Source of the DNA: a virus
Lineage: Duplodnaviria; Heunggongvirae; Uroviricota; Caudoviricetes
IMG/VR virus record: IMGVR_UViG_3300008108_000013
Reading direction: 5' to 3' (one strand)
Length of the DNA: 64,000 nt
Positions 1 to 64,000 of the stretch are shown here, in pieces. The notes below the pieces were generated by a model that saw nothing but the letters and a program-made list of their open reading frames with translations, was not told the origin of the DNA and ran no database searches. The first letter of the stretch is position 1, and each line of letters opens with the position of its first letter. A program made the translations under genes and the position numbers.

Positions 1-842
1 AATTTAATTGTATCGTTAAGTTGATTTTGAATTACTGGGAAAGTTGTAACACCTGTAGTGCTATTAAAAACCCTTAATCTTGGTGTATCCCCAACTGTAA
101 ATCCTGCATCGCTAAATTGAACTAGACTATCAAAAAGGGCACTTCCTTTTTGTACAAAATTAGCGGCTTCGATTCCACCTAATCTTTCTGTGTTAGATGA
201 TGTTCCCCAGAAACGATGATTAGCTACTGTTTCGCCTAAATTGTTATCATCGTTAGTATATGCTAATGTAACGCCTTGACGAATCTTATTAAAACCAGTA
301 ATTGAACTTGTAACTGTGTCAAGAGTAAATGTGCTGTCTGCGCTGACAACAAAAATAGTATCGCCGTCAACAATAGCTTCAATAATAGCGTGAGTTTGGC
401 CCAACGAGTCTCTTACTGAGCGTGAGCGCATTTGAGTTGTTTGTGATCCTGCTACACCTTGAGGACCTACTAGTACATAAGTTGAGCCGTCCCAAGTGTA
501 AAGTTGTTTGTTTTGTGTATCAAACCAAAAATCACCTACTGTTAATCCTGTTGGTGCAGTTGTTCCAATCTCAGCACCGCCGGTTGTACGCCATTTGCTA
601 CCATTATCATAAAACTTTAGCTTAGAGTTTGCTGTGTCAAACCAAAGCTGTCCGGATTGTGGGCGGGGTGGAGGGTTGTTTCCTGCAAAATTTTCAAGCA
701 AGAATAAGAAGTTTTCGTTCTGTACTTCGCCGTAGCCGGCATAATTTTTACCGATTATCTTAAGATCAGTAGTGCTGTCAATCGTACCGTCGGCTACAGT
801 CGCTACAACTTGTCCTCTATAATTATTAATGGTATATGGCAT
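1..842 (-). CDS. Tail fibre/baseplate-associated protein, paralog of 888..2576 and 2576..4723 (3' end outside window; not in ORF track)
   Basis: Manual translation from the ATG at 842 gives MPYTINNYRGQVVATVADGTIDSTTDLKIIGKNYAGYGEVQNENFLFLLENFAGNNPPPRPQSGQLWFD. This is the same GKN-GYG...ENF-LLENFA...GQLW(Y/F)D N-terminal module as the two neighbouring genes. AAGGA SD and a late promoter lie upstream. Confidence 0.85.
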   Translation of the reverse strand, partial: MPYTINNYRGQVVATVADGTIDSTTDLKIIGKNYAGYGEVQNENFLFLLENFAGNNPPPRPQSGQLWFDTANSKLKFYDNGSKWRTTGGAEIGTTAPTGLTVGDFWFDTQNKQLYTWDGSTYVLVGPQGVAGSQTTQMRSRSVRDSLGQTHAIIEAIVDGDTIFVVSADSTFTLDTVTSSITGFNKIRQGVTLAYTNDDNNLGETVANHRFWGTSSNTERLGGIEAANFVQKGSALFDSLVQFSDAGFTVGDTPRLRVFNSTTGVTTFPVIQNQLNDTIK

Positions 843-866
843 TTTTCAATGATTCCTTATTCCTAG

Positions 867-874
867 TATTTATG
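867..874 (-). promoter_or_regulatory. T4-type late promoter (CATAAATA)
   Basis: The minus strand reads GCATAAATAC in the 45-bp gap upstream of the ATG at 842, one mismatch from the T4 late consensus TATAAATA. Confidence 0.7.
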
Positions 875-887
875 CAGTTTTAAGCTA

Positions 888-2576
888 TTATAGGTTTCCT
901 ATAAAGACCCAAACTCCACCAGTTAATCTAAATTCTTTTATTTGTCCTAACGAACTAACATCAGGGCAAAATACTCTCACATAGGTATTATCTTCGTGCT
1001 CGGCTGCTGGAAATACCTTTGATAAAACAGTAGATGCAATAGCTAATTCTGGATCTCCTGGGAACGCCGCAAGGAAGGGTGCATAATTTACTGTCAACCC
1101 TGATGGTACTGTCCTTGCTGTTTGTTCTAATGTAGATAAATTCACTGCATCGTTGGGATCTACAGGATTTGCAAGATTTGTAATTTTTTTACTGCTAACA
1201 TTAACAACACCAGCTCCTTTAGGAACTAGCACTATATTACCATCAGCAACTGAAATATTAACAAAACTAATAGTTTCTCCGTTAATATTAATATTATCAA
1301 CTTGTAACTGATTTAATGTTCCGATTGAGGTAAGTCCGTTAGCACTAGTTATTGTTGTACCAAGAGCTGTTTGACTTAGAACTTCGTTATTTCCGATCTG
1401 ATAAATTTTTCCAGTATCTAAATTAACATTTTCGCTGAAATTCCACGATTCATTGCTAGACAACCAAGTGATTGTTTTATTGCCATCTTCACCGGCAGCT
1501 AGGCTTATTCCACCGCCGTTGGCTGTAGAATTTGTAGGAACATCTACTTTGCCTAATTCAACTAACAAATCTTCAATAGAAATGTTTGTAGTGTTTATAG
1601 TTGTAGTATTTCCTTCTACTGTTAAGTTTCCTCTAATTCTTGTATCGCCTGCAACGTCTAGAGTAGCTGTAGGTGCATCGGTGTAGATACCAACAAAGTC
1701 TAATTGTGCATTAACATACATGCTGGTTTTTAATTCAACACCGTTTTTATTTCTTATAGCTAAATTTTGATTAGGAATATTTGAGTTTATTTCTAAAGTA
1801 TTAGACTCGTATTTGAATTCGGTATTTTGAGAACTACCTAAAATAAGAGGTATATTGTTTTGAGCTCTAATCGTTCCGTTACTTAAAGTGTATCCAGCTG
1901 CCGGATCAACTTGCATAAAACTTGCGGCAACTTTAGCTCCGTCCGATGACGCAAGGCTATCTGCTTGAACTGCATTAGCATTAATTTTAATTTCGCTATA
2001 TGCAGGATTAAAACCAACACTTACTGATGCACCAGTATAACCGGGAATATCATTCAATAAAGTAAATGCTACTGTACTCCATATACCAACTAACACTTGT
2101 CCTACATAAAGTAAAACAATCGTTCTACCAATATTGTTTGTATCAACTACTGTCTGAACTTGGAATCCGCTAATACCCTGCTGTGCTGTATAAATTGGAC
2201 CTGCTAATAAATTAGCATTACCATCATTGAAATATAATTGCTGTCTTGAACTATCGATCCAAATGTCACCTTGAGCAAAACTGCTAGGCTGCACCGGTGA
2301 AACTATAGTTCCTCCAGAAACTTTGAATCCAGAACCGTCATAAACTTTAAGACGGCCTTCAGTAGTGTCATACCATAATTGTCCTTCTATAGGATTATTA
2401 GGTTGTGTTGTATTAGCAAAGTTTTCCAGTATCTTAATAAAGTTTTCATTAAGGAATTCACCGTAACTGGTTGAATTTTTACCAACTAATGTAATGTCTG
2501 TTGCAATTTGATCAATAGTGCCTTCAACAACTTCTGTTAACACTGACCCGTCTGTTTTGTTAATAATATAGCTCAT
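888..2576 (-). CDS. Tail fibre/baseplate-associated structural protein (562 aa)
   Basis: Carries the shared N-terminal module (GKNSTSYG...ENFIKILENFA...GQLWYD). The beta-rich C-terminal half has a VEGNTTTINTTNISIED motif also seen in 47493..48503. Confidence 0.7.
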   Translation of the reverse strand: MSYIINKTDGSVLTEVVEGTIDQIATDITLVGKNSTSYGEFLNENFIKILENFANTTQPNNPIEGQLWYDTTEGRLKVYDGSGFKVSGGTIVSPVQPSSFAQGDIWIDSSRQQLYFNDGNANLLAGPIYTAQQGISGFQVQTVVDTNNIGRTIVLLYVGQVLVGIWSTVAFTLLNDIPGYTGASVSVGFNPAYSEIKINANAVQADSLASSDGAKVAASFMQVDPAAGYTLSNGTIRAQNNIPLILGSSQNTEFKYESNTLEINSNIPNQNLAIRNKNGVELKTSMYVNAQLDFVGIYTDAPTATLDVAGDTRIRGNLTVEGNTTTINTTNISIEDLLVELGKVDVPTNSTANGGGISLAAGEDGNKTITWLSSNESWNFSENVNLDTGKIYQIGNNEVLSQTALGTTITSANGLTSIGTLNQLQVDNININGETISFVNISVADGNIVLVPKGAGVVNVSSKKITNLANPVDPNDAVNLSTLEQTARTVPSGLTVNYAPFLAAFPGDPELAIASTVLSKVFPAAEHEDNTYVRVFCPDVSSLGQIKEFRLTGGVWVFIGNL

Positions 2577-4723
2577 TATAGTACACCAGTATAGATAATA
2601 TAATTAATTGTCAGGTAAGGGTTCATCACATTAAACGGTTGGCCAATTGTCGGACTAATAACATTACCGCTGTTTCTTAAACCTGATCCTAATCCAGATG
2701 CACTTCCTAATCCTGGGTCAGCGCCAGGATCTGCACCAGCACCAGGAAGGCCTGCGGCATAATATTGCGCGAATCCGCTATTTAAATTATGCTTGTGGTC
2801 TGGAAGGTTTCTAACTTCTAAAGATCTGAATTCGCCAACATTAGTACCCGAACCTAAAGTATCAGCAACTACGTCAGTTACACGGTTAGCACTACCGCCG
2901 CCTGCGGGAACATTAATGGTTGGATCGTCTTTATCTGGAATTAATAATCCGTTGTCCATGTTATCGCGACCTAGACCAAATCTTCCTCGTAAATCCGGCA
3001 ATGCAAAAGATGCTTTACCTATTAACAATGAAGGCGTTTTATATGTATAACCAATGACAGCAAACAACGCCGAATATTCGCTAACCTTTAATTCTGTTCC
3101 GTCACAAAATAAGTAACCAGCTGGCGGTGCTGAACCTGCATAAGGAAATATAGCACCAATTGGTACAGTTGGAACGTTGGCTAAGAAGACATCCTTAGTC
3201 ATCTTTCTTAAACCAATACCGCTTCTAAATACTAATAATTGATCAGAACCAAATGATTCTGTTGTTGGTTCTTTTAGATCAATCGCATCTTGTGTAAGAG
3301 TAGTAAAGAATCTCTGATATCCTGAAGGAGTAGTTCCACCTTGTGGAAGTTGTCCGTCAAACACAACATCAGATGTTGTTTCTAAATCACCTCTAATCTG
3401 GAATCGAGTAGGACTTGCTAGTTTTGCGGCACTTCCCGAGATATCACCGGCTAATGTTCCTGTAAAGGCACCGTTAAAATTACCAACAAATGATTGAGAA
3501 TATATATTTCTAAAAGGTCTTGCACTGCTTCCGATATCGTATAAATTTGCGGCGTCAGCAGAGCCAGGTTGAATGACTGTTCCGGCTATAGGATCGCCAT
3601 TTGTGTCTAGATTGTTAAAGTGTATCCCGCCATTGACATTAATGTCGCCGCCGAACTGACTTTGTTTATTAACACTTAGGCCACCATTAGTTGCAATACT
3701 ACCAACGCCTAGTACTGTTGCATCGGTAGTTCCTAATACTTTTAAATCTCCGGATGATTGAATTGTCCCAACTACGTCAAGTTCATACTCCGGAACTTTA
3801 TTACTTGATCCTACTCTAACATATCCGTTAGCTTCAATTCGAACTGCATCAATCGGATTTCCGCCGCTGGTTAATCTAAATTGCAAATAGCTATCATTTG
3901 TCTTAGAATAAAATATCGATGAGTTTGTATCTGTTGAGATATTAAAACTTAAATCGCTACCAACACTCAATCCGTTGTTGTTTCGAATATTAATAGGAAA
4001 GTTACTGGTACTAGATTCGTCGTTTCTTAAAAAATTACTAGCTAAAACTGTTTGTCCTCTAACAACTAAAGAATCTGCTTTACTAGCAGTACCCCAAAAT
4101 TTTGTAGGGCTTGTTGTATTAGTTTCGTCAACTGATGATAAATTTACACCTTGTCCTACTGAAGCAAATCCTGCAAGTGTAGTTTTAGGTGTAAAAGATG
4201 TTTTACTAATAATTGCGATTCTATTGTTTTCAGACCATAAAGTAAGAATATCATGGTCTATGTTATTAGTATCAGTAATTGTTTCAATATCTGGACCTGT
4301 TTTAGATCCTTCGCTAAATTGAGGACCGATTAACAACCAATTAGATCCAGAATAAACATATAACTGTTTCTTTTCTGTATTAACCCACAAGTCTCCAGTA
4401 ATACTACTTGCAACACTAGGTTCGTTTGACGATTTCTTTACACTTCCTGCGGCAGTCCAAGTCGTACCATCATAAATTTTTAAAAGATTTACGTTAGGAC
4501 TATTGTCGTACCATAATTGGCCTTGAACAGGATTTAATGGTGCAGAATTTTTAGCAAAGTTTTCTAGCAAATGCAAAAAGTTTTCAGCTACGATTGGCCC
4601 GTAACCGGCATAGTTCTTTCCGGGAAACTTTAAACTAGTTTCTTGGTTAAGACTTTGGTCTTGTACTACGTATGGCGGTTTTGCCGGATTAGTCTGTTCA
4701 GTATGATTTACTTGATATGACAT
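2576..4723 (-). CDS. Short tail fibre-like protein with C-terminal phage tail collar domain (715 aa)
   Basis: Collar motif VPIGAIFPYAGSAPPAGYLFCDG...YSALFAVIG...FALPDLRGRF, then HKH and a terminal NPYLTINYII; shared N-terminal module. Confidence 0.85.
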   Translation of the reverse strand: MSYQVNHTEQTNPAKPPYVVQDQSLNQETSLKFPGKNYAGYGPIVAENFLHLLENFAKNSAPLNPVQGQLWYDNSPNVNLLKIYDGTTWTAAGSVKKSSNEPSVASSITGDLWVNTEKKQLYVYSGSNWLLIGPQFSEGSKTGPDIETITDTNNIDHDILTLWSENNRIAIISKTSFTPKTTLAGFASVGQGVNLSSVDETNTTSPTKFWGTASKADSLVVRGQTVLASNFLRNDESSTSNFPINIRNNNGLSVGSDLSFNISTDTNSSIFYSKTNDSYLQFRLTSGGNPIDAVRIEANGYVRVGSSNKVPEYELDVVGTIQSSGDLKVLGTTDATVLGVGSIATNGGLSVNKQSQFGGDINVNGGIHFNNLDTNGDPIAGTVIQPGSADAANLYDIGSSARPFRNIYSQSFVGNFNGAFTGTLAGDISGSAAKLASPTRFQIRGDLETTSDVVFDGQLPQGGTTPSGYQRFFTTLTQDAIDLKEPTTESFGSDQLLVFRSGIGLRKMTKDVFLANVPTVPIGAIFPYAGSAPPAGYLFCDGTELKVSEYSALFAVIGYTYKTPSLLIGKASFALPDLRGRFGLGRDNMDNGLLIPDKDDPTINVPAGGGSANRVTDVVADTLGSGTNVGEFRSLEVRNLPDHKHNLNSGFAQYYAAGLPGAGADPGADPGLGSASGLGSGLRNSGNVISPTIGQPFNVMNPYLTINYIIYTGVL

Positions 4724-4726
4724 TTA

Positions 4727-5335
4727 TTAAACTCCCGCAAGGCCTGTTAGACTTTGAATACGAACTGTATAATCAATTTGTATCAAACGATTAAGTGATT
4801 TCTGCACTGGATGGAAAATAACATGGGTCAGTAACAGACTGTTTCCCGATGCGCTATAACTTTTTAAACCTAATTCGTCAAAAATGTAAAGTCCATCTGC
4901 ATCAGTTGATGTGTCAAATGCTTGTTGGCCACTGGGCTCACCGTAATCTAACAAGCAGGTAACAAATACATCGGTGTAATTTGTACCAGTAACATGACGT
5001 GTTTCAATAAAATTACGGGTAGGATCTACGTTGTTACTAGATCTGTCGTCGACTACTTTAGAATATGTTTCATTGTAAAGACTAGCGTTAGTTCCTGAGC
5101 TGTTTGGAGTCAAGTATGTAATAATACCAGTCGGGTCAACTGCGGTTCCGCCGTTGCCAAACGCCATTTCATAAATAAATCCCTGGCCGCTATTAGCAAT
5201 ACTCTGTGCTAATGCAATACTAATATTCTCATAATGAATGGCATTTCTTTTATTAATAAAGACTTCCCCAGATTCTGGGTTAAAAATCTTGATATGCCCT
5301 TCGATATGTACTCCGGTTACGTCTTTACTCTGCAT
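4727..5335 (-). CDS. Hypothetical virion structural protein (202 aa)
   Basis: Clean ORF within the tail block, with GAGAG SD and a late promoter upstream; beta-rich. Confidence 0.6.
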   Translation of the reverse strand: MQSKDVTGVHIEGHIKIFNPESGEVFINKRNAIHYENISIALAQSIANSGQGFIYEMAFGNGGTAVDPTGIITYLTPNSSGTNASLYNETYSKVVDDRSSNNVDPTRNFIETRHVTGTNYTDVFVTCLLDYGEPSGQQAFDTSTDADGLYIFDELGLKSYSASGNSLLLTHVIFHPVQKSLNRLIQIDYTVRIQSLTGLAGV

Positions 5336-5355
5336 AGTAATCTCTCTTTATTCAA

Positions 5356-5363
5356 TATTTATC
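5356..5363 (-). promoter_or_regulatory. T4-type late promoter (GATAAATA)
   Basis: In the intergenic gap, about 20 nt upstream of the ATG at 5335. Confidence 0.65.
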
Positions 5364-5391
5364 AATGTATATAAAGTAGTCAGTTAATTCG

Positions 5392-7395
5392 TTATATTGC
5401 TCGTTCTGATATGATAAAGAACTGGGCACCAGTATATACTGCTTCCATAACTGTTAATGCCGGAATAATAAATCCCGAAGTTCCGCTGCCGAAATCTAAA
5501 GCAATTTCGCCATCAGTATTGTTTATTACTAATGTTCTCTGCCCACTTACTACTCGATCAACGAAGCTTATTGTATAAATTCCTTCGTAAACATACGCAG
5601 GTGCCTCGTTAATCTGGATAGTATCAGCACCCTCTAACAGATCAATAAGCCCACCGACAGTTTCTACTAACGTTAACGAACGTGTGTAGGCAGTGGTCTG
5701 TACCGTAGAATCCGGGAATTGTATAGAGCCATCAGTCTTAAATATCCATTCCAAACTTCCAAGACCGCCGATGCCATGAGTTATGTGTAGTCCGGCGTCC
5801 TTTTCAATAGTTATAGATGAATTAGCATGCCAGCCGCCGAGTGGCATTGGTGGCTCATCGGGGTTATTCCATGTTAATCCGTCCCCACTGCTTGGCATTG
5901 TTAAACTACCACTTGCATTAAATGTCCAAATCTTTTCTGCTTCGTCGTTGAAAGATGTGACAATGCTAATGCCGTCAGTTGTGCTGTAGTTTCTTAAGGC
6001 AAATCCAACTGAAGAAGTTAAAATAACATCCTCGCCGGCAGTCGCTTGTAAATCTGCAATAGATTCTAAAATTAAATTAGTAGTAGATGTAAGTGTACTT
6101 GGTATTGTTACTAATCCTTCACTAGTTAATTCGACACTGAAAGATCCATTATTCAACGAAGAAATATCAGCAGGTGATTCTCCCTGATATGCAGTTGTCT
6201 GTATAGTACCATCTTGGAATACTATCCCAGTTCGAATTCCTAATATACTTCCGCCTGCAATATAAACATCACCGTAGAAAGCAGTTCCGCCAACAATTTC
6301 CATGTTAGTAGTTAATGTTGCGGTTGGTAATACAGGTGCTGGAGGAAAATCGTGGGATGTGTCTGCTACTAATGTTCCCATGGTTATTCCAGAGCGAGTC
6401 TCCGACTGTATTCCACCTGCGTTAAGTTCGATACCGCCCGGACTAGTATATCCCAGGCCTTCAACATAATCATCAACAATGTTAGAGTTAATTCTAATAA
6501 CGTGAGGTGCTGATTCGTTAATTGGCGACTCAACTCTTACGTATGATTTAAGATCGTAGTTTCCTAAAGTTATGCTTTCATCAGTTTGTACTGCTATTAT
6601 TTGAGTTTGATCAGCGAGGGTACCTAAAGCAATCGTTGGTCCTAATAGTATTCCATCATTTCTAAATTGCCATTGAGTTGTAATTTCATCAGTAATATTT
6701 TGATGGTACATGCTAATTCCGGCACTCGTGACAGTTACTTGATTAACTATCTCTGTTCCATCTGTCCACCCTAAACTAGTATAATTAATTTCTCCGGTAG
6801 TAAACAACGAAACACCAAAATCTGATTGCAAAATACTGTGAGTTAATCCCTCTACTTCGCTATAAGTTAGAATAGCATTTCCGGATTCTAGAGCAGATGC
6901 TATTCCAATGCTTGCCACCTTTAAAACTCCATCAACAATCTCTAGCCCGTCTCCAACTTTAATTCCGCCCTTAGTTGTTGGGCTAGCAGTTGGTAAGGTA
7001 TAAGGAGTAGCGACTGCACTTAGTACACCCTCATTATTAATCGTTAGGTTATCACCGACTTTGATGCCACCTAATATATTAGATGCAGCCTTTGGCAGGG
7101 AGTAGGCTGTAGCTGATAATATTCCATCAGTGATAGTTAGTCCGCTACCTACTTTGATTACACCTGCCTGTGTTTCTGATGCAGGCAATGCGTTAACAGT
7201 AACTGAACCATATGGATTACTAACTGATATACCGTTTCCTGCAACAACTCCTGAAACAACACTTAATGTCCCGTCTGCAGAAAATGCATCATATAATTCA
7301 GTAAAATTAGCGTTGATTTTCTGAGCGCCGGCTCTTAACGTGTCGCCTGTGCCGTCGTTTATCGTGGTTCCAAAATTTATTGTTTGCTTTGCCAT
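5392..7395 (-). CDS. Baseplate/tail-fibre connector with T4 gp9/gp10-type N-terminus (667 aa)
   Basis: The N-terminus MAKQTINFGTTINDGTGDTLRAGAQKINANFTELY is the gp9/gp10 family motif (DGTGDxLR...KxNxNFxELY). Three LPxA....GGIKVG repeats and two F(Q/P)D(G/S)TxQTTAY repeats follow. Confidence 0.75.
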   Translation of the reverse strand: MAKQTINFGTTINDGTGDTLRAGAQKINANFTELYDAFSADGTLSVVSGVVAGNGISVSNPYGSVTVNALPASETQAGVIKVGSGLTITDGILSATAYSLPKAASNILGGIKVGDNLTINNEGVLSAVATPYTLPTASPTTKGGIKVGDGLEIVDGVLKVASIGIASALESGNAILTYSEVEGLTHSILQSDFGVSLFTTGEINYTSLGWTDGTEIVNQVTVTSAGISMYHQNITDEITTQWQFRNDGILLGPTIALGTLADQTQIIAVQTDESITLGNYDLKSYVRVESPINESAPHVIRINSNIVDDYVEGLGYTSPGGIELNAGGIQSETRSGITMGTLVADTSHDFPPAPVLPTATLTTNMEIVGGTAFYGDVYIAGGSILGIRTGIVFQDGTIQTTAYQGESPADISSLNNGSFSVELTSEGLVTIPSTLTSTTNLILESIADLQATAGEDVILTSSVGFALRNYSTTDGISIVTSFNDEAEKIWTFNASGSLTMPSSGDGLTWNNPDEPPMPLGGWHANSSITIEKDAGLHITHGIGGLGSLEWIFKTDGSIQFPDSTVQTTAYTRSLTLVETVGGLIDLLEGADTIQINEAPAYVYEGIYTISFVDRVVSGQRTLVINNTDGEIALDFGSGTSGFIIPALTVMEAVYTGAQFFIISERAI

Positions 7396-7398
7396 GTT

Positions 7399-10300
7399 TT
7401 ATCCTTGATCAAACGTGATCGATGTACTATCAAATGTTCCATCATCTCTATCAAATGTATTCGGATCACCTAAAGTACTGTCATATTTACCTATAGTTGC
7501 ATACCATACTACAGGCGCCGCTTTTAGGAATCTCGAAATCTTATTATCTTCATCTAAAATACTAGTTACAGAATCCCAGTCGGTTCCTGTTCTTTTTACA
7601 ACAGTAACCCTAGTACCAAGTTTTAAATTGTTAGTTAATGTTAAACTTGCTGTTTGATTATCAACTGTAAAGTCAGCGTCTAATACAACATCGCCTTCGG
7701 GACTTTCTGGATGAATTGCAACGCTATGAACAGAATAACTGTCTTTCTTCAGTCTTATATTTCCAACAAAGAAAGACCACTTAGTCGAATCAGATTTAAA
7801 ATTATCCGAACTTGTATGTGCTAAAACGCATTTATATGTATAAGTTCCAACCTCAACAACATCGTCGACTTTATAAGATACTCCTGACTGCCACGGAACT
7901 GAACTATATCCGCCAACGAATGCTTCAATGGAGCTTTTAGCAAGTCCTGTTGCTTCTTGTGCTGTCATGGCTCTACCCTGATATCTCCAAGAAGTGTCAA
8001 AGTTTCCAGGAACGAATGATAAACCTACATTTTCTGTGCCGTCAGCTTTAACTTGGTCAATTACTGAACTTTCAACATAAGGTAATGTTTCACTAGCCCC
8101 TATATCCTGAACGTAACTGTTAACTGGATGCAGTGATGGAACTCCAGTACCAAGCGTTCCTCGACGTAACTGTCCTAATACGTTTCCGCTGATACTAAAA
8201 TATTCAATTCTTTCGCCTCTGATTTCAACTACACCAGGTTTGTTATTTGCTGTGCTTGGTAAATCAAAATTACTTGCATCTTCTACTTCAATTGTAGTAT
8301 CTGTATAAGATAGTGGTTTTACTAAACGAGTTCTCTTATCTGCGTTTAATCTCTTAAAATGAACTCTGTTAAGCATATCCTTAAACTGCATATAAGACAC
8401 ACCCGACGTTAAAACATTACTACTAAACGTAATAACAGTAAAGTCATCATCGATCTTTGCAGGTAAAGCTAATTTAATACTGTGTCTATCCTTGTTTAAT
8501 TTGTAATCAACACTCGGTGTTAAAAGACTAGCATTTTTAACTACCCAAACATAACTTTCATCAAGAACTGATCGATCTAATTGTATTAGGCCGCCTGTTA
8601 GTCCTCTGTATTCATAGTATTCAGGAGTATCAGGAGTCAACGATAAATTAGAAGATATTCGAATTCTCGATCTCTGGATGTCTAGGATGTCATGTTTATA
8701 AAAACTAATAACTTCAATACTATCCGAAGGATCAAAATTCTCTATAAATTGTATTTTTGGCCCTTCTGTCTCAGTCGGAGGTACATAAGTGTACTCTTGA
8801 TCTCGACGTACTGCGATAATTAATTTTTTTCCTATGTAGTTTTGTGCTACATATTCATTTAAGACAATACTAATATTACTTAATTCAACAGTATAATCAA
8901 CACCACCATTTAATACTTGACTATCAGCTAATACAACAATGTCATCTGTAGAAATGCTATAAGGCAAATATTTTGCAGGATCGATAAAATATTCTACAAT
9001 CCCAGGCTCAATAGTGTAATAACTGCTGTTAGGTGCTTTTAAGATTCTTTGATTTACGCGAACAAGCATACTTGATTCAACAGGAACAATATCACCTACT
9101 ACATAGTACAAATCGTATAACGATCCGCCATTACCCGGAAACTTTTCAGTTGTGGCAATCGAATATGTTCTTTCATTACCGCTAATGAGAATGAAATTTA
9201 CTAGAGATCCGTTCGCTGGAGGTACACTAAAATAAAGACCAACTCTACCTGGTGACTCATAAGATAAATCTGTTTCGAACAACGCAGGATTACCAGGTTG
9301 TGCTGGTTGTCCATCAACATATACTTGATATGTTATATTATCTACATATGGAGCATTAGTAACAAACTCGGTCTGAACACCGTCTCCGATAAAATAGTTA
9401 ATGTCTAATATCTTAGAACCGTTAAATTCAAAACTAAAAATAGAAACTAGCGTTCCTTCAGGAGGTGCTTCGTTTAAAGTTACTAATCTATTAGAATAAT
9501 CGAAAGTGAAATCTTCTCCTAGAGATTTAATCGATGAAACAGAAACCAGCTCGTCGGTAATTTCATCTCGTTCACCGGTGGTAAATTTAACAATTAATGC
9601 CGAAGGACTATTTGGTTGTTGGCTAACAGCAAATTCTTTCGTTACTCCATCGGCGATATAGCTATCTACTTTAATATTTGCCGAACCGGCGCTTGGCCTA
9701 TCGTAGACTTTAATCGCAACAGCATCGACAATTTGTCCCGGAACTACTTCTTCAGGAGCAGGGCTCGATGTAGGAGTAACAAATCCGTCGCCATCAACTA
9801 AGATATCATCGGCAGCTAATCCTGTAGCAGTTGAGTATGCTAAATTTCCACCGCTTAGAGCAGTATCATAATCAGTATCTTGTGGAACGATTGATCCGTC
9901 GCTAGTACTCTTGCGCCATATAAATCTGTCGCCGTCGAGTACTGTAAATGTTGATGGAATACTAAAAGTTTTATATGTAGGATTAACTAAATCATCAGGT
10001 ATTCCATCAGATATAATAGTTTGCATGATAGCTGTAGAATTCAACAACACTGGAATAGAGTCGTATGTATCTTGAGCGATGTTTACTTCTATCTGTGCAT
10101 GATTCTTTTCAGCTAACTTATCTGCAATATCTTGATCAAGATTTGATAAATCATTACTTACTGAATCTATTTGATCTTGTACCGCAGGAATTTCTGTATT
10201 CACTAAATCATTTATACGGTTAACTGATTCAATGTATAGAGGATTGCTTGGATCAAGTCCATCGATAATGACATTTAATGCATTTAATTCCGTTTGTAGT

Positions 10301-13300
10301 TGATAAATTTCGTCAGTAAGAGATTCAAGTTGTTCCTGTAAATCTACTTCACTGTTTACTAATGTATAATATTCATTAGTTTTCGTAGTTAATACTTCTT
10401 GAGCATCGGCTAATGTTTCTTGAGCCGATGTTTTGCTATTATAATAAGGATCGTCTAATCGAACAGGATCAAAAAATGCTGTTATAACAATATTACTACC
10501 TGTTGGGACTGCATCATTTAAAAATACTGTTCCATTAGAATTTATAGTACAATCTATAGGATCTACTAGCGTTCTTGTAAACACAGCAGAAGTTCCTGTT
10601 TCGATGTCTTTAAACAATATTTGATCTAGCTTAACTGTTTTGTTAATAGTATTGACTTCTATTACCTTAGTGTCTAAACCAATAGTTTTCTCAACATCTG
10701 GAATTATTGTTACTATGTCACCGACTTGAATGTTATTAACACTTACTAAGGTAATTGTATTGCTACCTTCAACATTAGTAGTAGCTGTATCATCAAATTC
10801 AACTGTAGTTTCTACTCTAACTGTTGGCGGATAGATATTTAAAATGTTAAAATTATAAATTTTTGTGAATCCGTCACCGGGATAAGTTTCAATATTCTTA
10901 CTAGAATAATAAACGTTCATTTCTGTTCCGTTAGGAGGAACATATGGCAGGGTGAAGCTATGTGTATTGGCAGCAACAGTTACAATATAATCGCTAAATG
11001 TAGTGTCTGAGCTATCCCATTTGTCTGTATAATACGGTACACTATCCCATCCCTGACCAACTTCAAATGATAGTCCGGTAACGTTGACACCACCGTAATC
11101 GACTCCGGTCATTAGCTGTCCTAGCTCTTTACCGAGCTCTCCGGCTACTGGATCATAATAATATTGAATTCTGTCAGCCGCATTAAGGACTGACCAATCT
11201 TTAGTATAGTTAATTTTAACTGTAGATCCTCTTGCAGGTGCAACGTCAAATGTTAATAGACCACTATAACTTGTATAACCTCTGGATGTAGATTTAACAG
11301 TTGATAATTTATAATCTGATTTTAATACTTCTACATCATTTATTGTAACGGTTTCGATTCCAAGTTTAACATTATTAGCAAATGTATTAACAATATCAGG
11401 TGCCCACTTTAGAGGAAACTGTAGTCTAGAACCAGAAACTGCAACACTACCAGAATAAGTTTCAGTTTCTTGCAAACTTGTAATAAAATAACGTTGTGTT
11501 AGTCTGTCAAACTTTATTCCGATGTGATTATTTCTAATAACGCCGTCACCTATAATAGCCACGGCCCTAGCCTGTACTCCAGTTGTACCAAGACCTCCCT
11601 CGAGGACGATTACAGGAGCATCAAGATATCCTGAACCACGATTAATTAAAGATATTCTTGTAACTTTTCCGTTAGTTATAAACGCTCTGGCACGAGCGCC
11701 GGATCCGGAATTGCTGATTATTCTTACAACAGGTTCACTTACATATCCGGCGCCTTGCGACGAAACAACTATTGACGTGATATTATATCCTAAATTATCG
11801 TACCAATGCTTCCATGGATATTCTAATAATTTGTTGGAATTAGTTTGTACTATACCGTTTCTAACGACTACATCTATCGGAGTTATTGCACCATCTTCAA
11901 ATACCGCTGGTAAATCAAAATCAGTTGTTGACAATAAAGAATTATCAACTTTGTCGTATGAACTAATAAATTCTCTTATCTTAGTTCTATATGGCTTAAC
12001 TTCGTTGATAAAATCTTCAAAGTTTTCAAGATTGTCATTATTGTATGTGACTTTTTGTTTTAATTCGCCGACTGAGTGTTTAGCTTTAACGAAACTAGTT
12101 TTAAATATCCAATCTACATAGTTCTGTTCGCTTAATACATATCTTACGCTATTAAAGAATAAATCAAGATATGATTGTTTTAGGTCGTCTGTAAGAATAT
12201 TGTTCTTAATTGCATTTAAAATAATTCGCAATTCTATCGAAGCAGAATTATCAAATATCGATGAGTCATAAAGCGAAGCATCGAAACCATATTGTGTATT
12301 TGAGAAGCTATACAAATTAGAATTAAACTGTATTGTTCCTTTTTCGCTACCAATTACTTCATAGCTCTGTGTCCAGTCAACTGATGTCGACTCGGCATAC
12401 TTTCTTAATAACAACCAAGTTCCGTTATTAGTAGTTCTAATCTTAACTATTTGATCAATATCTGTCTTTAAATTATTTAGGTCTACAAAGGAGCTTACAG
12501 AAAAATCGATAGCAGTAAATTGATTGTAGCCCGGAGCATACCAATCTACATATGACCAATAATTTCTTACGTCATACGATTGTGTTTGTACTCTTGACCA
12601 AGTTAAAGATAGAGGCTCATATGAGTATATGCTCCAATTGCCGTACGCTGTACTATCACTGTGTACTAGTATAGAATAATTTCTAACTGTAACTGTTGTT
12701 TGATCAGAGTATCCCTCTCCTTGAGAAATAATTTCAACTCCGGTAATTCTCCCTCGAGTATCAAGGACTGATCGAACTACTGCACCGGTGCCAGTACCGC
12801 TAATTGTCAAATAAGGAGCAATTAAATATCCTCTACCTCTTTGTACAATATCAATTCCTGTTATTCTTCCATCATTAATAATCGGTTTTAGTACTGCCTT
12901 TTCGTATGTTCCAATATTCGTAAATCGTAATTCTTCTTCAGAATCAATTGCCGAATCGTACAGACCCGATATCTCCGAAGGTTCTTTTTCAAATTGTTCT
13001 ATGCTTGATAAATCAGATCTCTCTACGATCAGATTATTAATTAGAACAAGATTTATTTGTTCGATAAACTGTTTTAATGCTTCAAATCTATTAACAAACA
13101 TTCCCTGTCTTGGTCTAAATTCTATGCCGTATTTTATTTTTGGAGGTAGTGTAGTATCTGGGACTAGTCGACCTGCCTCGTCTTTACCGCATAAACTGTC
13201 AAACCATTTGTTTTCAATGAAACGAGGAATCGAAGAATTTGGATTGTTACTAATAATTTTCCATTCGTTATGAATGTTTTTATTATCGTAATTCCCGGTC

Positions 13301-16300
13301 CAGTATTCAACGGATAAAACAATATTTGAATCCTGAAGCAAAGGCTTAACGTTAACAAGACTAAACGAATTAGGACTTGTTAATGCAAGATATTTGTAAC
13401 CATACCCCCTAGGGTTAGAAATTAATTCTGCTACATCATTAGCAGGGATTTTTCTAAAGTTGACATTTGGAATAGTTTTCTTGTTCTTAACCCAATAATA
13501 ATAAGTGTTCTTAAATGTTTTAGCGACAGAATCATATTTTTTAATTAAACCATAAACATCGTTACCATAAAGAGTAGTGCCGCTAACACCTGTTATTAGC
13601 CCTTCGTCTGTATCTGCTCTGCTATTCCACTGAGAAGGTGTTAATGTTGTTTCTACCCATTCGTAGATATCAACGCTTGCTCCCGGGAACAATGTATTCC
13701 AAGTACTATTCCTATATACTAGATCATTATCTTGACTGTCGTAAAATTTAGCAGTTCTTAAATCCCACCAGAGAGTTCCTACTTGTGCTTTACCCCAAGC
13801 CATTCCTTCGTCAATTTTTACTGTAGAGTTTCCAACTGAATAAATTGCAGGATCGTAAAAAGTTTTATATCTAATTTCTTGGTCAGCAAGGCCTGGAATT
13901 CTGCCTTGTGTAGAATCAATGACATCAAGATAAGATACTAATTTATTAGTGTTTCGATCGTATAAGAATGCTCGTTTAATCTTTGATAAATCAATTCTAT
14001 CTGTTTCTTGATGCAAGACTGACCAACTAAATTTCCCTATTGGTTTTCTATATTCGTGTACTCTACCAGAGCTAAGTCCTTGGTCAAGGGCATATGGAGC
14101 TCCGACTAAGATAACGTCAGATCCTACAGCTAAACCTGTACTATATCCTGTAGAAATATCTTGTCCATTTACTAGGCTCTCACTGAATATCCATTTGCTA
14201 CCATACCTGTCATATACATCGATTCGACCGCTATCCTCAGCGACATCAACAATTTTTGTCAAGTTATTATCAAATGTTGTTGATCCTAAATCGATCGTCA
14301 TTGTTGTTTTAGTGTCTGAACCTTCGCTATAAACAACTAATGTATCATAATCATTCATAAAAGATATTTTTGAGCCGAAGAATTCAGCAGTTTCGGGATC
14401 AAGATTGTATAACTCCTGATATTGAGAATAACCAGTGCCGTTGTCCTTGTAGACAATAACTGTTCCTTGATCTATCGTTTCTTTATCATCAAAAATAGAA
14501 GAAACTGCAATATATTGCCCAGTGTTAGAAACTGTAATTGAAGTACCGTAATCTGGTGATCCGTTAGTTAGAACAGTATAAAGAGAATATTGCCCAGAAG
14601 CTAACTTATAGACGAAAACTTTTCCGGGTATCTTAATTAATTCGTCACCTTCGACTGATAAATTTTCACTATTATTATCATAGACGCCGCCTGGTGCAGA
14701 AACTAAAAGCGTTGAATTATCTTTACTTACTATAGTAGATGTACCAAACCTACTTCCAGACTGCAATGGCTCGCCGACTACTATACTAGTATCGTATCTC
14801 CAACCGGTTACAGTAAATGATAATATTGTACTTGGATCTGAATCAGGGGGAGCATTTAATATTAATGTTGTAGAATTAACTACCTGTGCTACATATTGTG
14901 TAGTGAAACCATTTCCTAGCACATGCATACCTGCTCGTATATTTGCAGTACTTGACACAACTAATGTCTGTCCAGAACTACCAACTGGGTTATAGTTTGT
15001 AGTGGCTTCGATAGTTGTCTTATAGGTTAATCTATAAACTTTACCTGTGTCGTTCTGGAATCCTTCGGAACCGACTAATAAAGTATCACTACCGAATGCA
15101 AGACTTGATCCAAATTTTTCATTATTCAACGGATGCGGGCTAACAATCGTAGCAACTAACGTAAAGATATTATTCGCATCTTTTTCGTATATCGAAACAA
15201 CACCTTGTTTTGTTAAATTAGAGTTTGTTGATAAAGAATCTTCACCAACTGGAATATAAGAAATTTCCTTCCAGAAATTTGTTTGAGTTTCTGGATTCTT
15301 ATTTAAATTTGCAGGAAGGCCAACAATAAACTGTGCTTGGTAAGGTTTAGAATTATAAATTACTATATCGCCTACAGCATAGCTTGTCACTGAAGACCAC
15401 AGAGGAGAACCTCCTACATATTTCAATCTAGAAGACACATTATTTGCCAACGGTGTTCCAGTTGCTAACCACCTACTGTCTCCGGAGATAGCTATAACAT
15501 CACCGGTTAAACTCGCAGGCGTAGCATTATCATCGAAACCAGTATTCTTAGATATAAATGGAACAGTTATTGTTTGTCTTTGTAGCCACGGTGCAACTGG
15601 TCCGGCTTTATCATATATAATTACTTCGCCAAGGTCATTAGAAATAGCAGTAATATTAGCGCCAGGATTTAATACAATTCTTCTTCCATATGAAAGACCT
15701 TCTTGCGGAGCAGTATTAATAATTTCATCTAAAGAGTAAATTGGATTATACTGCCATGTCATCCATTTATTATTTCCGTTGTCGTCAATCCAAAGTAGTT
15801 CACCGTTGTTTGGTGCAGTCTTTAGTACTTGGTCTGCCCTATCTATAGCATAGTCAATTGACCCGTTACCATTAACAACATTTTTTACCCTATAAGAATA
15901 AAATGTTGAAATTACTATCTTATTTTGTTCAGTAAACGGTGTTCTAAAATTAGTAATAGACGGTGCTGATAAAATAATTTTCTTTAAGTCTATATCAACA
16001 ACTTTATAAAATCCTGGAAAGGTAGATACTTGATCTATTCCGATGATATCACCTATGCGTACTGAAGTATTCTTGTCTAAGACCAATGTTAATAACTTGT
16101 CATTAGTAGAATAGGCAGCATCGACAACTGTTTGTTCTAATCGACTGTATCTATAGACATTCCATTCTCTGCCTTCGAATCCGACCCAAACATAATCACC
16201 TTCAACATAATCAGTAATATCAGTACTAATTACTTGATCGAGCGACACAAATGAATACTTAACATCGCTAGGTCTTACATATCCCGGTGTTCTTAAAAAT

Positions 16301-19300
16301 GACGGCTTATCTTCTGCAACAGGCCACGGACTATTGCTGTATCCTACTGGCTTAAGATACACTTCATTAGGGGTCTGTCTTACTATAAAGTCAACCAATG
16401 ATGTGTCAATTTGATTAACTAGCTCGTATCCTTGGGGATTATTTTTTACATCAGATTCGTCAATTATAAATTCGATGTTTTCAAATGCCTGGCTTGCACC
16501 GTACTGCCCGGTACGTAATGCCCATTCTTCATAAAAATCAACGCTTTCTTTATCATCGGCACTCAGAACATCAAATAGTTTATTAAGAACATTTTGTGTT
16601 CCCTTTTCAACTATCATTCCTTGATAAAACTTAAATTCGCTAACGTCGTCTTTAATAATGTTACTTAGATATTGACGCTTTTGATATCCAACTAAATGTT
16701 GTGCTACTGCCTGCTGATCTCCGTCAAAATTGTCGCTATCTAAACTATAAAAATCTGTAAACTGCTCGGCTTTATATGTCCAGTTAGGTAATAATCGCGG
16801 AGTAGGTTTTTGATCTAACTTAATCCACTTGTTATTATCAAACGACTCCTCTCCAGGAATAAATCGAGAAGCAGAATAATAAAATTGCTTATATTTTACA
16901 ATGTCGCCTAGCGCATAATCTTTCCATGACTCCCAATCATCGATCTTCGCTTGATCGAAGATAAATCCTGGAATGTTGAACGATCCGTTCCATTCGCTAC
17001 TAACATACCCGGATACTTTAATTTTTTCTTGTCTATATCCGCTTTCAGGATTATAAATTGTATCGTTGAACAAAGTTGAATTATTAAGAATAACAACTTG
17101 TTCTTTTTGCACGAGATAAAAAGTTGCACCATATATACCGTCTTCAGTTGGTGTATAACTTACTGCATTATCTTCTCTATAATTATTTAAAAAATTAGGT
17201 TGTATCGGTGTTCCGTCAACTTTAAATATTTCGTAACCATTAAAAGAATTACGAATGTCGTCGACTACACTTAACGGTGCTTCGAAAGTTAATTTAATTG
17301 CGGCTGGACTTAGGCTTATTACAGCACTTCCAATGTCACTTAGTCCGTCAAGTTTAACAAAATTATCTTCTTGAAAAACTTCTGAAGGATCCGATGTAAC
17401 TACTGATTTATAATAATCGCCGGCGTACTTTACAACACTACCTACAGGTACAAATTCATTTGGCTTCCAGTCGTCCCATTGGTCTTCGCCGGTGCTCCAG
17501 TTTTGTGTAGTCCAGAATAAAAATTCTTTAGCACTAGTTTCCCAATTAGTTATAGCATTTAATTCTGCATTAAAGTCATCAAAAATAAATCCTTGGTCTT
17601 TCAAATATTCGCCGTATCCTAAAAGGAAATCAACAACTTCTTGAATTGTTCTAAATCTAGTTCCGTATGGAACTACGATTTCCTCGGTCCTATCCCATTC
17701 TGTTCGTATATAAGCATCTCGACCACCAATTAGAGGAAGAGACGGTAGTAATTGATAATATTTAGAATCAAATGTATCTGATGTTGTATGTAAAACTTTT
17801 GATCTGTAATATCTATTATTGTAAAATATTACTTTACCAGAAGAATATGTTGACTGAGAAGTCCATTCAACAAATCCCTCAGATATGCCGCCGATGTTTA
17901 TTAGTAAACCAAGATTAGTAGCTGGATAATATTTAAAGTATGGTTGAGTTTTACTGTAACCTTTTACTGAAAAACCGTCAGCACCCTTCGTAATAACTAC
18001 TCCGCTATATGATATCTTCTTGATAGGACTAGACGAATTTAGAATAATCTCATAATCTTCTTGAGGGACAAATACACTACTTTGACTTAAAGGTGTTTTA
18101 CTATCTAATAGTAACTTAAATTTTTCTTTACTGCTAAAAGATCCTATTCTGTACGATAGTTTAGCTTGAATATTTTTTAAATTATATTGATACTCAGTAT
18201 AAGATCTTAAATTGTCACTAAGGATATAATCTACAATGTAATTAATAATTCCAGAAGATTTAATATTAGAAGTGCTAGAATAGATGCTAGGCAATACAAT
18301 GTCGCTGGCTGTAATTCTAACTCCAGTATCTTTATAAATCAACTGCCCTGCTAAATTTCTAACAATTCTTGACCTATCTAAAAGAGTTCCTAAGGTAGTT
18401 GCTGGCTGCAACAACATTGATGCAACCATTACACTGAACGGATAATAACTACTTCTTCGCCAAGCAGTCTCAACAGGACTTTGGTCTCCGAATACAAAAT
18501 CGTTAGCTGTGCTAGTTGTGATCGGTCCTAGAGCTAAACCAGAATCTAATGGACTAATAATATTTCCATCTTGATCTACCGGTATTCTTCCTTTTAGATA
18601 TGGCCTCTTGTATTTTTCTACATACACCGTTGGTGAATTAGGTTGCTTTACTAGCCCATCGGCTATGTCTTCCCACATTATTAAATTGTCGCTAGTATAT
18701 GGAGCAGGACCATATACTTCTTGCCACCAACTTGGCTCTATAGAAAAACCTAACATTTCCCAAGGACAAAGGTTCGGCCTATCTGTTCCTAGCATCCACT
18801 GATAGACACCTCTCCAGTATCCCGGAAGAGGCGAAGAACCGTCTAATGCCGGTAATTCTTTATAGTTAAAAGTAAGACTATTATCTCTAGAATAACCAAG
18901 CGGTTTAGTAAAATCTTTACTAACAAGTCCCGACCACTGGTAAAAACTTATTGAGAGGACTTCATTAAATTCAGACAGCGAATATCTATTACTCTTATTA
19001 AAAGACGGAATTAAATCTTGTACATCAAATATGTTAGAATCGTACTTAATTTTAATATTATTAAAAATTCTCTTTTCTAATTCTAATATTAAATCGTCTC
19101 TGTAATCATTGTAGGCCAATATTAAGCTACCGTCGTGGCCCTGTATCATCCACCGTGGATTTACCAACGTGGTATCATAAATCTTTTTAGGTTCATATTT
19201 TGGCCAAATACCTAACTTAGTTGGTGTTGGTGGAACACAGCATCCATTAGTATTTTCAAATTCCCATATTGTAACTTTATCATCGTTTTGCAATTCTGCA

Positions 19301-22116
19301 GAAATAACAACAAATCCCTGATCACTAAATGTATAATCTTTTTCATACAGTAGTTGGTTGTCATTAAGATAAACGATAACTGCCTTATTTGATAATGTAT
19401 CTAAATTAAAATTATTTGTTAAAGGATATGTTTTTATTCTATAGTCAATTACTGTTAGTTCAGTTTTGATTCCGCCAGCGTATGGGATCATATCACTAAA
19501 ATAGTAAGGACTTGACTTTGGTTTATCTTTATTAATTTCTTGTAAAATTAGATTTACTAACTCTACCGGGTCAGTATCAATCCCAAGATTTTCTGCTACT
19601 GAAACAAAATTTCTTTTAAATTTATTATAGTCTTCTCTAGACGATTCAATGGCTCTGATAATGTTATTTGTATCGGATGTTACATGATACAAGACCAAGC
19701 TCATCGGGCCGCTGTGTTGAACAAACTTAGTTCCGAGATCAGAAACACCGCCTAAATCTCTGAGATTATTTGGTCCTGGAAACTGCCCTTCGAAATTTTC
19801 TAAATTTTCTACAATAGATCCAACATGATCAATAACTTCTCCAAGAGTAAAATCTCCTATATCGTTATTAGATGGATTATTTTGTAAATTTATAGGAACT
19901 TCGTAATAACCATTTTCATTAATAGGTTGGTTAGAATAACATTTGATTGTTAAAACGTCTGAATCTAGAATGTCATTATTTAAAATAATTGTTTTATATC
20001 GACCACTCGTTGAGATTGTATAGTCGGCAGGTTGTACAAACAATCCGTTAACAAATACCTTAACTCGAAGATCGCCTAAACTATCGATATCATCAAAAAT
20101 ATCGATATTAAAATTATTAAATTTGTTAGAATTTTTATAAATTCTTACTGCTGGTTGTACATCAAATGTACGGGCTGTAGTCCAACCGTTAATATATCCA
20201 GCGTCAGTATCTTCATAATTAAAAAGATAACCTACTTTAATTTGTTTATCTTTGATATCAACTATATCTTTGTATTGAAACTTATCAGTTGCTAAATTAA
20301 AATTAAAAACAATATCCCCAATATTGGTTATGTTTTTATAAGACAATGGAAATCCTAAAGTTGCGTCGTTAGCACCTGTTCCTTGCTTATAAGAAAAGAG
20401 TTTAGTTCCCTTAAATGTCGATCCGTCATAAACAGTTTTATCTCCAAAGCTATGTCCAGTTTCGTCAAATACATCGAACATAGGAGATTGATTTACTGAA
20501 GTTTTTTGCTGACCTAGATTCCATTGATCTCCATCATACCAATACATCTGTCCTTTATTCTTATTCCCCTGGCGGATCAATACTAGATCGTTTGTAACTG
20601 GTAGCTCTTGCTCTACTAAATGTATTTTTCGTACGCCGTCGAGTAATAAAAAATCAACCTTATAAATTCTGTTCCTAACTAGTCTGTCGGTATCAGCAGT
20701 AAACAACACACGCTGACCTTGAGCTAGTTGAATTCCGTCAACGTTATATCCTAGCTGGCCTTCTACCATAGAAAAAACATCAACAGTATAATCGTCAATC
20801 ACATCTACATCGCCGAGGGCTCTAGTTCCAAAATTATAAAGTTTAATATTTGGTTCGAACTCGATAATAGGTCTAGTTGCTCTAGCTGATTGATCTATAG
20901 AAGCTACTTTATTGTTATAAGTTGCACTTTTCTCAATGACATCTTTATGGAACCAACGATTATATCGACTCCAAGGATTCCTATCGGTACTAGCACGGTT
21001 AACAACAATGTAATCAGATTTTCCAGCGAATGAAATAGCATCGTCCCAAGGCTGGCTGTCAAATTTTCCGGAATCAAACGGTACAGATTGTTGATTAGTA
21101 TAGGTACTAATTAGTTCTAAAACTTTTTCGTTTACAAGACGGATAGACCTACCAACACCTTCTACATAATATTGTCCAACAGAATACTCAGCAGGACTGA
21201 CATTGCCCACAAATGAAACTTTCATTCCATTGCTTAATTTTGTTCCGTCTGATAATACGTATTCTTTCTTTCCTAAAATATCTGTCGAAATATCTAAAAC
21301 TGTATTTTCCTCGATAGATTCTACTTGAAAAACTCCGCCGAGATCGATATCTGTTTCACTCACATAATAAAGAATATCCGGACTATTATATGGTAAAGTA
21401 ATTTCAATTACGCCATTTTCTACAGCATATCCAGTTACACCAGGATTAATATATCGATCAAATGATTCGGGAGATCTTGCAGTCTTAATACTAAATGGAT
21501 TTCCTGGACTGTTAATTTCAAATCTATAAGTTTGTCCTCTAAACAATTTTAAAGTAGGGTTTTGTGTAGCACCGTCTGGGCTGAACACGTAAACATTATT
21601 ATCAGTTTCGGATTGTAAATCTACTTTATATGAACTTATAATATTTTCTTGTTGGCCAAATATTCTTACAGTATCTGGGCCATACGGTAACCAGTAATAA
21701 TTTTGAAAGTTAACAAATTTATCCCAGTCGATATGCGGATTCCAAGAATAAAATTCTTGGCGATTTAATCTATTATGATTTTTTGTGTTTGATCCGAATA
21801 CAGACAATTGGTTAATATAGTCTTGATAATCTTTGAAAAATACATTATTACCGATAGAGTCTTTAATTGTAAGAGCTGGTTCTAATTGGTAATCTTGTCT
21901 ATCTTTTGTCGAAGCAGTAATAAAAATATCAGAGCCGACGGCTGATTTTGCATTTTGGCGACCGATATAACCGTTTACTTTTTTAACAGTACCCGGTTGT
22001 ATTAACTGATCTATAGTGGCCTGTAAAAACTTTTTATTAGCATCTGTTTTAAAATAACGAGGTAATAAATCAGTTGCTGTTGTTTTTAAGTTTTTTATTT
22101 TCTTACTCTCAGCCAT
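7399..22116 (-). CDS. Giant baseplate wedge/structural protein (4905 aa), gp7-like position
   Basis: Uninterrupted 14.7-kb ORF directly downstream of the gp6-like gene. Contains CBM5/12-like W..Y..GD.V.Y motifs, FG-GAP-like propeller repeats (e.g. FGSSLAFG, FGTS, VGAPY), G-x-G-Y repeats and a coiled-coil insert. Confidence 0.7.
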   Translation of the reverse strand: MAESKKIKNLKTTATDLLPRYFKTDANKKFLQATIDQLIQPGTVKKVNGYIGRQNAKSAVGSDIFITASTKDRQDYQLEPALTIKDSIGNNVFFKDYQDYINQLSVFGSNTKNHNRLNRQEFYSWNPHIDWDKFVNFQNYYWLPYGPDTVRIFGQQENIISSYKVDLQSETDNNVYVFSPDGATQNPTLKLFRGQTYRFEINSPGNPFSIKTARSPESFDRYINPGVTGYAVENGVIEITLPYNSPDILYYVSETDIDLGGVFQVESIEENTVLDISTDILGKKEYVLSDGTKLSNGMKVSFVGNVSPAEYSVGQYYVEGVGRSIRLVNEKVLELISTYTNQQSVPFDSGKFDSQPWDDAISFAGKSDYIVVNRASTDRNPWSRYNRWFHKDVIEKSATYNNKVASIDQSARATRPIIEFEPNIKLYNFGTRALGDVDVIDDYTVDVFSMVEGQLGYNVDGIQLAQGQRVLFTADTDRLVRNRIYKVDFLLLDGVRKIHLVEQELPVTNDLVLIRQGNKNKGQMYWYDGDQWNLGQQKTSVNQSPMFDVFDETGHSFGDKTVYDGSTFKGTKLFSYKQGTGANDATLGFPLSYKNITNIGDIVFNFNLATDKFQYKDIVDIKDKQIKVGYLFNYEDTDAGYINGWTTARTFDVQPAVRIYKNSNKFNNFNIDIFDDIDSLGDLRVKVFVNGLFVQPADYTISTSGRYKTIILNNDILDSDVLTIKCYSNQPINENGYYEVPINLQNNPSNNDIGDFTLGEVIDHVGSIVENLENFEGQFPGPNNLRDLGGVSDLGTKFVQHSGPMSLVLYHVTSDTNNIIRAIESSREDYNKFKRNFVSVAENLGIDTDPVELVNLILQEINKDKPKSSPYYFSDMIPYAGGIKTELTVIDYRIKTYPLTNNFNLDTLSNKAVIVYLNDNQLLYEKDYTFSDQGFVVISAELQNDDKVTIWEFENTNGCCVPPTPTKLGIWPKYEPKKIYDTTLVNPRWMIQGHDGSLILAYNDYRDDLILELEKRIFNNIKIKYDSNIFDVQDLIPSFNKSNRYSLSEFNEVLSISFYQWSGLVSKDFTKPLGYSRDNSLTFNYKELPALDGSSPLPGYWRGVYQWMLGTDRPNLCPWEMLGFSIEPSWWQEVYGPAPYTSDNLIMWEDIADGLVKQPNSPTVYVEKYKRPYLKGRIPVDQDGNIISPLDSGLALGPITTSTANDFVFGDQSPVETAWRRSSYYPFSVMVASMLLQPATTLGTLLDRSRIVRNLAGQLIYKDTGVRITASDIVLPSIYSSTSNIKSSGIINYIVDYILSDNLRSYTEYQYNLKNIQAKLSYRIGSFSSKEKFKLLLDSKTPLSQSSVFVPQEDYEIILNSSSPIKKISYSGVVITKGADGFSVKGYSKTQPYFKYYPATNLGLLINIGGISEGFVEWTSQSTYSSGKVIFYNNRYYRSKVLHTTSDTFDSKYYQLLPSLPLIGGRDAYIRTEWDRTEEIVVPYGTRFRTIQEVVDFLLGYGEYLKDQGFIFDDFNAELNAITNWETSAKEFLFWTTQNWSTGEDQWDDWKPNEFVPVGSVVKYAGDYYKSVVTSDPSEVFQEDNFVKLDGLSDIGSAVISLSPAAIKLTFEAPLSVVDDIRNSFNGYEIFKVDGTPIQPNFLNNYREDNAVSYTPTEDGIYGATFYLVQKEQVVILNNSTLFNDTIYNPESGYRQEKIKVSGYVSSEWNGSFNIPGFIFDQAKIDDWESWKDYALGDIVKYKQFYYSASRFIPGEESFDNNKWIKLDQKPTPRLLPNWTYKAEQFTDFYSLDSDNFDGDQQAVAQHLVGYQKRQYLSNIIKDDVSEFKFYQGMIVEKGTQNVLNKLFDVLSADDKESVDFYEEWALRTGQYGASQAFENIEFIIDESDVKNNPQGYELVNQIDTSLVDFIVRQTPNEVYLKPVGYSNSPWPVAEDKPSFLRTPGYVRPSDVKYSFVSLDQVISTDITDYVEGDYVWVGFEGREWNVYRYSRLEQTVVDAAYSTNDKLLTLVLDKNTSVRIGDIIGIDQVSTFPGFYKVVDIDLKKIILSAPSITNFRTPFTEQNKIVISTFYSYRVKNVVNGNGSIDYAIDRADQVLKTAPNNGELLWIDDNGNNKWMTWQYNPIYSLDEIINTAPQEGLSYGRRIVLNPGANITAISNDLGEVIIYDKAGPVAPWLQRQTITVPFISKNTGFDDNATPASLTGDVIAISGDSRWLATGTPLANNVSSRLKYVGGSPLWSSVTSYAVGDIVIYNSKPYQAQFIVGLPANLNKNPETQTNFWKEISYIPVGEDSLSTNSNLTKQGVVSIYEKDANNIFTLVATIVSPHPLNNEKFGSSLAFGSDTLLVGSEGFQNDTGKVYRLTYKTTIEATTNYNPVGSSGQTLVVSSTANIRAGMHVLGNGFTTQYVAQVVNSTTLILNAPPDSDPSTILSFTVTGWRYDTSIVVGEPLQSGSRFGTSTIVSKDNSTLLVSAPGGVYDNNSENLSVEGDELIKIPGKVFVYKLASGQYSLYTVLTNGSPDYGTSITVSNTGQYIAVSSIFDDKETIDQGTVIVYKDNGTGYSQYQELYNLDPETAEFFGSKISFMNDYDTLVVYSEGSDTKTTMTIDLGSTTFDNNLTKIVDVAEDSGRIDVYDRYGSKWIFSESLVNGQDISTGYSTGLAVGSDVILVGAPYALDQGLSSGRVHEYRKPIGKFSWSVLHQETDRIDLSKIKRAFLYDRNTNKLVSYLDVIDSTQGRIPGLADQEIRYKTFYDPAIYSVGNSTVKIDEGMAWGKAQVGTLWWDLRTAKFYDSQDNDLVYRNSTWNTLFPGASVDIYEWVETTLTPSQWNSRADTDEGLITGVSGTTLYGNDVYGLIKKYDSVAKTFKNTYYYWVKNKKTIPNVNFRKIPANDVAELISNPRGYGYKYLALTSPNSFSLVNVKPLLQDSNIVLSVEYWTGNYDNKNIHNEWKIISNNPNSSIPRFIENKWFDSLCGKDEAGRLVPDTTLPPKIKYGIEFRPRQGMFVNRFEALKQFIEQINLVLINNLIVERSDLSSIEQFEKEPSEISGLYDSAIDSEEELRFTNIGTYEKAVLKPIINDGRITGIDIVQRGRGYLIAPYLTISGTGTGAVVRSVLDTRGRITGVEIISQGEGYSDQTTVTVRNYSILVHSDSTAYGNWSIYSYEPLSLTWSRVQTQSYDVRNYWSYVDWYAPGYNQFTAIDFSVSSFVDLNNLKTDIDQIVKIRTTNNGTWLLLRKYAESTSVDWTQSYEVIGSEKGTIQFNSNLYSFSNTQYGFDASLYDSSIFDNSASIELRIILNAIKNNILTDDLKQSYLDLFFNSVRYVLSEQNYVDWIFKTSFVKAKHSVGELKQKVTYNNDNLENFEDFINEVKPYRTKIREFISSYDKVDNSLLSTTDFDLPAVFEDGAITPIDVVVRNGIVQTNSNKLLEYPWKHWYDNLGYNITSIVVSSQGAGYVSEPVVRIISNSGSGARARAFITNGKVTRISLINRGSGYLDAPVIVLEGGLGTTGVQARAVAIIGDGVIRNNHIGIKFDRLTQRYFITSLQETETYSGSVAVSGSRLQFPLKWAPDIVNTFANNVKLGIETVTINDVEVLKSDYKLSTVKSTSRGYTSYSGLLTFDVAPARGSTVKINYTKDWSVLNAADRIQYYYDPVAGELGKELGQLMTGVDYGGVNVTGLSFEVGQGWDSVPYYTDKWDSSDTTFSDYIVTVAANTHSFTLPYVPPNGTEMNVYYSSKNIETYPGDGFTKIYNFNILNIYPPTVRVETTVEFDDTATTNVEGSNTITLVSVNNIQVGDIVTIIPDVEKTIGLDTKVIEVNTINKTVKLDQILFKDIETGTSAVFTRTLVDPIDCTINSNGTVFLNDAVPTGSNIVITAFFDPVRLDDPYYNSKTSAQETLADAQEVLTTKTNEYYTLVNSEVDLQEQLESLTDEIYQLQTELNALNVIIDGLDPSNPLYIESVNRINDLVNTEIPAVQDQIDSVSNDLSNLDQDIADKLAEKNHAQIEVNIAQDTYDSIPVLLNSTAIMQTIISDGIPDDLVNPTYKTFSIPSTFTVLDGDRFIWRKSTSDGSIVPQDTDYDTALSGGNLAYSTATGLAADDILVDGDGFVTPTSSPAPEEVVPGQIVDAVAIKVYDRPSAGSANIKVDSYIADGVTKEFAVSQQPNSPSALIVKFTTGERDEITDELVSVSSIKSLGEDFTFDYSNRLVTLNEAPPEGTLVSIFSFEFNGSKILDINYFIGDGVQTEFVTNAPYVDNITYQVYVDGQPAQPGNPALFETDLSYESPGRVGLYFSVPPANGSLVNFILISGNERTYSIATTEKFPGNGGSLYDLYYVVGDIVPVESSMLVRVNQRILKAPNSSYYTIEPGIVEYFIDPAKYLPYSISTDDIVVLADSQVLNGGVDYTVELSNISIVLNEYVAQNYIGKKLIIAVRRDQEYTYVPPTETEGPKIQFIENFDPSDSIEVISFYKHDILDIQRSRIRISSNLSLTPDTPEYYEYRGLTGGLIQLDRSVLDESYVWVVKNASLLTPSVDYKLNKDRHSIKLALPAKIDDDFTVITFSSNVLTSGVSYMQFKDMLNRVHFKRLNADKRTRLVKPLSYTDTTIEVEDASNFDLPSTANNKPGVVEIRGERIEYFSISGNVLGQLRRGTLGTGVPSLHPVNSYVQDIGASETLPYVESSVIDQVKADGTENVGLSFVPGNFDTSWRYQGRAMTAQEATGLAKSSIEAFVGGYSSVPWQSGVSYKVDDVVEVGTYTYKCVLAHTSSDNFKSDSTKWSFFVGNIRLKKDSYSVHSVAIHPESPEGDVVLDADFTVDNQTASLTLTNNLKLGTRVTVVKRTGTDWDSVTSILDEDNKISRFLKAAPVVWYATIGKYDSTLGDPNTFDRDDGTFDSTSITFDQG

Positions 22117-25100
22117 TATTTGCTCCGTAATTCGAACTTGTTACATTTTGCTGTTCTGACACTGTTGAATCTACAGTAGTGCCTGAAATCGATTTAATCG
22201 ATGTAGCAGTTATACCTTGTATTATCTCAATATCGTCAACAGTCGCACCATTGACAAACAATTGATCGCTTGCAGATTTAATTTCGAACAAACTTCCAAA
22301 CCCTAAACCACCCAATCTAGGTACTATAACAAAACTAGAAATGTCAGGGCTTAGTTGACTCATTACGTAGGTTGAAAGTTCTGTAAAATAAAATGTATCT
22401 CCAAAATCCCAATTTTCTAATGTAAAGAATTCTTCGATAGCAGTGATTACTCTAGTTTTAATATCGTTGTCAGACACAACACGATTAGGATTTTTAATAA
22501 CTTTAAAACTAGCTTGAACATCCTCAGTGGCAGAAGATCCGAATAAGACTTTATAACTCACCGGATGAAAAATAATCTCATCGCTGATAGCTTTAACAAG
22601 ATTTAAGTTCGAAGAAACTAAATCATATAATTCTAAAGAACTAGGAGGAAGTGGTTTATTAACTATAGATCCATTAATCCACTGTCTAAATCTAGTATCG
22701 TACGACTTGGTTAACACAAAAATATCAATAATATTGCTTACGCCCGGATCAATTCTTGATTCGTAATCAGCATTATGGTTATATTGAAATTTAAGATTGT
22801 CTCTGCCGATATAAATTTTATAATCCAATGTCGGGATCCACGGATTTGAAAGAGTTACATCTAATTTACAAACTGTATTTGTGTCTACAAAATAAAAATA
22901 TTTTCCGTTATCAGAGACTGAATAACTAGTAGGCTTTGTTCCTAAAATAGTTACTAGGCCAGAGGAGTTGTCAACATATTGATAATCTTCTTGTCCGGCA
23001 CTAATAATATATTTTTCTAAAACAATATATTTGTTTTGTAAAGAGATATTTCCAGATGCAGGTATGACTAATTCATTAAACATTTCTGGATTATCTACTA
23101 CACCATTATCATCTGAATCTCCGAATGCTATAATAATTTTTTTAGTATCTACGTACCCATCTAATCCGATGTATTCGCTAACAATGTCCCAGACCTTATC
23201 ATTAGTAAATGCTAGTGTGTTTTCCGGCTGAGTATTAACACTAAGGAATTTAATTGTATCTTTTATAACTGCATTATTTTTACTGTCGTAGACTTTGTTG
23301 CTGGAATCAAAATAGAATCTGATTTCCTTATCGCTTTCAAATACATATCTTTGAATTCGAGCTGTAACTGTATAATACTCGTTATCTGTAGTAAACAACA
23401 ATAACCAGCTAGCATCTTGTCTTTGATTTGTTTGGTCGCCTTGCTTACCTAAACTAAAATTATTTCGTGCATCAAGATTTAACTCAAAGACAATTTTCCA
23501 TTGCTGGTTTTCTGAATCATATCTTAGACCAAATGGCTTATTTGAAAAAATCAAATCAACCATTGTTGCAATCGTTGAAGTCTCAATGACTGTTCTCCAC
23601 CTTGGAATTATTTGTGTAATAATCGACCCTTGAGGAATTATTCTGTTTAATGTTATAGGACCAAAACCGTCAGAGTTTACACCTGTGCCGGCAGCGGTGC
23701 CGTCATCTTCAACTGTTATAGCTTCAGCCCATAAGACTGTCTCGGCGCCAGCAACTGTAGCTGATCCCGTAACTAGTCGATTAGAATTTTTTGTATCAAA
23801 GTATTTTCCTTCAGGAGCAGAGAACTTTATTAAACACCCCGATCTTAAATATTTTAAATCGTTAGAAGTAAATGTTCCGACTTTAAATATTGTATCTCCG
23901 GAACTAACATAACCAGTAGATAAGTTACTATCAGATGTTATATTATTCCAAATAATATCAAGACTTGAAGTAATAAACACAATAAAATTAGCGTAGTAAA
24001 AATTTTTAAGATTAGGATCTTTAAGAATATCAAATATTTGATTATAGATTATTCCCTCAATATCTGTTTTGTTTTGATAAGAAAACCGACTTGAAGATTT
24101 AAATTCTTCTCGATAAACGACCCCGTCGTTCGCAAATAAAATAGTCGAACTGTACTTTCCTGTAGGATCTGATAAATCAAAATATCGACTTATACCCGAA
24201 CTAGTTCTGTTAACTGCTTTAACTTTAGCTATTTGAGAGCTAGACGATAAAGGAGTTATGTTATAATCTTCCCCTGTAATCATTCTATTCTGTGTATAGT
24301 AAGTAGCAGGAGCATTTGCCTTAATGTCTTCGTTAGTTTCGGCTGCTGTTGCATTACTTACACTCGAGGCCAAGTTCATCGTGACTGATAAAGTCTCTTG
24401 CTGTCCAGTGTTTGATATATAAGGAAATGATATACTGATATTACGAATATCTTGTGTATTGATTGTATATTCCAATGCGTTGCTTATTCTGTAATAAACA
24501 CGGAATGTTCCCAGTGGAAGATCTCCAAAAGTACCATCACTAAACTGTAAACTTACGGCATCGTTATTTCTAGTAATCACAGAGTAAATCGATCTAATAC
24601 TTTTATTGACGCTGTTATAGATAATGTTGTTTGCTTCGAAATTACTAACAGGTGTCCACAAGACATCTTCGTTGCCATCTTTATCTAACTTGTATAACCA
24701 TACGTCGGTATTATTAATATTTTGTGCATCAATGTCAATAGATTCATTAGTACCAGGCTGTGATATAGTAAACGTTCCAGTGTTTAATTCGCCTTGAACA
24801 AATTTCATAAAGAAACCAGAACTAGAAGAACTTGGGCCGCGACCATCGTCTCTATATATACAGCTGATCTTATTGCCTAATTTTGGCTGTTCTTCATATA
24901 TGTAGGTCTGTCCGCTAAAGGATGTGCTTACTACTTCAAAAGACATAGGTCGGCCGGCAACGGTTTTTGTAAAACCAAAAACTGGTGCAGATTCTCCCAA
25001 GCTCTGGAAGCGATACTGTTCTGTAGGTATGCCGTAAATTGTGGCCTTGTCCGACGGATTACCAAATTGTTGTGTCTTAGAGAATCCGGCATTTATTACT

Positions 25101-25573
25101 TTTATAAACTGGTCGTACCAATTAGAGTTGCTAGGATCATTCCATGTAATAATTTGTCCGGACAGATTTCGTCCGTTACTATCGATGACATTCTCTGTTG
25201 TTGTTACTGATGTGAATTTTAAAAGACCTGTTGCCGCTATATTTCTCTTAGGATTATAACTAAGCATTCTTGCAAGTCTTAGAACACTCTCTCTACGCTC
25301 TGCTAATTCTAAGAAGTTGTCACGAGCATTTAAATCGACACGGAACGCTATGCTTTGGCCCAAGAACGCAATAAGGTCAATTAGGGCAAGGTATTCGCTG
25401 GATTCAATGTAATCGTTATAGTCTTCTGGATAGTTTTGACGGATATAATCGATCATTGTGCGACGTAAATTTTCAAAGTCGTAGCTTTGGAAATCTGCGT
25501 TGCGGAAACTTTGATATATCTTTTTCCAATCTTCCGCAATTAATAATCTGTTTTGTCTAGTAGTTACACTCAT
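22109..25573 (-). CDS. gp6: Baseplate wedge subunit, T4 gp6-like (~1154 aa; ATG 25573 preferred over the track start 25591)
   Basis: Motifs DFENLRRTMIDY...ESSEYLALIDLIAF...FLELAERRESVLRLARMLSYNP and ETNEDIKANAPATYYTQNRMITGEDY are typical of gp6. AGGA SD precedes ATG 25573, and the late promoter abuts 25591. Confidence 0.85.
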   Translation of the reverse strand: MSVTTRQNRLLIAEDWKKIYQSFRNADFQSYDFENLRRTMIDYIRQNYPEDYNDYIESSEYLALIDLIAFLGQSIAFRVDLNARDNFLELAERRESVLRLARMLSYNPKRNIAATGLLKFTSVTTTENVIDSNGRNLSGQIITWNDPSNSNWYDQFIKVINAGFSKTQQFGNPSDKATIYGIPTEQYRFQSLGESAPVFGFTKTVAGRPMSFEVVSTSFSGQTYIYEEQPKLGNKISCIYRDDGRGPSSSSSGFFMKFVQGELNTGTFTISQPGTNESIDIDAQNINNTDVWLYKLDKDGNEDVLWTPVSNFEANNIIYNSVNKSIRSIYSVITRNNDAVSLQFSDGTFGDLPLGTFRVYYRISNALEYTINTQDIRNISISFPYISNTGQQETLSVTMNLASSVSNATAAETNEDIKANAPATYYTQNRMITGEDYNITPLSSSSQIAKVKAVNRTSSGISRYFDLSDPTGKYSSTILFANDGVVYREEFKSSSRFSYQNKTDIEGIIYNQIFDILKDPNLKNFYYANFIVFITSSLDIIWNNITSDSNLSTGYVSSGDTIFKVGTFTSNDLKYLRSGCLIKFSAPEGKYFDTKNSNRLVTGSATVAGAETVLWAEAITVEDDGTAAGTGVNSDGFGPITLNRIIPQGSIITQIIPRWRTVIETSTIATMVDLIFSNKPFGLRYDSENQQWKIVFELNLDARNNFSLGKQGDQTNQRQDASWLLLFTTDNEYYTVTARIQRYVFESDKEIRFYFDSSNKVYDSKNNAVIKDTIKFLSVNTQPENTLAFTNDKVWDIVSEYIGLDGYVDTKKIIIAFGDSDDNGVVDNPEMFNELVIPASGNISLQNKYIVLEKYIISAGQEDYQYVDNSSGLVTILGTKPTSYSVSDNGKYFYFVDTNTVCKLDVTLSNPWIPTLDYKIYIGRDNLKFQYNHNADYESRIDPGVSNIIDIFVLTKSYDTRFRQWINGSIVNKPLPPSSLELYDLVSSNLNLVKAISDEIIFHPVSYKVLFGSSATEDVQASFKVIKNPNRVVSDNDIKTRVITAIEEFFTLENWDFGDTFYFTELSTYVMSQLSPDISSFVIVPRLGGLGFGSLFEIKSASDQLFVNGATVDDIEIIQGITATSIKSISGTTVDSTVSEQQNVTSSNYGANNG

Positions 25574-25591
25574 GATCTGTCCTAATAACAA

Positions 25592-25599
25592 TATTTATC
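25592..25599 (-). promoter_or_regulatory. T4-type late promoter (GATAAATA)
   Basis: 18 nt upstream of the gp6-like ATG; overlaps the palindrome TTTATCGATAAA (25594-25605). Confidence 0.65.
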
Positions 25600-25620
25600 G
25601 ATAAAAATTATCTGCGTATA

Positions 25621-26064
25621 TTATCCTACAAGTAATCCGTTGGCTTGATCAAATCGTAGTTGCATCGCTTGGCTGATGTTGTACGGCAAATAGGTAAGCA
25701 CACATTCGATCTGTATTCCAGATTCGTATTGTGTAATGATAGGATTTTCTGCCCTGACCCGAGGATCGTAGTTTACAATTTCGTTGACGTTTTGAACTAT
25801 TAGATCTTTTAGTTCTTCTGTAAGAGGTTCAAACAACAAGTCCCATATAATTGTGCCGAATGTAGGATTCATCAAGCGTTCGCCTTGCCGTGTATAAAAA
25901 TGATTTAATATATCTTGTTGTATCAGTTGAAAATCATATAAAGAAAAATTTTCTGTATCAGTACTAACTGTGCTAAAACCTTTATAAGTCTTAGGAGTAA
26001 TTAATTCATTTCTAATGTTAGGTTTTAAAATTACCTTATCGTATAAATTTGCATTTGTTCCCAT
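25621..26064 (-). CDS. gp25: Baseplate wedge subunit gp25-like (147 aa)
   Basis: IQQDILNHFYTRQGERLMNPTFGTIIWDLLFEP...YDPRV matches the gp25/GPW family signature. Confidence 0.9.
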   Translation of the reverse strand: MGTNANLYDKVILKPNIRNELITPKTYKGFSTVSTDTENFSLYDFQLIQQDILNHFYTRQGERLMNPTFGTIIWDLLFEPLTEELKDLIVQNVNEIVNYDPRVRAENPIITQYESGIQIECVLTYLPYNISQAMQLRFDQANGLLVG

Positions 26065-26067
26065 GCT

Positions 26068-27534
26068 TTATGCCTCCTGAGAAGGTGTTGGTCTAACAAA
26101 CATTTCAAATGTATCTGTTGTTAGAGAATAGTTAGTCCAGGCAGTTGGTACTGGTATATCAGCGCCTTGTGACGAATCTGTTTTTTCTGGAGAAACTGCT
26201 AGAGGATCTAGGTTCTCATGATGTGGCCAAGGTTCGTGGGTAGGAACTCGCAACATAATTGATTCTATAGATACCTCGCCGGTTTCATCCGGTAAGTTAT
26301 AAGTTTTTAATGGCTCGACTGCAATAGCGCCGGTGGAGCTATTCATGTAAATTTTTCCTCCAGTAGATTCGATATGATTTGCTCCGCTGTTAATGTGTGA
26401 AGATCCGCCGGAGGTAATAAATGTACTCGAGCCTGAATAAACTTTTGTATTAACTACCGATTCTATCTGCGATGTTCCTCCGGCTTTGATATTAATATTT
26501 CTTTTAGCTTCTAAATTTATATCTCTATCTGCAAGGATGTTTAAATCATTTTTTGTATGAATGCTGATGCTGTCCTCAGCGTAAATGTCTATCTTACCAT
26601 TACTAGATAACTCTATCCAAGATGTACCTTTAGCATTACCGATATAAATTAGGTCTTCAGAGTTGTGTAGCAGTATTTGATGGCCTGTTCTAGTCCTAAT
26701 CCTTACAAGCTCGTTGTGTGGAACATCTAGCAAACCGCTAAAGTCTTCATTCTCAACACTAGCGTACTCAGGAGGGCCTTCTCCGGCTAGCGTCTTTCTT
26801 AAAAAGTATGAGTCGCCATCATCCATCACAAAAGTCGTGCCGCCTAGCCTGCTAACTGGAACATTGGCGAAGTCGTCTTTTGTGCCTACTTCGCCCTTTG
26901 GTCCGGCTTCATCGACTGGCCCCGGGGTAGATATTCCAAAAACTGTACTTGGTACTTCTCGTCTTGCACTACTAGTTGTTATTCCTCGAGTGTCGTCTTT
27001 AATAAGTCCCTGTTCTACTAATCTCTCAGTAAACAAATGTTGTGGTTTAGGAATCTTTGTAGGAGTCTTAACTTGGTCATTTATTTTCCTATTAAATTCT
27101 GCTACAGGTACACGCTCTTCAACACCGTCAATGTTATACTTTGTTGCGGCAAGTCCAGGAACAGAAAAATTCATATCATCATCAGGAACACACCCGATAT
27201 AGTATCCAAACTTTGGACTACCTTGCATGAACAGAACAATTACTGTATTGCCAACATCTGGCGGAATCATCCACATACCGTAACTCTTTTGTGTGCTATC
27301 GTAATCGTCTTGTTTCTTGGTGTAATTACTACTAGTAGACCCAAAGAACGGACTCATATATTTGACTGGCAGATGTTGTCCTCTGTAATTACTGTTTCCA
27401 GAACCTGCATGGATTAATTTTACTTGAAGCATTCCGTTAAACGAAGGATCAAGAATACCTGTTACAGTCGCAAGATATATACCCGGGGCAACCGGAGGCA
27501 TATCTGATGATATAGTTACGTTATTGTCACTCAT
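26068..27534 (-). CDS. Baseplate central spike, gp5/VgrG-like, without lysozyme domain (488 aa)
   Basis: OB-fold-type N-terminus (DP..G..QV, YGMWMIPPDVGNTVIV), RTRTGHQILL, short beta repeats, His-rich C-terminus THEPWPHHE; lies next to gp25. Confidence 0.75.
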   Translation of the reverse strand: MSDNNVTISSDMPPVAPGIYLATVTGILDPSFNGMLQVKLIHAGSGNSNYRGQHLPVKYMSPFFGSTSSNYTKKQDDYDSTQKSYGMWMIPPDVGNTVIVLFMQGSPKFGYYIGCVPDDDMNFSVPGLAATKYNIDGVEERVPVAEFNRKINDQVKTPTKIPKPQHLFTERLVEQGLIKDDTRGITTSSARREVPSTVFGISTPGPVDEAGPKGEVGTKDDFANVPVSRLGGTTFVMDDGDSYFLRKTLAGEGPPEYASVENEDFSGLLDVPHNELVRIRTRTGHQILLHNSEDLIYIGNAKGTSWIELSSNGKIDIYAEDSISIHTKNDLNILADRDINLEAKRNINIKAGGTSQIESVVNTKVYSGSSTFITSGGSSHINSGANHIESTGGKIYMNSSTGAIAVEPLKTYNLPDETGEVSIESIMLRVPTHEPWPHHENLDPLAVSPEKTDSSQGADIPVPTAWTNYSLTTDTFEMFVRPTPSQEA

Positions 27535-29738
27535 TAATATAATCCGTTTCCATTAGGGTCGGTTGCATAACCTTTTTTATCTGATTCAGGTACAGGAGTA
27601 TTAGAACTCATTGTTTTCTTCGGATCTGGAGCTTTCTTAGATTCTTGTAGAGGTCGTCTATTTCCTTTTAGAGTTTGTCTAAAACTTCCGCCTCTGAAAA
27701 TATTAGTCACTCTATTGATTCTATAAAGTCCACTGAATCCTAGTGTAGGACTTGCTCCCGAGGCTGACGAGATATCGAAAATATTAGGAGATTTAAAATC
27801 ATACATTCCTGTAGTTTGATTAATATCAAAGGGACTACGAAAATTTACTAATATATCAACTTCACCGTTTTGCCAATTAACTGATCCATCCTTGTTTAAA
27901 TCTTTTACACCATCTACTGATTTTGCTGTATAATTACCGAGACCGCTGTTAACGACCCAGTACGGGTCGCCTACTATATCCATATTAAGAACAACCATAT
28001 CGTTTGGATTAGTTATAGCATTATGGAATACCTTGGCAGCTCTCATAGCCGGTGTTTCTGTGCCGCCGCCCCCAAGTCGGTCATATGCTGTTTCTAATAA
28101 TATCGGAAGATTTTGCGTCGTACCGTAATTACCTGGCTGATCAGGAGGTAAAGATCCTTTCTGTACATCTTTTACCGGAGCAGATGGATCAATTGATTGC
28201 GCTTTCCTTTCTGCTAGGGACTGATCAGCAGATCCTTTATAATTGTCTGCGGCAAGAATATTAGTAAAGCCTACACTAAAATCAATATCAAATTTTAGTA
28301 TTTCTGTATTTTTTCCTGTATAGATATAATTGTATTCTTTTACTACCTGCTGGCGAATGTTAGTATAGCCTGGTGGTGGTTCGTTAACTGCCGTAATTGC
28401 GCCAGAGTGTGCTTTATAAGGTATTACTCTATAAACTAGTATCCTTGGATATACTCCTGTTTTCTTAACATTCTCAGGACTATCAATATAATACACCTGC
28501 GTATCTATTCTCCACCATGTACGCATACCGTCATTATCTAATTTGTTTTCTTTTAATTGATTTTCTGCGTACTTACTAGTCAATAGTACTTGATTAATCA
28601 CAGAAGGAATGTCCATTTGTTTACCAAATTTCAAAGTTCCTTCTTCGGGATTAACTTGTAAACTTCCTCTAGACCACTTGCCAGTCTTTTCGTCAACTGT
28701 ATCTCCTTCTTTAGCTAAAGAACCATCTGCTTTTCGAGCATAGCTGAATCCCATAGCGGAGCTTCCGATCTCATTAACAGCACCCGCGGATTGTACTAGA
28801 GTCTTGTTAACAGGACTTTGTGCTACTCCTAATTTTTTATTAATGTCAGCCGCAGTACTTGAGGGTTGAGCTGTTGCTGTACTCGCTGTTGCGCCGCCAG
28901 TTGGAGCATTAGCTGACGATGCCGATGACGCTATTTCTTTAGGGAATAGTATTACTACTTCGTCAGGAACCTCAACTGTTCCTTTATCTTTATATTCTTT
29001 AAGATGTTGATTAACAACAGCCTGTAAACTTTGTTCACCGGTTTGTAAAATTTCTTGTACAGTCTTTCCTTTAATTGATGAGTCAGTTTTTAAATTAGCG
29101 TATCGTGTTGTTAATGCTTCCGAGTTTGTTGCATAACCTATGCACGAGTATCTAGAACCTTGTTCACTGCCTCGCATTGTAATCGTACTAAATTTAAAAG
29201 GTATATGTCTTGTTGAAAATGGAATCTTAGACAATGTTCCTGTTTCAGTATTTCCTCTAAATTCGATTGTTAACAAAAACGGAGCATCTCTCCAGTTTTT
29301 AAATCCTTGCTGATATGCCGCGCTTTGCAAAGATAACATAAACACACCTAAACTGTAAGGCTCAACTATATCAAACTGAAGTGTAGTCACGTTAGTGGAA
29401 CGAGCATCTTCTAATCCTATGACACTTTCAAAATTAAGGTTATCAAGAAAATAGTCATACTTTCCATAAAATGTGTTTACACGATTATCAGGATCTGCGC
29501 CTGCACTTTTACAAATTAAAGGTAATACTTTTCCCGCTCTATAAGAAATGTCAGGATAGTTTGCATCATTAATAGACATCGAGCTAATGCCGATTACATA
29601 GGTATAGCTTGCATACTTTGATAATACATTCTGTGCAGGAAGTGCGCCACCGAGCGGAGATGCTAGTTTTCCAACGCTAGTAAATGCTGATTTTACTGAC
29701 GATGCTACAGATGCAATTGATCCTAAAATATTTGTCAT
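27534..29738 (-). CDS. Baseplate hub/tail protein, gp27-like position (734 aa)
   Basis: Between the gp53-like and spike genes; C-terminal IVGDP...FSGLYRINRVTNIFRGGSFRQTL is typical of hub proteins. Confidence 0.6.
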   Translation of the reverse strand: MTNILGSIASVASSVKSAFTSVGKLASPLGGALPAQNVLSKYASYTYVIGISSMSINDANYPDISYRAGKVLPLICKSAGADPDNRVNTFYGKYDYFLDNLNFESVIGLEDARSTNVTTLQFDIVEPYSLGVFMLSLQSAAYQQGFKNWRDAPFLLTIEFRGNTETGTLSKIPFSTRHIPFKFSTITMRGSEQGSRYSCIGYATNSEALTTRYANLKTDSSIKGKTVQEILQTGEQSLQAVVNQHLKEYKDKGTVEVPDEVVILFPKEIASSASSANAPTGGATASTATAQPSSTAADINKKLGVAQSPVNKTLVQSAGAVNEIGSSAMGFSYARKADGSLAKEGDTVDEKTGKWSRGSLQVNPEEGTLKFGKQMDIPSVINQVLLTSKYAENQLKENKLDNDGMRTWWRIDTQVYYIDSPENVKKTGVYPRILVYRVIPYKAHSGAITAVNEPPPGYTNIRQQVVKEYNYIYTGKNTEILKFDIDFSVGFTNILAADNYKGSADQSLAERKAQSIDPSAPVKDVQKGSLPPDQPGNYGTTQNLPILLETAYDRLGGGGTETPAMRAAKVFHNAITNPNDMVVLNMDIVGDPYWVVNSGLGNYTAKSVDGVKDLNKDGSVNWQNGEVDILVNFRSPFDINQTTGMYDFKSPNIFDISSASGASPTLGFSGLYRINRVTNIFRGGSFRQTLKGNRRPLQESKKAPDPKKTMSSNTPVPESDKKGYATDPNGNGLY

Positions 29739-29739
29739 T

Positions 29740-30042
29740 TTATAATCCTAACACAGTTCTTAAACTGCTGTTCTTCGGAATATAAATTTTCTTTCCTGGA
29801 ACAAAATCAAAGATTGGATCTTGTAAGACATCTAGATTTCTTTGTATAAAGACCCACCAGAGGCTAGGTTCACCGTATAAATCAAATGCTAACAAATCTG
29901 GACGATATGTATATTGTGCTTCGATTGTGTATAAAAAATCATCTGGTTCAGCACTAACTGGTCTAATTTTTAGAATGTCTAGATAGTCTTGAGATATTTC
30001 TGTAGTAAACCATGGGCTGGTATTTGTATAGTTTGCTGACAT
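29740..30042 (-). CDS. gp53: LysM-like baseplate wedge protein, gp53-like (100 aa)
   Basis: YRPDLLAFDLYGEPSLWWVF...N...DP...G..IYIP motif. Confidence 0.8.
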   Translation of the reverse strand: MSANYTNTSPWFTTEISQDYLDILKIRPVSAEPDDFLYTIEAQYTYRPDLLAFDLYGEPSLWWVFIQRNLDVLQDPIFDFVPGKKIYIPKNSSLRTVLGL

Positions 30043-30043
30043 A

Positions 30044-31048
30044 TTAAATGTATCCGAATCCGCCGTTTAAATATCCGCCAGTAACAAATCTGTCAAGGCT
30101 AAATTTACGAGCACTTGAACGACTGTACATTGGCATTAGGCTAATTGTAAATTGACTCTTTGCTGGTACATAAGCTCGGCCACCACTAGTTGATCCTCCG
30201 ATACCAAAGGCACCTAACAGACCTGCTACTTGGCTAACTCCGCCTGCAATATTACTAATTGTACTAGTTATTCCTGGAATGCCTCCACCTAATGTTTCTC
30301 CTAATGTATCTGCAAGGCCGCCAATGCTGTCTGCTACACCTGCTACTGCGCCGGCGGCTGAACCAACAACATCGGTTGAGATATAATCTGAATCTTGTGG
30401 TAACTGTAAATTAAATGAAGTAATAACCACCGGAACATTCTTGAACACATAATTACCGTAGCCATTCAACAAGACTACCGGAGGAGGATTTCCTGCCTTT
30501 GGATCATTTCCGCTAAACATTTTGGACGCACTACGTAAATAATGAACTGCCGCAATCCAATATAATGCTTGAGAACTATCTTCAACGTTCATTGGTGCTG
30601 TAATTTCAATAGATCCAGGATCACTATTCCTAAAAGACTGGAATGTAAAATTAGAATGAACTATCTGATCTTGGCCGTACTTTGCAGAAGACCTTACAGC
30701 AATTTGTGGCGTATAGGGAAATATCAAGCCGCCTGATTCTTTGAGCGGTTTAAGCACAGGACTATTTCTAAAACTAGTCCACGTTGGGAGACTTAGTCTG
30801 ACACGCCAATCATTTGCATTTGCATCACCGCCGAAGGATGCTATAGCACTAGTAATGTCACCGATTGCTTCGCCTGCGGCTGGAAGGTTAACTGCTCGTA
30901 TAGCACTAACTACACCGCCAGTTTGGTACCCTGTGCTAATAGCGGCACTTAATCTACTAGCAGTTCCTACTGCATTTGCGGCAGCACCGAATGTTGCCGA
31001 TGTTGATGCGATTTTTGAATTAAAACTTTGTCCTCTAGTAACTGCCAT
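30044..31048 (-). CDS. Tail tube initiator/baseplate-tube junction protein, gp48/gp54-like (334 aa)
   Basis: FPYTPQI and GNPPPVVLLNGYG.Y.F..VPVVITSF motifs of tube-initiator proteins; first gene of the baseplate operon. Confidence 0.55.
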   Translation of the reverse strand: MAVTRGQSFNSKIASTSATFGAAANAVGTASRLSAAISTGYQTGGVVSAIRAVNLPAAGEAIGDITSAIASFGGDANANDWRVRLSLPTWTSFRNSPVLKPLKESGGLIFPYTPQIAVRSSAKYGQDQIVHSNFTFQSFRNSDPGSIEITAPMNVEDSSQALYWIAAVHYLRSASKMFSGNDPKAGNPPPVVLLNGYGNYVFKNVPVVITSFNLQLPQDSDYISTDVVGSAAGAVAGVADSIGGLADTLGETLGGGIPGITSTISNIAGGVSQVAGLLGAFGIGGSTSGGRAYVPAKSQFTISLMPMYSRSSARKFSLDRFVTGGYLNGGFGYI

Positions 31049-31071
31049 ATCTATTTCCCCATTTGGTAAAG

Positions 31072-31079
31072 TATTTATT
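31072..31079 (-). promoter_or_regulatory. T4-type late promoter (AATAAATA) for the baseplate operon
   Basis: 23 nt upstream of ATG 31048, with a GGGGA SD in between. Confidence 0.65.
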
Positions 31080-31107
31080 TGACTTTATAAACTGCGTAGT
31101 TTATAAT
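31079..31107 (+). promoter_or_regulatory. Host sigma70 promoter for the gp55-gp47-gp46 operon
   Basis: TTGACT (31079-84), a 17-nt spacer and TATAAT (31102-07), followed by a GGAG SD and ATG 31133. Confidence 0.85.
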
Positions 31108-31132
31108 TGTACAATCCGGAGACTGAATTATA

Positions 31133-31972
31133 ATGACATTACAACCGAAAGTTAACTACCTAAACAACAAGGATATGTTGTCGGAAATACACAAATCAAA
31201 AAGTTCTTACTGTAGTTTTACCGACCCAAAGTACCATCAATACGATATTATTTTACCCAATATTGAAAAAATTAACATTAGAACTATAGCAGAAGCCAAG
31301 CGTAATAGGGCTAAAAGGCAAGGCGACGAAGAATATGCTAAACGCAAAGCCGCTGGTGAAAAGATCAAACTAGCAGATTGCGAAGTTGATTATAAAAAGA
31401 TTGCCAAAACAGATTTAATTTTTAGGATCATGACGTTTGATCATATTCCTACAAACGTTGGCAGAAAAAAGAATCCTAAAAGTACAGCAGACAAACACGA
31501 TAAAGTCAATTTTCCACCATTCCAACACTGGAAATTTGACGATAATGACCAGTTAGTATGTGTTGGCAAGAGCCACTGGAAAGGCGATTTAATCAAAGGA
31601 CACTTTGATAAGGATGCCGGACAAATAACAAACAATCTTGCACGGATGATGATCAAATTGTGTGAACGATATGCTACTAGGGGCAACGTTCGTGGCTATA
31701 CTTATAACGATGAAATGAAGGGACAAGCTATTTTACAGTTAACACAAATAGGTCTACAGTTTGATGAGAGTAAGTCCGATAATCCGTTTGCTTATTTTAC
31801 TGCCGCTGTCACAAATTCATTTGTCAGGGTTATTAATATTGAAAAACGGAATCAGAATATTAGAGATGATATTTTAGAAATGAACGGTATGAATCCAAGT
31901 TATTCTAGAACAGGACAAGGCGAACACGAAGCCGCAATGAAACGCCATAGCGAAGGATCAAGCGATGAGTAA
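31133..31972 (+). CDS. gp55: Late-transcription sigma factor, T4 gp55-like (279 aa)
   Basis: NYLNNKDML N-terminus and N.RGYTYNDEM...FD..KS.NPFAYFT....NSF.R.I..EK are gp55-family motifs. The gp55-gp47-gp46 order matches T4-like phages. Confidence 0.85.
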   Translation: MTLQPKVNYLNNKDMLSEIHKSKSSYCSFTDPKYHQYDIILPNIEKINIRTIAEAKRNRAKRQGDEEYAKRKAAGEKIKLADCEVDYKKIAKTDLIFRIMTFDHIPTNVGRKKNPKSTADKHDKVNFPPFQHWKFDDNDQLVCVGKSHWKGDLIKGHFDKDAGQITNNLARMMIKLCERYATRGNVRGYTYNDEMKGQAILQLTQIGLQFDESKSDNPFAYFTAAVTNSFVRVINIEKRNQNIRDDILEMNGMNPSYSRTGQGEHEAAMKRHSEGSSDE

Positions 31973-32978
31973 TCTTTTTAAAAAAGCCGCGTGTTTTACA
32001 GATATACACTTCGGTTTAAAATCTAACAGCGGAGTACATAATCAAGATTGTGAAGATTTTGTTGATTGGTACATCGCGAAAGCAAAGGAGGAAGGATGTG
32101 ATACAGGAATATTTCTTGGAGATTGGCATCATAATCGTAACAGTCTTAATATCACTACTATGGATTATAGCCTCAGAGCGTTGGAAAAGCTGGGTAGTGC
32201 CTTTGATCAGTTTTTCTTTTTTCCTGGTAACCATGATCTTTATTATAAAGATAAACGCGACATACATTCTGTTGAATTTGGAAAGTACATTCCCGGTATT
32301 ACCGTTGTACACCACCCGATGACTGAAGGTGACGTTACCCTTTGCCCGTGGCTAGTCGGGGAAGAGTGGAAGCAGATCGGTAAAAAGAAAGCCAAATACA
32401 TTTTTGGTCACTTTGAACTGCCGCACTTTTACATGAACGCTATGGTTGCTATGCCAGACCACGGTGAGATTCAGTTAGACGCATTCCAAGGTTACGATCT
32501 AGGGTTTAGTGGACACTTTCACAAACGCCAAAGTAAAGGTAATATGCACTATATCGGCAATGCTTTTCCGCACAATTATGCTGACGCATGGGACGATGAA
32601 CGAGGTATGATGATATTAGAGTGGGGTGGGCAACCAGAATACTATAGTTGGCCTGGACAACCGACATTCCGTACTGTAACTCTAAGCAGACTAATCGATG
32701 AAGCAGACAGTTTAATACTACCAAAGCAACATTTACGTGTAACATTAGATATCGATATCAGCTATGAAGAAGCAAGTTTTATCAAAGAAAAGTTTATGGG
32801 CGATTACGATATACGTGAATTGACTTTGATTGCAGAAAAGAAAGCTGTTGAAATTGATACTAATATAGATATCCAATCTTTTGAATCAGTCGACCAGATT
32901 GTGTCCAGTCAACTTGTAAACATTGAAAGCGACACGTATAATAAAAACACGCTACTAGCGATCTACAATAACCTATGA
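31965..32978 (+). CDS. gp47: Recombination nuclease, Mre11/SbcD family (T4 gp47-like)
   Basis: Metallophosphoesterase motifs DIHFG, GDWHH, GNHD, GHFE and SGHFH. Confidence 0.95.
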   Translation: MSNLFKKAACFTDIHFGLKSNSGVHNQDCEDFVDWYIAKAKEEGCDTGIFLGDWHHNRNSLNITTMDYSLRALEKLGSAFDQFFFFPGNHDLYYKDKRDIHSVEFGKYIPGITVVHHPMTEGDVTLCPWLVGEEWKQIGKKKAKYIFGHFELPHFYMNAMVAMPDHGEIQLDAFQGYDLGFSGHFHKRQSKGNMHYIGNAFPHNYADAWDDERGMMILEWGGQPEYYSWPGQPTFRTVTLSRLIDEADSLILPKQHLRVTLDIDISYEEASFIKEKFMGDYDIRELTLIAEKKAVEIDTNIDIQSFESVDQIVSSQLVNIESDTYNKNTLLAIYNNL

Positions 32979-34753
32979 TTAGAATAAAAGAATTAACAGT
33001 AAAAAACTTTATGAGTGTGGGTAATCAAACCCAAGCAGTTGATTTTGATAAAGAAAACTTAACTCTTGTCTTAGGCGAAAACTTAGACATGGGCGGAGAT
33101 GACAGCGGATCACGCAACGGTACTGGTAAAACTACCATAGTCAATGCCCTAAGTTATGCGTTATTTGGGAACGCCCTTACTAATATTAAGAAAGACAATT
33201 TAATTAACAAGATTAACAATAAGAACATGTTAGTTACGTTGGCGTTTGAAAAGGACGGGCAATCGTATCGTATCGAGCGTGGGCGTAAACCCAATATTCT
33301 ACAGTTTTATGTTAACGATATAGAGCAAGAAACTGAAGAAACGGATGATGCCCAAGGAGATATGCGGGAAACGCAGAAAGATCTAGACGATCTGCTGGGT
33401 ATGAGTCACGATATGTTCAAACATATAGTAGCTTTAAACACGTACACCGAACCGTTCTTATCAATGAAGGCCAATGAACAACGTGCTATTATTGAACAGT
33501 TATTAGGTATAACGATTCTTTCAGAGAAAGCAGAAACACTAAAAGAACTTATTCGATCTACTAAAGACGAAATTACACAAGAGTCAGCTAGAATTGAAGC
33601 AACTAAAAAATCCAATGAAGGCATTCAAAAAAGCATCGACAGTCTGATTACTAAACAAACAGCGTGGAACACTCAGCGAGACAACGATGTTGAAAAAATT
33701 GGTCGTGCTATAATTGAATTAGAAAATGTAGATATTGAAGCTGAGCTTGCGAAGCACAGCGACCTAAAACTTTTCGAAGAAAAGTCAGCGAAGCTGAAAA
33801 GCCTAAACAAGGAACGTGCTACGTTAGAAAGCGCGACAGCGCAAGCAGAGCGAAGCGTAAAAAAATACGCAACGGAGTTGCAGTCGCTGGCAAACAAAAA
33901 ATGCCATGCTTGTGAACAAGACTTACATGATCACAAGCATGAAGAAATGACTGCTACTGCTACTCAAAACTTATCAGAGGCTCAAAAGTATCAGGACAAG
34001 GTCCAAAGCGACTTGAATAAAATACTGACAGAAATAACCAGCATTGGAGAGTTAAGTAATAAACCGACTACTTACTATGATACCCTAGAGCAGGCACTCA
34101 AACATCAGAACAATCTCAAAACATTAGAAACACAACTGACCGTTAGAGCAGGAGAGCAGGATCCCTATCAAGAACAGATCGAAGAACTGATGAATACTGC
34201 CATGCAAGAGATTACCTGGGATCAAGTCAACGAATTGACCAGTCTTAAAGACCACCAAGAGTTTTTACTTAAACTACTGACCAGCAAGGATTCGTTTATA
34301 CGTAAAAAGATTATCGATCAAAATCTAGCATACTTGAACAATCGCTTGACCTACTATCTAGACAAGATGGGTCTACCACATACTGTAGTATTCCAAAACG
34401 ATCTTAATGTAGAGATCACACAGCTAGGACAGGATCTAGACTTTGATAATCTTAGTAGAGGCGAGCGTAATAGACTAATACTTGGTTTATCTTGGGCTTT
34501 CCGTGATGTGTGGGAAAGTTTGTATCAGAATATTAACTTATTGTTTGTTGACGAACTTGTAGACAACGGACTTGACGCATCAGGTGTTGAAAATGCTCTA
34601 GCAGTATTGAAAAAGATGTCACGAGAACGTAGCAAGAATATATTCTTGATCAGTCACAAGGACGAACTAGTAGGTCGTGTTAACAACGTGCTCAAGGTAA
34701 TCAAAGAAAACGGGTTTACCAGCTACGCAACTGATCTGGAGATCAGTGAGTGA
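32975..34753 (+). CDS. gp46: Recombination ATPase, Rad50/SbcC family (T4 gp46-like)
   Basis: Walker A NGTGKTT, coiled coils with a central zinc hook CHAC, signature LSRGE, Walker B LLFVDE, ISH switch. Confidence 0.95.
   Translation: MIRIKELTVKNFMSVGNQTQAVDFDKENLTLVLGENLDMGGDDSGSRNGTGKTTIVNALSYALFGNALTNIKKDNLINKINNKNMLVTLAFEKDGQSYRIERGRKPNILQFYVNDIEQETEETDDAQGDMRETQKDLDDLLGMSHDMFKHIVALNTYTEPFLSMKANEQRAIIEQLLGITILSEKAETLKELIRSTKDEITQESARIEATKKSNEGIQKSIDSLITKQTAWNTQRDNDVEKIGRAIIELENVDIEAELAKHSDLKLFEEKSAKLKSLNKERATLESATAQAERSVKKYATELQSLANKKCHACEQDLHDHKHEEMTATATQNLSEAQKYQDKVQSDLNKILTEITSIGELSNKPTTYYDTLEQALKHQNNLKTLETQLTVRAGEQDPYQEQIEELMNTAMQEITWDQVNELTSLKDHQEFLLKLLTSKDSFIRKKIIDQNLAYLNNRLTYYLDKMGLPHTVVFQNDLNVEITQLGQDLDFDNLSRGERNRLILGLSWAFRDVWESLYQNINLLFVDELVDNGLDASGVENALAVLKKMSRERSKNIFLISHKDELVGRVNNVLKVIKENGFTSYATDLEISE
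33738..33889 (+). other. Cluster of C(GNA)G triloop hairpins embedded in the gp46 CDS
   Basis: TGC-GAA-GCA 33748-56, ACTTTTC-GAA-GAAAAGT 33769-85, TCAGC-GAA-GCTGA 33785-97, AACGT-GCT-ACGTT 33813-25, GCGAAGC 33850-56 and GCAAC-GGA-GTTGC 33869-81. Most are enclosed by CAGCGAC (33757-63)/GTCGCTG (33883-89). Confidence 0.7.
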
Positions 34754-34989
34754 TGCGGCCGCAGGACGAAGAACTACATGCAGAGTTACTGCGTGTGTTC
34801 CGAGAATACTTCGAAGCTAACCAACAGTGGCTCAACGAAGGTACTAAAGTGTCTGCAATTCGTCTACGTAAAAAATTATCGGAAATCCGTCGCGTTTGTT
34901 CTAAGCGCAGAGTTGCGATCCGCGAGTGGGCCGTTGATAAAGAACAGCAGTTAGAAGCAAGAAAAGAGCGTAGAAAAAATAATGTCTGA
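34750..34989 (+). CDS. Small basic protein resembling the histone H1-like Hc1 N-terminal domain (79 aa)
   Basis: EGTKVSAIRLRKKLSEIRRVCSKRR resembles the Hc1-type GNKAAgxRaRKxxxElxKxxKxxR helix pair; very K/R-rich. Confidence 0.5.
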   Translation: MMRPQDEELHAELLRVFREYFEANQQWLNEGTKVSAIRLRKKLSEIRRVCSKRRVAIREWAVDKEQQLEARKERRKNNV

Positions 34990-35758
34990 AAAATTAACCA
35001 TAGATTGCTTATACATCAACGGGGATTCGTGGGTCTACGGCAGTGAACTAGTAGATCCTAGCAGACCCGATCTGCAGGATCATTTTCATCCTATCCACGA
35101 AAATTATAGAAAAAAATATAAATGGCCCACGCTGATAGCTGAACAGATTGGTGCAGAATTGATCAACAATTCGGAGCCTGGATCGGGAAATGATCGTATT
35201 TTAAGAACCAGCATATACGATCTAGCACAGTTAAAAATGCAGGGTCGTAGAGTTATGGCGATAGTTGCATGGTCCCAACTTCATCGGTTTGAAGTGTCTA
35301 ACCAAGGCGGCCCCTCATTTAGAGGATTTGTTAATCCTAATGATCCAGAACTGCCCAGAGGTGTTAGAGAATTTTGGGGAACATGGAGTTCTGATTACTG
35401 CGATCTAGTCAAGTGGATCACACAGATGATCAGTTTCCACAGTTTCTGTCGAGCTAACGATATTCCTGTGCTAGGTCTTAGCGTGTTTAAAAAACCTTAT
35501 AATTTACTAGAAAGACATATCAGCAGTAAAGAATTTAAACCGTATCTCACACAGCTCAATGAAATCTGCGATCTACCTGCACAGCACTATCAATTTAGTT
35601 TAGAATCAATACTCAAACAATACACAGGCATAGACTACGGACCTGGAGGGCATCCATTGAAAAAAGGCCATATGATTTTAGCAAGAAATATAGAAAACAA
35701 ACTTAAACAACGATTCACGATTAACCAACCCGAGGCACCCAATCAGCTACATAGTTGA
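34982..35758 (+). CDS. SGNH/GDSL-like hydrolase (258 aa)
   Basis: Block I NGDSWVYG, block II PGSGNDRI, C-terminal GGHP..GH catalytic-His motif. Confidence 0.7.
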   Translation: MSEKLTIDCLYINGDSWVYGSELVDPSRPDLQDHFHPIHENYRKKYKWPTLIAEQIGAELINNSEPGSGNDRILRTSIYDLAQLKMQGRRVMAIVAWSQLHRFEVSNQGGPSFRGFVNPNDPELPRGVREFWGTWSSDYCDLVKWITQMISFHSFCRANDIPVLGLSVFKKPYNLLERHISSKEFKPYLTQLNEICDLPAQHYQFSLESILKQYTGIDYGPGGHPLKKGHMILARNIENKLKQRFTINQPEAPNQLHS

Positions 35759-36201
35759 TGACATGGTATTACAATAATGAACAAGTCGAAACACTCCCTG
35801 AAGATTGCGTAGGCTTTGTTTATATCATCACCAACCTCATCAGCGGCAGGCGATACATAGGCAAAAAACTAGCCAAATTTAGTAAAACCACATATAAAAC
35901 TGTAAAACTCAAGAACGGCAACAAAAAGAAAAAGAAAATTCGCAGTAAAATTGACAGTGACTGGCGTGACTATTATGGATCAAGCCCGGAACTAAGCAAA
36001 GATATTGCGGAATTAGGCACAGAAAACTTTCGTAGAGACATACTTTTTTACTGTTCTAGCAAAGCAGAATGCAGTTATATAGAGGCCCGCGAACAATTTA
36101 CCCATCGAGTACTAGAATCAAAAGACTGGTATAACGGCCATATTCAAGTAAGAGTACACGGCTCGCATATACTCAAGGCTCAAGAAAAACAGGCAAAATA
36201 A
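35755..36201 (+). CDS. GIY-YIG-superfamily nuclease (148 aa; likely start ATG 35758)
   Basis: GFVYIITN...RYIGKK motif pair, YYGSS, conserved E (YIEAREQF) and a terminal YN; a Lys-rich loop KLKNGNKKKKKIRSK lies within. Confidence 0.75.
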   Translation: MMTWYYNNEQVETLPEDCVGFVYIITNLISGRRYIGKKLAKFSKTTYKTVKLKNGNKKKKKIRSKIDSDWRDYYGSSPELSKDIAELGTENFRRDILFYCSSKAECSYIEAREQFTHRVLESKDWYNGHIQVRVHGSHILKAQEKQAK

Positions 36202-36566
36202 AGCGGTTTTTGGGCTCAGTGCCGGCCAATATCGGGCACCCTTATACCTGGATCTCGGATCGCAGGGACGGAAATCTCTCGCCGCAAAGAGTACTCAGCA
36301 ACTACCCGTAATGGATGAAGATCGCTTAAAACCTGCGATTTTGCTGTTTGAAAAGAATATGTATAGGTAAAAAGAGCAGGGAAAACCTGCACGTACACAA
36401 GTATGTTAGCGTATATTTGTGTGCCGCCGTCATTATGAAGACGGGGCTCGAGGTACCGGATGACCGCCTCTGTAATGCCCTAACGCTATGTGGCATTGTT
36501 CAACTCGGATAATGTTTTTTTTCGCCCGGAAACGGGCGAAGTGTGGCTGAACAATCTGGATAATGC
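36202..36566 (+). ncRNA. Putative large structured non-coding RNA (family unassigned)
   Basis: The gap has no credible ORF, is GC-rich and is covered by helices: ATCGCAGG/CCTGCGAT, GCAGG-GAAAA-CCTGC, a 12-13 bp stem 36393-36424, CCGTC/GACGG, GGGC/GCCC with GAGG/CCTC, ATTGTTCA/TGAACAAT and TTCGCCCG-GAAA-CGGGCGAA. There are two possible pseudoknots. G-U pairs and the GAAA loop favour the + strand. Confidence 0.7.
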
Positions 36567-36569
36567 TAA

Positions 36570-36660
36570 AACGCTTCGCGTTCATGATGTTTGTTGATTA
36601 TTATCTAAGATCTAAAAAAGCTCGAGCGATAGCGAAGAGCAGATTGACGTAGTCAATCTG
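36570..36660. other. Second cluster of C(GNA)G triloop hairpins
   Basis: AACGC-GAA-GCGTT on the - strand (36570-82), GCTC..GAGC (36620-40) and CAGATTGAC-GTA-GTCAATCTG on the + strand (36640-60). Confidence 0.6.
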
Positions 36661-36667
36661 ATAATAG

Positions 36668-36675
36668 TATAAATA
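36668..36675 (+). promoter_or_regulatory. T4-type late promoter (perfect TATAAATA)
   Basis: Exact T4 consensus, followed by a GAGGA SD and ATG 36694. Confidence 0.8.
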
Positions 36676-36693
36676 TTGAACTGCGAGGAATAT

Positions 36694-37584
36694 ATGCGAG
36701 TTACTGAAATCATTTCTGAAGATCTTAATGAAAATGCTAAACGAAAGGCATGGCAAAAGTTTAGCGGTCTATTCATGGGCATGAGTCGTAAAGATTTAGT
36801 AGAAAAATTGGCCAAACAGTGGGCTGATGATATTGAGAATGCAGTATCTAGAGGTGTTCCAGCACGTTTATCATCACCTTCTAAAATCATTCCGGAAAAA
36901 TTCCGCGGAGATAGCACTATCCTTTCCGATGCACGTAATTTGGCTAATAGGATGGTAGCACAAAAAGTTGGTGGATCTATGCTAAAGGGATGGAATCAGT
37001 TATCCCCATGGATCACAAGTTTAGGTTTAGGATATTCTTTTTATAATCTGGTTACAGGTATCTATGAAGATGCTGGCAAATATCAAGGTGCTGATTTCCA
37101 AGCGGCTGCTCAGGTTAGAATTGATCGATTTGTCGCAGAAGCTGTTACTATAATAACAGTTCCTATTGCAACAAAGATTTTAAAATTACCTACAGGATTC
37201 CAAAGTTGGTTTGGCTGGATACCCGGTGTTACTGCTGTAACTAACGCTCTTGCCGCATTAAGCCCAACAGCAAACATAGCACTACAGGGCTGGCTAGCCA
37301 CAGACGAAGGCCGTAAAGCAGTGGCAGAATTTCTTGTTTACAACTCTTTTGCTAATTCATTCTTACAACCAGTACGTGCTTGGATTGGCGGTTGGGTTAA
37401 ACAAAAAACTCAACCACTGATCGATAAGATACAAGACTTTAAAGATCCAGCGGGTGCCGCAGGCCGCCAGCCTGAACGCGATCAACGAGCTGCCGCGCAA
37501 GCACAGCGTGATGCAGATGCAGAAATAAAATGGGATCCAAAAACAGATCCCCTCAACAAACCAACACCAGTTAATCCTAGATAA
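36694..37584 (+). CDS. Late hypothetical protein with hydrophobic/amphipathic segments; possible head-internal/ejected protein (296 aa; ATG 36694)
   Basis: SD and late promoter support ATG 36694. The N-terminus is MRVTEIISEDLNE, and there are Trp-rich hydrophobic stretches. Confidence 0.6.
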   Translation: MRVTEIISEDLNENAKRKAWQKFSGLFMGMSRKDLVEKLAKQWADDIENAVSRGVPARLSSPSKIIPEKFRGDSTILSDARNLANRMVAQKVGGSMLKGWNQLSPWITSLGLGYSFYNLVTGIYEDAGKYQGADFQAAAQVRIDRFVAEAVTIITVPIATKILKLPTGFQSWFGWIPGVTAVTNALAALSPTANIALQGWLATDEGRKAVAEFLVYNSFANSFLQPVRAWIGGWVKQKTQPLIDKIQDFKDPAGAAGRQPERDQRAAAQAQRDADAEIKWDPKTDPLNKPTPVNPR

Positions 37585-37792
37585 GAGGCATTTTAGTTTC
37601 TTTGGTCATGTCGATGTTTTCTTTGATCACAGAATAGAAACTGTCTCGATCATCGGCTGAATAGACATGCAGTAACTCTTGTACTGTTACACCGCCTCTC
37701 ATGTACCAACTTATTCTTGATAATTCGTTTTTAAATTCTTGTATTTCTTTATCTAGCCTAATTAGATATGTTTCAATGTCCGAGGCAGACAT
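37577..37792 (-). CDS. Small tail-assembly ORF, probably the -1 frameshift extension of the gp26-like gene (71 aa)
   Basis: No properly spaced SD; lies in the -1 frame and is open from the slippery site at 37810-37819. Confidence 0.65.
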   Translation of the reverse strand: MSASDIETYLIRLDKEIQEFKNELSRISWYMRGGVTVQELLHVYSADDRDSFYSVIKENIDMTKETKMPLI

Positions 37793-37797
37793 CCTAA

Positions 37798-38625
37798 TTA
37801 GGCTTTGGCGAAAAAATTTGCTTGGTCAAGCTCGATAAGCAGATTATCCTCAGTACTGCAATTAGCACAGGTAACATGTTGTCTAGGAATAGTCCATTTA
37901 TTTCTGTTATCTTCTAGATGTTTCTGTAGTTGATCAATAATTTCGACATCAGCATTTTCTAAAAATTCTTTGATATAAGTTTTTTCGATAACAGTTGCTC
38001 CGCCTGCTTCTATGCTATCTATTTGTGCAGTAAAAGCGTTAATACGCAGTTTGCCCAGTGCTACAAATACTTCTTCCATTAATTTTTTCTTTTCAGCATC
38101 GATGTCAATTAGGCTAATTTGATTAGCCTGTTGTTGTATTTGGAAATTTTCTAATCCGAACTCTGAGCTTTGTTTGTAAGTTAACGGTCTTGTTTTGATT
38201 AACATATCTTTTAACACAAGAGTATCTTCGTATGCACAGCTACCGAAGTGATCGATAAATGTATTAAGATTAATAGTATAATCGTTTTCTGTTCCACAGT
38301 TTTTACAAACATTTTTAACAGACAGTTCATTACCAAAAGTAGCAATACGGATAGCAGTTAACAATAGATCTGTATCTATAATTGACACATCCCACGGATC
38401 TGTTAGTGTTGGACAGCAACTTTGGAAAATCCTTACGGTACTTTCTCCGGATAATAGCGCATCTGGAGTTTTAAGTATGATCTCATCCATACCGGTCATG
38501 CCGTAGATTGGCATGCGATTTATATCCCCAGATACTGTATTAGGCTTATTAAAAATACCTTTGCTAGGCAGGCCAACATAGATCTTTGGTTGTCTAAAAA
38601 ACTGCTGTAATGGATTTGTGGTCAT
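37798..38625 (-). CDS. gp26: Baseplate hub assembly/tail chaperone, T4 gp26-like (275 aa)
   Basis: NPLQQFFRQPKIYV.LPS.G, MTG.DE, D.DLLL.AIR.AT.G and two CxxC pairs (CKNC, CANC); ends DQANFF. Confidence 0.75.
   Translation of the reverse strand: MTTNPLQQFFRQPKIYVGLPSKGIFNKPNTVSGDINRMPIYGMTGMDEIILKTPDALLSGESTVRIFQSCCPTLTDPWDVSIIDTDLLLTAIRIATFGNELSVKNVCKNCGTENDYTINLNTFIDHFGSCAYEDTLVLKDMLIKTRPLTYKQSSEFGLENFQIQQQANQISLIDIDAEKKKLMEEVFVALGKLRINAFTAQIDSIEAGGATVIEKTYIKEFLENADVEIIDQLQKHLEDNRNKWTIPRQHVTCANCSTEDNLLIELDQANFFAKA
37810..37819 (-). promoter_or_regulatory. Programmed -1 ribosomal frameshift slippery site A AAU UUU UUC
   Basis: Two overlapping in-frame X XXY YYZ heptamers a few codons before the gp26-like stop; the -1 frame runs into MSASD. 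Confidence 0.7.
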
Positions 38626-38636
38626 ATTTTACTCCG

Positions 38637-38644
38637 GATAAATA
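38637..38644 (+). promoter_or_regulatory. Late promoter (GATAAATA) for the tape-measure/portal transcript
   Basis: In the divergent gap upstream of ATG 38692. Confidence 0.6.
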
Positions 38645-38658
38645 TTTGTGAACTCGTG

Positions 38659-38666
38659 TATTTATA
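38659..38666 (-). promoter_or_regulatory. Late promoter (perfect TATAAATA) for the gp26-like gene
   Basis: Exact T4 consensus on the - strand; GGAG SD before ATG 38625. Confidence 0.75.
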
Positions 38667-38691
38667 TACGCATATTTCTTGGATTTTTTAA

Positions 38692-40698
38692 ATGGCTGAC
38701 CCTTCTGCTTCCGATATTAGTTCGTTAAAAACATCAATTGACGCTCTTACTGTTTCTGTTAAAAATATGGGAGGATTTCAACTGCCTTCTGTGGGTACAG
38801 TTATCAGCGGAACTGTAGGATCACTGACTAAACTAACTTCAGGTACTTTTGGACTAAGTGATGCTCTAGAGCTTACTACTAAGGCGTTTAACGTCTTCCC
38901 TGTTGTTGGCGGAGTAATGGGCGATGTACTAGGAAAAGTAGGTCGCACAGGTATTGAATTTAATAATGTTTTAAAAGACGTTTCTAAGAGCGGTATGAAC
39001 TTTGGCCTAGATATGGGCCTAATGGTTAATTCGATCACTGGTGCTAGAATGAGCTTGCCTGAGTTTCAGGCAATGGTCAAAGAAAACAGCGTAGCATTAA
39101 AAGGTCTTGCTGGCGATGCCGCAGGTAGCGGATTGAGATTTTTAGCATTTGCTAAAGATGTACAAGAATCAAACCTAGGAAGAGAATTAAAAGCCACAGG
39201 AGTAGGTGCTGACGAACTTAACAAAGCGTTAGGAATATCAACTTCTATACGCAGAGGCTCAGATCTTACTACAAAAGAATCTAACATAGCAGTAGTTGAG
39301 AGTGCTCTTTCTCTAGCTAGAGAAATGGATAACGTTGCTCGACTAACAGGAATAAGTCGACAAGAGCAAGAAAAAGCTGTGCAAGCACAACTGCGTAAGA
39401 ATGAAGTAGAAATTGCTCTCATGGCTATGGATGAAGACCAAAGAGAAGCATACCTAAAAGGAACTGCCTCTCTCAGCGCATTTGGTAAAGATGCCCAAGA
39501 CGTGTTTACTGCTTTTAAAACTGGAGGATTAAGGACCGCTGAAGATTCTATGAAGGCTGCGGCTCTAGGTCCAGAGTTTACGAGATTAATTAGAGAACTT
39601 TCTGAAATCGAAGGCAACGATGATGAAGCTAATCGCCGCCGAAAAGCAGTTATGGAGGCAATGGATGCTGAAACCCTACGTCTAGCAAACAATAAAGAAG
39701 AATTAAGAATTCGTGCCGCTCAGGTAACTGCAGGGGGAGAATGGGGACAAGCACAAGGACGAGTAATTGTTGGCATGAAAGACTATGCTACAGCACTTCA
39801 ACAGATACAGAGAGATGGTCTTCGAGCAGGCGAAACTATAGAACAGGCTAAAGCTAGAATTATAAAAGAAATAGAAGATCAACGCAGAGCCGCTCGTACA
39901 GGCGAAGTTTCACCTGAACAAATGGCGGCCACTGTTATTAATAGGACAGAAGATCTGTTTAAAGATATCAGTGCAGGGGTAGGTACAGCATTTGATGCGG
40001 CAAATAAAAAAGCATTCGGATTGCGTGATGCTTTTCAAGCAGTAAGCGACAAATTAACACCTATTACCCAAGCCAGTAGTGCCCAACTTGGTCGTGCTGT
40101 ATATGACAAAATAACCGCAGTCGGTGAAGGCAACAGAGAAGCGATTGAAACTAGTACAAATCCTGAGATTAGCGGATCAAACGAAGCAGAAGCACAGAGA
40201 AGAAGTAAACTCGGAAACGTAGGCCGAGAAGCATTCGGATCAAAGGATGTTTTTGGAGATTGGTTTAGCGGCCCTTTAAACAGATTATCATTTCTAGCTG
40301 AAAGAGAAGAAGAAGCTAGCGTTCCTTGGAGTAAACGATCACAGTTTATAACAGATATTGCCAGAGATGATCCTAGCGTACTTGCACCATTAATGAAAGA
40401 AATGCAATCATCGTTAGCCAGTGCATCTACATCCAGCGCCGACAGTATCAAAGGTTTAATGACTGAAATCATGAATACCGTTCCTACTTTAGTATCCGGT
40501 GGCGGATCTACCGCGTCTAATATTGCTAACTCAGTTGCAGGAAGCACAGCAATAGACAGCGGAACGGAAATTCAGATCGAGATGGTGAAAGGCATTAATA
40601 ACTTAAATAAACTAACCGCCCAACTAATCGAAACAGTAGAATCGACCGGGTCAAGTACCGCAAAAGCAATTAAAAGTAAAGGCAATTTAATAGCCTAA
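38692..40698 (+). CDS. Tape-measure-like protein (668 aa)
   Basis: Ala/Gly/Ser-rich, predominantly helical, with no catalytic motifs; lies beside the chaperone-like gp26 gene. Confidence 0.6.
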   Translation: MADPSASDISSLKTSIDALTVSVKNMGGFQLPSVGTVISGTVGSLTKLTSGTFGLSDALELTTKAFNVFPVVGGVMGDVLGKVGRTGIEFNNVLKDVSKSGMNFGLDMGLMVNSITGARMSLPEFQAMVKENSVALKGLAGDAAGSGLRFLAFAKDVQESNLGRELKATGVGADELNKALGISTSIRRGSDLTTKESNIAVVESALSLAREMDNVARLTGISRQEQEKAVQAQLRKNEVEIALMAMDEDQREAYLKGTASLSAFGKDAQDVFTAFKTGGLRTAEDSMKAAALGPEFTRLIRELSEIEGNDDEANRRRKAVMEAMDAETLRLANNKEELRIRAAQVTAGGEWGQAQGRVIVGMKDYATALQQIQRDGLRAGETIEQAKARIIKEIEDQRRAARTGEVSPEQMAATVINRTEDLFKDISAGVGTAFDAANKKAFGLRDAFQAVSDKLTPITQASSAQLGRAVYDKITAVGEGNREAIETSTNPEISGSNEAEAQRRSKLGNVGREAFGSKDVFGDWFSGPLNRLSFLAEREEEASVPWSKRSQFITDIARDDPSVLAPLMKEMQSSLASASTSSADSIKGLMTEIMNTVPTLVSGGGSTASNIANSVAGSTAIDSGTEIQIEMVKGINNLNKLTAQLIETVESTGSSTAKAIKSKGNLIA

Positions 40699-40706
40699 GG
40701 ATTAAT

Positions 40707-42428
40707 ATGAGCTGGAAAAAATATTTCACACCAGTACCGACTGTATCAAATTTAAGTCCAATTTCTGGAAATTCTTCATCGCGACCAGGACCGGCTGCTA
40801 CAAATTATTCCAGCTACTTGCCAGACGTTTATACCGGTAGTCCAAACCGTGTTGAACGTTATCAACAGTACGAAGTGATGGATTCAGATCCCGAAGTTAA
40901 CGCGGCTCTAGATATTCTAGCAGAGTTTTCTACACAAAAGTTAAAGGACGGTAAAACTCCTTTTACAGTTCAATGGCGACATAAAGCAACTAATTCAGAA
41001 ATAAGAATTTTAGGTGAATATCTACAGCAATGGTGCAGAATACAACAGTTTGATGTTCGTATTTTCCGTATGATGCGTAACACATTCAAGTACGGTGATG
41101 CTTTTTTTATTCGAGATCCAGAAACACAAAAGTGGAGCTATATCGATCCTAGTAAAATTGTAAAAATTATTGTTAACGAAAGTGAAGGCAAAAAACCCGA
41201 GCAATATGTAGTTAAAGATCTTGCACCTAATTTTGAGAGCCTTGTTGTAACACAGATTACACCTAACATTAATCCTAGACAAGGAACAGGCGGTATGGCT
41301 GGCAGCGGAGGATATGGAGCGATTGGCGGAACTATGCCTAAGAGCAACGCATATCCTACTAGTAATACTGGACGGTTTGGTACTAGCGAAACTGAATATG
41401 CAATCAACGCAGAACATGTAGTTCATCTTAGTCTTTCAGAAGGATTAGATAACAATTTTCCGTTTGGCAACAGTTTATTAGAAAATATTTTTAAAGTCTA
41501 CAAGCAGAAAGAACTGCTTGAAGACGCTATCTTAATCTATCGTATTCAACGTGCTCCAGAGCGCAGGGTGTTTCACATTGATGTAGGTAACATGCCAAGC
41601 CACATGGCTATGGCCTTTGTTGAAAGGGTTAAAAATGAAATCCATCAGCGTCGTATCCCTAGCCAAACAGGCGGCGGTCAAAACGTTATTGATAGCGCAT
41701 ATAATCCGTTGTCAATTAACGAAGATTATTTTTTCCCACAAACCGCAGAGGGACGTGGATCCAAAGTTGAGACCCTGCCTGGAGGGACGAATCTCGGTGA
41801 AATCGACGATTTAAAATACTTCACAAACAAGCTATTCCGCGGCCTACGAATTCCATCAAGCTATCTGCCAACAGGTGCAGACGATAGCCAAGCATCATAT
41901 AATGACGGTCGTGTTGGCACAGCATATATTCAAGAACTGCGTTTTAACAAGTATTGCGAACGTCTACAAGCATTAGTAACTAGTGTATTTGACGAAGAAT
42001 TTAAACTGTTTATGTATCAAAGAGGTGTTAATATTGACGCTAGTCTCTTTGAATTAAAGTTTAATCCGCCGTTAAATTTTGCAAGTAGTCGTCAGGCTGC
42101 TATGGATACTGAACGCATTAATACGTTCAATACTGTACAGGCATTGCCTTTTATGTCAAAACGATTCGCTATGAAGCGTTATCTAAATTTAACCGACGAC
42201 GAGATAGCAGAAAACGAACGTATGTGGGCAGAAGAAAACGGCAAAGGACAACCAACTTATACTGACTCTGCTGGCGAATTACGCTCAGCTGGTCTTAGTG
42301 CCGCAGGTATTGAAGGTGATCTAGGTATGGCAGGTGACCTTGGAGGTGATGAAGGTATTGAACCTTTAGATGCTGGCTCTGAACCAGTAGCACCTGCGAC
42401 ACCTGCCGGAACGGTACCTCCCGCATAA
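40707..42428 (+). CDS. gp20: Portal vertex protein, T4 gp20-like (573 aa)
   Basis: LLEDAILIYRIQRAPERRVFHIDVGNMP, EDYFFP...GRGSKVETLPGG.NLGEIDDLKYF and ELRF.KY..RLQ are gp20 signatures. Confidence 0.97.
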   Translation: MSWKKYFTPVPTVSNLSPISGNSSSRPGPAATNYSSYLPDVYTGSPNRVERYQQYEVMDSDPEVNAALDILAEFSTQKLKDGKTPFTVQWRHKATNSEIRILGEYLQQWCRIQQFDVRIFRMMRNTFKYGDAFFIRDPETQKWSYIDPSKIVKIIVNESEGKKPEQYVVKDLAPNFESLVVTQITPNINPRQGTGGMAGSGGYGAIGGTMPKSNAYPTSNTGRFGTSETEYAINAEHVVHLSLSEGLDNNFPFGNSLLENIFKVYKQKELLEDAILIYRIQRAPERRVFHIDVGNMPSHMAMAFVERVKNEIHQRRIPSQTGGGQNVIDSAYNPLSINEDYFFPQTAEGRGSKVETLPGGTNLGEIDDLKYFTNKLFRGLRIPSSYLPTGADDSQASYNDGRVGTAYIQELRFNKYCERLQALVTSVFDEEFKLFMYQRGVNIDASLFELKFNPPLNFASSRQAAMDTERINTFNTVQALPFMSKRFAMKRYLNLTDDEIAENERMWAEENGKGQPTYTDSAGELRSAGLSAAGIEGDLGMAGDLGGDEGIEPLDAGSEPVAPATPAGTVPPA

Positions 42429-42431
42429 ATA
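42424..42431 (+). promoter_or_regulatory. Late promoter (CATAAATA) overlapping the portal stop codon
   Basis: GCA-TAA-ATA; only 5 nt separate it from ATG 42437. Confidence 0.6.
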
Positions 42432-42436
42432 TTAAT

Positions 42437-42676
42437 ATGATACTTCGCGAATTATTTTATATTGATCCTGATACTCGCCGCACAGCTAACGACTTTCGTT
42501 ACTCAGCGGATCGCGATATCACCACTATGCATCGTGACGATACACGAAAAACACGTCTAACATTAAGACAACTCAACGAATTACGTAAGAGCAGTGAAGC
42601 ACACATTTTAGAACAAGAGAGAGAATTAGCGTTTATTAGCGACATGTATAAACCTCAAATGGCTCCTACTGCATAA
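42437..42676 (+). CDS. Small prohead-region protein (79 aa)
   Basis: Between the portal and core genes (gp67/gp68 position); contains DTRKTRLTLRQLNELRK. Confidence 0.65.
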   Translation: MILRELFYIDPDTRRTANDFRYSADRDITTMHRDDTRKTRLTLRQLNELRKSSEAHILEQERELAFISDMYKPQMAPTA

Positions 42677-42699
42677 ATACGCCATCAAATTATATTAAA

Positions 42700-42723
42700 A
42701 GACTGTGAAAACAGTCTATTTTT
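42700..42723 (+). terminator. Intrinsic terminator-like hairpin
   Basis: AGACTGT-GAAA-ACAGTCT followed by ATTTTT. Confidence 0.6.
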
Positions 42724-42755
42724 ACGCCATTATAACTCGGTTTTTTATAATATAT

Positions 42756-42762
42756 GTAAATA
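42756..42762 (+). promoter_or_regulatory. Late promoter variant (GTAAATA) for the head operon
   Basis: TAAATA core upstream of an AGGAG SD and ATG 42801. Confidence 0.5.
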
Positions 42763-42800
42763 TAATACAGCCTTGTCATCATATCACAGGAGATTAAAAC

Positions 42801-43652
42801 ATGACTGATCGTAAACAATTTGAAGCCATGCTAGAGGCTTTGATCAACGAAGATCAAGAAACAGCAAAGGACATTTTCCATAATATCGTAGTTGCAAAAA
42901 GCCGCGAAATTTATGAAGAGCTATTAAGCGAAGACTTTGATTTAGAAGAAGCTAAAGACGAAGACGAAGAAGAAGCAAAACGTAAAAAAGACCAAGAAGA
43001 AGTAGATGAGTCTTTTGACGAAGCAGCCGACGACGAAGCCGATATGGGCGACGAAGAAGGTGAGGAAGGGGATGAAGGCGATGTAGGTGGCGATGCTACT
43101 GACGATTTAGTCGGTGACGTTTCCGATGATGCTGGATCCGAAGAAGGCGACATGAGCGATGAAGAACAATCAGATCGTATTCTTGACCTAGAAGATGCTT
43201 TAGAAGAATTAAAAGCAGAATTTGAACAACTAATGGCAGGCGAAGGCGAACCAGAAGGCGACATGGGTGCTGATATAGGTGCTGACATGGGCGGCGATAA
43301 CATGGACGACATGCTTGCTAAAGAAATGGGTGCTATGCCAGTAATGGAATACAAGCACAAAGTAACAGCAAAAATGGGTGACAACGGTGCAAACGCCAAG
43401 TCAGTCGTAGCTGGTAAGAACGATATGGGCGGTACAACTGCTAATATCGCAAAGGGCGGTACAGAGCCTGACAGTTCTAGTACAAAAGGTGGTTTACTAA
43501 ATCCTTCTACTAAAGAAGATAACGCAGGTAACGTAAATGTTCCAGGCGGAAATAAAGTAAAACTAAGCCCAGTTAGCGGTGGTCACGGTGCTGAGAAAAA
43601 AGGCAAAGGTGAATCTGCTGATAACAAGAAGTCGATCATTGGTGGCAAGTAA
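42801..43652 (+). CDS. Highly acidic prohead core/scaffold-like protein (283 aa)
   Basis: D/E-rich low-complexity middle and a basic Gly-rich tail; directly upstream of the prohead protease. Confidence 0.6.
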   Translation: MTDRKQFEAMLEALINEDQETAKDIFHNIVVAKSREIYEELLSEDFDLEEAKDEDEEEAKRKKDQEEVDESFDEAADDEADMGDEEGEEGDEGDVGGDATDDLVGDVSDDAGSEEGDMSDEEQSDRILDLEDALEELKAEFEQLMAGEGEPEGDMGADIGADMGGDNMDDMLAKEMGAMPVMEYKHKVTAKMGDNGANAKSVVAGKNDMGGTTANIAKGGTEPDSSSTKGGLLNPSTKEDNAGNVNVPGGNKVKLSPVSGGHGAEKKGKGESADNKKSIIGGK

Positions 43653-43656
43653 TTAG

Positions 43657-44283
43657 ATGTTATACCTCCGAGAAAACCTGAGCTTTGATCAAGCTAAAAT
43701 CGTCGTTGAATCTGACGACAAAGAGGGTAAAAACTTATACATGTCCGGAATTTGTATTCAGGGCGGTATAAGAAACGCTAACCAGCGTGTTTATCCTGTG
43801 GGCGAAATTGGCAGGGCTGTCAAAACCCTTAACGATCAGATTCAGAACGGTTACTCAGTTCTTGGAGAAGTAGATCACCCTGATGATTTAAAAATTAATT
43901 TGGATCGTGTATCGCATATGATAGTTAATATGTGGATGGACGGTCCAAATGGTTACGGTAAGTTGAAGATATTACCTACACCAATGGGACAACTAATTCG
44001 CACCATGCTTGAAAGTGGTGTGAAATTAGGCGTAAGTAGTCGCGGATCCGGAAACGTCAAACCAGACGGTTCCGGTGAAGTATCGGATTTTGAGATTATC
44101 ACTGTAGATATGGTAGCTCAACCTAGTGCCCCCGGAGCATACCCCACACCAATTTATGAACACCTGATGAACAGTCGCGGTGGTTATAGTGCTTTCCGTA
44201 TAGCGGAAGAGGTGCGTGGCGATCCTAAAGCACAACAATATCTCAAAGAGAGCCTATTAGGAATAATAGGCAAACTCCAATAA
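43657..44283 (+). CDS. gp21: Prohead protease, T4 gp21-like (208 aa)
   Basis: N.NQRVYP, LGEVDHP, VSH, LGVSSRGSG and DMVAQPSAPGAY motifs. Confidence 0.95.
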   Translation: MLYLRENLSFDQAKIVVESDDKEGKNLYMSGICIQGGIRNANQRVYPVGEIGRAVKTLNDQIQNGYSVLGEVDHPDDLKINLDRVSHMIVNMWMDGPNGYGKLKILPTPMGQLIRTMLESGVKLGVSSRGSGNVKPDGSGEVSDFEIITVDMVAQPSAPGAYPTPIYEHLMNSRGGYSAFRIAEEVRGDPKAQQYLKESLLGIIGKLQ

Positions 44284-44296
44284 CAAGGAGAATCAC

Positions 44297-45394
44297 ATGT
44301 TGGATGCACTAAAAACTTTATTTGAAAACAATGTGATTTCTGAGGAGATCAAGCAGTCAATTGAGCAGGCTTGGGAAGCGAGAATCACTGAGAATCGCGA
44401 ACAAGTTTCTGCACAACTACGCGAAGAGTTTGCACAAAAATACGAACACGACAAAGAAACTATGATTGAAGCTGTTGATCGCATGATCACAGATCGTCTA
44501 TCAGAAGAACTTGTTGAGTTTGCCGACGATCGTAAGCAATTAGCTGAGATGAAGGCAAAGTATGCTGTCAAGATGAAAGCAGATAGTAACCTAATGAAGG
44601 AATTCGTTACACGTCAACTGTCAGCAGAAGTCAAAGAATTACACGAAGATCAAGTCGTAATGGCTGATAAATTCGGTAAACTAGAACAATTCGTTGTAGA
44701 GGCTCTAGCTCAAGAAATTACAGAGTTTTACAAAGATAAGCAAGACTTGGCTGAAACCAAGGTTCGTTTAGTTCGCGAAGGTCGCGAACAACTCGCTAAA
44801 GTTAAGCAACAGTTTGTAGAGCGTGCCGCTAAGATGGTTGAATCAGTAGTAACAGAGAACCTACGTTCTGAAATTACTTCACTGAAGGAAGACATCGAAG
44901 CCGCTCGTCGCGCAGATTTTGGACGTAAGTTATTCGAAGCTTTTGCTTCTGAATATCAGTCTAGCTACTTAAACGAGAAATCAGAAACTGCTAAATTACT
45001 CAAGGTCATAGACACGAAAGATCTAGCTGTCCAAGAAGCTGCCAAAGCTATCGAGGAAGCTCAACAGATAGTAGAAAGTAAAGAAGCAGAAATTGCGGCT
45101 TTGAAAGAAGCTCAAGAACGCAAAGAAATCATGAGTGAGTTGCTTGCTCCGTTAAATTCAGAGCAACGCGAAATCATGGGTGAGTTAATGGAGAGCGTGA
45201 AAACCTCTAAACTCAACGAGAGTTTTGAGAAGTATCTACCAGCAGTTATTGCCGGTAAAGCTCCGCAGAAGAAACAGGCACTTGTAGAGGCTAAAGAAAT
45301 TACAGGTAATAAAGAGATTACCAACGCAAATCGTAGCGGCGAGAACGATTCAAACATTGTTGATATTCGTCGTCTCGCTGGACTAAAAATTTAA
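44297..45394 (+). CDS. gp22: Prohead scaffold protein, gp22-like (365 aa)
   Basis: Long E/K-rich coiled coil between the protease and the major capsid gene. Confidence 0.8.
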   Translation: MLDALKTLFENNVISEEIKQSIEQAWEARITENREQVSAQLREEFAQKYEHDKETMIEAVDRMITDRLSEELVEFADDRKQLAEMKAKYAVKMKADSNLMKEFVTRQLSAEVKELHEDQVVMADKFGKLEQFVVEALAQEITEFYKDKQDLAETKVRLVREGREQLAKVKQQFVERAAKMVESVVTENLRSEITSLKEDIEAARRADFGRKLFEAFASEYQSSYLNEKSETAKLLKVIDTKDLAVQEAAKAIEEAQQIVESKEAEIAALKEAQERKEIMSELLAPLNSEQREIMGELMESVKTSKLNESFEKYLPAVIAGKAPQKKQALVEAKEITGNKEITNANRSGENDSNIVDIRRLAGLKI

Positions 45395-45405
45395 GGAGAA
45401 ATTAA

Positions 45406-46572
45406 ATGTCTGAACTACTAAACGGCCGTTGGGCGGAAACCAAAGAGGCTCTATTAGAAGGCCTACAAGGTACCAAGCGTAGCGTAATGGGAGTTACTTT
45501 AGAGAATACTCGCAAGTATCTTTCAGAATCAGCTACAGCAGGTTCTACTTCTGCCGGCAACGTTGCAACCCTAAACCGCGTGATCCTCCCAGTGATCCGT
45601 CGTGTTATGCCAACCGTTATTGCTAACGAGTTGGTTGGCGTACAGCCAATGACTGGACCAGTGGGTCAAATCCATACTTTACGTGTTCGTTACGCTGAAA
45701 CTGATTCTTCAGGTTCTGTAACAGTAACAGCAGGTGAAGAGGCACTAAGCCCATTCAAGATTGCTGAATCTTATTCAGGTGCTACAACAGGTCGTGCTGC
45801 CTCAACAGCTAGCCTAGAAGGTGCCGCTGGTAAGAAGATGAGCATTCAAATCCTCAAGCAAACAGTTGAAGCTAAGACACGTAAGTTATCAGCTCGCTGG
45901 ACATTTGAGGCTGCTCAAGATGCACAAGCTCAACAAGGCATTGACATCGAAGCAGAAATCATGGCTGCTCTAGCACAAGAAATTACAGCTGAAATTGATC
46001 AAGAGATTCTAAATTCTCTATACAGTTTAGCTGGCTCAGCAGTTGAAGCTTTCGACCAGAACGCAGTTTCAGGTACAGCTACATTCGTTGGTGACGAGCA
46101 TGCCGCATTGGCTGTTCAGATCAATCGTGTTAGCAACTTGATCGCTCAGCGTACACGTCGTGGTGCTGGTAACTGGGCAGTTGTTAGCCCATACGCATTG
46201 ACTGTTCTACAGTCTGCTACTACTTCAGCATTTGCACGTACAACTGAAGGCACATTTGAAGCACCTACAAACACTAAGTTTGTTGGTACATTAAACAACG
46301 CTATGAAGGTTTATGTAAACACATACGCTGGCGACAGCACAGACGTATTAGTTGGTTACAAAGGTTCAAGCGAGAGTGATGCGGCTGCATTCTACTGCCC
46401 ATACATTCCTCTAATGAGCTCTGGTGTTGTGTTAGATCCATCAACATTCGAACCAGTCGTATCATTCATGACACGTTATGGTTATGTTGAGCTAACAAAC
46501 ACAGCTTCATCTCTAGGTAACGCCGCTGACTACTTAGGTCGCGTAAGCCTAAGCAACGTTTCTTTCAAGTAA
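45406..46572 (+). CDS. gp23: Major capsid protein, T4 gp23-like (388 aa)
   Basis: IRRVMP..IA.ELVGVQPMTGPVGQI, VEAKTRKL.ARWT.E.AQD, FYCPYIPL and F.TRYG motifs. Confidence 0.97.
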   Translation: MSELLNGRWAETKEALLEGLQGTKRSVMGVTLENTRKYLSESATAGSTSAGNVATLNRVILPVIRRVMPTVIANELVGVQPMTGPVGQIHTLRVRYAETDSSGSVTVTAGEEALSPFKIAESYSGATTGRAASTASLEGAAGKKMSIQILKQTVEAKTRKLSARWTFEAAQDAQAQQGIDIEAEIMAALAQEITAEIDQEILNSLYSLAGSAVEAFDQNAVSGTATFVGDEHAALAVQINRVSNLIAQRTRRGAGNWAVVSPYALTVLQSATTSAFARTTEGTFEAPTNTKFVGTLNNAMKVYVNTYAGDSTDVLVGYKGSSESDAAAFYCPYIPLMSSGVVLDPSTFEPVVSFMTRYGYVELTNTASSLGNAADYLGRVSLSNVSFK

Positions 46573-46600
46573 TCCGTTACTTAAAGAACTATGCAAGATT

Positions 46601-46626
46601 AGCCCACTTCGGTGGGCTTTCTCTTG
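46601..46626 (+). terminator. Rho-independent terminator after the major capsid gene
   Basis: AGCCCAC-TTCG-GTGGGCT followed by TTCTCTT. An extra hairpin AAGTAA-TCCG-TTACTT covers the stop codon. Confidence 0.85.
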
Positions 46627-46631
46627 ATCAG

Positions 46632-46720
46632 CTAAATAATAATGTCTAATATGAGCTTGCCTTGTAGCAAGACTTATGCAGAATCCCTCTGCGTAGACCT
46701 AGAACGTCATATTTAAGGAG
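46632..46720 (+). promoter_or_regulatory. Late promoter (CTAAATA) plus structured 5' leader
   Basis: Three-way junction: GTCTA/TAGAC, ATGAGCTTGC/GCAAG-A-CTTAT and GCAGA/TCTGC, followed by AAGGAG. Confidence 0.6.
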
Positions 46721-46727
46721 AAAACAA

Positions 46728-47453
46728 ATGGGACGTCCATTAAACAAAAAATATTTTGCCAATACAAACTATCAAGATTTTGGCACAGCAAATGTTGGTG
46801 GCGAAAGCGTTGCCAGCGTAACCGCACCAGCAGGTACACTAGCTGATTTAGAAACAGGAACATTTACAATTCCTGCGGCAAGTATTACTGCCCCAGACAT
46901 CACCGGCGGCGCAAAGCCAGTTTTACAAGTAGTTGTAACCGGTGCAACAACATATACAGTAAGTGTTGTATCAGCAGGTTCAGGATATACAAGTGCTCCA
47001 ACAATTACATTTAACGGCAGTATTACAGGCGGATCTGCTTCAGGTAGTTCTACACCAGTAGCAACACTAACATCTAGTACATCTGCTCGTCAGAACGGTA
47101 TTAAGTGTGAAACACAATACGGTTCAGGCGACAGCGAAATTACTACCGGCGACATTATTAAACAAGAAAGTTCTAAGCGTTATAAAGTTCAAACATCTCA
47201 AGGTACTGGTTTCTTTACACTAGTAACAACTGAATCTAAATCAGCCGGCGAAATGTCAATTATGGCAACTGACAGCGCAGGCGGCACATACCTTGTTAAG
47301 AAATTAACTGCTCGTAAAGCAGTTCTAGTTCCAACAGCAAATGCACACGGCGGATCAAGTTCAGCAGGAACACAGTTTGCCAGCGGCACAACTGCTAAAT
47401 GGACATTTGGTTCAGCTGTTTTAGATACAACTGTAACTATTGCTAACCAGTAA
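46728..47453 (+). CDS. Virion structural protein, possible head decoration (241 aa)
   Basis: Thr/Ser/Gly-rich with an AGSGYTSAPTITF motif; directly after the major capsid gene, with a strong SD. Confidence 0.55.
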   Translation: MGRPLNKKYFANTNYQDFGTANVGGESVASVTAPAGTLADLETGTFTIPAASITAPDITGGAKPVLQVVVTGATTYTVSVVSAGSGYTSAPTITFNGSITGGSASGSSTPVATLTSSTSARQNGIKCETQYGSGDSEITTGDIIKQESSKRYKVQTSQGTGFFTLVTTESKSAGEMSIMATDSAGGTYLVKKLTARKAVLVPTANAHGGSSSAGTQFASGTTAKWTFGSAVLDTTVTIANQ

Positions 47454-47462
47454 TTAACAAAC

Positions 47463-47478
47463 GGGGGCTACGGCCCCC
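47463..47478. terminator. GC-rich cUACGg hairpin (terminator or mRNA-stabilising)
   Basis: GGGGGC-TACG-GCCCCC; no + strand U-tract. Confidence 0.5.
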
Positions 47479-47492
47479 ACTAAGGATTTAGA

Positions 47493-48503
47493 ATGTCTAG
47501 AATATTAAGAGTTAGTCAAAGCGACTACAGGATTAAAGTAAAAGATGAAGGTACTATTACATTAGATACCGGAGTCGATGTGGGTCTTGTTGTTATAACA
47601 GGAGACCTAGAAGTTCGCGGAGAAACTACAACTGTTAATACTACTAATCTAGACATTGAAGATAATATTATATTTCTAAACAAAGGTGAAAGTCCTAGTC
47701 ATGCAGGAGTAACTGAAGATGTATCAGGTTTAGAAATTGATCGAGGTTCTCTAGATAATGCTCAGTTTGTCTGGGACGAAAATAGAGGAACAGATGGAAT
47801 GTTTGCTGTTCAAACTATAACAACAAGTGGAACAGCAACTTTATCACCAGTGGCAGCAAGTGAATATACTGCCGAAGTCGGTGAAAATATAAAATTTAAT
47901 CTTGAAGATCCTGCAACTCCGGGTTCGTGGAGCGGTGCGTTTCTTGAACTAACTAATACAGATGCTACTAGCTATTCAAATGCCTTAGAAGCTGATACTT
48001 TATTGCCAACTCCGCTAGGCGATAATTGGATACCAAATAGAAAATTTGTCACAGATTATGTATTAGCCTACGATGGTATAGCAATAGTAGATAGGATATT
48101 TTATCCGGTAGATCAACCAACCGATCCGGATACTCAAATTCAAGCATTTGAAACATCTCTAAGATTTAGTATTAAATCAGGCGGAACACTAAATCAAAGA
48201 GCTCAGATAACCAGCGCCGGATTAGACGTTGATGATATTAGAATATCTAACGATACTGTACAAACAACTGGTACAGAAAATTTAATTTTAACTGCACTAA
48301 ACAAAAATGTTGACGTTGACGCTGTGCTTAACTTAACAGATCAGCCAGATCCTGCAGGTCCTACCGGCGGCAGAACGTTAATTTATTCAAAATCAGCAGT
48401 AACTACTACACCGGGAGATAGTGGTATATACTTTACTAATAATGTAAGCACCGATGAGCTAGTGGCTAAGAATAGAGCATTACTGTTTAGTATGTTATTT
48501 TAA
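47493..48503 (+). CDS. Virion structural protein (336 aa)
   Basis: GDLEVRGETTTVNTTNLDIEDNII.LNK motif shared with 888..2576. Confidence 0.6.
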   Translation: MSRILRVSQSDYRIKVKDEGTITLDTGVDVGLVVITGDLEVRGETTTVNTTNLDIEDNIIFLNKGESPSHAGVTEDVSGLEIDRGSLDNAQFVWDENRGTDGMFAVQTITTSGTATLSPVAASEYTAEVGENIKFNLEDPATPGSWSGAFLELTNTDATSYSNALEADTLLPTPLGDNWIPNRKFVTDYVLAYDGIAIVDRIFYPVDQPTDPDTQIQAFETSLRFSIKSGGTLNQRAQITSAGLDVDDIRISNDTVQTTGTENLILTALNKNVDVDAVLNLTDQPDPAGPTGGRTLIYSKSAVTTTPGDSGIYFTNNVSTDELVAKNRALLFSMLF

Positions 48504-48512
48504 GGAACAAAC

Positions 48513-48818
48513 ATGGCAATATACAATACAGCAATTTTAACTTCAGACACTACACTAGTATCGGGATCAGGAAATCGTGCGATAACAACGGTTATTGTAT
48601 GTAATACTGGAACAGTAGATAGAGAATTAACAATGTATGCAGTTCCAAGCGGAGGATCAGTAGGGACAACATCTATGATCGTTAATGCACTATCTGTTCC
48701 AGCCGGAGATACAGTTAGTTTTGATCAAGAAAAAATGGTGTTAGGTACTGGAGACAATTTAGTAGCAAGTGCAGACGGTACAGGATTATCAGCTACAGTT
48801 AGTACATTGGCGGTATAA
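48513..48818 (+). CDS. Small beta-rich virion protein (101 aa), paralog of 58257..58598
   Basis: Shared VP...(S/T)...EK(M/L)VL..G pattern. Confidence 0.6.
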   Translation: MAIYNTAILTSDTTLVSGSGNRAITTVIVCNTGTVDRELTMYAVPSGGSVGTTSMIVNALSVPAGDTVSFDQEKMVLGTGDNLVASADGTGLSATVSTLAV

Positions 48819-48820
48819 TA

Positions 48821-49372
48821 ATGAGATTTTTGAAAACACTAAGTCTAAATCGTAGAACAATATACGATGATCGCCTTGCTGTAGAAACAGACAATGCAGT
48901 TGTCATGCGTACTACGAATAATTTACTAATACCCAAAGGCAGCGACGCAGATAGACCATCTAGCCCCACCGTAGGCATGATAAGATATAATACAGACAGT
49001 AATGAAGTAGAAATCTATCAAGGGACCGGCGGCAATGCTACCTGGCGGAGTTTTAGATTTAAAGAAGCTACACAAATAACCAAAGAAACTTATATCGGCG
49101 ATGGAGTTAAGGCTGTATTTGGTCCATTAAGTGTACAACCCCCTACCGTAGTTGAAGACGGTGCAACATGGACCGGGTTAAATCTTATCGTCATTGTAGG
49201 CAATGTCTTCCAAGTGTGGGATACTAACTATGAAATATTACTAGGCGAGGATATTACACCTACTGCCGGCGATCCAGGACCGTTTACTACCGGTCAATAT
49301 TATATTAAATTTACCTCATCAAGCCCGACTGGATTAACACCTATCGTTATCATACGCGGCTTTGATCAATAA
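48821..49372 (+). CDS. Virion structural protein (183 aa)
   Basis: IPKGSDADRP...GMIRYNTD...E.Y.G module, also present in the two large proteins downstream. Confidence 0.6.
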   Translation: MRFLKTLSLNRRTIYDDRLAVETDNAVVMRTTNNLLIPKGSDADRPSSPTVGMIRYNTDSNEVEIYQGTGGNATWRSFRFKEATQITKETYIGDGVKAVFGPLSVQPPTVVEDGATWTGLNLIVIVGNVFQVWDTNYEILLGEDITPTAGDPGPFTTGQYYIKFTSSSPTGLTPIVIIRGFDQ

Positions 49373-49383
49373 AGGAGCTTTCG

Positions 49384-52300
49384 ATGAGTGAGCTTGGAAG
49401 AATCAGCGGGCCGCTACTAAAAGCAAATTTAGAAAGACACGGCGTTGACCTAGCATTTGAAACTGATTTAATCTATCTGTCAGTTGTTGCCGAAGACGAA
49501 GGTACAAAACAGGTAGGTATTGGTATCACGACCGATGCTCCCCAAAGAGAACTACATATCGGAAATGACATTGTTTCCGAGCATAGAAAACTTCAAACTA
49601 CTAACTTAATCGTAGACAACGGCGCAGAACTAGCCGATTTATATCTCTCCGACAATAAAATACAAAATCTCTTAGACGAGATTATCATTTCTCCGAATCC
49701 GGGATCAACACCAACAGTTGAAACAACAAGAATCGGAACACTCAACTTAAGAATTAGTGACAAGCTGATCGAAAATATTACTAGTAACAGTGATATTAAT
49801 CTTAATCCTAACGGCACTGGCGAGGTTATTTTCAATACCAGTGAAGTTGATATCGACGGGAATATGCATGCCACCGGCGATATTACTTATGATGGTAATA
49901 TTATTTTTGGTAACAGTGACAGCGATAATGTTAGCTTTAATTCTGATGTTTCTAGCGACCTTATACCAAATATCGATGATACCTATAACTTAGGATCGGT
50001 TTCTAAACAATGGAAAACACTACATGTTACTGATCTTAAAGCAGATAATTTAGTAGTAGATAATCTAATAGTTAATGGCATTGACCTGCTGTTAACCCAA
50101 GGTAAAATTTGGTATGTTAGTGTAAATGGCAATGACACTAATACCGGCGATCATTTACATGATACATTCTTAACAATTAAACATGCGCTTAGTCAAGCAA
50201 CTGCCGGAGATGAGATATTAATATTTCCAGGTACATATCAAGAAGAGTGGCCTTTAGAAATTCCACAGGGCGTAACTGTAAAAGGTTCGGGTATTCGAGC
50301 AGTAACAGTAATACCTACTCTAGAAACAAATACTGAAAGCTGTTTTTTACTAAACGGAGAAACAACTGTAGAATTTTTAACAGTTAAAGATTTTTACAGT
50401 CCTGGATATGCCTTTGAATTAGCACCTGGTTATTCTAGTTCAACAAAAAGTCCTTACATTTATAACGTAACAGTTATAACACAAGAAACTCCAGGTTCGC
50501 CAATATCAATAATCCCCGGGCCAGCTCCTACAGGAGTTTCTTTAACTAGTAATAGTGTAACTTTAGATAAATCATTCTATAGCCAAGCTCTTGTAGATTC
50601 TTTAGTAGGTCAAACAGCAGTTATTGATAGATATCCACTTCAACCACTGTATTATACAGTAGTATCGATCGAAACAGAACCTTTATCTCCAACACAGTGG
50701 AGGATGACCGTAGATACGACATTTGCTCCAACCGGTCAGCTTAAACCTATCAGTTTTTATTCAAATGCAGATGCTATAGAAATAGTCACAAACGATATCT
50801 GGGATACAACAGGAAATTCGATTGGAGAAAAATGGGTAGCTTGGTACAAATATAATTTACCTATTAATTTTGAAACTACTGTACAACCCGGGTGGACTAT
50901 TAACGTAGCAGGAACATTATACATTGTTGATTACATAATTGAAGATCCGGTTAATACTACGCAATGGAGAATTTATGTTACTACATCTCTAGTAGGCGGT
51001 ACTGGTATTCCTATTTTTTCATCTCCAGTCGGTGATCCAATCATTGCCGGTGGAGGCGCCTTTATCGATGGAGGCGTAGCTAATTCTACAACTCAGCTAC
51101 CACCAACTGCATTATTCTTTTCAACCACATTTATAGTACCTGGTGGTCAAGGCCTAGTTGCTACTAACGGTGCTAGAATTGAGTGGTTAAATTCATTTAC
51201 TTACTTTGCTGAAACTGGTATTAGATTAGAAACTGGAACATTAGGTGTCGGTGGATCAGGAAATACTATAGTTACCCTTGGAGATATAACGGGAACGATA
51301 ACACCAGGTGATACATTTACATATTACGATCAGTCTGGTAGTACTATTTTAGCGACAGGTATTGTAGAGGCAGTAGACGGTAACATTATAACTTTAGATG
51401 GTTATGTTGGAAACTTAGATTTAATTAGCGAAATTACCGCAGGTACATTTACTCCGGTAGGTACTGCTAGATTAACACAATTAAATTATAAGTTTGAAAC
51501 AGCAAGTTTATATTTAGACGGTGCTAGCTATGTAACAGGATCTGACAATATTCAGTTTTCTCTCGACGACGGTGATTTTTGTCTAGAAGCGTGGTTATAT
51601 CCAACAGCATTTCCTACAACAGAATGTACACTTTTCTCACAATGGGGATTGACATCAGTTGAACAGGCATACAAAGTAACATTAACATCAACGGGTGGCA
51701 TTAAAGTTTATCTTAACGACGGATCTGCAACTGAACTAACTACTGGAATTGAGTATCTATTATCGGAATCCGGCGATATTATTACTGATGAATTAGGAAA
51801 TCCTATAATCAGCGAAGACGAAACTCTAATAACAGGCGCCTGGCAACACGTTGCAGTTGTTCGCTACAATGATGTGTTGAATATATATGTTGGCGGCATA
51901 AGCAAAGCATCTGTAAGTCTAGTTTCAGGTGCAGTTATCAATGACGGAACCGGTCCTTTTAACTTTGGACACACTACAGGTGACACAGAATACTATACCG
52001 GTTATATTGACGAATTTAGATTAAGTAGAAATAATGCAATATTCACTGGAGAATTTACACCTCCAACAGCGGAATATGCAACAGTTGACAGTACAACAGC
52101 AATATTAATGCACTTTGATGGAACTGAATCTAGCACGGTGTTTACTAACGTTAGCACTCCAATACAAAAGATAGTGCTCACAAGTGCAGTAGCTGATAGA
52201 ATCACAGGTCTAGACTATAAAGCCTTTGCCGCAGAAATGCGTAGTATAAACTCTGCAAACGTTTACGGAACATACGGTGCTGTCGCTGAAGGCCGAGATA

Positions 52301-54069
52301 CGCTAGGGTACTTAATTGGGCATAACTTCGGATATATCGGATCTGGGACTGACAGTTCAAATGATAGAAGTTTAGTAGTACAGGCAAACGAAGTTGTAGA
52401 AATTGACAACGGCAAAATATATTACGACAGTGTAGATCATAAAGGCGATTATAGAGTCGGAGACATCTTCTATGTTAATCAAGAAACCGGCGATGTAGTA
52501 TTCAATGCTGAAGCAATTGATTTTTTACCGTCGGGCAGTATAGTACTTGAAGGTGCCGGTGGCACCACTACTATAAATGCACAATACATACAGACTGGAA
52601 ATTTAAGGATTTACGATAATAACATTGACAGTTTAATTGGTCCAGTGAATTGGTCTGCTTTTAGTGGAACAACTACTTTAGAAACGAATGTTAATATTAC
52701 AGGCGACTTAGATATTACTGGTGATTTTACTATCGACGGTACACTATATCTAGGTAATAATTCTAGCGATACAATTACGTTTAATTCTGAAATTAGCCAA
52801 GACATAATTCCAAATACGACAGGATTAACACTAGGAGAATCATCGACTCGTTGGGATACTCTTTATGCAAGCCTATTAAATGTCGACGGTGTTATCGAAA
52901 TTAATTCGAACAGCATTTCTATTCTAACAACAGACACTAATCTAGTGCTAACTGCATCTGGAACAGGTATTATTAGCGTAGATTCTGATGTAGAAATTGA
53001 TAACAAATTAACCGTCGGAACAGGACTAACAGTAAACGGAGATTCGTCATTTAAAGATGTTGATGTATTAGGAACAATAACACAAACAGGCGATATTGAT
53101 CAAACAGGCGACTTTAATACTATAGGAAATGTAATAGCTAACAATTATATTGTTTCTGGATTAAGCAGTTATTTTGAAGTTCCCAACATTAAAATTGAAA
53201 ATAATGAAATTTCTGTCACAGCTACAAACGACGACCTAGAACTGTTAGCCAACGGCACGGGTGGTGTAGGACTTGATAATTATCTAAAACTTACCGGAAC
53301 TACAATTTCTAATGTATTTTCACCAGCTACTACAAATCAACAAAAAAGCATTGTTATCAGTCCTAGCGGAAGCGGAAATCTAGTTATAGATTCTGTAACA
53401 GCACTACAAATACCTGCAGGAAATAACACTAACAGAGTACTGTCGTCAAACGGAGAAATACGATTTAACAATAGTTTTAGCGGTTACGAAGGGTTTGATA
53501 GAACTGGTAATGTATCTTTAAGCGGACTCTATAGCCAACTACGAGATACCTATATTACACCGGAACTAACTATCGGTGCTAATGATAACACTTTAAGGTT
53601 TGGAATTAATAGTGTAGTTCGTGCTACAATTGATTCAGCAAAACTATATACACCTACAGTAGATGTTGATAACATTAGAATTTCTGGAAGTACTATAAAC
53701 AATACTAGTTTAACAGAAAACTTAATATTTTCTGTTTCTGGTACTGGAAAATTAAATGTTAATTCTACAGCTATAAAAGACAGCACTATTGAAAACTTGT
53801 TAAACACACCTTTGACTATACAATCTACCGGAGACGGATATGTTAGATTTATGGGGTCAGGTGCAGTAGTTATACCTTATGGAACTAATACTGAAAGAAG
53901 AGTATCTCCAGAAGTTGGTGAAATCAGAAATAACAATCAAAATCCAGCCGCATGGACTATGGAAGTTTATGACGGAGTTGACTGGATATCAGCTGTAGGC
54001 ACGCAAGGTGCCGCATCTCTAGAAGACATAGAAGACACTATCAATCTTTACAGCATTATCCTCGGCTAA
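49384..54069 (+). CDS. Large fibre/adhesin-like virion protein with beta-helix (pectin-lyase-like) and LamG/ConA-like domains (1561 aa)
   Basis: YVSVNGND.N.GD...TI.HAL...PGTY.E, DFCLEAW...WQHVAVVR...GYIDEFRLS and IP.G...GEIR modules; paralog of 54191..58252. Confidence 0.7.
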   Translation: MSELGRISGPLLKANLERHGVDLAFETDLIYLSVVAEDEGTKQVGIGITTDAPQRELHIGNDIVSEHRKLQTTNLIVDNGAELADLYLSDNKIQNLLDEIIISPNPGSTPTVETTRIGTLNLRISDKLIENITSNSDINLNPNGTGEVIFNTSEVDIDGNMHATGDITYDGNIIFGNSDSDNVSFNSDVSSDLIPNIDDTYNLGSVSKQWKTLHVTDLKADNLVVDNLIVNGIDLLLTQGKIWYVSVNGNDTNTGDHLHDTFLTIKHALSQATAGDEILIFPGTYQEEWPLEIPQGVTVKGSGIRAVTVIPTLETNTESCFLLNGETTVEFLTVKDFYSPGYAFELAPGYSSSTKSPYIYNVTVITQETPGSPISIIPGPAPTGVSLTSNSVTLDKSFYSQALVDSLVGQTAVIDRYPLQPLYYTVVSIETEPLSPTQWRMTVDTTFAPTGQLKPISFYSNADAIEIVTNDIWDTTGNSIGEKWVAWYKYNLPINFETTVQPGWTINVAGTLYIVDYIIEDPVNTTQWRIYVTTSLVGGTGIPIFSSPVGDPIIAGGGAFIDGGVANSTTQLPPTALFFSTTFIVPGGQGLVATNGARIEWLNSFTYFAETGIRLETGTLGVGGSGNTIVTLGDITGTITPGDTFTYYDQSGSTILATGIVEAVDGNIITLDGYVGNLDLISEITAGTFTPVGTARLTQLNYKFETASLYLDGASYVTGSDNIQFSLDDGDFCLEAWLYPTAFPTTECTLFSQWGLTSVEQAYKVTLTSTGGIKVYLNDGSATELTTGIEYLLSESGDIITDELGNPIISEDETLITGAWQHVAVVRYNDVLNIYVGGISKASVSLVSGAVINDGTGPFNFGHTTGDTEYYTGYIDEFRLSRNNAIFTGEFTPPTAEYATVDSTTAILMHFDGTESSTVFTNVSTPIQKIVLTSAVADRITGLDYKAFAAEMRSINSANVYGTYGAVAEGRDTLGYLIGHNFGYIGSGTDSSNDRSLVVQANEVVEIDNGKIYYDSVDHKGDYRVGDIFYVNQETGDVVFNAEAIDFLPSGSIVLEGAGGTTTINAQYIQTGNLRIYDNNIDSLIGPVNWSAFSGTTTLETNVNITGDLDITGDFTIDGTLYLGNNSSDTITFNSEISQDIIPNTTGLTLGESSTRWDTLYASLLNVDGVIEINSNSISILTTDTNLVLTASGTGIISVDSDVEIDNKLTVGTGLTVNGDSSFKDVDVLGTITQTGDIDQTGDFNTIGNVIANNYIVSGLSSYFEVPNIKIENNEISVTATNDDLELLANGTGGVGLDNYLKLTGTTISNVFSPATTNQQKSIVISPSGSGNLVIDSVTALQIPAGNNTNRVLSSNGEIRFNNSFSGYEGFDRTGNVSLSGLYSQLRDTYITPELTIGANDNTLRFGINSVVRATIDSAKLYTPTVDVDNIRISGSTINNTSLTENLIFSVSGTGKLNVNSTAIKDSTIENLLNTPLTIQSTGDGYVRFMGSGAVVIPYGTNTERRVSPEVGEIRNNNQNPAAWTMEVYDGVDWISAVGTQGAASLEDIEDTINLYSIILG

Positions 54070-54082
54070 AATACCCAAACCG

Positions 54083-54185
54083 CTAAATACTATTACTGCA
54101 AAGAGCCGACCAAGCTCTTGCGATATCAAACTGTGGTAAACCCGCAACGTAAGGTGGTTAACCGTGAAACACGGGGTATGAGGAG
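54083..54185 (+). promoter_or_regulatory. Late promoter (CTAAATA) plus structured 5' leader
   Basis: Hairpins AAGAGC/GCTCTT, TGTGG/CCGCA and CCGTG/CACGG. The closing helix ATATC/GGTAT abuts the GAGGAG SD. Confidence 0.6.
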
Positions 54186-54190
54186 AGCTG

Positions 54191-57100
54191 ATGGCTATTG
54201 GTCGTATTTCTGGTCCGCTCTTAAAGGCAAATCTGCTTCGTGACGGAGTTGATCTGGCTTTTGAGACTGACCTGCTTTATCTAGATGTTGTTAATGGCAA
54301 AGTTGGCATCAAAACGATTCCAAACGCTCTATCCGATTACGACCTCGGTGTTAACGGCACCACAAGAACTACAGATTTAGAAGTCATCAACCAAGCCGAC
54401 ATAGCTGAATTTAGCATAGTTGGCAATACCATATCAAGTACAAACGGAACAATAGTTTTAGAGCCAGCAGGCGCAAATCCTGTTGTCTATCAAGCTAAGT
54501 TAGTCTTAGACGATTTACAGATTAGCGGAAACACTATCGAAGTTACTGCAACTGACGAAGATTTAGATTTTAATACAGTTGGTACAGGCAAAGTCAATAT
54601 TAATAGTAATTTACAAGTTAATGGTGATGTTCACGTAACCGGTAATATTACAGCAGACGGCGACATTCAAATTGGTGATGCTGATACTGATAATATTACA
54701 TTTAATGCCGATATTAATAGTAATATTATCCCAGATCAAACAAACACATACGATTTAGGTAGCGATCCTTCGGTAGAATACACACCGGGCGAATTTGGAA
54801 AAGCCTGGAAAACAGCATGGATCAACGATGTAAATGCACAAACTGTTACTACAAATAACGTAATAGTTAACGGCATAGATCTAGCACAGCCTCAAGGTAA
54901 TATATATTATGTGGCTACTAATGGTAGCGACACTAATGCCGGCGAACACGAGCACGATCCAGTAGCAACATTAAAATATGCACTTAGCTTAACCAACGCT
55001 GGAGATACTGTTTACATCTATCCAGGAACTTATACAGAAATATTTCCGTTAACAGTACCTGCCGGCGTCTCTATTCGGGGGTCTGGTATACGTGCAGTAA
55101 CAATACAACCTACCGCAGGTACCGTTACAAAAGATGCGTTTTGGCTTAACGGCGAAACAACCGTTGAAGATTTAACAGTTGCTAATTTTAGATTTAATTC
55201 TGTTGACAATACAGGTTACGCTTTTAAATTTGCACCAGGATTTACAGTAACTAGCAGAAGCCCTTACATTAGAAATTGTACAGTAATATCTAAAGGATCG
55301 ACTACATCTGTAAGCGATCCATACGGTTTTGACAGCGACGATGCAGGTAAAGGCGCATACATTAACGGTGCAGACTCTGACCCAACAAGTAGAGAAGCAT
55401 CGATGTTATTTCATTCAGTAACATTCTTTACTCCCAATCAAGAGTGTATTGTAGCAACCAATGGTGCTAGAATTGAGTGGTTAAACAGTTTTACTTACTT
55501 TGCTGAAAAAGGAATTTATGGATATTCAAGTCCAGAAGGACTTGGCGGTGACGGAAAAACACGTTTAAGAATAGCTACTCAAACAGGTAGTTGGAATGTA
55601 GGTGACACTCTAACATATTATGATACAGATGGAACAACAGTCCTAGCGAGCGGAACTATTGATGATATAGACGGGGAAACTGTTAGCATCGATGGTCGTC
55701 AGCTAGGCTTTGAAACCATTACCGATCGTGAAGGTAAAACAGTTTATGCACAGGGCAACGCTAAACTATCAACAGCACAGAAAAAATTTGGCACTGCAAG
55801 TTTAGTATTAGACGGTACAGGCGATTTTATTAATATTGTTAGTCAAGCAGATTTTGCCTACGGAACCGGTGATTTTACAATAGAATTCTTCTGGAGACCT
55901 ACTACATTAGGAACACAGCAGATATTACTAGACACTCGAACAGCTACAAATGACACAGCAATATATCTTGAAATGAATACTGCTGGTAACATACGATTAT
56001 TTGTCAGCAACGCATATAGATTAACATCTAGTGTAGCCTGTACCGCTGGAACATTTAATCATATAGTATTATTCAGAATAGGCGGAGTTACAAAAATTGC
56101 AGTTAACGGCACAGTTACTCCTACAACATGGTCAGATTCTACTAACTATCCAGCAAGACCTTTTAGATTAGGTGCAGGTTGGACCGGCGGTTCACCATGT
56201 ACCGGATACTTTGACGAAGTTAGAATTGTCAAAGGAGTAGCAAAATATAGCACTTCTGTTACAGTACCAACGCAGCCGCTCACTGGCGACTTATCTACCG
56301 TACTGTTACTGCACTTTAACGGTGCAAATAATTCAACAACATTTATCGACGACGGTGTCACTTATCAAGATTTAAGAACAACTTCAGGCGGTACATCGAC
56401 CCTAATCAACTTCGCTGATTATTCAGATTTTGGTGTTGAAATTCGTTCAATTGGATCTGCTTGTGTTTACGGAACATATGGTGCCTATGGTGATGGTCCG
56501 GGAGTCATAGGCTACCTAATCAGTCAAAACTTTGCCTACGTAGGGTCAGGCAAATTATCAACTAACGATCCAACTGATCGTATCGCGGCAAACGAAGTAG
56601 TCGAACTAAATGGTGCTAGATTCTATCATACTAGCGTAGATAACGAAGGTAACTTTAGTGTTGGTGATGCGTTTTTTGTAAATCAACGAACTGGTGAAGT
56701 ACTGTTCAACAGTCAAACATTAAATGTTACAGTTCCAGCAGGTGTTACATTTACAGACGGAGTTTATAGTACAACTATTACTTCAACTGAAATTAGTACA
56801 GGAAATATTTTAATCAGCGGAAATACAGTATCAAGTGTAACCGGTGATGTTAATATTGTAGCAGCCAGCGGGGAAATTAATCTTCAAAATAATACTAATG
56901 TTACAGGTAATCTTGATGTTACTGGCGATGTAACTATTGGTGGAAATATTATCGTTGGGGATCAAAATACTGATACTATTAATTTTGTTGGCGGTATCAA
57001 CAGTAACCTGATTCCAGCAACTACTCAAACATATGATTTAGGAGCACCTAGCGATCGTTGGGATAACATCTATGTTAGCCGAGCAGAAATAGACGGCGTA

Positions 57101-58252
57101 GTAATTGATAATAATACTATCGAAACAACAATAGGCAATGACAATCTAACAATTTCTGCCAACGGTACTGGTATTGTATCGATTCCAACTAGCGATGTAA
57201 GTTTAGGACAAGATCTAACAGTTGATGGTGATCTAACAGTAACTACAGGAACAACATCTCTAAAAGGAACACAAATTGTAGGCGATGTAGATATCACCGG
57301 AACTATTAATCAAACCGGTGATATTACTACCAGCGGAACACTAGATGTTACTGGTAATTTAACTGCAACAGGATTCCTACAATTACCACAAATTACTATC
57401 TCCGGAAATACTATCAGTACAACAGCAACTAATACAGATTTAATATTAACTGCTAACGGCACTGGTAATATTATTGTAGAAGGTTTAGAAATAGCTGATA
57501 CTACAATTTCTGTCACAGGCACCGATCAAAGTATTACCCTAACACCGCAAGGAACAGGTAATGTAATAATCAATAGTGATCAAAGCGTACAAATACCTGT
57601 AGGAACAACTGCTGATCGACCTGATCCAGCCGCAGTTGGTATGATTCGATATAATACTGATATAAATCAGTATGAAGGCTGGACTGGCAGTTACTGGCTA
57701 TCATTGGGCGGTGTTAAGGATGTAGACGGAAATACCTATATTTTACCTGAATCTACACCCGGTGCTAATGACGATACATTATATTTTTACGCCAACGGCA
57801 ATTTAACTGTTACTGTTGATGCAGTAAAATTATTTACACAACGATTACAAACTGCAAGTTTAGATATTAACAGCAATACGATTACTACGATCAACAGTAA
57901 TACTAATATAAACTTAAATACCAGCGGTACTGGTGCAGTGGTATTTGAAAACTTTAGCATTAAAGATAATGTAATTACAAATACAACCTCAGGCGCTGTA
58001 ACAGAATTCACACAATCAGGTACCGGATATGTAAAAATTGCAGGAACTAACGGTGTAGTAATACCAGCAGGCGATACAGCAAATGACAGACCGTTATCTC
58101 CCGTAACTGGCATGATAAGATTTAATACATCATTGCAATTGGTAGAAGTATATAATGGATCTATTTGGGCCTCAGTGGCAGGTGTTAATGCAGGTATTAC
58201 AATTTTCCAAGCTGAAGAGATCGGTATCGTTTCAGCACTAATTTTCGGATAA
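54191..58252 (+). CDS. Large fibre/adhesin-like virion protein with beta-helix and LamG-like domains (1353 aa)
   Basis: The N-terminus GRISGPLLKANL.R.GVDLAFETDL is nearly identical to 49384..54069, and the domain order is the same. Confidence 0.7.
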   Translation: MAIGRISGPLLKANLLRDGVDLAFETDLLYLDVVNGKVGIKTIPNALSDYDLGVNGTTRTTDLEVINQADIAEFSIVGNTISSTNGTIVLEPAGANPVVYQAKLVLDDLQISGNTIEVTATDEDLDFNTVGTGKVNINSNLQVNGDVHVTGNITADGDIQIGDADTDNITFNADINSNIIPDQTNTYDLGSDPSVEYTPGEFGKAWKTAWINDVNAQTVTTNNVIVNGIDLAQPQGNIYYVATNGSDTNAGEHEHDPVATLKYALSLTNAGDTVYIYPGTYTEIFPLTVPAGVSIRGSGIRAVTIQPTAGTVTKDAFWLNGETTVEDLTVANFRFNSVDNTGYAFKFAPGFTVTSRSPYIRNCTVISKGSTTSVSDPYGFDSDDAGKGAYINGADSDPTSREASMLFHSVTFFTPNQECIVATNGARIEWLNSFTYFAEKGIYGYSSPEGLGGDGKTRLRIATQTGSWNVGDTLTYYDTDGTTVLASGTIDDIDGETVSIDGRQLGFETITDREGKTVYAQGNAKLSTAQKKFGTASLVLDGTGDFINIVSQADFAYGTGDFTIEFFWRPTTLGTQQILLDTRTATNDTAIYLEMNTAGNIRLFVSNAYRLTSSVACTAGTFNHIVLFRIGGVTKIAVNGTVTPTTWSDSTNYPARPFRLGAGWTGGSPCTGYFDEVRIVKGVAKYSTSVTVPTQPLTGDLSTVLLLHFNGANNSTTFIDDGVTYQDLRTTSGGTSTLINFADYSDFGVEIRSIGSACVYGTYGAYGDGPGVIGYLISQNFAYVGSGKLSTNDPTDRIAANEVVELNGARFYHTSVDNEGNFSVGDAFFVNQRTGEVLFNSQTLNVTVPAGVTFTDGVYSTTITSTEISTGNILISGNTVSSVTGDVNIVAASGEINLQNNTNVTGNLDVTGDVTIGGNIIVGDQNTDTINFVGGINSNLIPATTQTYDLGAPSDRWDNIYVSRAEIDGVVIDNNTIETTIGNDNLTISANGTGIVSIPTSDVSLGQDLTVDGDLTVTTGTTSLKGTQIVGDVDITGTINQTGDITTSGTLDVTGNLTATGFLQLPQITISGNTISTTATNTDLILTANGTGNIIVEGLEIADTTISVTGTDQSITLTPQGTGNVIINSDQSVQIPVGTTADRPDPAAVGMIRYNTDINQYEGWTGSYWLSLGGVKDVDGNTYILPESTPGANDDTLYFYANGNLTVTVDAVKLFTQRLQTASLDINSNTITTINSNTNINLNTSGTGAVVFENFSIKDNVITNTTSGAVTEFTQSGTGYVKIAGTNGVVIPAGDTANDRPLSPVTGMIRFNTSLQLVEVYNGSIWASVAGVNAGITIFQAEEIGIVSALIFG

Positions 58253-58256
58253 AAAA

Positions 58257-58598
58257 ATGGCAACATTATTTAAAAATAAACTAGAAGCAGGAATAGGAAC
58301 TACAGAAATTGAAGTTATTGACATAGGTGCTCTTGCACGAGCAACTGTTATCGGTATGAGTTTTTCAAATCAAACAGCAGATGTTGTATTAGTTAGCATA
58401 CGCATAGAGAATACCGCAGAAGCACCGCCAAATAATAGTGCATACTTTGTTAAGAATATAATAGTTCCGCCTAACCAGAGTTTAAGAGTTATTAATGGCG
58501 GCGAAAAATTAGTATTATCAGGGAACATGAAAGTGCATGTTCAAGCCAGCATTGATGATAGTCTTGATATGGTGGCTAGCTACGTTGAAATTGTTTAA
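58257..58598 (+). CDS. Small beta-rich virion protein (113 aa)
   Basis: VPPNQSLRVINGGEKLVL; paralog of 48513..48818. Confidence 0.6.
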   Translation: MATLFKNKLEAGIGTTEIEVIDIGALARATVIGMSFSNQTADVVLVSIRIENTAEAPPNNSAYFVKNIIVPPNQSLRVINGGEKLVLSGNMKVHVQASIDDSLDMVASYVEIV

Positions 58599-58609
58599 GG
58601 AGAATAGAA

Positions 58610-58978
58610 ATGAGTGGAACACATTATGTAGGGGCAATAGGAGATAATTCTGTATTAGGTTCTCCGGATCAACGCTATTTCTATGCTCTAAGAACAGACG
58701 AAGATGGAAATATCTATTTTACAAGAATTGATACTTGGACTAGCAATGACCCTATAGAAATTAATAATCCCGGGGATGCAAACGACGACTGGGAATACTT
58801 TGAATTAGGCGTTGATTTCTTTGATGGTAAAAACCCAGAAACACATGTAAAAGATTATCCAAATTTAGTACACGATCAGTATAGATTTGATCGAAGATCT
58901 CTGTATTACTATATCAACGATGAAGGTGAGCTAGTCGTTAGATATAATCAATCATATAGCTACCCAAGCGATGTTTAA
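58610..58978 (+). CDS. Hypothetical virion protein (122 aa)
   Basis: AGGAG SD; internally repeated YFYALRTDEDG / LYYYINDEG pattern. Confidence 0.6.
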   Translation: MSGTHYVGAIGDNSVLGSPDQRYFYALRTDEDGNIYFTRIDTWTSNDPIEINNPGDANDDWEYFELGVDFFDGKNPETHVKDYPNLVHDQYRFDRRSLYYYINDEGELVVRYNQSYSYPSDV

Positions 58979-58980
58979 AG

Positions 58981-58988
58981 CATAAATA
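58981..58988 (+). promoter_or_regulatory. Late promoter (CATAAATA)
   Basis: Upstream of an AAGGA SD and ATG 59025. Confidence 0.65.
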
Positions 58989-59024
58989 TAAAAATATGCT
59001 TATTTGAGTATAAAAGGATGAAAA

Positions 59025-62000
59025 ATGGCAGAATTTAAACTTGGCAGATTGCGTTTTGTATGGAAGGGTACTTGGACTAGCGGCACCGCATACGTTAAAG
59101 ACGACATTGTTAAATACGGCGGCACTTCTTATGTTTGTATGGCCGGGCATACAGCAAATGCAGACTTTAATGTAGATATTACAGCCAATAAATGGCAGAT
59201 AATGTCAGCTGGTCAGCAATGGGTTTCGACCCCATGGACTGTAAGTACATCATATAAACTAAACGATCTCGTAAAATACGGTGGAAATATCTATGTCTGT
59301 ACAAGCAATCATACATCTAGTTCTGTAACTAACGGCGGCTTTTACACAGACGAAACATCGGGAAAGTGGGACTTATTTTCATCCGGCAACGAATGGAAAG
59401 GTATTTGGTTACCTAGTACATATTACAAATTAGGTGATCTTGTAAAATATAACGGCATCACTTATGTTTGTAGTATTCCTCACCTATCAGAAACTGGCGT
59501 TTATTCAGGCGAGTCTATTGATTACATTAATATCGTCAGCGGCGGCCTCGATTATACTTCCGGGCTTTCTTTAGCATTTAGCGCACCAGAGTTAGTTGGA
59601 GGAACACTGCCATCCGCAACTATTACAGTTAACGGTGCCGGAACTATTACAGGCATTACTTTTAGTAGCTATGGTAGTGGATACACATCAACACCTACAG
59701 TTTCGGTGCAAGGACCTACAGCTGGCGCCGGAGCAAATTTACAGGCTATTATAACATCATCGTTTGTTGACGGCTTAGAATCAGATCTTAACAAGTGGGA
59801 AGTCTTCAGCGAAGGATTTAAATGGAGAGGAGATTGGAACGGTAGTCAAATACCAGCTAGTCGAGTAGCGACATCTTACGCAGTTAATGATGTTGTAAAG
59901 TTTGGAGCTAGCCTTTATATTTGTGCAACAGCACATACTAGTAGCGCATCGGCATTTGAAGAAAACAAATGGGAAACATTTGTTGAAGGTCTACAATTTG
60001 AAGATAGTTGGTCAGCAATCACCGAATATCAAGTTGGAGATATCGTTACATACGGCGGCTATGCCTATGTTGCAATAGCAAGAAACACTAGTCAAATTCC
60101 TCCTAATTCTGCAGGATTTTGGAATCTATTAACTACTGGGTTTAACAACAGATCAAGATACGAAAGTACACAAACATATAAAGTTGGTGATCTAGTATTA
60201 TACGGTGGTAATACCTTTGTAGCAATAGAAGAAGTAACTACTAACGAAACTCCAAATTCAGCAGCCGCAAAATGGGAAAAAATTACCGACGGTTTCCGCT
60301 GGAGAGAGGACTGGGATCCAACACCAACCGAAGCTACCTACAAGATCGGAGACGTTGTTAAGTATAGTGCAAGCACATATCTTTGTATCGCTGAGCACGT
60401 TCCTTCAGATGTGGGAACAACTATAACAGCAACAGCAACATCTAGTACTGGCAATCAAGTAACAGTTAGCGATTCTTCCTTACTAAATGAAAATCAACCA
60501 ATTACATTTACCGGCACCGGATTTGGAAATCTAAATAATGGTGTTACTTACTATGTAAAAACTGTTGTTGACGGAACACATATTACTTTAAGTGAATCCT
60601 TAGGCGGTTCAACAAAGGTATTATTAACTGCTACAGGTTCTTTAACAGGTACCTTTACCTCAAGACCAGATCAGGACACAGGAATTTTTTGGGATTCGTT
60701 TGCCGAAGGCGATGCAAATAACGTTTTACTACGCAGAGGCGACTTAGTTACACGTAATGCAATTCAAAACGTTCGATTAGCAAAAGGACAAACTGGTTCT
60801 TTCTTAAAAGCAGGAGACCAAGATCTAGAGTGGGATTTAGTCGGAAGAATTACCCGAGTATTCTATGTTTCAACAGACGGTGTCGATGCTTCAACTAGAG
60901 GAACTACTTTAAGTGATCCTTGGAGAACAATCAAATATGCTTGTGACTATGTAAGAACACAGGTTGTGCCAACTGTCGACCAACCAGCAGTTATTATGGT
61001 TAAGACTGGTGTTTACTCTGAAGAGTTTCCTATTAGCGTTCCAAAGTATACATCATTAGTAGGTGATGAATTGCGTATGAGTATCGTGCAACCAACTGCC
61101 GATACGTCAGGTAACGATAAGTTCTACATGCGCGATAGCACAACTATCCGTAACTTTACATTCCGCGGTGCTACCGGTGCTAACTTAGACAACGGATTAA
61201 CTGATACTTACACCGATGCAAACCAATATGGAACTCGTCGACCAACAGGCGGTGCTTGGGTTTCTCTAGATCCCGGTACCGGGCCTAATGACGAAAACGT
61301 ATGGGTAGGACAGCGTTCCCCTTATATACAAAACGTTACATTATTCGGTGATTACTGCGTCGGCCAAAAAATTGACGGATCACTGCATAACGGCGGTAAT
61401 AAATCTATTACATCAAACGACTTTACTTGTGTATTGTCAAACTCAGTCGGCGCTTGGTGTTTAAATCAAGGGCGAGCAGAACTTGTTTCTGTATTCACAT
61501 ACTACGGATATATTGGTTATCTTTGTGAAGCAGGCGGTGTTATCCGTGCTACTAACGGTAACAACTCTTACGGTGACTACGGTTCAGTATCGGAAGGTGT
61601 TGACCCAACAGAAATTTCAAGAACATCAAGTGTAGACAATCGCCGATTAAATGCTATCGTTGATCGAGTACAGACTGACGGTGCCGATAAAGTTATCTAC
61701 CTTGAATATTTAAATGCGGGCGAAGAATACACTACAGCCACATACGGCTTTACCGGATCTGGCGTTGGCAACACTATCATTACAACACCAGTTATTCAAG
61801 ATGGCGGTGTGTGTGAAGTTCGAATTCTCGACGATGGCGAAAACTATACGTCTGTAACTAATAATGCGCAGGCAGGTACTAATCTTGACATTCGTCTAGG
61901 TGCGGCAGATATTGCTCTCACAAATGCATACGTTGGTGAAAGAATTATTATCATCGACGGTGCAGGATCAGGCCAATATGCTTATATTACTAGCTTTGAT

Positions 62001-64000
62001 GGCGGCTCAAAATTGTGTACTCTCGGTATGGAGTCCTTCACGCCTTTAATTGTTACTAATACTACTTCAAGTACAAATAGATTAACCGTAGCAAATACTA
62101 GTACTTTATCGGCAGATATGCCTTTTACCTTAACTGAAACAGCATTCGGCGGATTAGCTACTGCAACACAGTATTACGTGAAAGCCGTTATTAGCGGAAC
62201 ACAGTTTACAGCCTATACAGATACTGTTACTAAAACAGAAATAACGTTAACAACTGCTACTGGCGAAATGCACCTACATAAATCTGGGTGGGATACATTT
62301 GTTGAAGGCATTACTGAAACATTTACCGGTGCTACTAGAGCAAACCCAGTAGAAATAACTACAACCGTGCCTCATGCATTTTACACAGGAATGGAAGTAT
62401 CTATTTCGGGTGTAGTTGGTATGACACAATTAAATGGAAATACATATTACGTTTCTAAAACAGGGTCAAGTACTTTTACATTATATTCAGATCCTACCTT
62501 ATTAGTGTCTGTAGATGGCACAGCTTATACTACCTATATTAGTGGTGGTACCGGGGTTGGAAAACAACCAGTATTAGAATTTTTAAACACCACATCACGA
62601 TATGTTATTGAACCAAGAGTTGTAGTAGGTACAGGATCAGGCGCAAGTGCTACAGCAGTTCAAACTCAAGGTATTTCAACTATTGCTGTTTCAACAGGCG
62701 GCGGCGGCTTTACTATTCCTCCACAGGTTATTATTAGCGGTGACGGTACCGGCTCTGGAGGATTTGGTGCAACAGCAACTTCTACAATTGAAGGTGAAGT
62801 TGAATCTGTGTTAATCTTAGATCGAGGTACAGGTTATGCTTCTCCTCCTACACTTACATTTGTTGGCGGCGGCTTACCAAACGGATCGCCAGATCATGCT
62901 ACAGCTACAGCTACTATAACCAGCACCATTAAAACTGTAGAAGTTACAGACGGTGGTACAGGCTTTACAACTCCACCTAGTGTTACAGTATCAGGTACTG
63001 GTGGCTCGGGTGCTATTATATCAGCACAGATTAGTAACGTGGTCGGTGGAGTTACATTAACCGGCGGAACAAACAGCGGCGGTTCTGGATATACCAGTGC
63101 TCCAACTGTAGAATTTATCGGCGGCGAACCTTTAGTGTTTGCCGAAGGTACTGCTGTTCTTGATGCAGAAGTAACAACAATCACAGTACAAGAAGGCGGT
63201 AGCGGATATGATGACACAACTACTTGCTTGTTGTTGGGCGGAGGCGGATTCGGTGCAACAGCAGACGTTGAAGTCGATTTTGGTAACTATGTTGCTGGAG
63301 TCACTCCCGGAGTTATCACAGGAATAATTGTTACTAATAATGGTACAGGATATGCAACACCGCCAGCAGTAGTTATTTCAGGTACAGGTGTTGATGCTGT
63401 TGCAACTTCAAATATTGAAGGATCTGTTAGCAGTATCACTATTACTAATCCAGGCCGAGGTTATCAGACAACCCCAACAATTACTTTTGCTAGCACCAGC
63501 GGTGCTGGCGCACAAGGAACTGTTACATTAACAGGTTCTGTAATTAGTTTAACAGTAGTCGATGGAGGAACCGGATGGGTTGGAACTCCAACATTAGGAT
63601 TTAGTGGCGGTGGTGGCATTAATGCAACTGCAAACGTTACAGCAATGGATAGTGTATTAGGGGAAGTTACTCTTACTAGTTCCGGTACTGGTTATACTAG
63701 TAATCCTGCAATTTCAGTCACTGGAGGCATAACATTCCCTGCTAGAAGTGCAATTCTAAGATCAAGAATCGATGGTATTGTACAAACTGTTACTGTAACT
63801 GATCCAGGTGGAAGCTATAATACATCGCCTCTAATAACATTTGCGGCAGGAAATCAATTTAAGACTCCTTTTGCCGGTAATCGTTATTATGTTAATGCTA
63901 GTGCAAGAATCGCAATCGGCATTTCACAAAAAGATCAGACATTAGCCGGAATCGAAAGATTGCGAGTTGTTGCTAGAGCAGTAGTACAAAATCTTGCTCC
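59025..64000 (+). CDS. Giant multi-domain virion fibre protein (>1658 aa, 3' end outside window; not in ORF track)
   Basis: Manual translation begins MAEFKLGRLRFVWKGTWTSGTAYVKDDIVKYGG. Contains tandem CBM5/12-like W...Y..GD.V.YGG..Y.C repeats, a beta-helix motif FYVSTDG...PWRTIKYAC, an E1-FCCH-like segment and many G-x-G-Y...P.V repeats. The frame is open at every segment checked, including the window end. Confidence 0.85.
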   Translation, partial: MAEFKLGRLRFVWKGTWTSGTAYVKDDIVKYGGTSYVCMAGHTANADFNVDITANKWQIMSAGQQWVSTPWTVSTSYKLNDLVKYGGNIYVCTSNHTSSSVTNGGFYTDETSGKWDLFSSGNEWKGIWLPSTYYKLGDLVKYNGITYVCSIPHLSETGVYSGESIDYINIVSGGLDYTSGLSLAFSAPELVGGTLPSATITVNGAGTITGITFSSYGSGYTSTPTVSVQGPTAGAGANLQAIITSSFVDGLESDLNKWEVFSEGFKWRGDWNGSQIPASRVATSYAVNDVVKFGASLYICATAHTSSASAFEENKWETFVEGLQFEDSWSAITEYQVGDIVTYGGYAYVAIARNTSQIPPNSAGFWNLLTTGFNNRSRYESTQTYKVGDLVLYGGNTFVAIEEVTTNETPNSAAAKWEKITDGFRWREDWDPTPTEATYKIGDVVKYSASTYLCIAEHVPSDVGTTITATATSSTGNQVTVSDSSLLNENQPITFTGTGFGNLNNGVTYYVKTVVDGTHITLSESLGGSTKVLLTATGSLTGTFTSRPDQDTGIFWDSFAEGDANNVLLRRGDLVTRNAIQNVRLAKGQTGSFLKAGDQDLEWDLVGRITRVFYVSTDGVDASTRGTTLSDPWRTIKYACDYVRTQVVPTVDQPAVIMVKTGVYSEEFPISVPKYTSLVGDELRMSIVQPTADTSGNDKFYMRDSTTIRNFTFRGATGANLDNGLTDTYTDANQYGTRRPTGGAWVSLDPGTGPNDENVWVGQRSPYIQNVTLFGDYCVGQKIDGSLHNGGNKSITSNDFTCVLSNSVGAWCLNQGRAELVSVFTYYGYIGYLCEAGGVIRATNGNNSYGDYGSVSEGVDPTEISRTSSVDNRRLNAIVDRVQTDGADKVIYLEYLNAGEEYTTATYGFTGSGVGNTIITTPVIQDGGVCEVRILDDGENYTSVTNNAQAGTNLDIRLGAADIALTNAYVGERIIIIDGAGSGQYAYITSFDGGSKLCTLGMESFTPLIVTNTTSSTNRLTVANTSTLSADMPFTLTETAFGGLATATQYYVKAVISGTQFTAYTDTVTKTEITLTTATGEMHLHKSGWDTFVEGITETFTGATRANPVEITTTVPHAFYTGMEVSISGVVGMTQLNGNTYYVSKTGSSTFTLYSDPTLLVSVDGTAYTTYISGGTGVGKQPVLEFLNTTSRYVIEPRVVVGTGSGASATAVQTQGISTIAVSTGGGGFTIPPQVIISGDGTGSGGFGATATSTIEGEVESVLILDRGTGYASPPTLTFVGGGLPNGSPDHATATATITSTIKTVEVTDGGTGFTTPPSVTVSGTGGSGAIISAQISNVVGGVTLTGGTNSGGSGYTSAPTVEFIGGEPLVFAEGTAVLDAEVTTITVQEGGSGYDDTTTCLLLGGGGFGATADVEVDFGNYVAGVTPGVITGIIVTNNGTGYATPPAVVISGTGVDAVATSNIEGSVSSITITNPGRGYQTTPTITFASTSGAGAQGTVTLTGSVISLTVVDGGTGWVGTPTLGFSGGGGINATANVTAMDSVLGEVTLTSSGTGYTSNPAISVTGGITFPARSAILRSRIDGIVQTVTVTDPGGSYNTSPLITFAAGNQFKTPFAGNRYYVNASARIAIGISQKDQTLAGIERLRVVARAVVQNLA

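Follow-up and report, generated by a model that had tools for sequence, protein, structure and literature searches.

The window (64,000 nucleotides, the whole stretch of DNA analysed here) contains a Rad50/SbcC-like gene, preceded by genes for an Mre11/SbcD-like protein and a gp55-like late sigma factor (Table 1). The same upstream arrangement, gp55-gp47-gp46, is found in T4. The best named phage relatives of the Rad50/SbcC-like protein share about 49% protein identity with it, and a near-identity search for phages gave no match. Relatives have genomes of ~350 kb, including one 356-kb relative (G002) that is 96% complete, and the clade carrying the element described below consists of freshwater giant T4-like phages. 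A cluster of small hairpins at 33738-33889 corresponds to rad50 codons 255-305 and lies directly 5' of the CHAC zinc hook.

Table 1. Features of the rad50 locus, with positions in the window (paired: share of clade cells in which the stem is paired)
Feature	Position	Strand	Details
gp55-like late sigma gene	31133-31972		5' of the Mre11/SbcD-like gene
Mre11/SbcD-like gene	31965-32978		5' of rad50; ORF list, Pfam/PHROG (PHROG 77/100/12791 at this locus)
Rad50/SbcC-like (gp46-like) gene	32975-34753	+	592 aa; ORF list, Pfam AAA_23/SMC_N, PHROG 77
GCGAAGC heptamers	33749, 33788, 33850	+	sequence
Upstream GCGAAGC copies	33749-33755, 33788-33794	+	clade consensus state, unconstrained
C-GNA-G pentamers (five)	CGAAG 33750, 33775, 33789, 33851; CGGAG 33873	+	
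Bracket CAGCGAC / GTCGCTG	33757-33763 / 33883-33889	+	52% paired
ACTTTTC-GAA-GAAAAGT	33769-33785	+	7 bp stem, GAA loop; 60% paired
TCAGC-GAA-GCTGA	33785-33797	+	5 bp stem, GAA loop; 61% paired
Conserved nucleotide-level element	33813-33870	+	codons 280-299 (ERATLESATAQAERSVKKYA); small stem, mini-hairpin chain, second small stem
AACGT-GCT-ACGTT hairpin	33813-33825	+	5' flank of chain; 76% paired
GCGC-GACA-GCGC hairpin	33831-33842	+	overlaps chain unit 1; 94% paired, almost invariant
Core chain of overlapping GCG(N)NAGC units	33833-33856	+	four units
Chain unit 1, GCGACAGC	33833-33840	+	
Chain unit 2, GCGCAAGC	33839-33846	+	
Chain unit 3, GCAGAGC	33845-33851	+	degenerate in window; clade consensus GCGGAGC
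Chain unit 4, GCGAAGC	33850-33856	+	
GCGTA-A6-TACGC hairpin	33855-33870	+	3' flank of chain; 85% paired
GCAAC-GGA-GTTGC	33869-33881	+	5 bp stem, GGA loop; 25% paired
Zinc-hook codons TGC CAT GCT TGT (C-H-A-C)	33902-33913	+	codons 310-313; translation, alignment
Perfect 11-bp inverted repeat CATGCTTGTGA / TCACAAGCATG	33905-33941	+	spans hook codons (HACE, DHKHE)

A sequence-only reading of this DNA had described the cluster as a bracketed, multibranch array of C-GNA-G mini-hairpins, and all the motifs that it listed are present in the window at the positions given. The GCGC-GACA-GCGC hairpin was absent from that list. The GCG(N)NAGC consensus (GCGNAGC or GCGNNAGC) occurs at 33749, 33788 and 33850, as well as in GCGACAGC at 33833 and GCGCAAGC at 33839. 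Codon usage is atypical, as had been claimed: GCG provides four of the eight alanine codons in the region versus 7% window-wide, and ACG two of the three threonine codons versus 5%. The CpG density is 9.2 per 100 nt in the region versus 3.6 in the window. Three copies of a single heptamer within 110 bp are not rare in this DNA: 12 heptamers (about 10 distinct places) show such clustering in the window, where Markov simulations give 2.6.

Of the + strand C-GNA-G hairpins whose stem has 3 bp or more, this single 152-nt span holds four out of 19, and with five hairpins whose stems reach 5 bp or more, the region ranks in the top 0.4% of windows. The DNA folding energy of the region (-28.4 kcal/mol) is lower than that of synonymous permutations drawn gene-wide (-14.2 +/- 3.1) or within the region (-19.0 +/- 3.0), and an energy scan of the whole window gives a GC-corrected folding z of -3.5. 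Codon shuffling, the control that had been proposed together with the array, yields fewer hairpins and weaker folding than the native region. The effect is shared by the close clade, with a mean folding z of -3.45 against gene-wide and -2.2 against within-region shuffles and negative values in 25/25 sequences, compared with 0 to -1.1 for control regions and -0.5 for the far clade in the same test. For the 58-nt conserved element alone, nearest-neighbour folding gives modest values (z -1.6 as DNA, -0.4 to -2.0 as RNA); nearest-neighbour parameter sets are not known to model sheared G-A closure.

Evolutionary constraint was analysed with 80 rad50 homologues from IMG/VR, split into a close and a far clade, and the synonymous-rate test was performed on 26 close-clade sequences differing at about half of their synonymous codons. 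At codons 287-295, the ratio of observed to expected synonymous change in the close clade is only 0.30 (z -10.8), whereas the lowest z in 20,000 column permutations was -8.1. This trough is the strongest among six neighbouring genes, the next-best reaching a z of -6.3. The reduced synonymous change that had been anticipated in related rad50 genes is thus observed, as a sharp trough at 33818-33862. Of the nine constrained wobble positions, eight define the motif, and the codon variants ACA/ATA/TTA and CGT alter only loop N positions, leaving the motif intact. The conserved codons are rare window-wide, i.e., GCG (three times; 7% of alanine codons), ACG (5%), GAG (19%) and CGA (14%), with a joint probability under window-wide usage of ~1e-8. 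Conservation extends to the loop-centre A of CGA (22 of 23 CGN codons), although the plain motif does not require it, which points to sequence recognition in addition to shape.

Flanking synonymous sites are near saturation, and the rad50 gene is a mosaic. Adjacent gene segments yield poorly correlated distance matrices (r 0.02-0.47), indicating that the sites have largely separate histories and that hitch-hiking is an unlikely cause of the trough. A recombination linker or breakpoint hot spot was rejected, because across the block the distance matrices show one of the gene's highest correlations (r 0.43). A selected nucleotide-level element is therefore very likely to exist within rad50. The proposal that synonymous sites are shaped here by a nucleotide-level function, i.e., by dual coding, is upheld by both the shuffle and the trough evidence: shuffled controls fall short of the native hairpin density, and the related genes do show synonymous constraint.

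The comparative data indicate a single-copy, clade-specific element of ~45-60 nt, overlying hook-proximal coiled-coil codons and held by purifying selection. Its core is a chain of four overlapping mini-hairpin units, all on the coding (non-template) strand, with the clade consensus GCGAYAGC, GCGCAAGC, GCGGAGC and GCGAAGC. Stems within 33813-33870 are paired in 76-94% of the clade, versus 25-61% elsewhere in the region. In place of the 5' flank hairpin, relatives have AGCG-N5-CGCT. The pair 33814-33824 is AT in 46, GC in 21, GT in 21 and AC in 3 of 91 sequences, a pattern to which linkage between the two sites may contribute. The loop of the 3' flank hairpin is an A7 run, and the outer pairs of this hairpin are kept in only 55% of the 91 sequences.

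The claim of one bracketed multibranch array was not supported by this comparison. The bracket, ACTTTTC/GAAAAGT, TCAGC/GCTGA and GCAAC/GTTGC are lineage-specific features that are only 25-61% paired in the close clade and free of constraint. Constraint is likewise lacking at the first two GCGAAGC copies, since their codons evolve at the neutral rate, with a pairwise synonymous difference of 0.70; GCG is used for 9 of 19 alanines at codon 259 and for 11 of 23 at codon 272. Thus, the remaining small hairpins are unconserved and drifting, and derive from the GC-rich codon background or from peptide-imposed complementarity.

A 27-mer spanning 33830-33856 occurs exactly in at least 119 IMG/VR contigs from many samples, once per contig, and lies in frame within rad50 in 91 of 91 distinct sequences. 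The 356-kb relative contains it once, as the only chain of at least three units and the only GCGNAGC cluster of that genome. No further copies of the block were detected in the window or in the relatives searched. A search of the 24-nt core against 596 Gb of prokaryote genomes returned one match, a mis-binned phage contig. The far clade lacks the element and retains the same protein architecture, and the partial far-clade genomes searched for a substitute chain gave nothing beyond scattered matches of two units, as frequent as in controls.

Mini-hairpin DNA, characterised by unusually high thermal stability and nuclease resistance when single-stranded, has for 40 years been mainly a subject of chemistry, and only a few origins and promoters exemplify natural roles. 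The consensus of the d(GCGNAGC)/d(GCGNNAGC) mini-hairpins (Hirao and colleagues; PMC13037366) is matched four times running in the core, with two more GCGAAGC copies upstream, all on one strand. In the known natural cases a single motif sits inside a larger origin or promoter hairpin, whereas the rad50 element is an overlapping chain of predicted mini-hairpins in the coding sequence of a large dsDNA phage. Strand-specific clusters of small hairpins with GCGAAAGC, GCGTTAGC or CCGAAGG also characterise the primase-dependent ssi signals (G4, St-1 and alpha3 origins; RSF1010 ssiA/ssiB), which bind single-strand binding protein poorly and mark a priming site (PMC13037366). The rad50 element resembles these signals in the strand-specific clustering of small hairpins. 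However, ssi signals occupy non-coding DNA of single-stranded or strand-displacement replicons, while the element is intragenic, within a T4-like dsDNA genome of ~350 kb. They also have a conserved hairpin fold of ~100 nt or more, in contrast to the ~45-60 nt conserved here; outside 33813-33870 the larger fold is not conserved, and the consensus fold has just 8 pairs.

Promoters of the N4 virion RNA polymerase contain a stem of 5-7 bp and a GGA or GAA triloop, and include GCGGAGC (PMC13037366). Three hairpins in the window (33769-85, 33785-97 and 33869-81) have this shape, and the clade consensus holds GCGGAGC. Unlike the N4 promoters, which are conserved among relatives and precede early genes, these well-formed hairpins are intragenic and unconserved (60%, 61% and 25% paired), and the conserved GCGGAGC unit has a stem of 2 bp only, compared with 5-7 bp. 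A parallel in evolutionary pattern is provided by embedded cis elements of the type found with FRESCo or synplot, which produce the same short, sharp synonymous trough in an otherwise fast-evolving gene; the rad50 deficit is likewise local and significant relative to the rest of the gene. Origins and packaging sites inside coding sequence are known from lambda (ori in gene O) and T4 (pac in gene 16), and together with T4 ori(34) these are dual-coded like the single-copy, one-clade rad50 element. However, rad50 is neither an initiator nor a terminase gene, the usual carriers of their own cis site.

That the element works as single-stranded DNA, via mini-hairpins on the coding-sense strand, is the favoured but tentative reading, suggested by its motif content. 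With somewhat greater doubt, the chain may be a functional ssDNA signal of this abundant freshwater giant T4-like phage clade, serving either as a fixed site for loading or priming from which single-strand binding protein is kept away, or as a stabiliser of a transcription-made R-loop that primes replication. Under this proposal, the element would act when the coding-sense strand becomes single-stranded during replication, recombination or transcription. Compact, G-A-closed mini-hairpins would fold there and resist coating by single-strand binding protein, and the folded chain would label a single constant genomic position for a primase, a helicase loader or a similar DNA-handling factor. Alternatively, the chain might stabilise a transcription-derived R-loop able to prime replication, as at T4 ori(uvsY) and ori(34); the T4-type R-loop origin has a promoter directly 5' of it and an easily unwound element, and the rad50 element is GC-rich rather than easily melted. 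The GC-skew check suggested earlier lent no support, since there is no global skew extremum at the element and the only nearby feature is a local inflection at a gene-orientation switch ~3 kb away. A DnaG-type zinc-ribbon primase domain was not found in the 356-kb relative. The T7-like RNA polymerase domain PF00940 had no match in that genome, and control genomes gave no match either. A scan of 33400-34300 for sigma-70-like promoters, which does not cover phage-specific middle promoters, found none.

A serious rival to the ssDNA reading is an element of the mRNA, namely a sequence-specific site on the rad50 transcript that is bound by a protein, sRNA or nuclease and tunes translation, stability or processing of the mre11-rad50 message. 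Although this rival is judged unlikely on balance, the element lies on the sense strand of a transcribed gene and is thus present in the mRNA, so that by position the RNA reading is equally good. The only consensus pairs returned by RNAalifold close the chain (ACGYU/AGCGU; C-G 13, U-G 11, one double compensatory change), and the site could be shown in a loop closed by these pairs. Conservation of the loop-centre A of CGA beyond the need of the DNA motif and a GCAA (GNRA-type) tetraloop within GCGCAAGC also fit an RNA site. Among the 91 sequences G-U is common and A-C rare; such wobble-tolerant pairs (G-T at the DNA level) identify the + strand and fit DNA and RNA alike. On the other hand, the clade consensus RNA fold is weak (-7 kcal/mol, covariation term -0.11), little stability is expected of RNA stems only 2-3 bp long, and the region matches no Rfam family. 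No complementary partner (at least 15 of 18 bases) was found anywhere in the 356-kb relative, and duplex predictions inside the window were gappy noise. The GCG(N)NAGC consensus was defined for DNA and is found at the G4 complementary-strand origin, RSF1010 ssiA and N4 virion-RNA-polymerase promoters (PMC13037366). Together with the weak RNA fold and the lack of an Rfam match, this was counted in favour of DNA over RNA. A link to the downstream Polynucleobacter-1 RNA was rejected, as this RNA occurs in the two clades alike and so does not follow the distribution of the element; it shows no convincing complementarity.

The remaining alternatives are less probable. A site recognised as duplex DNA by a protein of the phage or its host (for example a regulator, a site-specific nuclease, or a protein that recognises origins or packaging sites), in which the hairpin look is incidental, is improbable. 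It would account for the one copy per genome, for the exact primary sequence kept over ~27 bp including the loop-centre base, and for the GCGC-N4-GCGC dyad, whose arms are kept while the spacer varies, and the coding-sequence sites of lambda (ori) and T4 (pac) are precedents. However, there are no repeated or iteron-like copies elsewhere, and the site has neither a sigma-70-like promoter nor a global GC-skew feature. Around the motif, contig ends show no more than marginal enrichment (7 of 42 whole contigs end within 250 nt of it versus ~3 expected; hand tally). Their offsets vary from 29 to 206 nt, so that they were rejected as physical DNA ends and read as assembly breaks at a shared conserved k-mer. 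Still lower odds attach to a conserved rare-codon cluster that slows the ribosome ~15-25 codons before the zinc hook and aids folding of the coiled coil or hook. GCG, ACG, GAG and CGA are rare in the window and lie just 5' of a structural landmark, but it is codon identity rather than rarity that is kept, since GCC, ACC and CGG are not substituted; moreover, CAA, a common codon, does not vary in any of the 27 sequences, and AGC does not belong to the rare codons. In addition, far-clade proteins share this architecture although their genes lack the cluster.

Absence of function, with chance motifs on a GC-rich background and a trough produced by shared ancestry or a recent gene-conversion patch, has little to recommend it overall. 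In its favour, most individually listed hairpins are unconserved, heptamer triplets are common in the window, and the region was chosen after inspection of the sequence. Moreover, both substitutions relative to a 99%-identical relative (G001), an A-to-G change in the TCAGC stem and a G-to-A change in the 33905-33941 repeat, weaken stems. This explanation is already disfavoured by a trough far outside the permutation null and strongest of the six genes, by near-saturated flanking synonymous sites in a mosaic gene, by the identical 27-mer in contigs of many samples and by the joint probability of the conserved rare codons. The least credible candidate is a dnaX-type programmed -1 frameshift (GGAG, slippery A_AAA_AAG, downstream stem) yielding a truncated N-terminal Rad50. 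In 17 of 27 clade members the block is followed by A_AAA_AAR, most members have GGAG 8 nt 5' of the slippery site, and an open stretch of 56 codons (33745-33915) exists in the -1 frame. However, 10 of the 27 members have ACG, ACA, ACC or GCA at codon 296 and hence no slippery site, and most of these keep the chain; the window itself lacks GGAG (codon 291 is GCA). Constraint also stops before the would-be transframe region, and no downstream stem is conserved. As a cause of the conservation, frameshifting is effectively refuted. Overlapping reading frames were rejected as well. The antisense ORF at 33673-33897 (74 aa; 85 aa from stop to stop, 33673-33930) shares its wobble positions with rad50 and therefore cannot cause synonymous constraint. 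Stops flank the block in the +1 frame, and the -1 frame is open, but the constraint does not follow it.

More than 100 environmental phage genomes, near saturation at their other silent sites, keep a chain of four units fixed at synonymous sites. If the chain is an ssDNA signal, it would be the first natural array of mini-hairpins whose importance to a dsDNA virus is evident from evolutionary constraint, and it would be dual-coded with an essential repair protein. Acting on DNA, it would constitute a fixed cis site (an origin, loading site or R-loop) in a phage group without a known one; acting on RNA, it would be a new regulatory site on the mre11-rad50 message. The element also offers a recodable test case, in which 24 bases can be changed while the protein is kept. 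Most of the eye-catching hairpins around it are evolutionary noise, which calls for caution when hairpin clusters are read by sequence alone.

Across the 64 kb, DNA folding energy reaches its minimum (-31.3 kcal/mol, z -4.9) at 33821-33972, and the main contributor to this minimum is the 11-bp inverted repeat across the hook codons. In relatives, this repeat is usually broken by one or two C-A mismatches, and the complementarity of its arms is largely dictated by the conserved peptide.

The hairpin cluster at 33738-33889 occupies codons 255-305 of a 592-aa Rad50/SbcC-like ORF. Genes for a gp55-like late sigma factor and an SbcD/Mre11-like protein precede it, giving the T4 order 55-47-46. The CxxC zinc hook (CHAC) is encoded by codons 310-313, and the cluster therefore lies within the hook-proximal coiled coil. 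The nearest named phages, Phosso, PA5oct and Atu_ph07, share merely ~46-50% protein identity. Homologues were drawn from 80 IMG/VR loci (67-88% protein identity, chiefly freshwater metagenomes), and 79 sequences entered a codon alignment; about 26 are close relatives (at least 79% protein identity). Roughly half of all synonymous codons differ between these and the window, so silent sites are near saturation.

A synplot-like test, which compares neighbouring sequences around the tree, revealed the reduced synonymous substitution predicted for rad50 homologues as a sharp trough at codons 287-295 (33833-33859; observed/expected 0.30, z -10.8). Over codons 282-296 the ratio is 0.44 (z -11.1). Across 20,000 column permutations z reached -8.1 at its most extreme, and none of five neighbouring genes gave a z below -6.3. 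The second-strongest trough among the six genes (z -6.3, observed/expected 0.47) covers codons 267-275 of the Mre11/SbcD-like gene (32763-32789, +), which are AT-rich and contain no recognised motif. In the far clade, the more distant relatives, the position of the rad50 trough shows neither a synonymous trough nor GCGNAGC motifs; GC content there is 30-40% and folding is unremarkable. Between adjacent 70-codon segments of rad50, pairwise-distance matrices correlate at only r 0.02-0.47 in the close clade, a sign of heavy mosaicism or intragenic recombination. Recombination has therefore largely uncoupled the sites, making hitch-hiking an unlikely cause of the trough. The dual coding proposed by the sequence-only reading, with shaped synonymous sites, is borne out within the region's 3' third.

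The clade consensus at the trough, AGC GCG AYA GCG CAA GCG GAG CGA AGC, parses as four overlapping DNA mini-hairpin units (GCGAYAGC, GCGCAAGC, GCGGAGC and GCGAAGC) of the form GCG(N)NAGC; codon 291 of the window is GCA, which leaves its third unit degenerate. Of the nine wobble positions under constraint, eight carry motif-defining bases. At least 119 IMG/VR contigs contain an exact copy of the 27-mer (33830-33856), each of them just one, and in every one of the 91 distinct sequences examined it lies in frame within rad50. A 356-kb relative (96% complete) has one copy, at its sole chain of at least three units and sole cluster of three GCGNAGC copies genome-wide. The 24-nt core has a single match in 596 Gb of prokaryote genomes. 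The matching contig (CAZCDW010000003.1, 56.7 kb) bears the label of an uncultured Bifidobacterium MAG but contains the rad50 of this phage (88.5% protein identity, 41% GC), and is most likely a phage contig mis-binned into the MAG. These data show that rad50 codons are overlaid by a nucleotide element that is under selection, present once per genome and specific to the clade.

It is plausible, and tentatively favoured, that this element (33813-33870) acts as folded single-stranded DNA: the coding strand, when single-stranded, would fold here and act in folded form. This reading is preferred because the conserved positions write out, four times over, a structural motif specific to DNA, because such motifs have natural roles elsewhere (G4 origin, RSF1010 ssiA and N4 promoters; PMC13037366), and because RNA stems of 2-3 bp would be weak. 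A site acting in the mRNA follows closely, as a possible though rather doubtful alternative. The RNAalifold consensus is weak (8 pairs, -7 kcal/mol), with ACGYT/AGCGT closing the chain plus CGC/GCG, and nearest-neighbour models assign the 58-nt element only modest stability as DNA or RNA. Taken as a group, the close-clade sequences form stronger folds than their codon-shuffled versions, with a mean z of -3.45 gene-wide and -2.2 within-region (control regions, 0 to -1.1). Pair 33814-33824 is AT in 46, GC in 21, GT in 21 and AC in 3 of 91 sequences, a pattern expected from + strand pairing, although the sites are only 10 nt apart and hence linked.

Natural variants (ACA/ATA/TTA and CGT) change loop N positions alone; the loop-centre A of CGA is nevertheless conserved as well. 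A protein-binding site in duplex DNA is an improbable reading of the element. The claim of atypical codon usage proved correct, GCG providing 4 of 8 Ala codons here (7% window-wide) and ACG 2 of 3 Thr codons (5%); a pause at rare codons is rated as very unlikely. Of these readings, lack of any function is the least probable. Overlapping ORFs, a sigma-70-like promoter and a known RNA family were tested as explanations and rejected, as was a recombination linker, since by distance-matrix comparison recombination breakpoints do not concentrate at the conserved block. A dnaX-like frameshift was also rejected: although GGAG lies 8 nt upstream of the A7 heptamer in relatives and the -1 frame is open to 33915, the slippery heptamer is absent from 10 of 27 clade members. 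GC skew gave no origin signal, just a local inflection at a gene-orientation switch ~3 kb upstream.

All motifs named in the sequence-only reading were found at the coordinates given there, and evidence on the cluster versus chance is mixed, yet positive overall. Three GCGAAGC copies fall inside 102 bp, the expectation being ~2 per strand in 64 kb, but twelve heptamers in the window (about ten distinct places) have three copies inside 110 bp, versus 2.6 in Markov simulations. Counting stems of 3 bp or longer, the + strand has 19 C-GNA-G hairpins, and four of them share this 152-nt span, the window maximum. Hairpins whose stems reach 5 bp or more number five here, which places the cluster in the top 0.4% of windows. 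As DNA the region folds at -28.4 kcal/mol, far more strongly than synonymous permutations (-14.2 +/- 3.1 gene-wide, -19.0 +/- 3.0 within-region). Its GC-corrected z in the 64-kb scan is -3.5; the lowest energy of that scan (-31.3 kcal/mol, z -4.9) belongs to 33821-33972, to which an inverted repeat across the hook codons contributes largely. This palindrome is perfect only in the window's lineage and mostly broken by C-A mismatches in relatives; its complementarity stems in large part from conservation of the encoded peptides HACE and DHKHE. The strongest codon-shuffle folding z (-5.4; just 24 shuffles, first 27.5 kb scanned) was seen in a - strand gene at 16864-17016.

Most individual hairpins are unconserved, even in the close clade, and a bracketed multibranch array is not upheld, the bracket and three of its stems being paired in 25-61% of cells (table). 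A second set of 91 sequences agrees. The 99%-identical relative differs twice in 260 nt, each time weakening a stem, and the two upstream GCGAAGC copies are in the consensus state but evolve neutrally.

Features of the rad50 region (pairing as % of cells in the close clade, wobble counted)
Feature	Position	Strand	Paired (%)	Remark
Rad50/SbcC-like ORF, 592 aa	32975-34753	+		Pfam AAA_23/SMC_N; PHROG 77 (SbcC-like)
Bracketing repeat CAGCGAC/GTCGCTG	33757-33763 with 33883-33889		52	
ACTTTTC/GAAAAGT			60	
TCAGC/GCTGA			61	
GCAAC/GTTGC			25	
AACGT/ACGTT			76	
GCGC/GCGC			94	
GCGAAGC	33850		94	
GCGTA/TACGC			85	
In-frame A_AAA_AAA heptamer (A7 run)	33860-33866	+		dnaX-type look; A_AAA_AAG in many relatives
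Perfect 11-bp inverted repeat, zinc-hook codons (HACE/DHKHE)	33905-33915 with 33931-33941	+		Additional to the sequence-only reading

Two terminator-like hairpins on the antisense strand (stem, then T-run; 33882-33868 and 33797-33785, - strand) complement the GGA hairpin with the A7 run and TCAGC-GAA-GCTGA; their stems are unconserved in relatives. GATC is locally enriched at 34001-36000 (24 sites in one 2-kb bin, 16 in the next, 3-14 in the others) and at expectation window-wide (ratio 1.08), with GCGC (0.62) and CGCG (0.55) under-represented. A freshwater-2 RNA (RF02980) matches at 46655-46730 (+) with 64 bits, exceeding the gathering score. Directly 3' of a GIY-YIG-like gene (35755-36201), a Polynucleobacter-1 RNA (RF01718) matches strongly at 36214-36349 (+; 114 bits); it lies downstream of rad50 in 18 of 18 relatives tested, from both clades, so this phage group seems to carry the orphan 'sRNA' motif.

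What the first reader, a model, noticed from the sequence alone, without database searches (positions are those of the whole stretch)
35755..36566. GIY-YIG-like nuclease followed immediately by a ~370-nt double-pseudoknot RNA: candidate nuclease-RNA system
Seen: the largest non-coding gap in the window starts at the nuclease stop codon. It is visibly more GC-rich than the genome and almost fully covered by helices. Domain 1: TACCT(36245-49)/AGGTA(36365-69) encloses ATCGCAGG(36259-66)/CCTGCGAT(36332-39), whose loop CAGCAA(36296-301) can pair with TTGCTG(36341-46) as pseudoknot 1. Domain 2: the hairpin GCAGG-GAAAA-CCTGC, a 12-13-bp stem 36393-36424 whose apex TAGCGT(36407-12) matches ACGCTA(36483-88) as pseudoknot 2, and the CCGTC/GACGG and GGGC..GAGG/CCTC..GCCC arms. 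Domain 3: ATTGTTCA/TGAACAAT encloses TTCGCCCG-GAAA-CGGGCGAA, and GGATAATG occurs twice (36507, 36558). The nuclease is essentially a bare catalytic domain with a very basic loop (KLKNGNKKKKKIRSK) and no obvious DNA-recognition domain. Known: compact nucleases paired with adjacent large structured RNAs exist (HEARO, IscB/TnpB omega RNAs), and phages carry large ncRNAs (GOLLD, ROOL). Inference: the RNA could be a scaffold/guide for the GIY-YIG protein, a ribozyme or a replication primer RNA. I cannot assign it to a known family.
Basis: partly seen in the sequence, partly recalled or inferred. Interest (0 to 1): 0.88.

Follow-up and report, generated by a model that had tools for sequence, protein, structure and literature searches.

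The report
Twin-box phage RNA, probable replication origin
The gap behind a small nuclease gene of this giant freshwater phage holds a real knotted RNA whose first third is already catalogued; it does not depend on the nuclease, and its tail looks like a start site for DNA copying that is primed by the RNA, which is inferred, not shown.

Summary
The structured element is real. Its first third (36214-36349) is Rfam Polynucleobacter-1 (114 bits, function unknown); conservation runs on to 36660 in over 150 uncultured T4-like phages. The nuclease-RNA idea fails: the same RNA follows an unrelated PD-(D/E)xK resolvase-like gene in the same slot, or no nuclease, and cultured phages carry the GIY-YIG gene without the RNA. 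The scan has found this element often before on other DNA. New here: (1) the tail ends in single-copy DNA-type mini-hairpins on both strands; one matches a ColE1 hairpin that lies about 150 nt past the origin, on the primer-RNA strand; (2) the two 7-nt boxes change together (19/19/19 changes) with no partner in RNA or nuclease, and their mismatches lean to the G-T wobble expected if box 1 pairs with the template strand of box 2 (7 lineages against 0), though rare reverse cases exist. Best reading: an RNA-primed, ColE1-like phage origin (about 40%). No transcription or replication data.

The parts
35758..36201 (+). SegE-like GIY-YIG nuclease (PF19835, phrog_447), last gene of the gp55-gp47-gp46 operon; neighbour, not partner; probably a branched-DNA resolvase (inferred)
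   Evidence: invariant Y22, Y33, E109, N126; fold nearest I-TevI Z 8.6; replaced by PF24608/phrog_244
36191..36195 (+). AGGCA word at the 5' edge of the RNA; the same word is repeated in gp32 leaders
   Evidence: AGGC(A/T) in 91 of 146 elements against 22% of control windows
36213..36349 (+). 5' RNA domain, type A = Rfam Polynucleobacter-1; replaced by unrelated 5' domains (types B, C and others) in relatives
36332..36367 (+). long-range pairing 36332-34/36365-67 from the P6 loop (pseudoknot of domain 1)
   Evidence: 87% paired, slid controls 11-72%
36376..36488 (+). RNA core shared by types A and B: hairpin 36376-90, stem 36393-424, PK2 36407-12/36483-88, PK3 36429-32/36461-64, stem 36444-53/36467-80 with the invariant motif 36452-68
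   Evidence: G-U share of the 36393 stem 29%
36436..36440 (+). segment that copies the 3' arm of the tail hairpin (36536-40): can pair with the 5' arm or with the template strand
   Evidence: position 36437 covaries with pair 36523:36538; 4-5 of 5 pairable in 75 of 83
36490..36515 (+). repeat 1 with box 1 (36507-13)
36516..36540 (+). U-rich linker and tail hairpin between the boxes
36543..36566 (+). repeat 2 with box 2 (36558-64); its bottom strand is the proposed partner of box 1
36570..36582 (-). d(GCGAAGC) mini-hairpin on the template strand
   Evidence: 76 of 151 elements against 18 of 772 control windows; PMC13037366
36583..36619 (.). A+T-rich spacer (77% here, mean 78% in 80 elements), candidate unwinding element
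36620..36640 (+). hairpin with tandem G-A pairs and a GC-GNNA-GC cap; same motif in ColE1 about 150 nt past the origin; single copy per record
   Evidence: 120 of 151 elements, 5 on the opposite strand, 2 of 764 controls
36640..36660 (+). terminal hairpin with C-GNA-G triloop and almost no wobble pairs (DNA-type)
   Evidence: 1% G-T
36668..36675 (+). T4-type late promoter of the next gene; marks the 3' border
   Evidence: only copy on the plus strand of the window

Best explanation
The locus is a single-copy, RNA-primed replication origin of a clade of giant T4-like freshwater phages, built like the ColE1 replicon. Shown: a knotted RNA core, two boxes that change in step, then DNA-type hairpins. 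Inferred steps: (1) the RNA is made by read-through from the gp55-47-46-nuclease operon or from its own promoter and folds; (2) the tail hairpin folds box 1 back and box 1 pairs out of register with the template strand of box 2 as the polymerase passes, perhaps paused at the template-strand mini-hairpin, which starts a lasting RNA-DNA hybrid; (3) the hybrid is trimmed and primes leading-strand synthesis into the A+T-rich spacer; (4) the displaced top strand exposes the G-A/GNA hairpins, which load primase or the primosome. The nuclease is a recombination enzyme of the gp46/47 operon and only a neighbour.
For: Present in 69 of 69 nuclease loci with enough flank and single-copy in records of 150-347 kb. 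Two chemistries: 29% G-U in the core stem, 1% in the last hairpin; loops are GNA and GNNA, many not GNRA, and such mini-hairpins are DNA-specific and occur at G4 ori, ssiA and N4 promoters (PMC13037366); one sits on the opposite strand. The G-A hairpin matches ColE1 at L229:1332, same strand as the primer RNA; ColE1 primes with a structured RNA and has a primosome site downstream (PMC3167613, PMC5043065); T4 oriF/oriG use R-loops and active T4 origins lie near transcription strand switches (PMC3016281); this element is 5-7 kb from the main divergent switch. Boxes: positions 2-7 identical in 158 of 158 tails, joint changes 19/19/19 and 16/16/16 on a tree, no complementary partner in the RNA, none in flanks or nuclease, unrelated box words in divergent types. 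Mismatches lean one way: position 1 G/A in 7 lineages against 0 in IMG/VR (sign test p 0.016), position 9 T/C 15 clades against 2; 9 of 9 pairable in 125 of 150 tails against 1 of 150 in reverse. Boxes are purine-rich, which favours RNA-DNA hybrids (own knowledge). One copy has its own sigma70 promoter (L188).
Against: Nothing shows replication, an R-loop or even transcription. No replication-type skew at the element. The reverse mismatch exists: A/G at position 1 in 2 real metagenome elements and C/T at position 9 in 65 contigs, so the bias is not absolute; position 8 is mostly a fixed difference and the TG-RY bias can also be a relaxed repeat 1. Box positions 3, 4 and 6 hardly vary, more than pairing alone needs. 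Box spacing varies 47-59 nt. No promoter found in this window. That the ColE1 hairpin is its primosome site rests on my recall of its position, not on a mapped citation. T4-like phages have their own primase and helicase loader. Position near the strand switch is one inherited event.
Confidence: 0.4

Rival explanations
1. A free-standing non-coding RNA (scaffold or decoy) whose two boxes bind two copies of one fast-evolving phage or host protein; the 3' hairpins are an unusual terminator or a separate DNA signal.
For: Rich covarying RNA fold with swappable 5' domains; near-invariant box positions and fixed flanks ACTC and ATCT suit protein contacts; standalone copies, one with a promoter; reverse mismatches exist.
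Against: No reader found: not the nuclease, not the gp32 leader; box words differ wholly between types; does not explain the one-way wobble bias or DNA-type hairpins on both strands.
Confidence: 0.27
2. Box 1 does pair with the complement of box 2, but for transcription control or as DNA: slipped-strand DNA, polymerase realignment, or a short antisense RNA, at the border between the middle operon and late genes.
For: Same mismatch signature; the element nearly always ends an operon, before a late promoter or a convergent gene; U-rich linker after box 1; strand-swap segment 36436-40 suggests a switch; an earlier scan note saw similar hairpins at terminator positions (not checked by me).
Against: The hairpin module is single-copy, not at other operon ends; no U-tract terminator on the last hairpin; downstream genes vary in kind and direction.
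Confidence: 0.2
3. GIY-YIG protein and RNA form a ribonucleoprotein nuclease.
For: Directly adjacent in 58 of 73 RNA-anchored loci; minimal nuclease with a basic arm.
Against: Replaced by an unrelated nuclease with the RNA unchanged; 15 of 73 loci not adjacent; no co-evolution; cultured homologues lack the RNA; no variable guide, no mobility.
Confidence: 0.05
4. A ribozyme or intron remnant.
For: Size and several pseudoknots; invariant core 36452-68.
Against: No Rfam ribozyme or intron match; intergenic, no split gene; explains neither boxes nor DNA hairpins.
Confidence: 0.04

Closest known systems
Polynucleobacter-1 RNA motif (Rfam RF01718; Weinberg et al. 2010, PMC2864571, Additional file 1)
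   Same: 36214-36349 matches the whole model at 114 bits; the paper already notes that it lies downstream of a cyanophage-like gene family.
   Different: The model covers about 140 of 450 nt; core, twin boxes and DNA hairpins are not in it; types B, C and others share the tail but give no Rfam hit; no function was proposed.
ColE1 replicon (RNA II primer, R-loop, downstream primosome assembly site)
   Same: Large structured RNA, then an A+T-rich stretch and the same G-A/GNA hairpin on the RNA-sense strand.
   Different: No sequence similarity of the RNAs; phage chromosome, not plasmid; twin boxes; no antisense RNA I shown.
T4 R-loop origins oriF and oriG; oriE iterons
   Same: T4-like phage; transcript next to an A+T-rich stretch; near a strand switch; direct repeats as at oriE.
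   Different: T4 origins share no local motif and have no ornate RNA (PMC3016281); no MotA promoter found here.
Mini-hairpin priming signals: G4, St-1, alpha3 origins, RSF1010 ssiA, N4 hairpin promoters
   Same: GC-GNA-GC and GC-GNNA-GC caps.
   Different: Here in a double-stranded phage, behind an RNA gene, on both strands.
IscB-omegaRNA (HEARO) and TnpB-reRNA
   Same: Small nuclease gene beside a large structured RNA.
   Different: GIY-YIG instead of RuvC/HNH; no guide; not mobile; nuclease exchangeable.
GIY-YIG nucleases I-TevI, T4 EndoII, Slx1
   Same: Fold and catalytic Tyr, Tyr, Glu, Asn.
   Different: No separate DNA-binding domain; long basic beta-hairpin; activity untested.

Membership tests
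Polynucleobacter-1 (RF01718) | Score above the gathering threshold over the full model | tested here: met
   114 bits against 37, positions 1-141
Polynucleobacter-1 (RF01718) | Consensus helices covary | tested here: met
   P1 97%, P2 90%, P4 98%, P6 94%
Polynucleobacter-1 (RF01718) | Downstream of a GOS11034 / PSSM2_218-like gene | tested here: inconclusive
   Upstream gene has hundreds of cyanophage homologues; PSSM2_218 itself not compared
RNA-guided nucleases (IscB, TnpB) | RuvC or HNH nuclease | tested here: not met
   GIY-YIG by Pfam and fold
RNA-guided nucleases (IscB, TnpB) | Obligate, co-evolving protein-RNA pair | tested here: not met
RNA-guided nucleases (IscB, TnpB) | Variable guide and mobile, multi-copy element | tested here: not met
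   single copy, fixed synteny, conserved ends
ColE1-type RNA-primed origin | Structured primer RNA transcribed towards the origin | tested here: inconclusive
   structure shown; promoter only in L188
ColE1-type RNA-primed origin | Priming hairpin downstream on the displaced strand | tested here: met
   motif and geometry match by sequence; activity not tested
ColE1-type RNA-primed origin | Persistent RNA-DNA hybrid, RNase H processing, primer extension | not testable with these tools
   only the indirect mismatch bias
ColE1-type RNA-primed origin | Antisense RNA I control | not tested
   none
ColE1-type RNA-primed origin | RNA II sequence homology, plasmid replicon | tested here: not met
   no match among 72,556 plasmids; so 'works like', not a member
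T4 R-loop origins | Middle promoter plus downstream unwinding element | tested here: inconclusive
   A+T-rich spacer present; promoter not found
GIY-YIG superfamily (PF19835) | Profile match, fold, catalytic residues | tested here: met
Slx1-type branched-DNA resolvases | Cuts branched DNA | not testable with these tools
   inferred from displacement by phrog_244; fold match to Slx1 weak, Z 3.4

The most novel reading that the evidence does not exclude
A clade of giant T4-like phages starts DNA replication from one dedicated origin in which a pseudoknotted primer RNA captures the template strand through an out-of-register 7-9 nt repeat, followed by plasmid-type single-strand priming hairpins: a ColE1-like replicon in a phage chromosome, and the function of the Polynucleobacter-1 motif.
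Probability: 0.3. Interest if true: 0.86.

Novelty: new variant of a known kind. Interest (0 to 1): 0.62.

Why it matters
It would give a function to an RNA motif unexplained since 2010, define a replication origin for an abundant uncultured phage clade (T4 origins share no motif, so origins of its relatives are mostly unknown), and show a new way to start an R-loop. The twin boxes make the idea directly testable by matched mutations. Separately, the swap with a resolvase-like gene suggests a job for a core gene of cyanophages that is widely mislabelled 'NAD synthetase'.

Tried and rejected
RNA runs: no RNA holder listed, and three metatranscriptome contig sets gave no cover: uninformative. 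Own genome not held. Skew in the window and in complete genome G007: no replication signal. BLAST of the gap against cultured phages and plasmids: nothing real. Box as nuclease-read code: best residue predicts position 1 at 0.63 against a baseline of 0.55. Box or complement enriched in flanks: no. Box in gp32 leaders: no; the shared word is AGGCA. Phased double-stranded iterons: spacing 47-59 nt is too broad. Host DnaA box, sigma70 promoter, CsrA site and the CS-6 of single-strand origins: rejected since the letters vary or covary with a pairing partner. Position-5 mismatches: only chance matches in coding DNA in either direction. Search for endonuclease VII rang nowhere, controls included, so it shows nothing. 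Genome-collection hits are short MAG contigs with phage genes, probably mis-binned. PDB sequence search: no significant hit. Literature: one paper names the motif; searches for a description of the full element or of the hairpin word found nothing relevant. No complex prediction was run, as no binding is claimed.

Full report
Setting. The window is part of an uncultured T4-like phage: late sigma factor gp55, gp47, gp46, a small gene, DUF6071, the 148-aa ORF, the gap, then late genes. A complete relative is 347 kb. The gap is the largest between longer ORFs and is 48.5% GC against 38.2%.

Observation. Every motif quoted is present. Rfam RF01718 Polynucleobacter-1 covers 36214-36349 at 114 bits. 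The only paper that names it says it lies downstream of a cyanophage-like gene family and gives no function (PMC2864571). Homologues from 80 nuclease-anchored and 120 motif-anchored viral loci show conservation to 36660. These counts rest on a plain MAFFT alignment and count sequences, not events. The scan has reported this element many times on other DNA; those notes are not independent support.

The nuclease is a neighbour. It is PF19835; the model (pLDDT 87) is a GIY-YIG fold with a basic beta-hairpin, nearest I-TevI Z 8.6, EndoII 5.4, Slx1 3.4. Of 73 RNA-anchored loci, 58 have it adjacent, 7 have genes between, 6 have a PD-(D/E)xK gene (PF24608, phrog_244 'RusA-like resolvase') in its place and 2 have neither. 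Behind the PD-(D/E)xK gene stand the same type-A and type-B RNAs. The two genes excluded each other in the five records tested, one complete and one 85% complete. On the nuclease tree the RNA's 5' type changes at least 9 times and the box word at least 51 times; no residue tracks the box. Three cultured phages have the gene and its basic arm but no RNA. I infer a branched-DNA nuclease of the gp46/47 operon; activity is untested.

Two chemistries. The core stem has 29% G-U pairs, the tail hairpin 10%, the last hairpin 1%. Past box 2 lie a d(GCGAAGC) mini-hairpin on the bottom strand (76 of 151 against 18 of 772), an A+T-rich spacer, a hairpin with tandem G-A pairs and a covarying two-pair cap (120 of 151; 5 on the other strand; 2 of 764 controls), and a C-GNA-G triloop hairpin. 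Such caps are far more stable in DNA than RNA and occur at phage G4 and ssiA priming sites (PMC13037366). The same G-A hairpin lies in ColE1 about 150 nt past the origin on the primer-RNA strand. It is single-copy in the phage records tested, and every nuclease locus with enough flank has an element (69 of 69).

Twin boxes. Positions 2-7 are identical in all 158 tails; positions 5 and 7 change jointly 19 and 16 times. No complementary partner exists in the RNA, the flanks or the gp32 leader. Identity is what pairing of box 1 with the complement of box 2 would give, and it predicts G/A and T/C mismatches but not the reverse. Scans of IMG/VR in both directions gave 14 real contigs in 7 lineages with G/A at position 1 and none with A/G; in the sampled tails position 9 shows T/C in 15 clades and C/T in 2. 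Against this, a targeted scan found C/T at position 9 in 65 contigs and the larger metagenome collection holds two real A/G elements, with no count of G/A there. The bias is real but not strict, so pairing is favoured, not proven, and the partner could be template DNA, slipped DNA or antisense RNA.

Mechanism. Shown: RNA-type knotted core, twin boxes, DNA-type hairpins, independence from the nuclease. Inferred: transcription, capture of the template strand by box 1, R-loop, priming, primosome loading, by analogy with ColE1 (PMC5043065, PMC3167613) and the T4 R-loop origins (PMC3016281). There is no skew signal, no promoter in this window and no expression data. I give this 0.40, a free RNA with two protein sites 0.27, transcription control or slipped DNA 0.20, a nuclease-RNA complex 0.05 and a ribozyme 0.04.

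Verdict. A real, extended variant of a catalogued but unexplained RNA motif; a member of RF01718 for its 5' third, not a member of any RNA-guided nuclease family, and possibly working like a ColE1 origin. Interest 0.62.

Noticed in passing
window 46655-46730 +: Rfam freshwater-2 motif (RF02980, 64 bits) between the major capsid-like gene and the next gene.
   Followed up: no
window 35758-36201; phrog_447: The family is labelled 'NAD synthetase' in PHROGs and many cyanophage records but is a GIY-YIG nuclease; it trades places with a PF24608 resolvase-like gene after gp46.
   Followed up: yes
L230-L235 (gp32 leaders); L095, L129, L154 upstream of the RNA: Tandem AGGCA repeats precede gp32 and, in some lineages, the RNA; possibly gp32 loading or autoregulation sites.
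   Followed up: partly
L004, L073, L068, L060, L237-L246, L259, L261, L104: At least four more 5' RNA types with no Rfam hit where tested; most keep twin boxes with other words and the G-A/GNA hairpins; L237 and L246 have about 100 nt of near-pure A+T before the hairpins.
   Followed up: partly
L094 and L237-L246: RNase HI gene with its own sigma70-like promoter lies between the PD-(D/E)xK gene and the RNA in these lineages.
   Followed up: partly
L188, L140, L095: RNA outside the gp46 operon; L188 has a sigma70 promoter directly upstream.
   Followed up: partly
window 34982-35758 and 34750-34989: DUF6071 gene inserted before the nuclease; the small gene after gp46 sits where relatives have an Hc1-like histone H1-like gene (PF07432 in L202).
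   Followed up: no
L001-L080: Contig ends fall within 700 nt downstream of the nuclease in 11 loci against 2 upstream; probably assembly breaks at the shared conserved element.
   Followed up: no
window 7399-22116 -: 4905-aa ORF in the baseplate region.
   Followed up: no
L104: Two tandem gp26-like genes downstream of a very divergent copy of the RNA.
   Followed up: no
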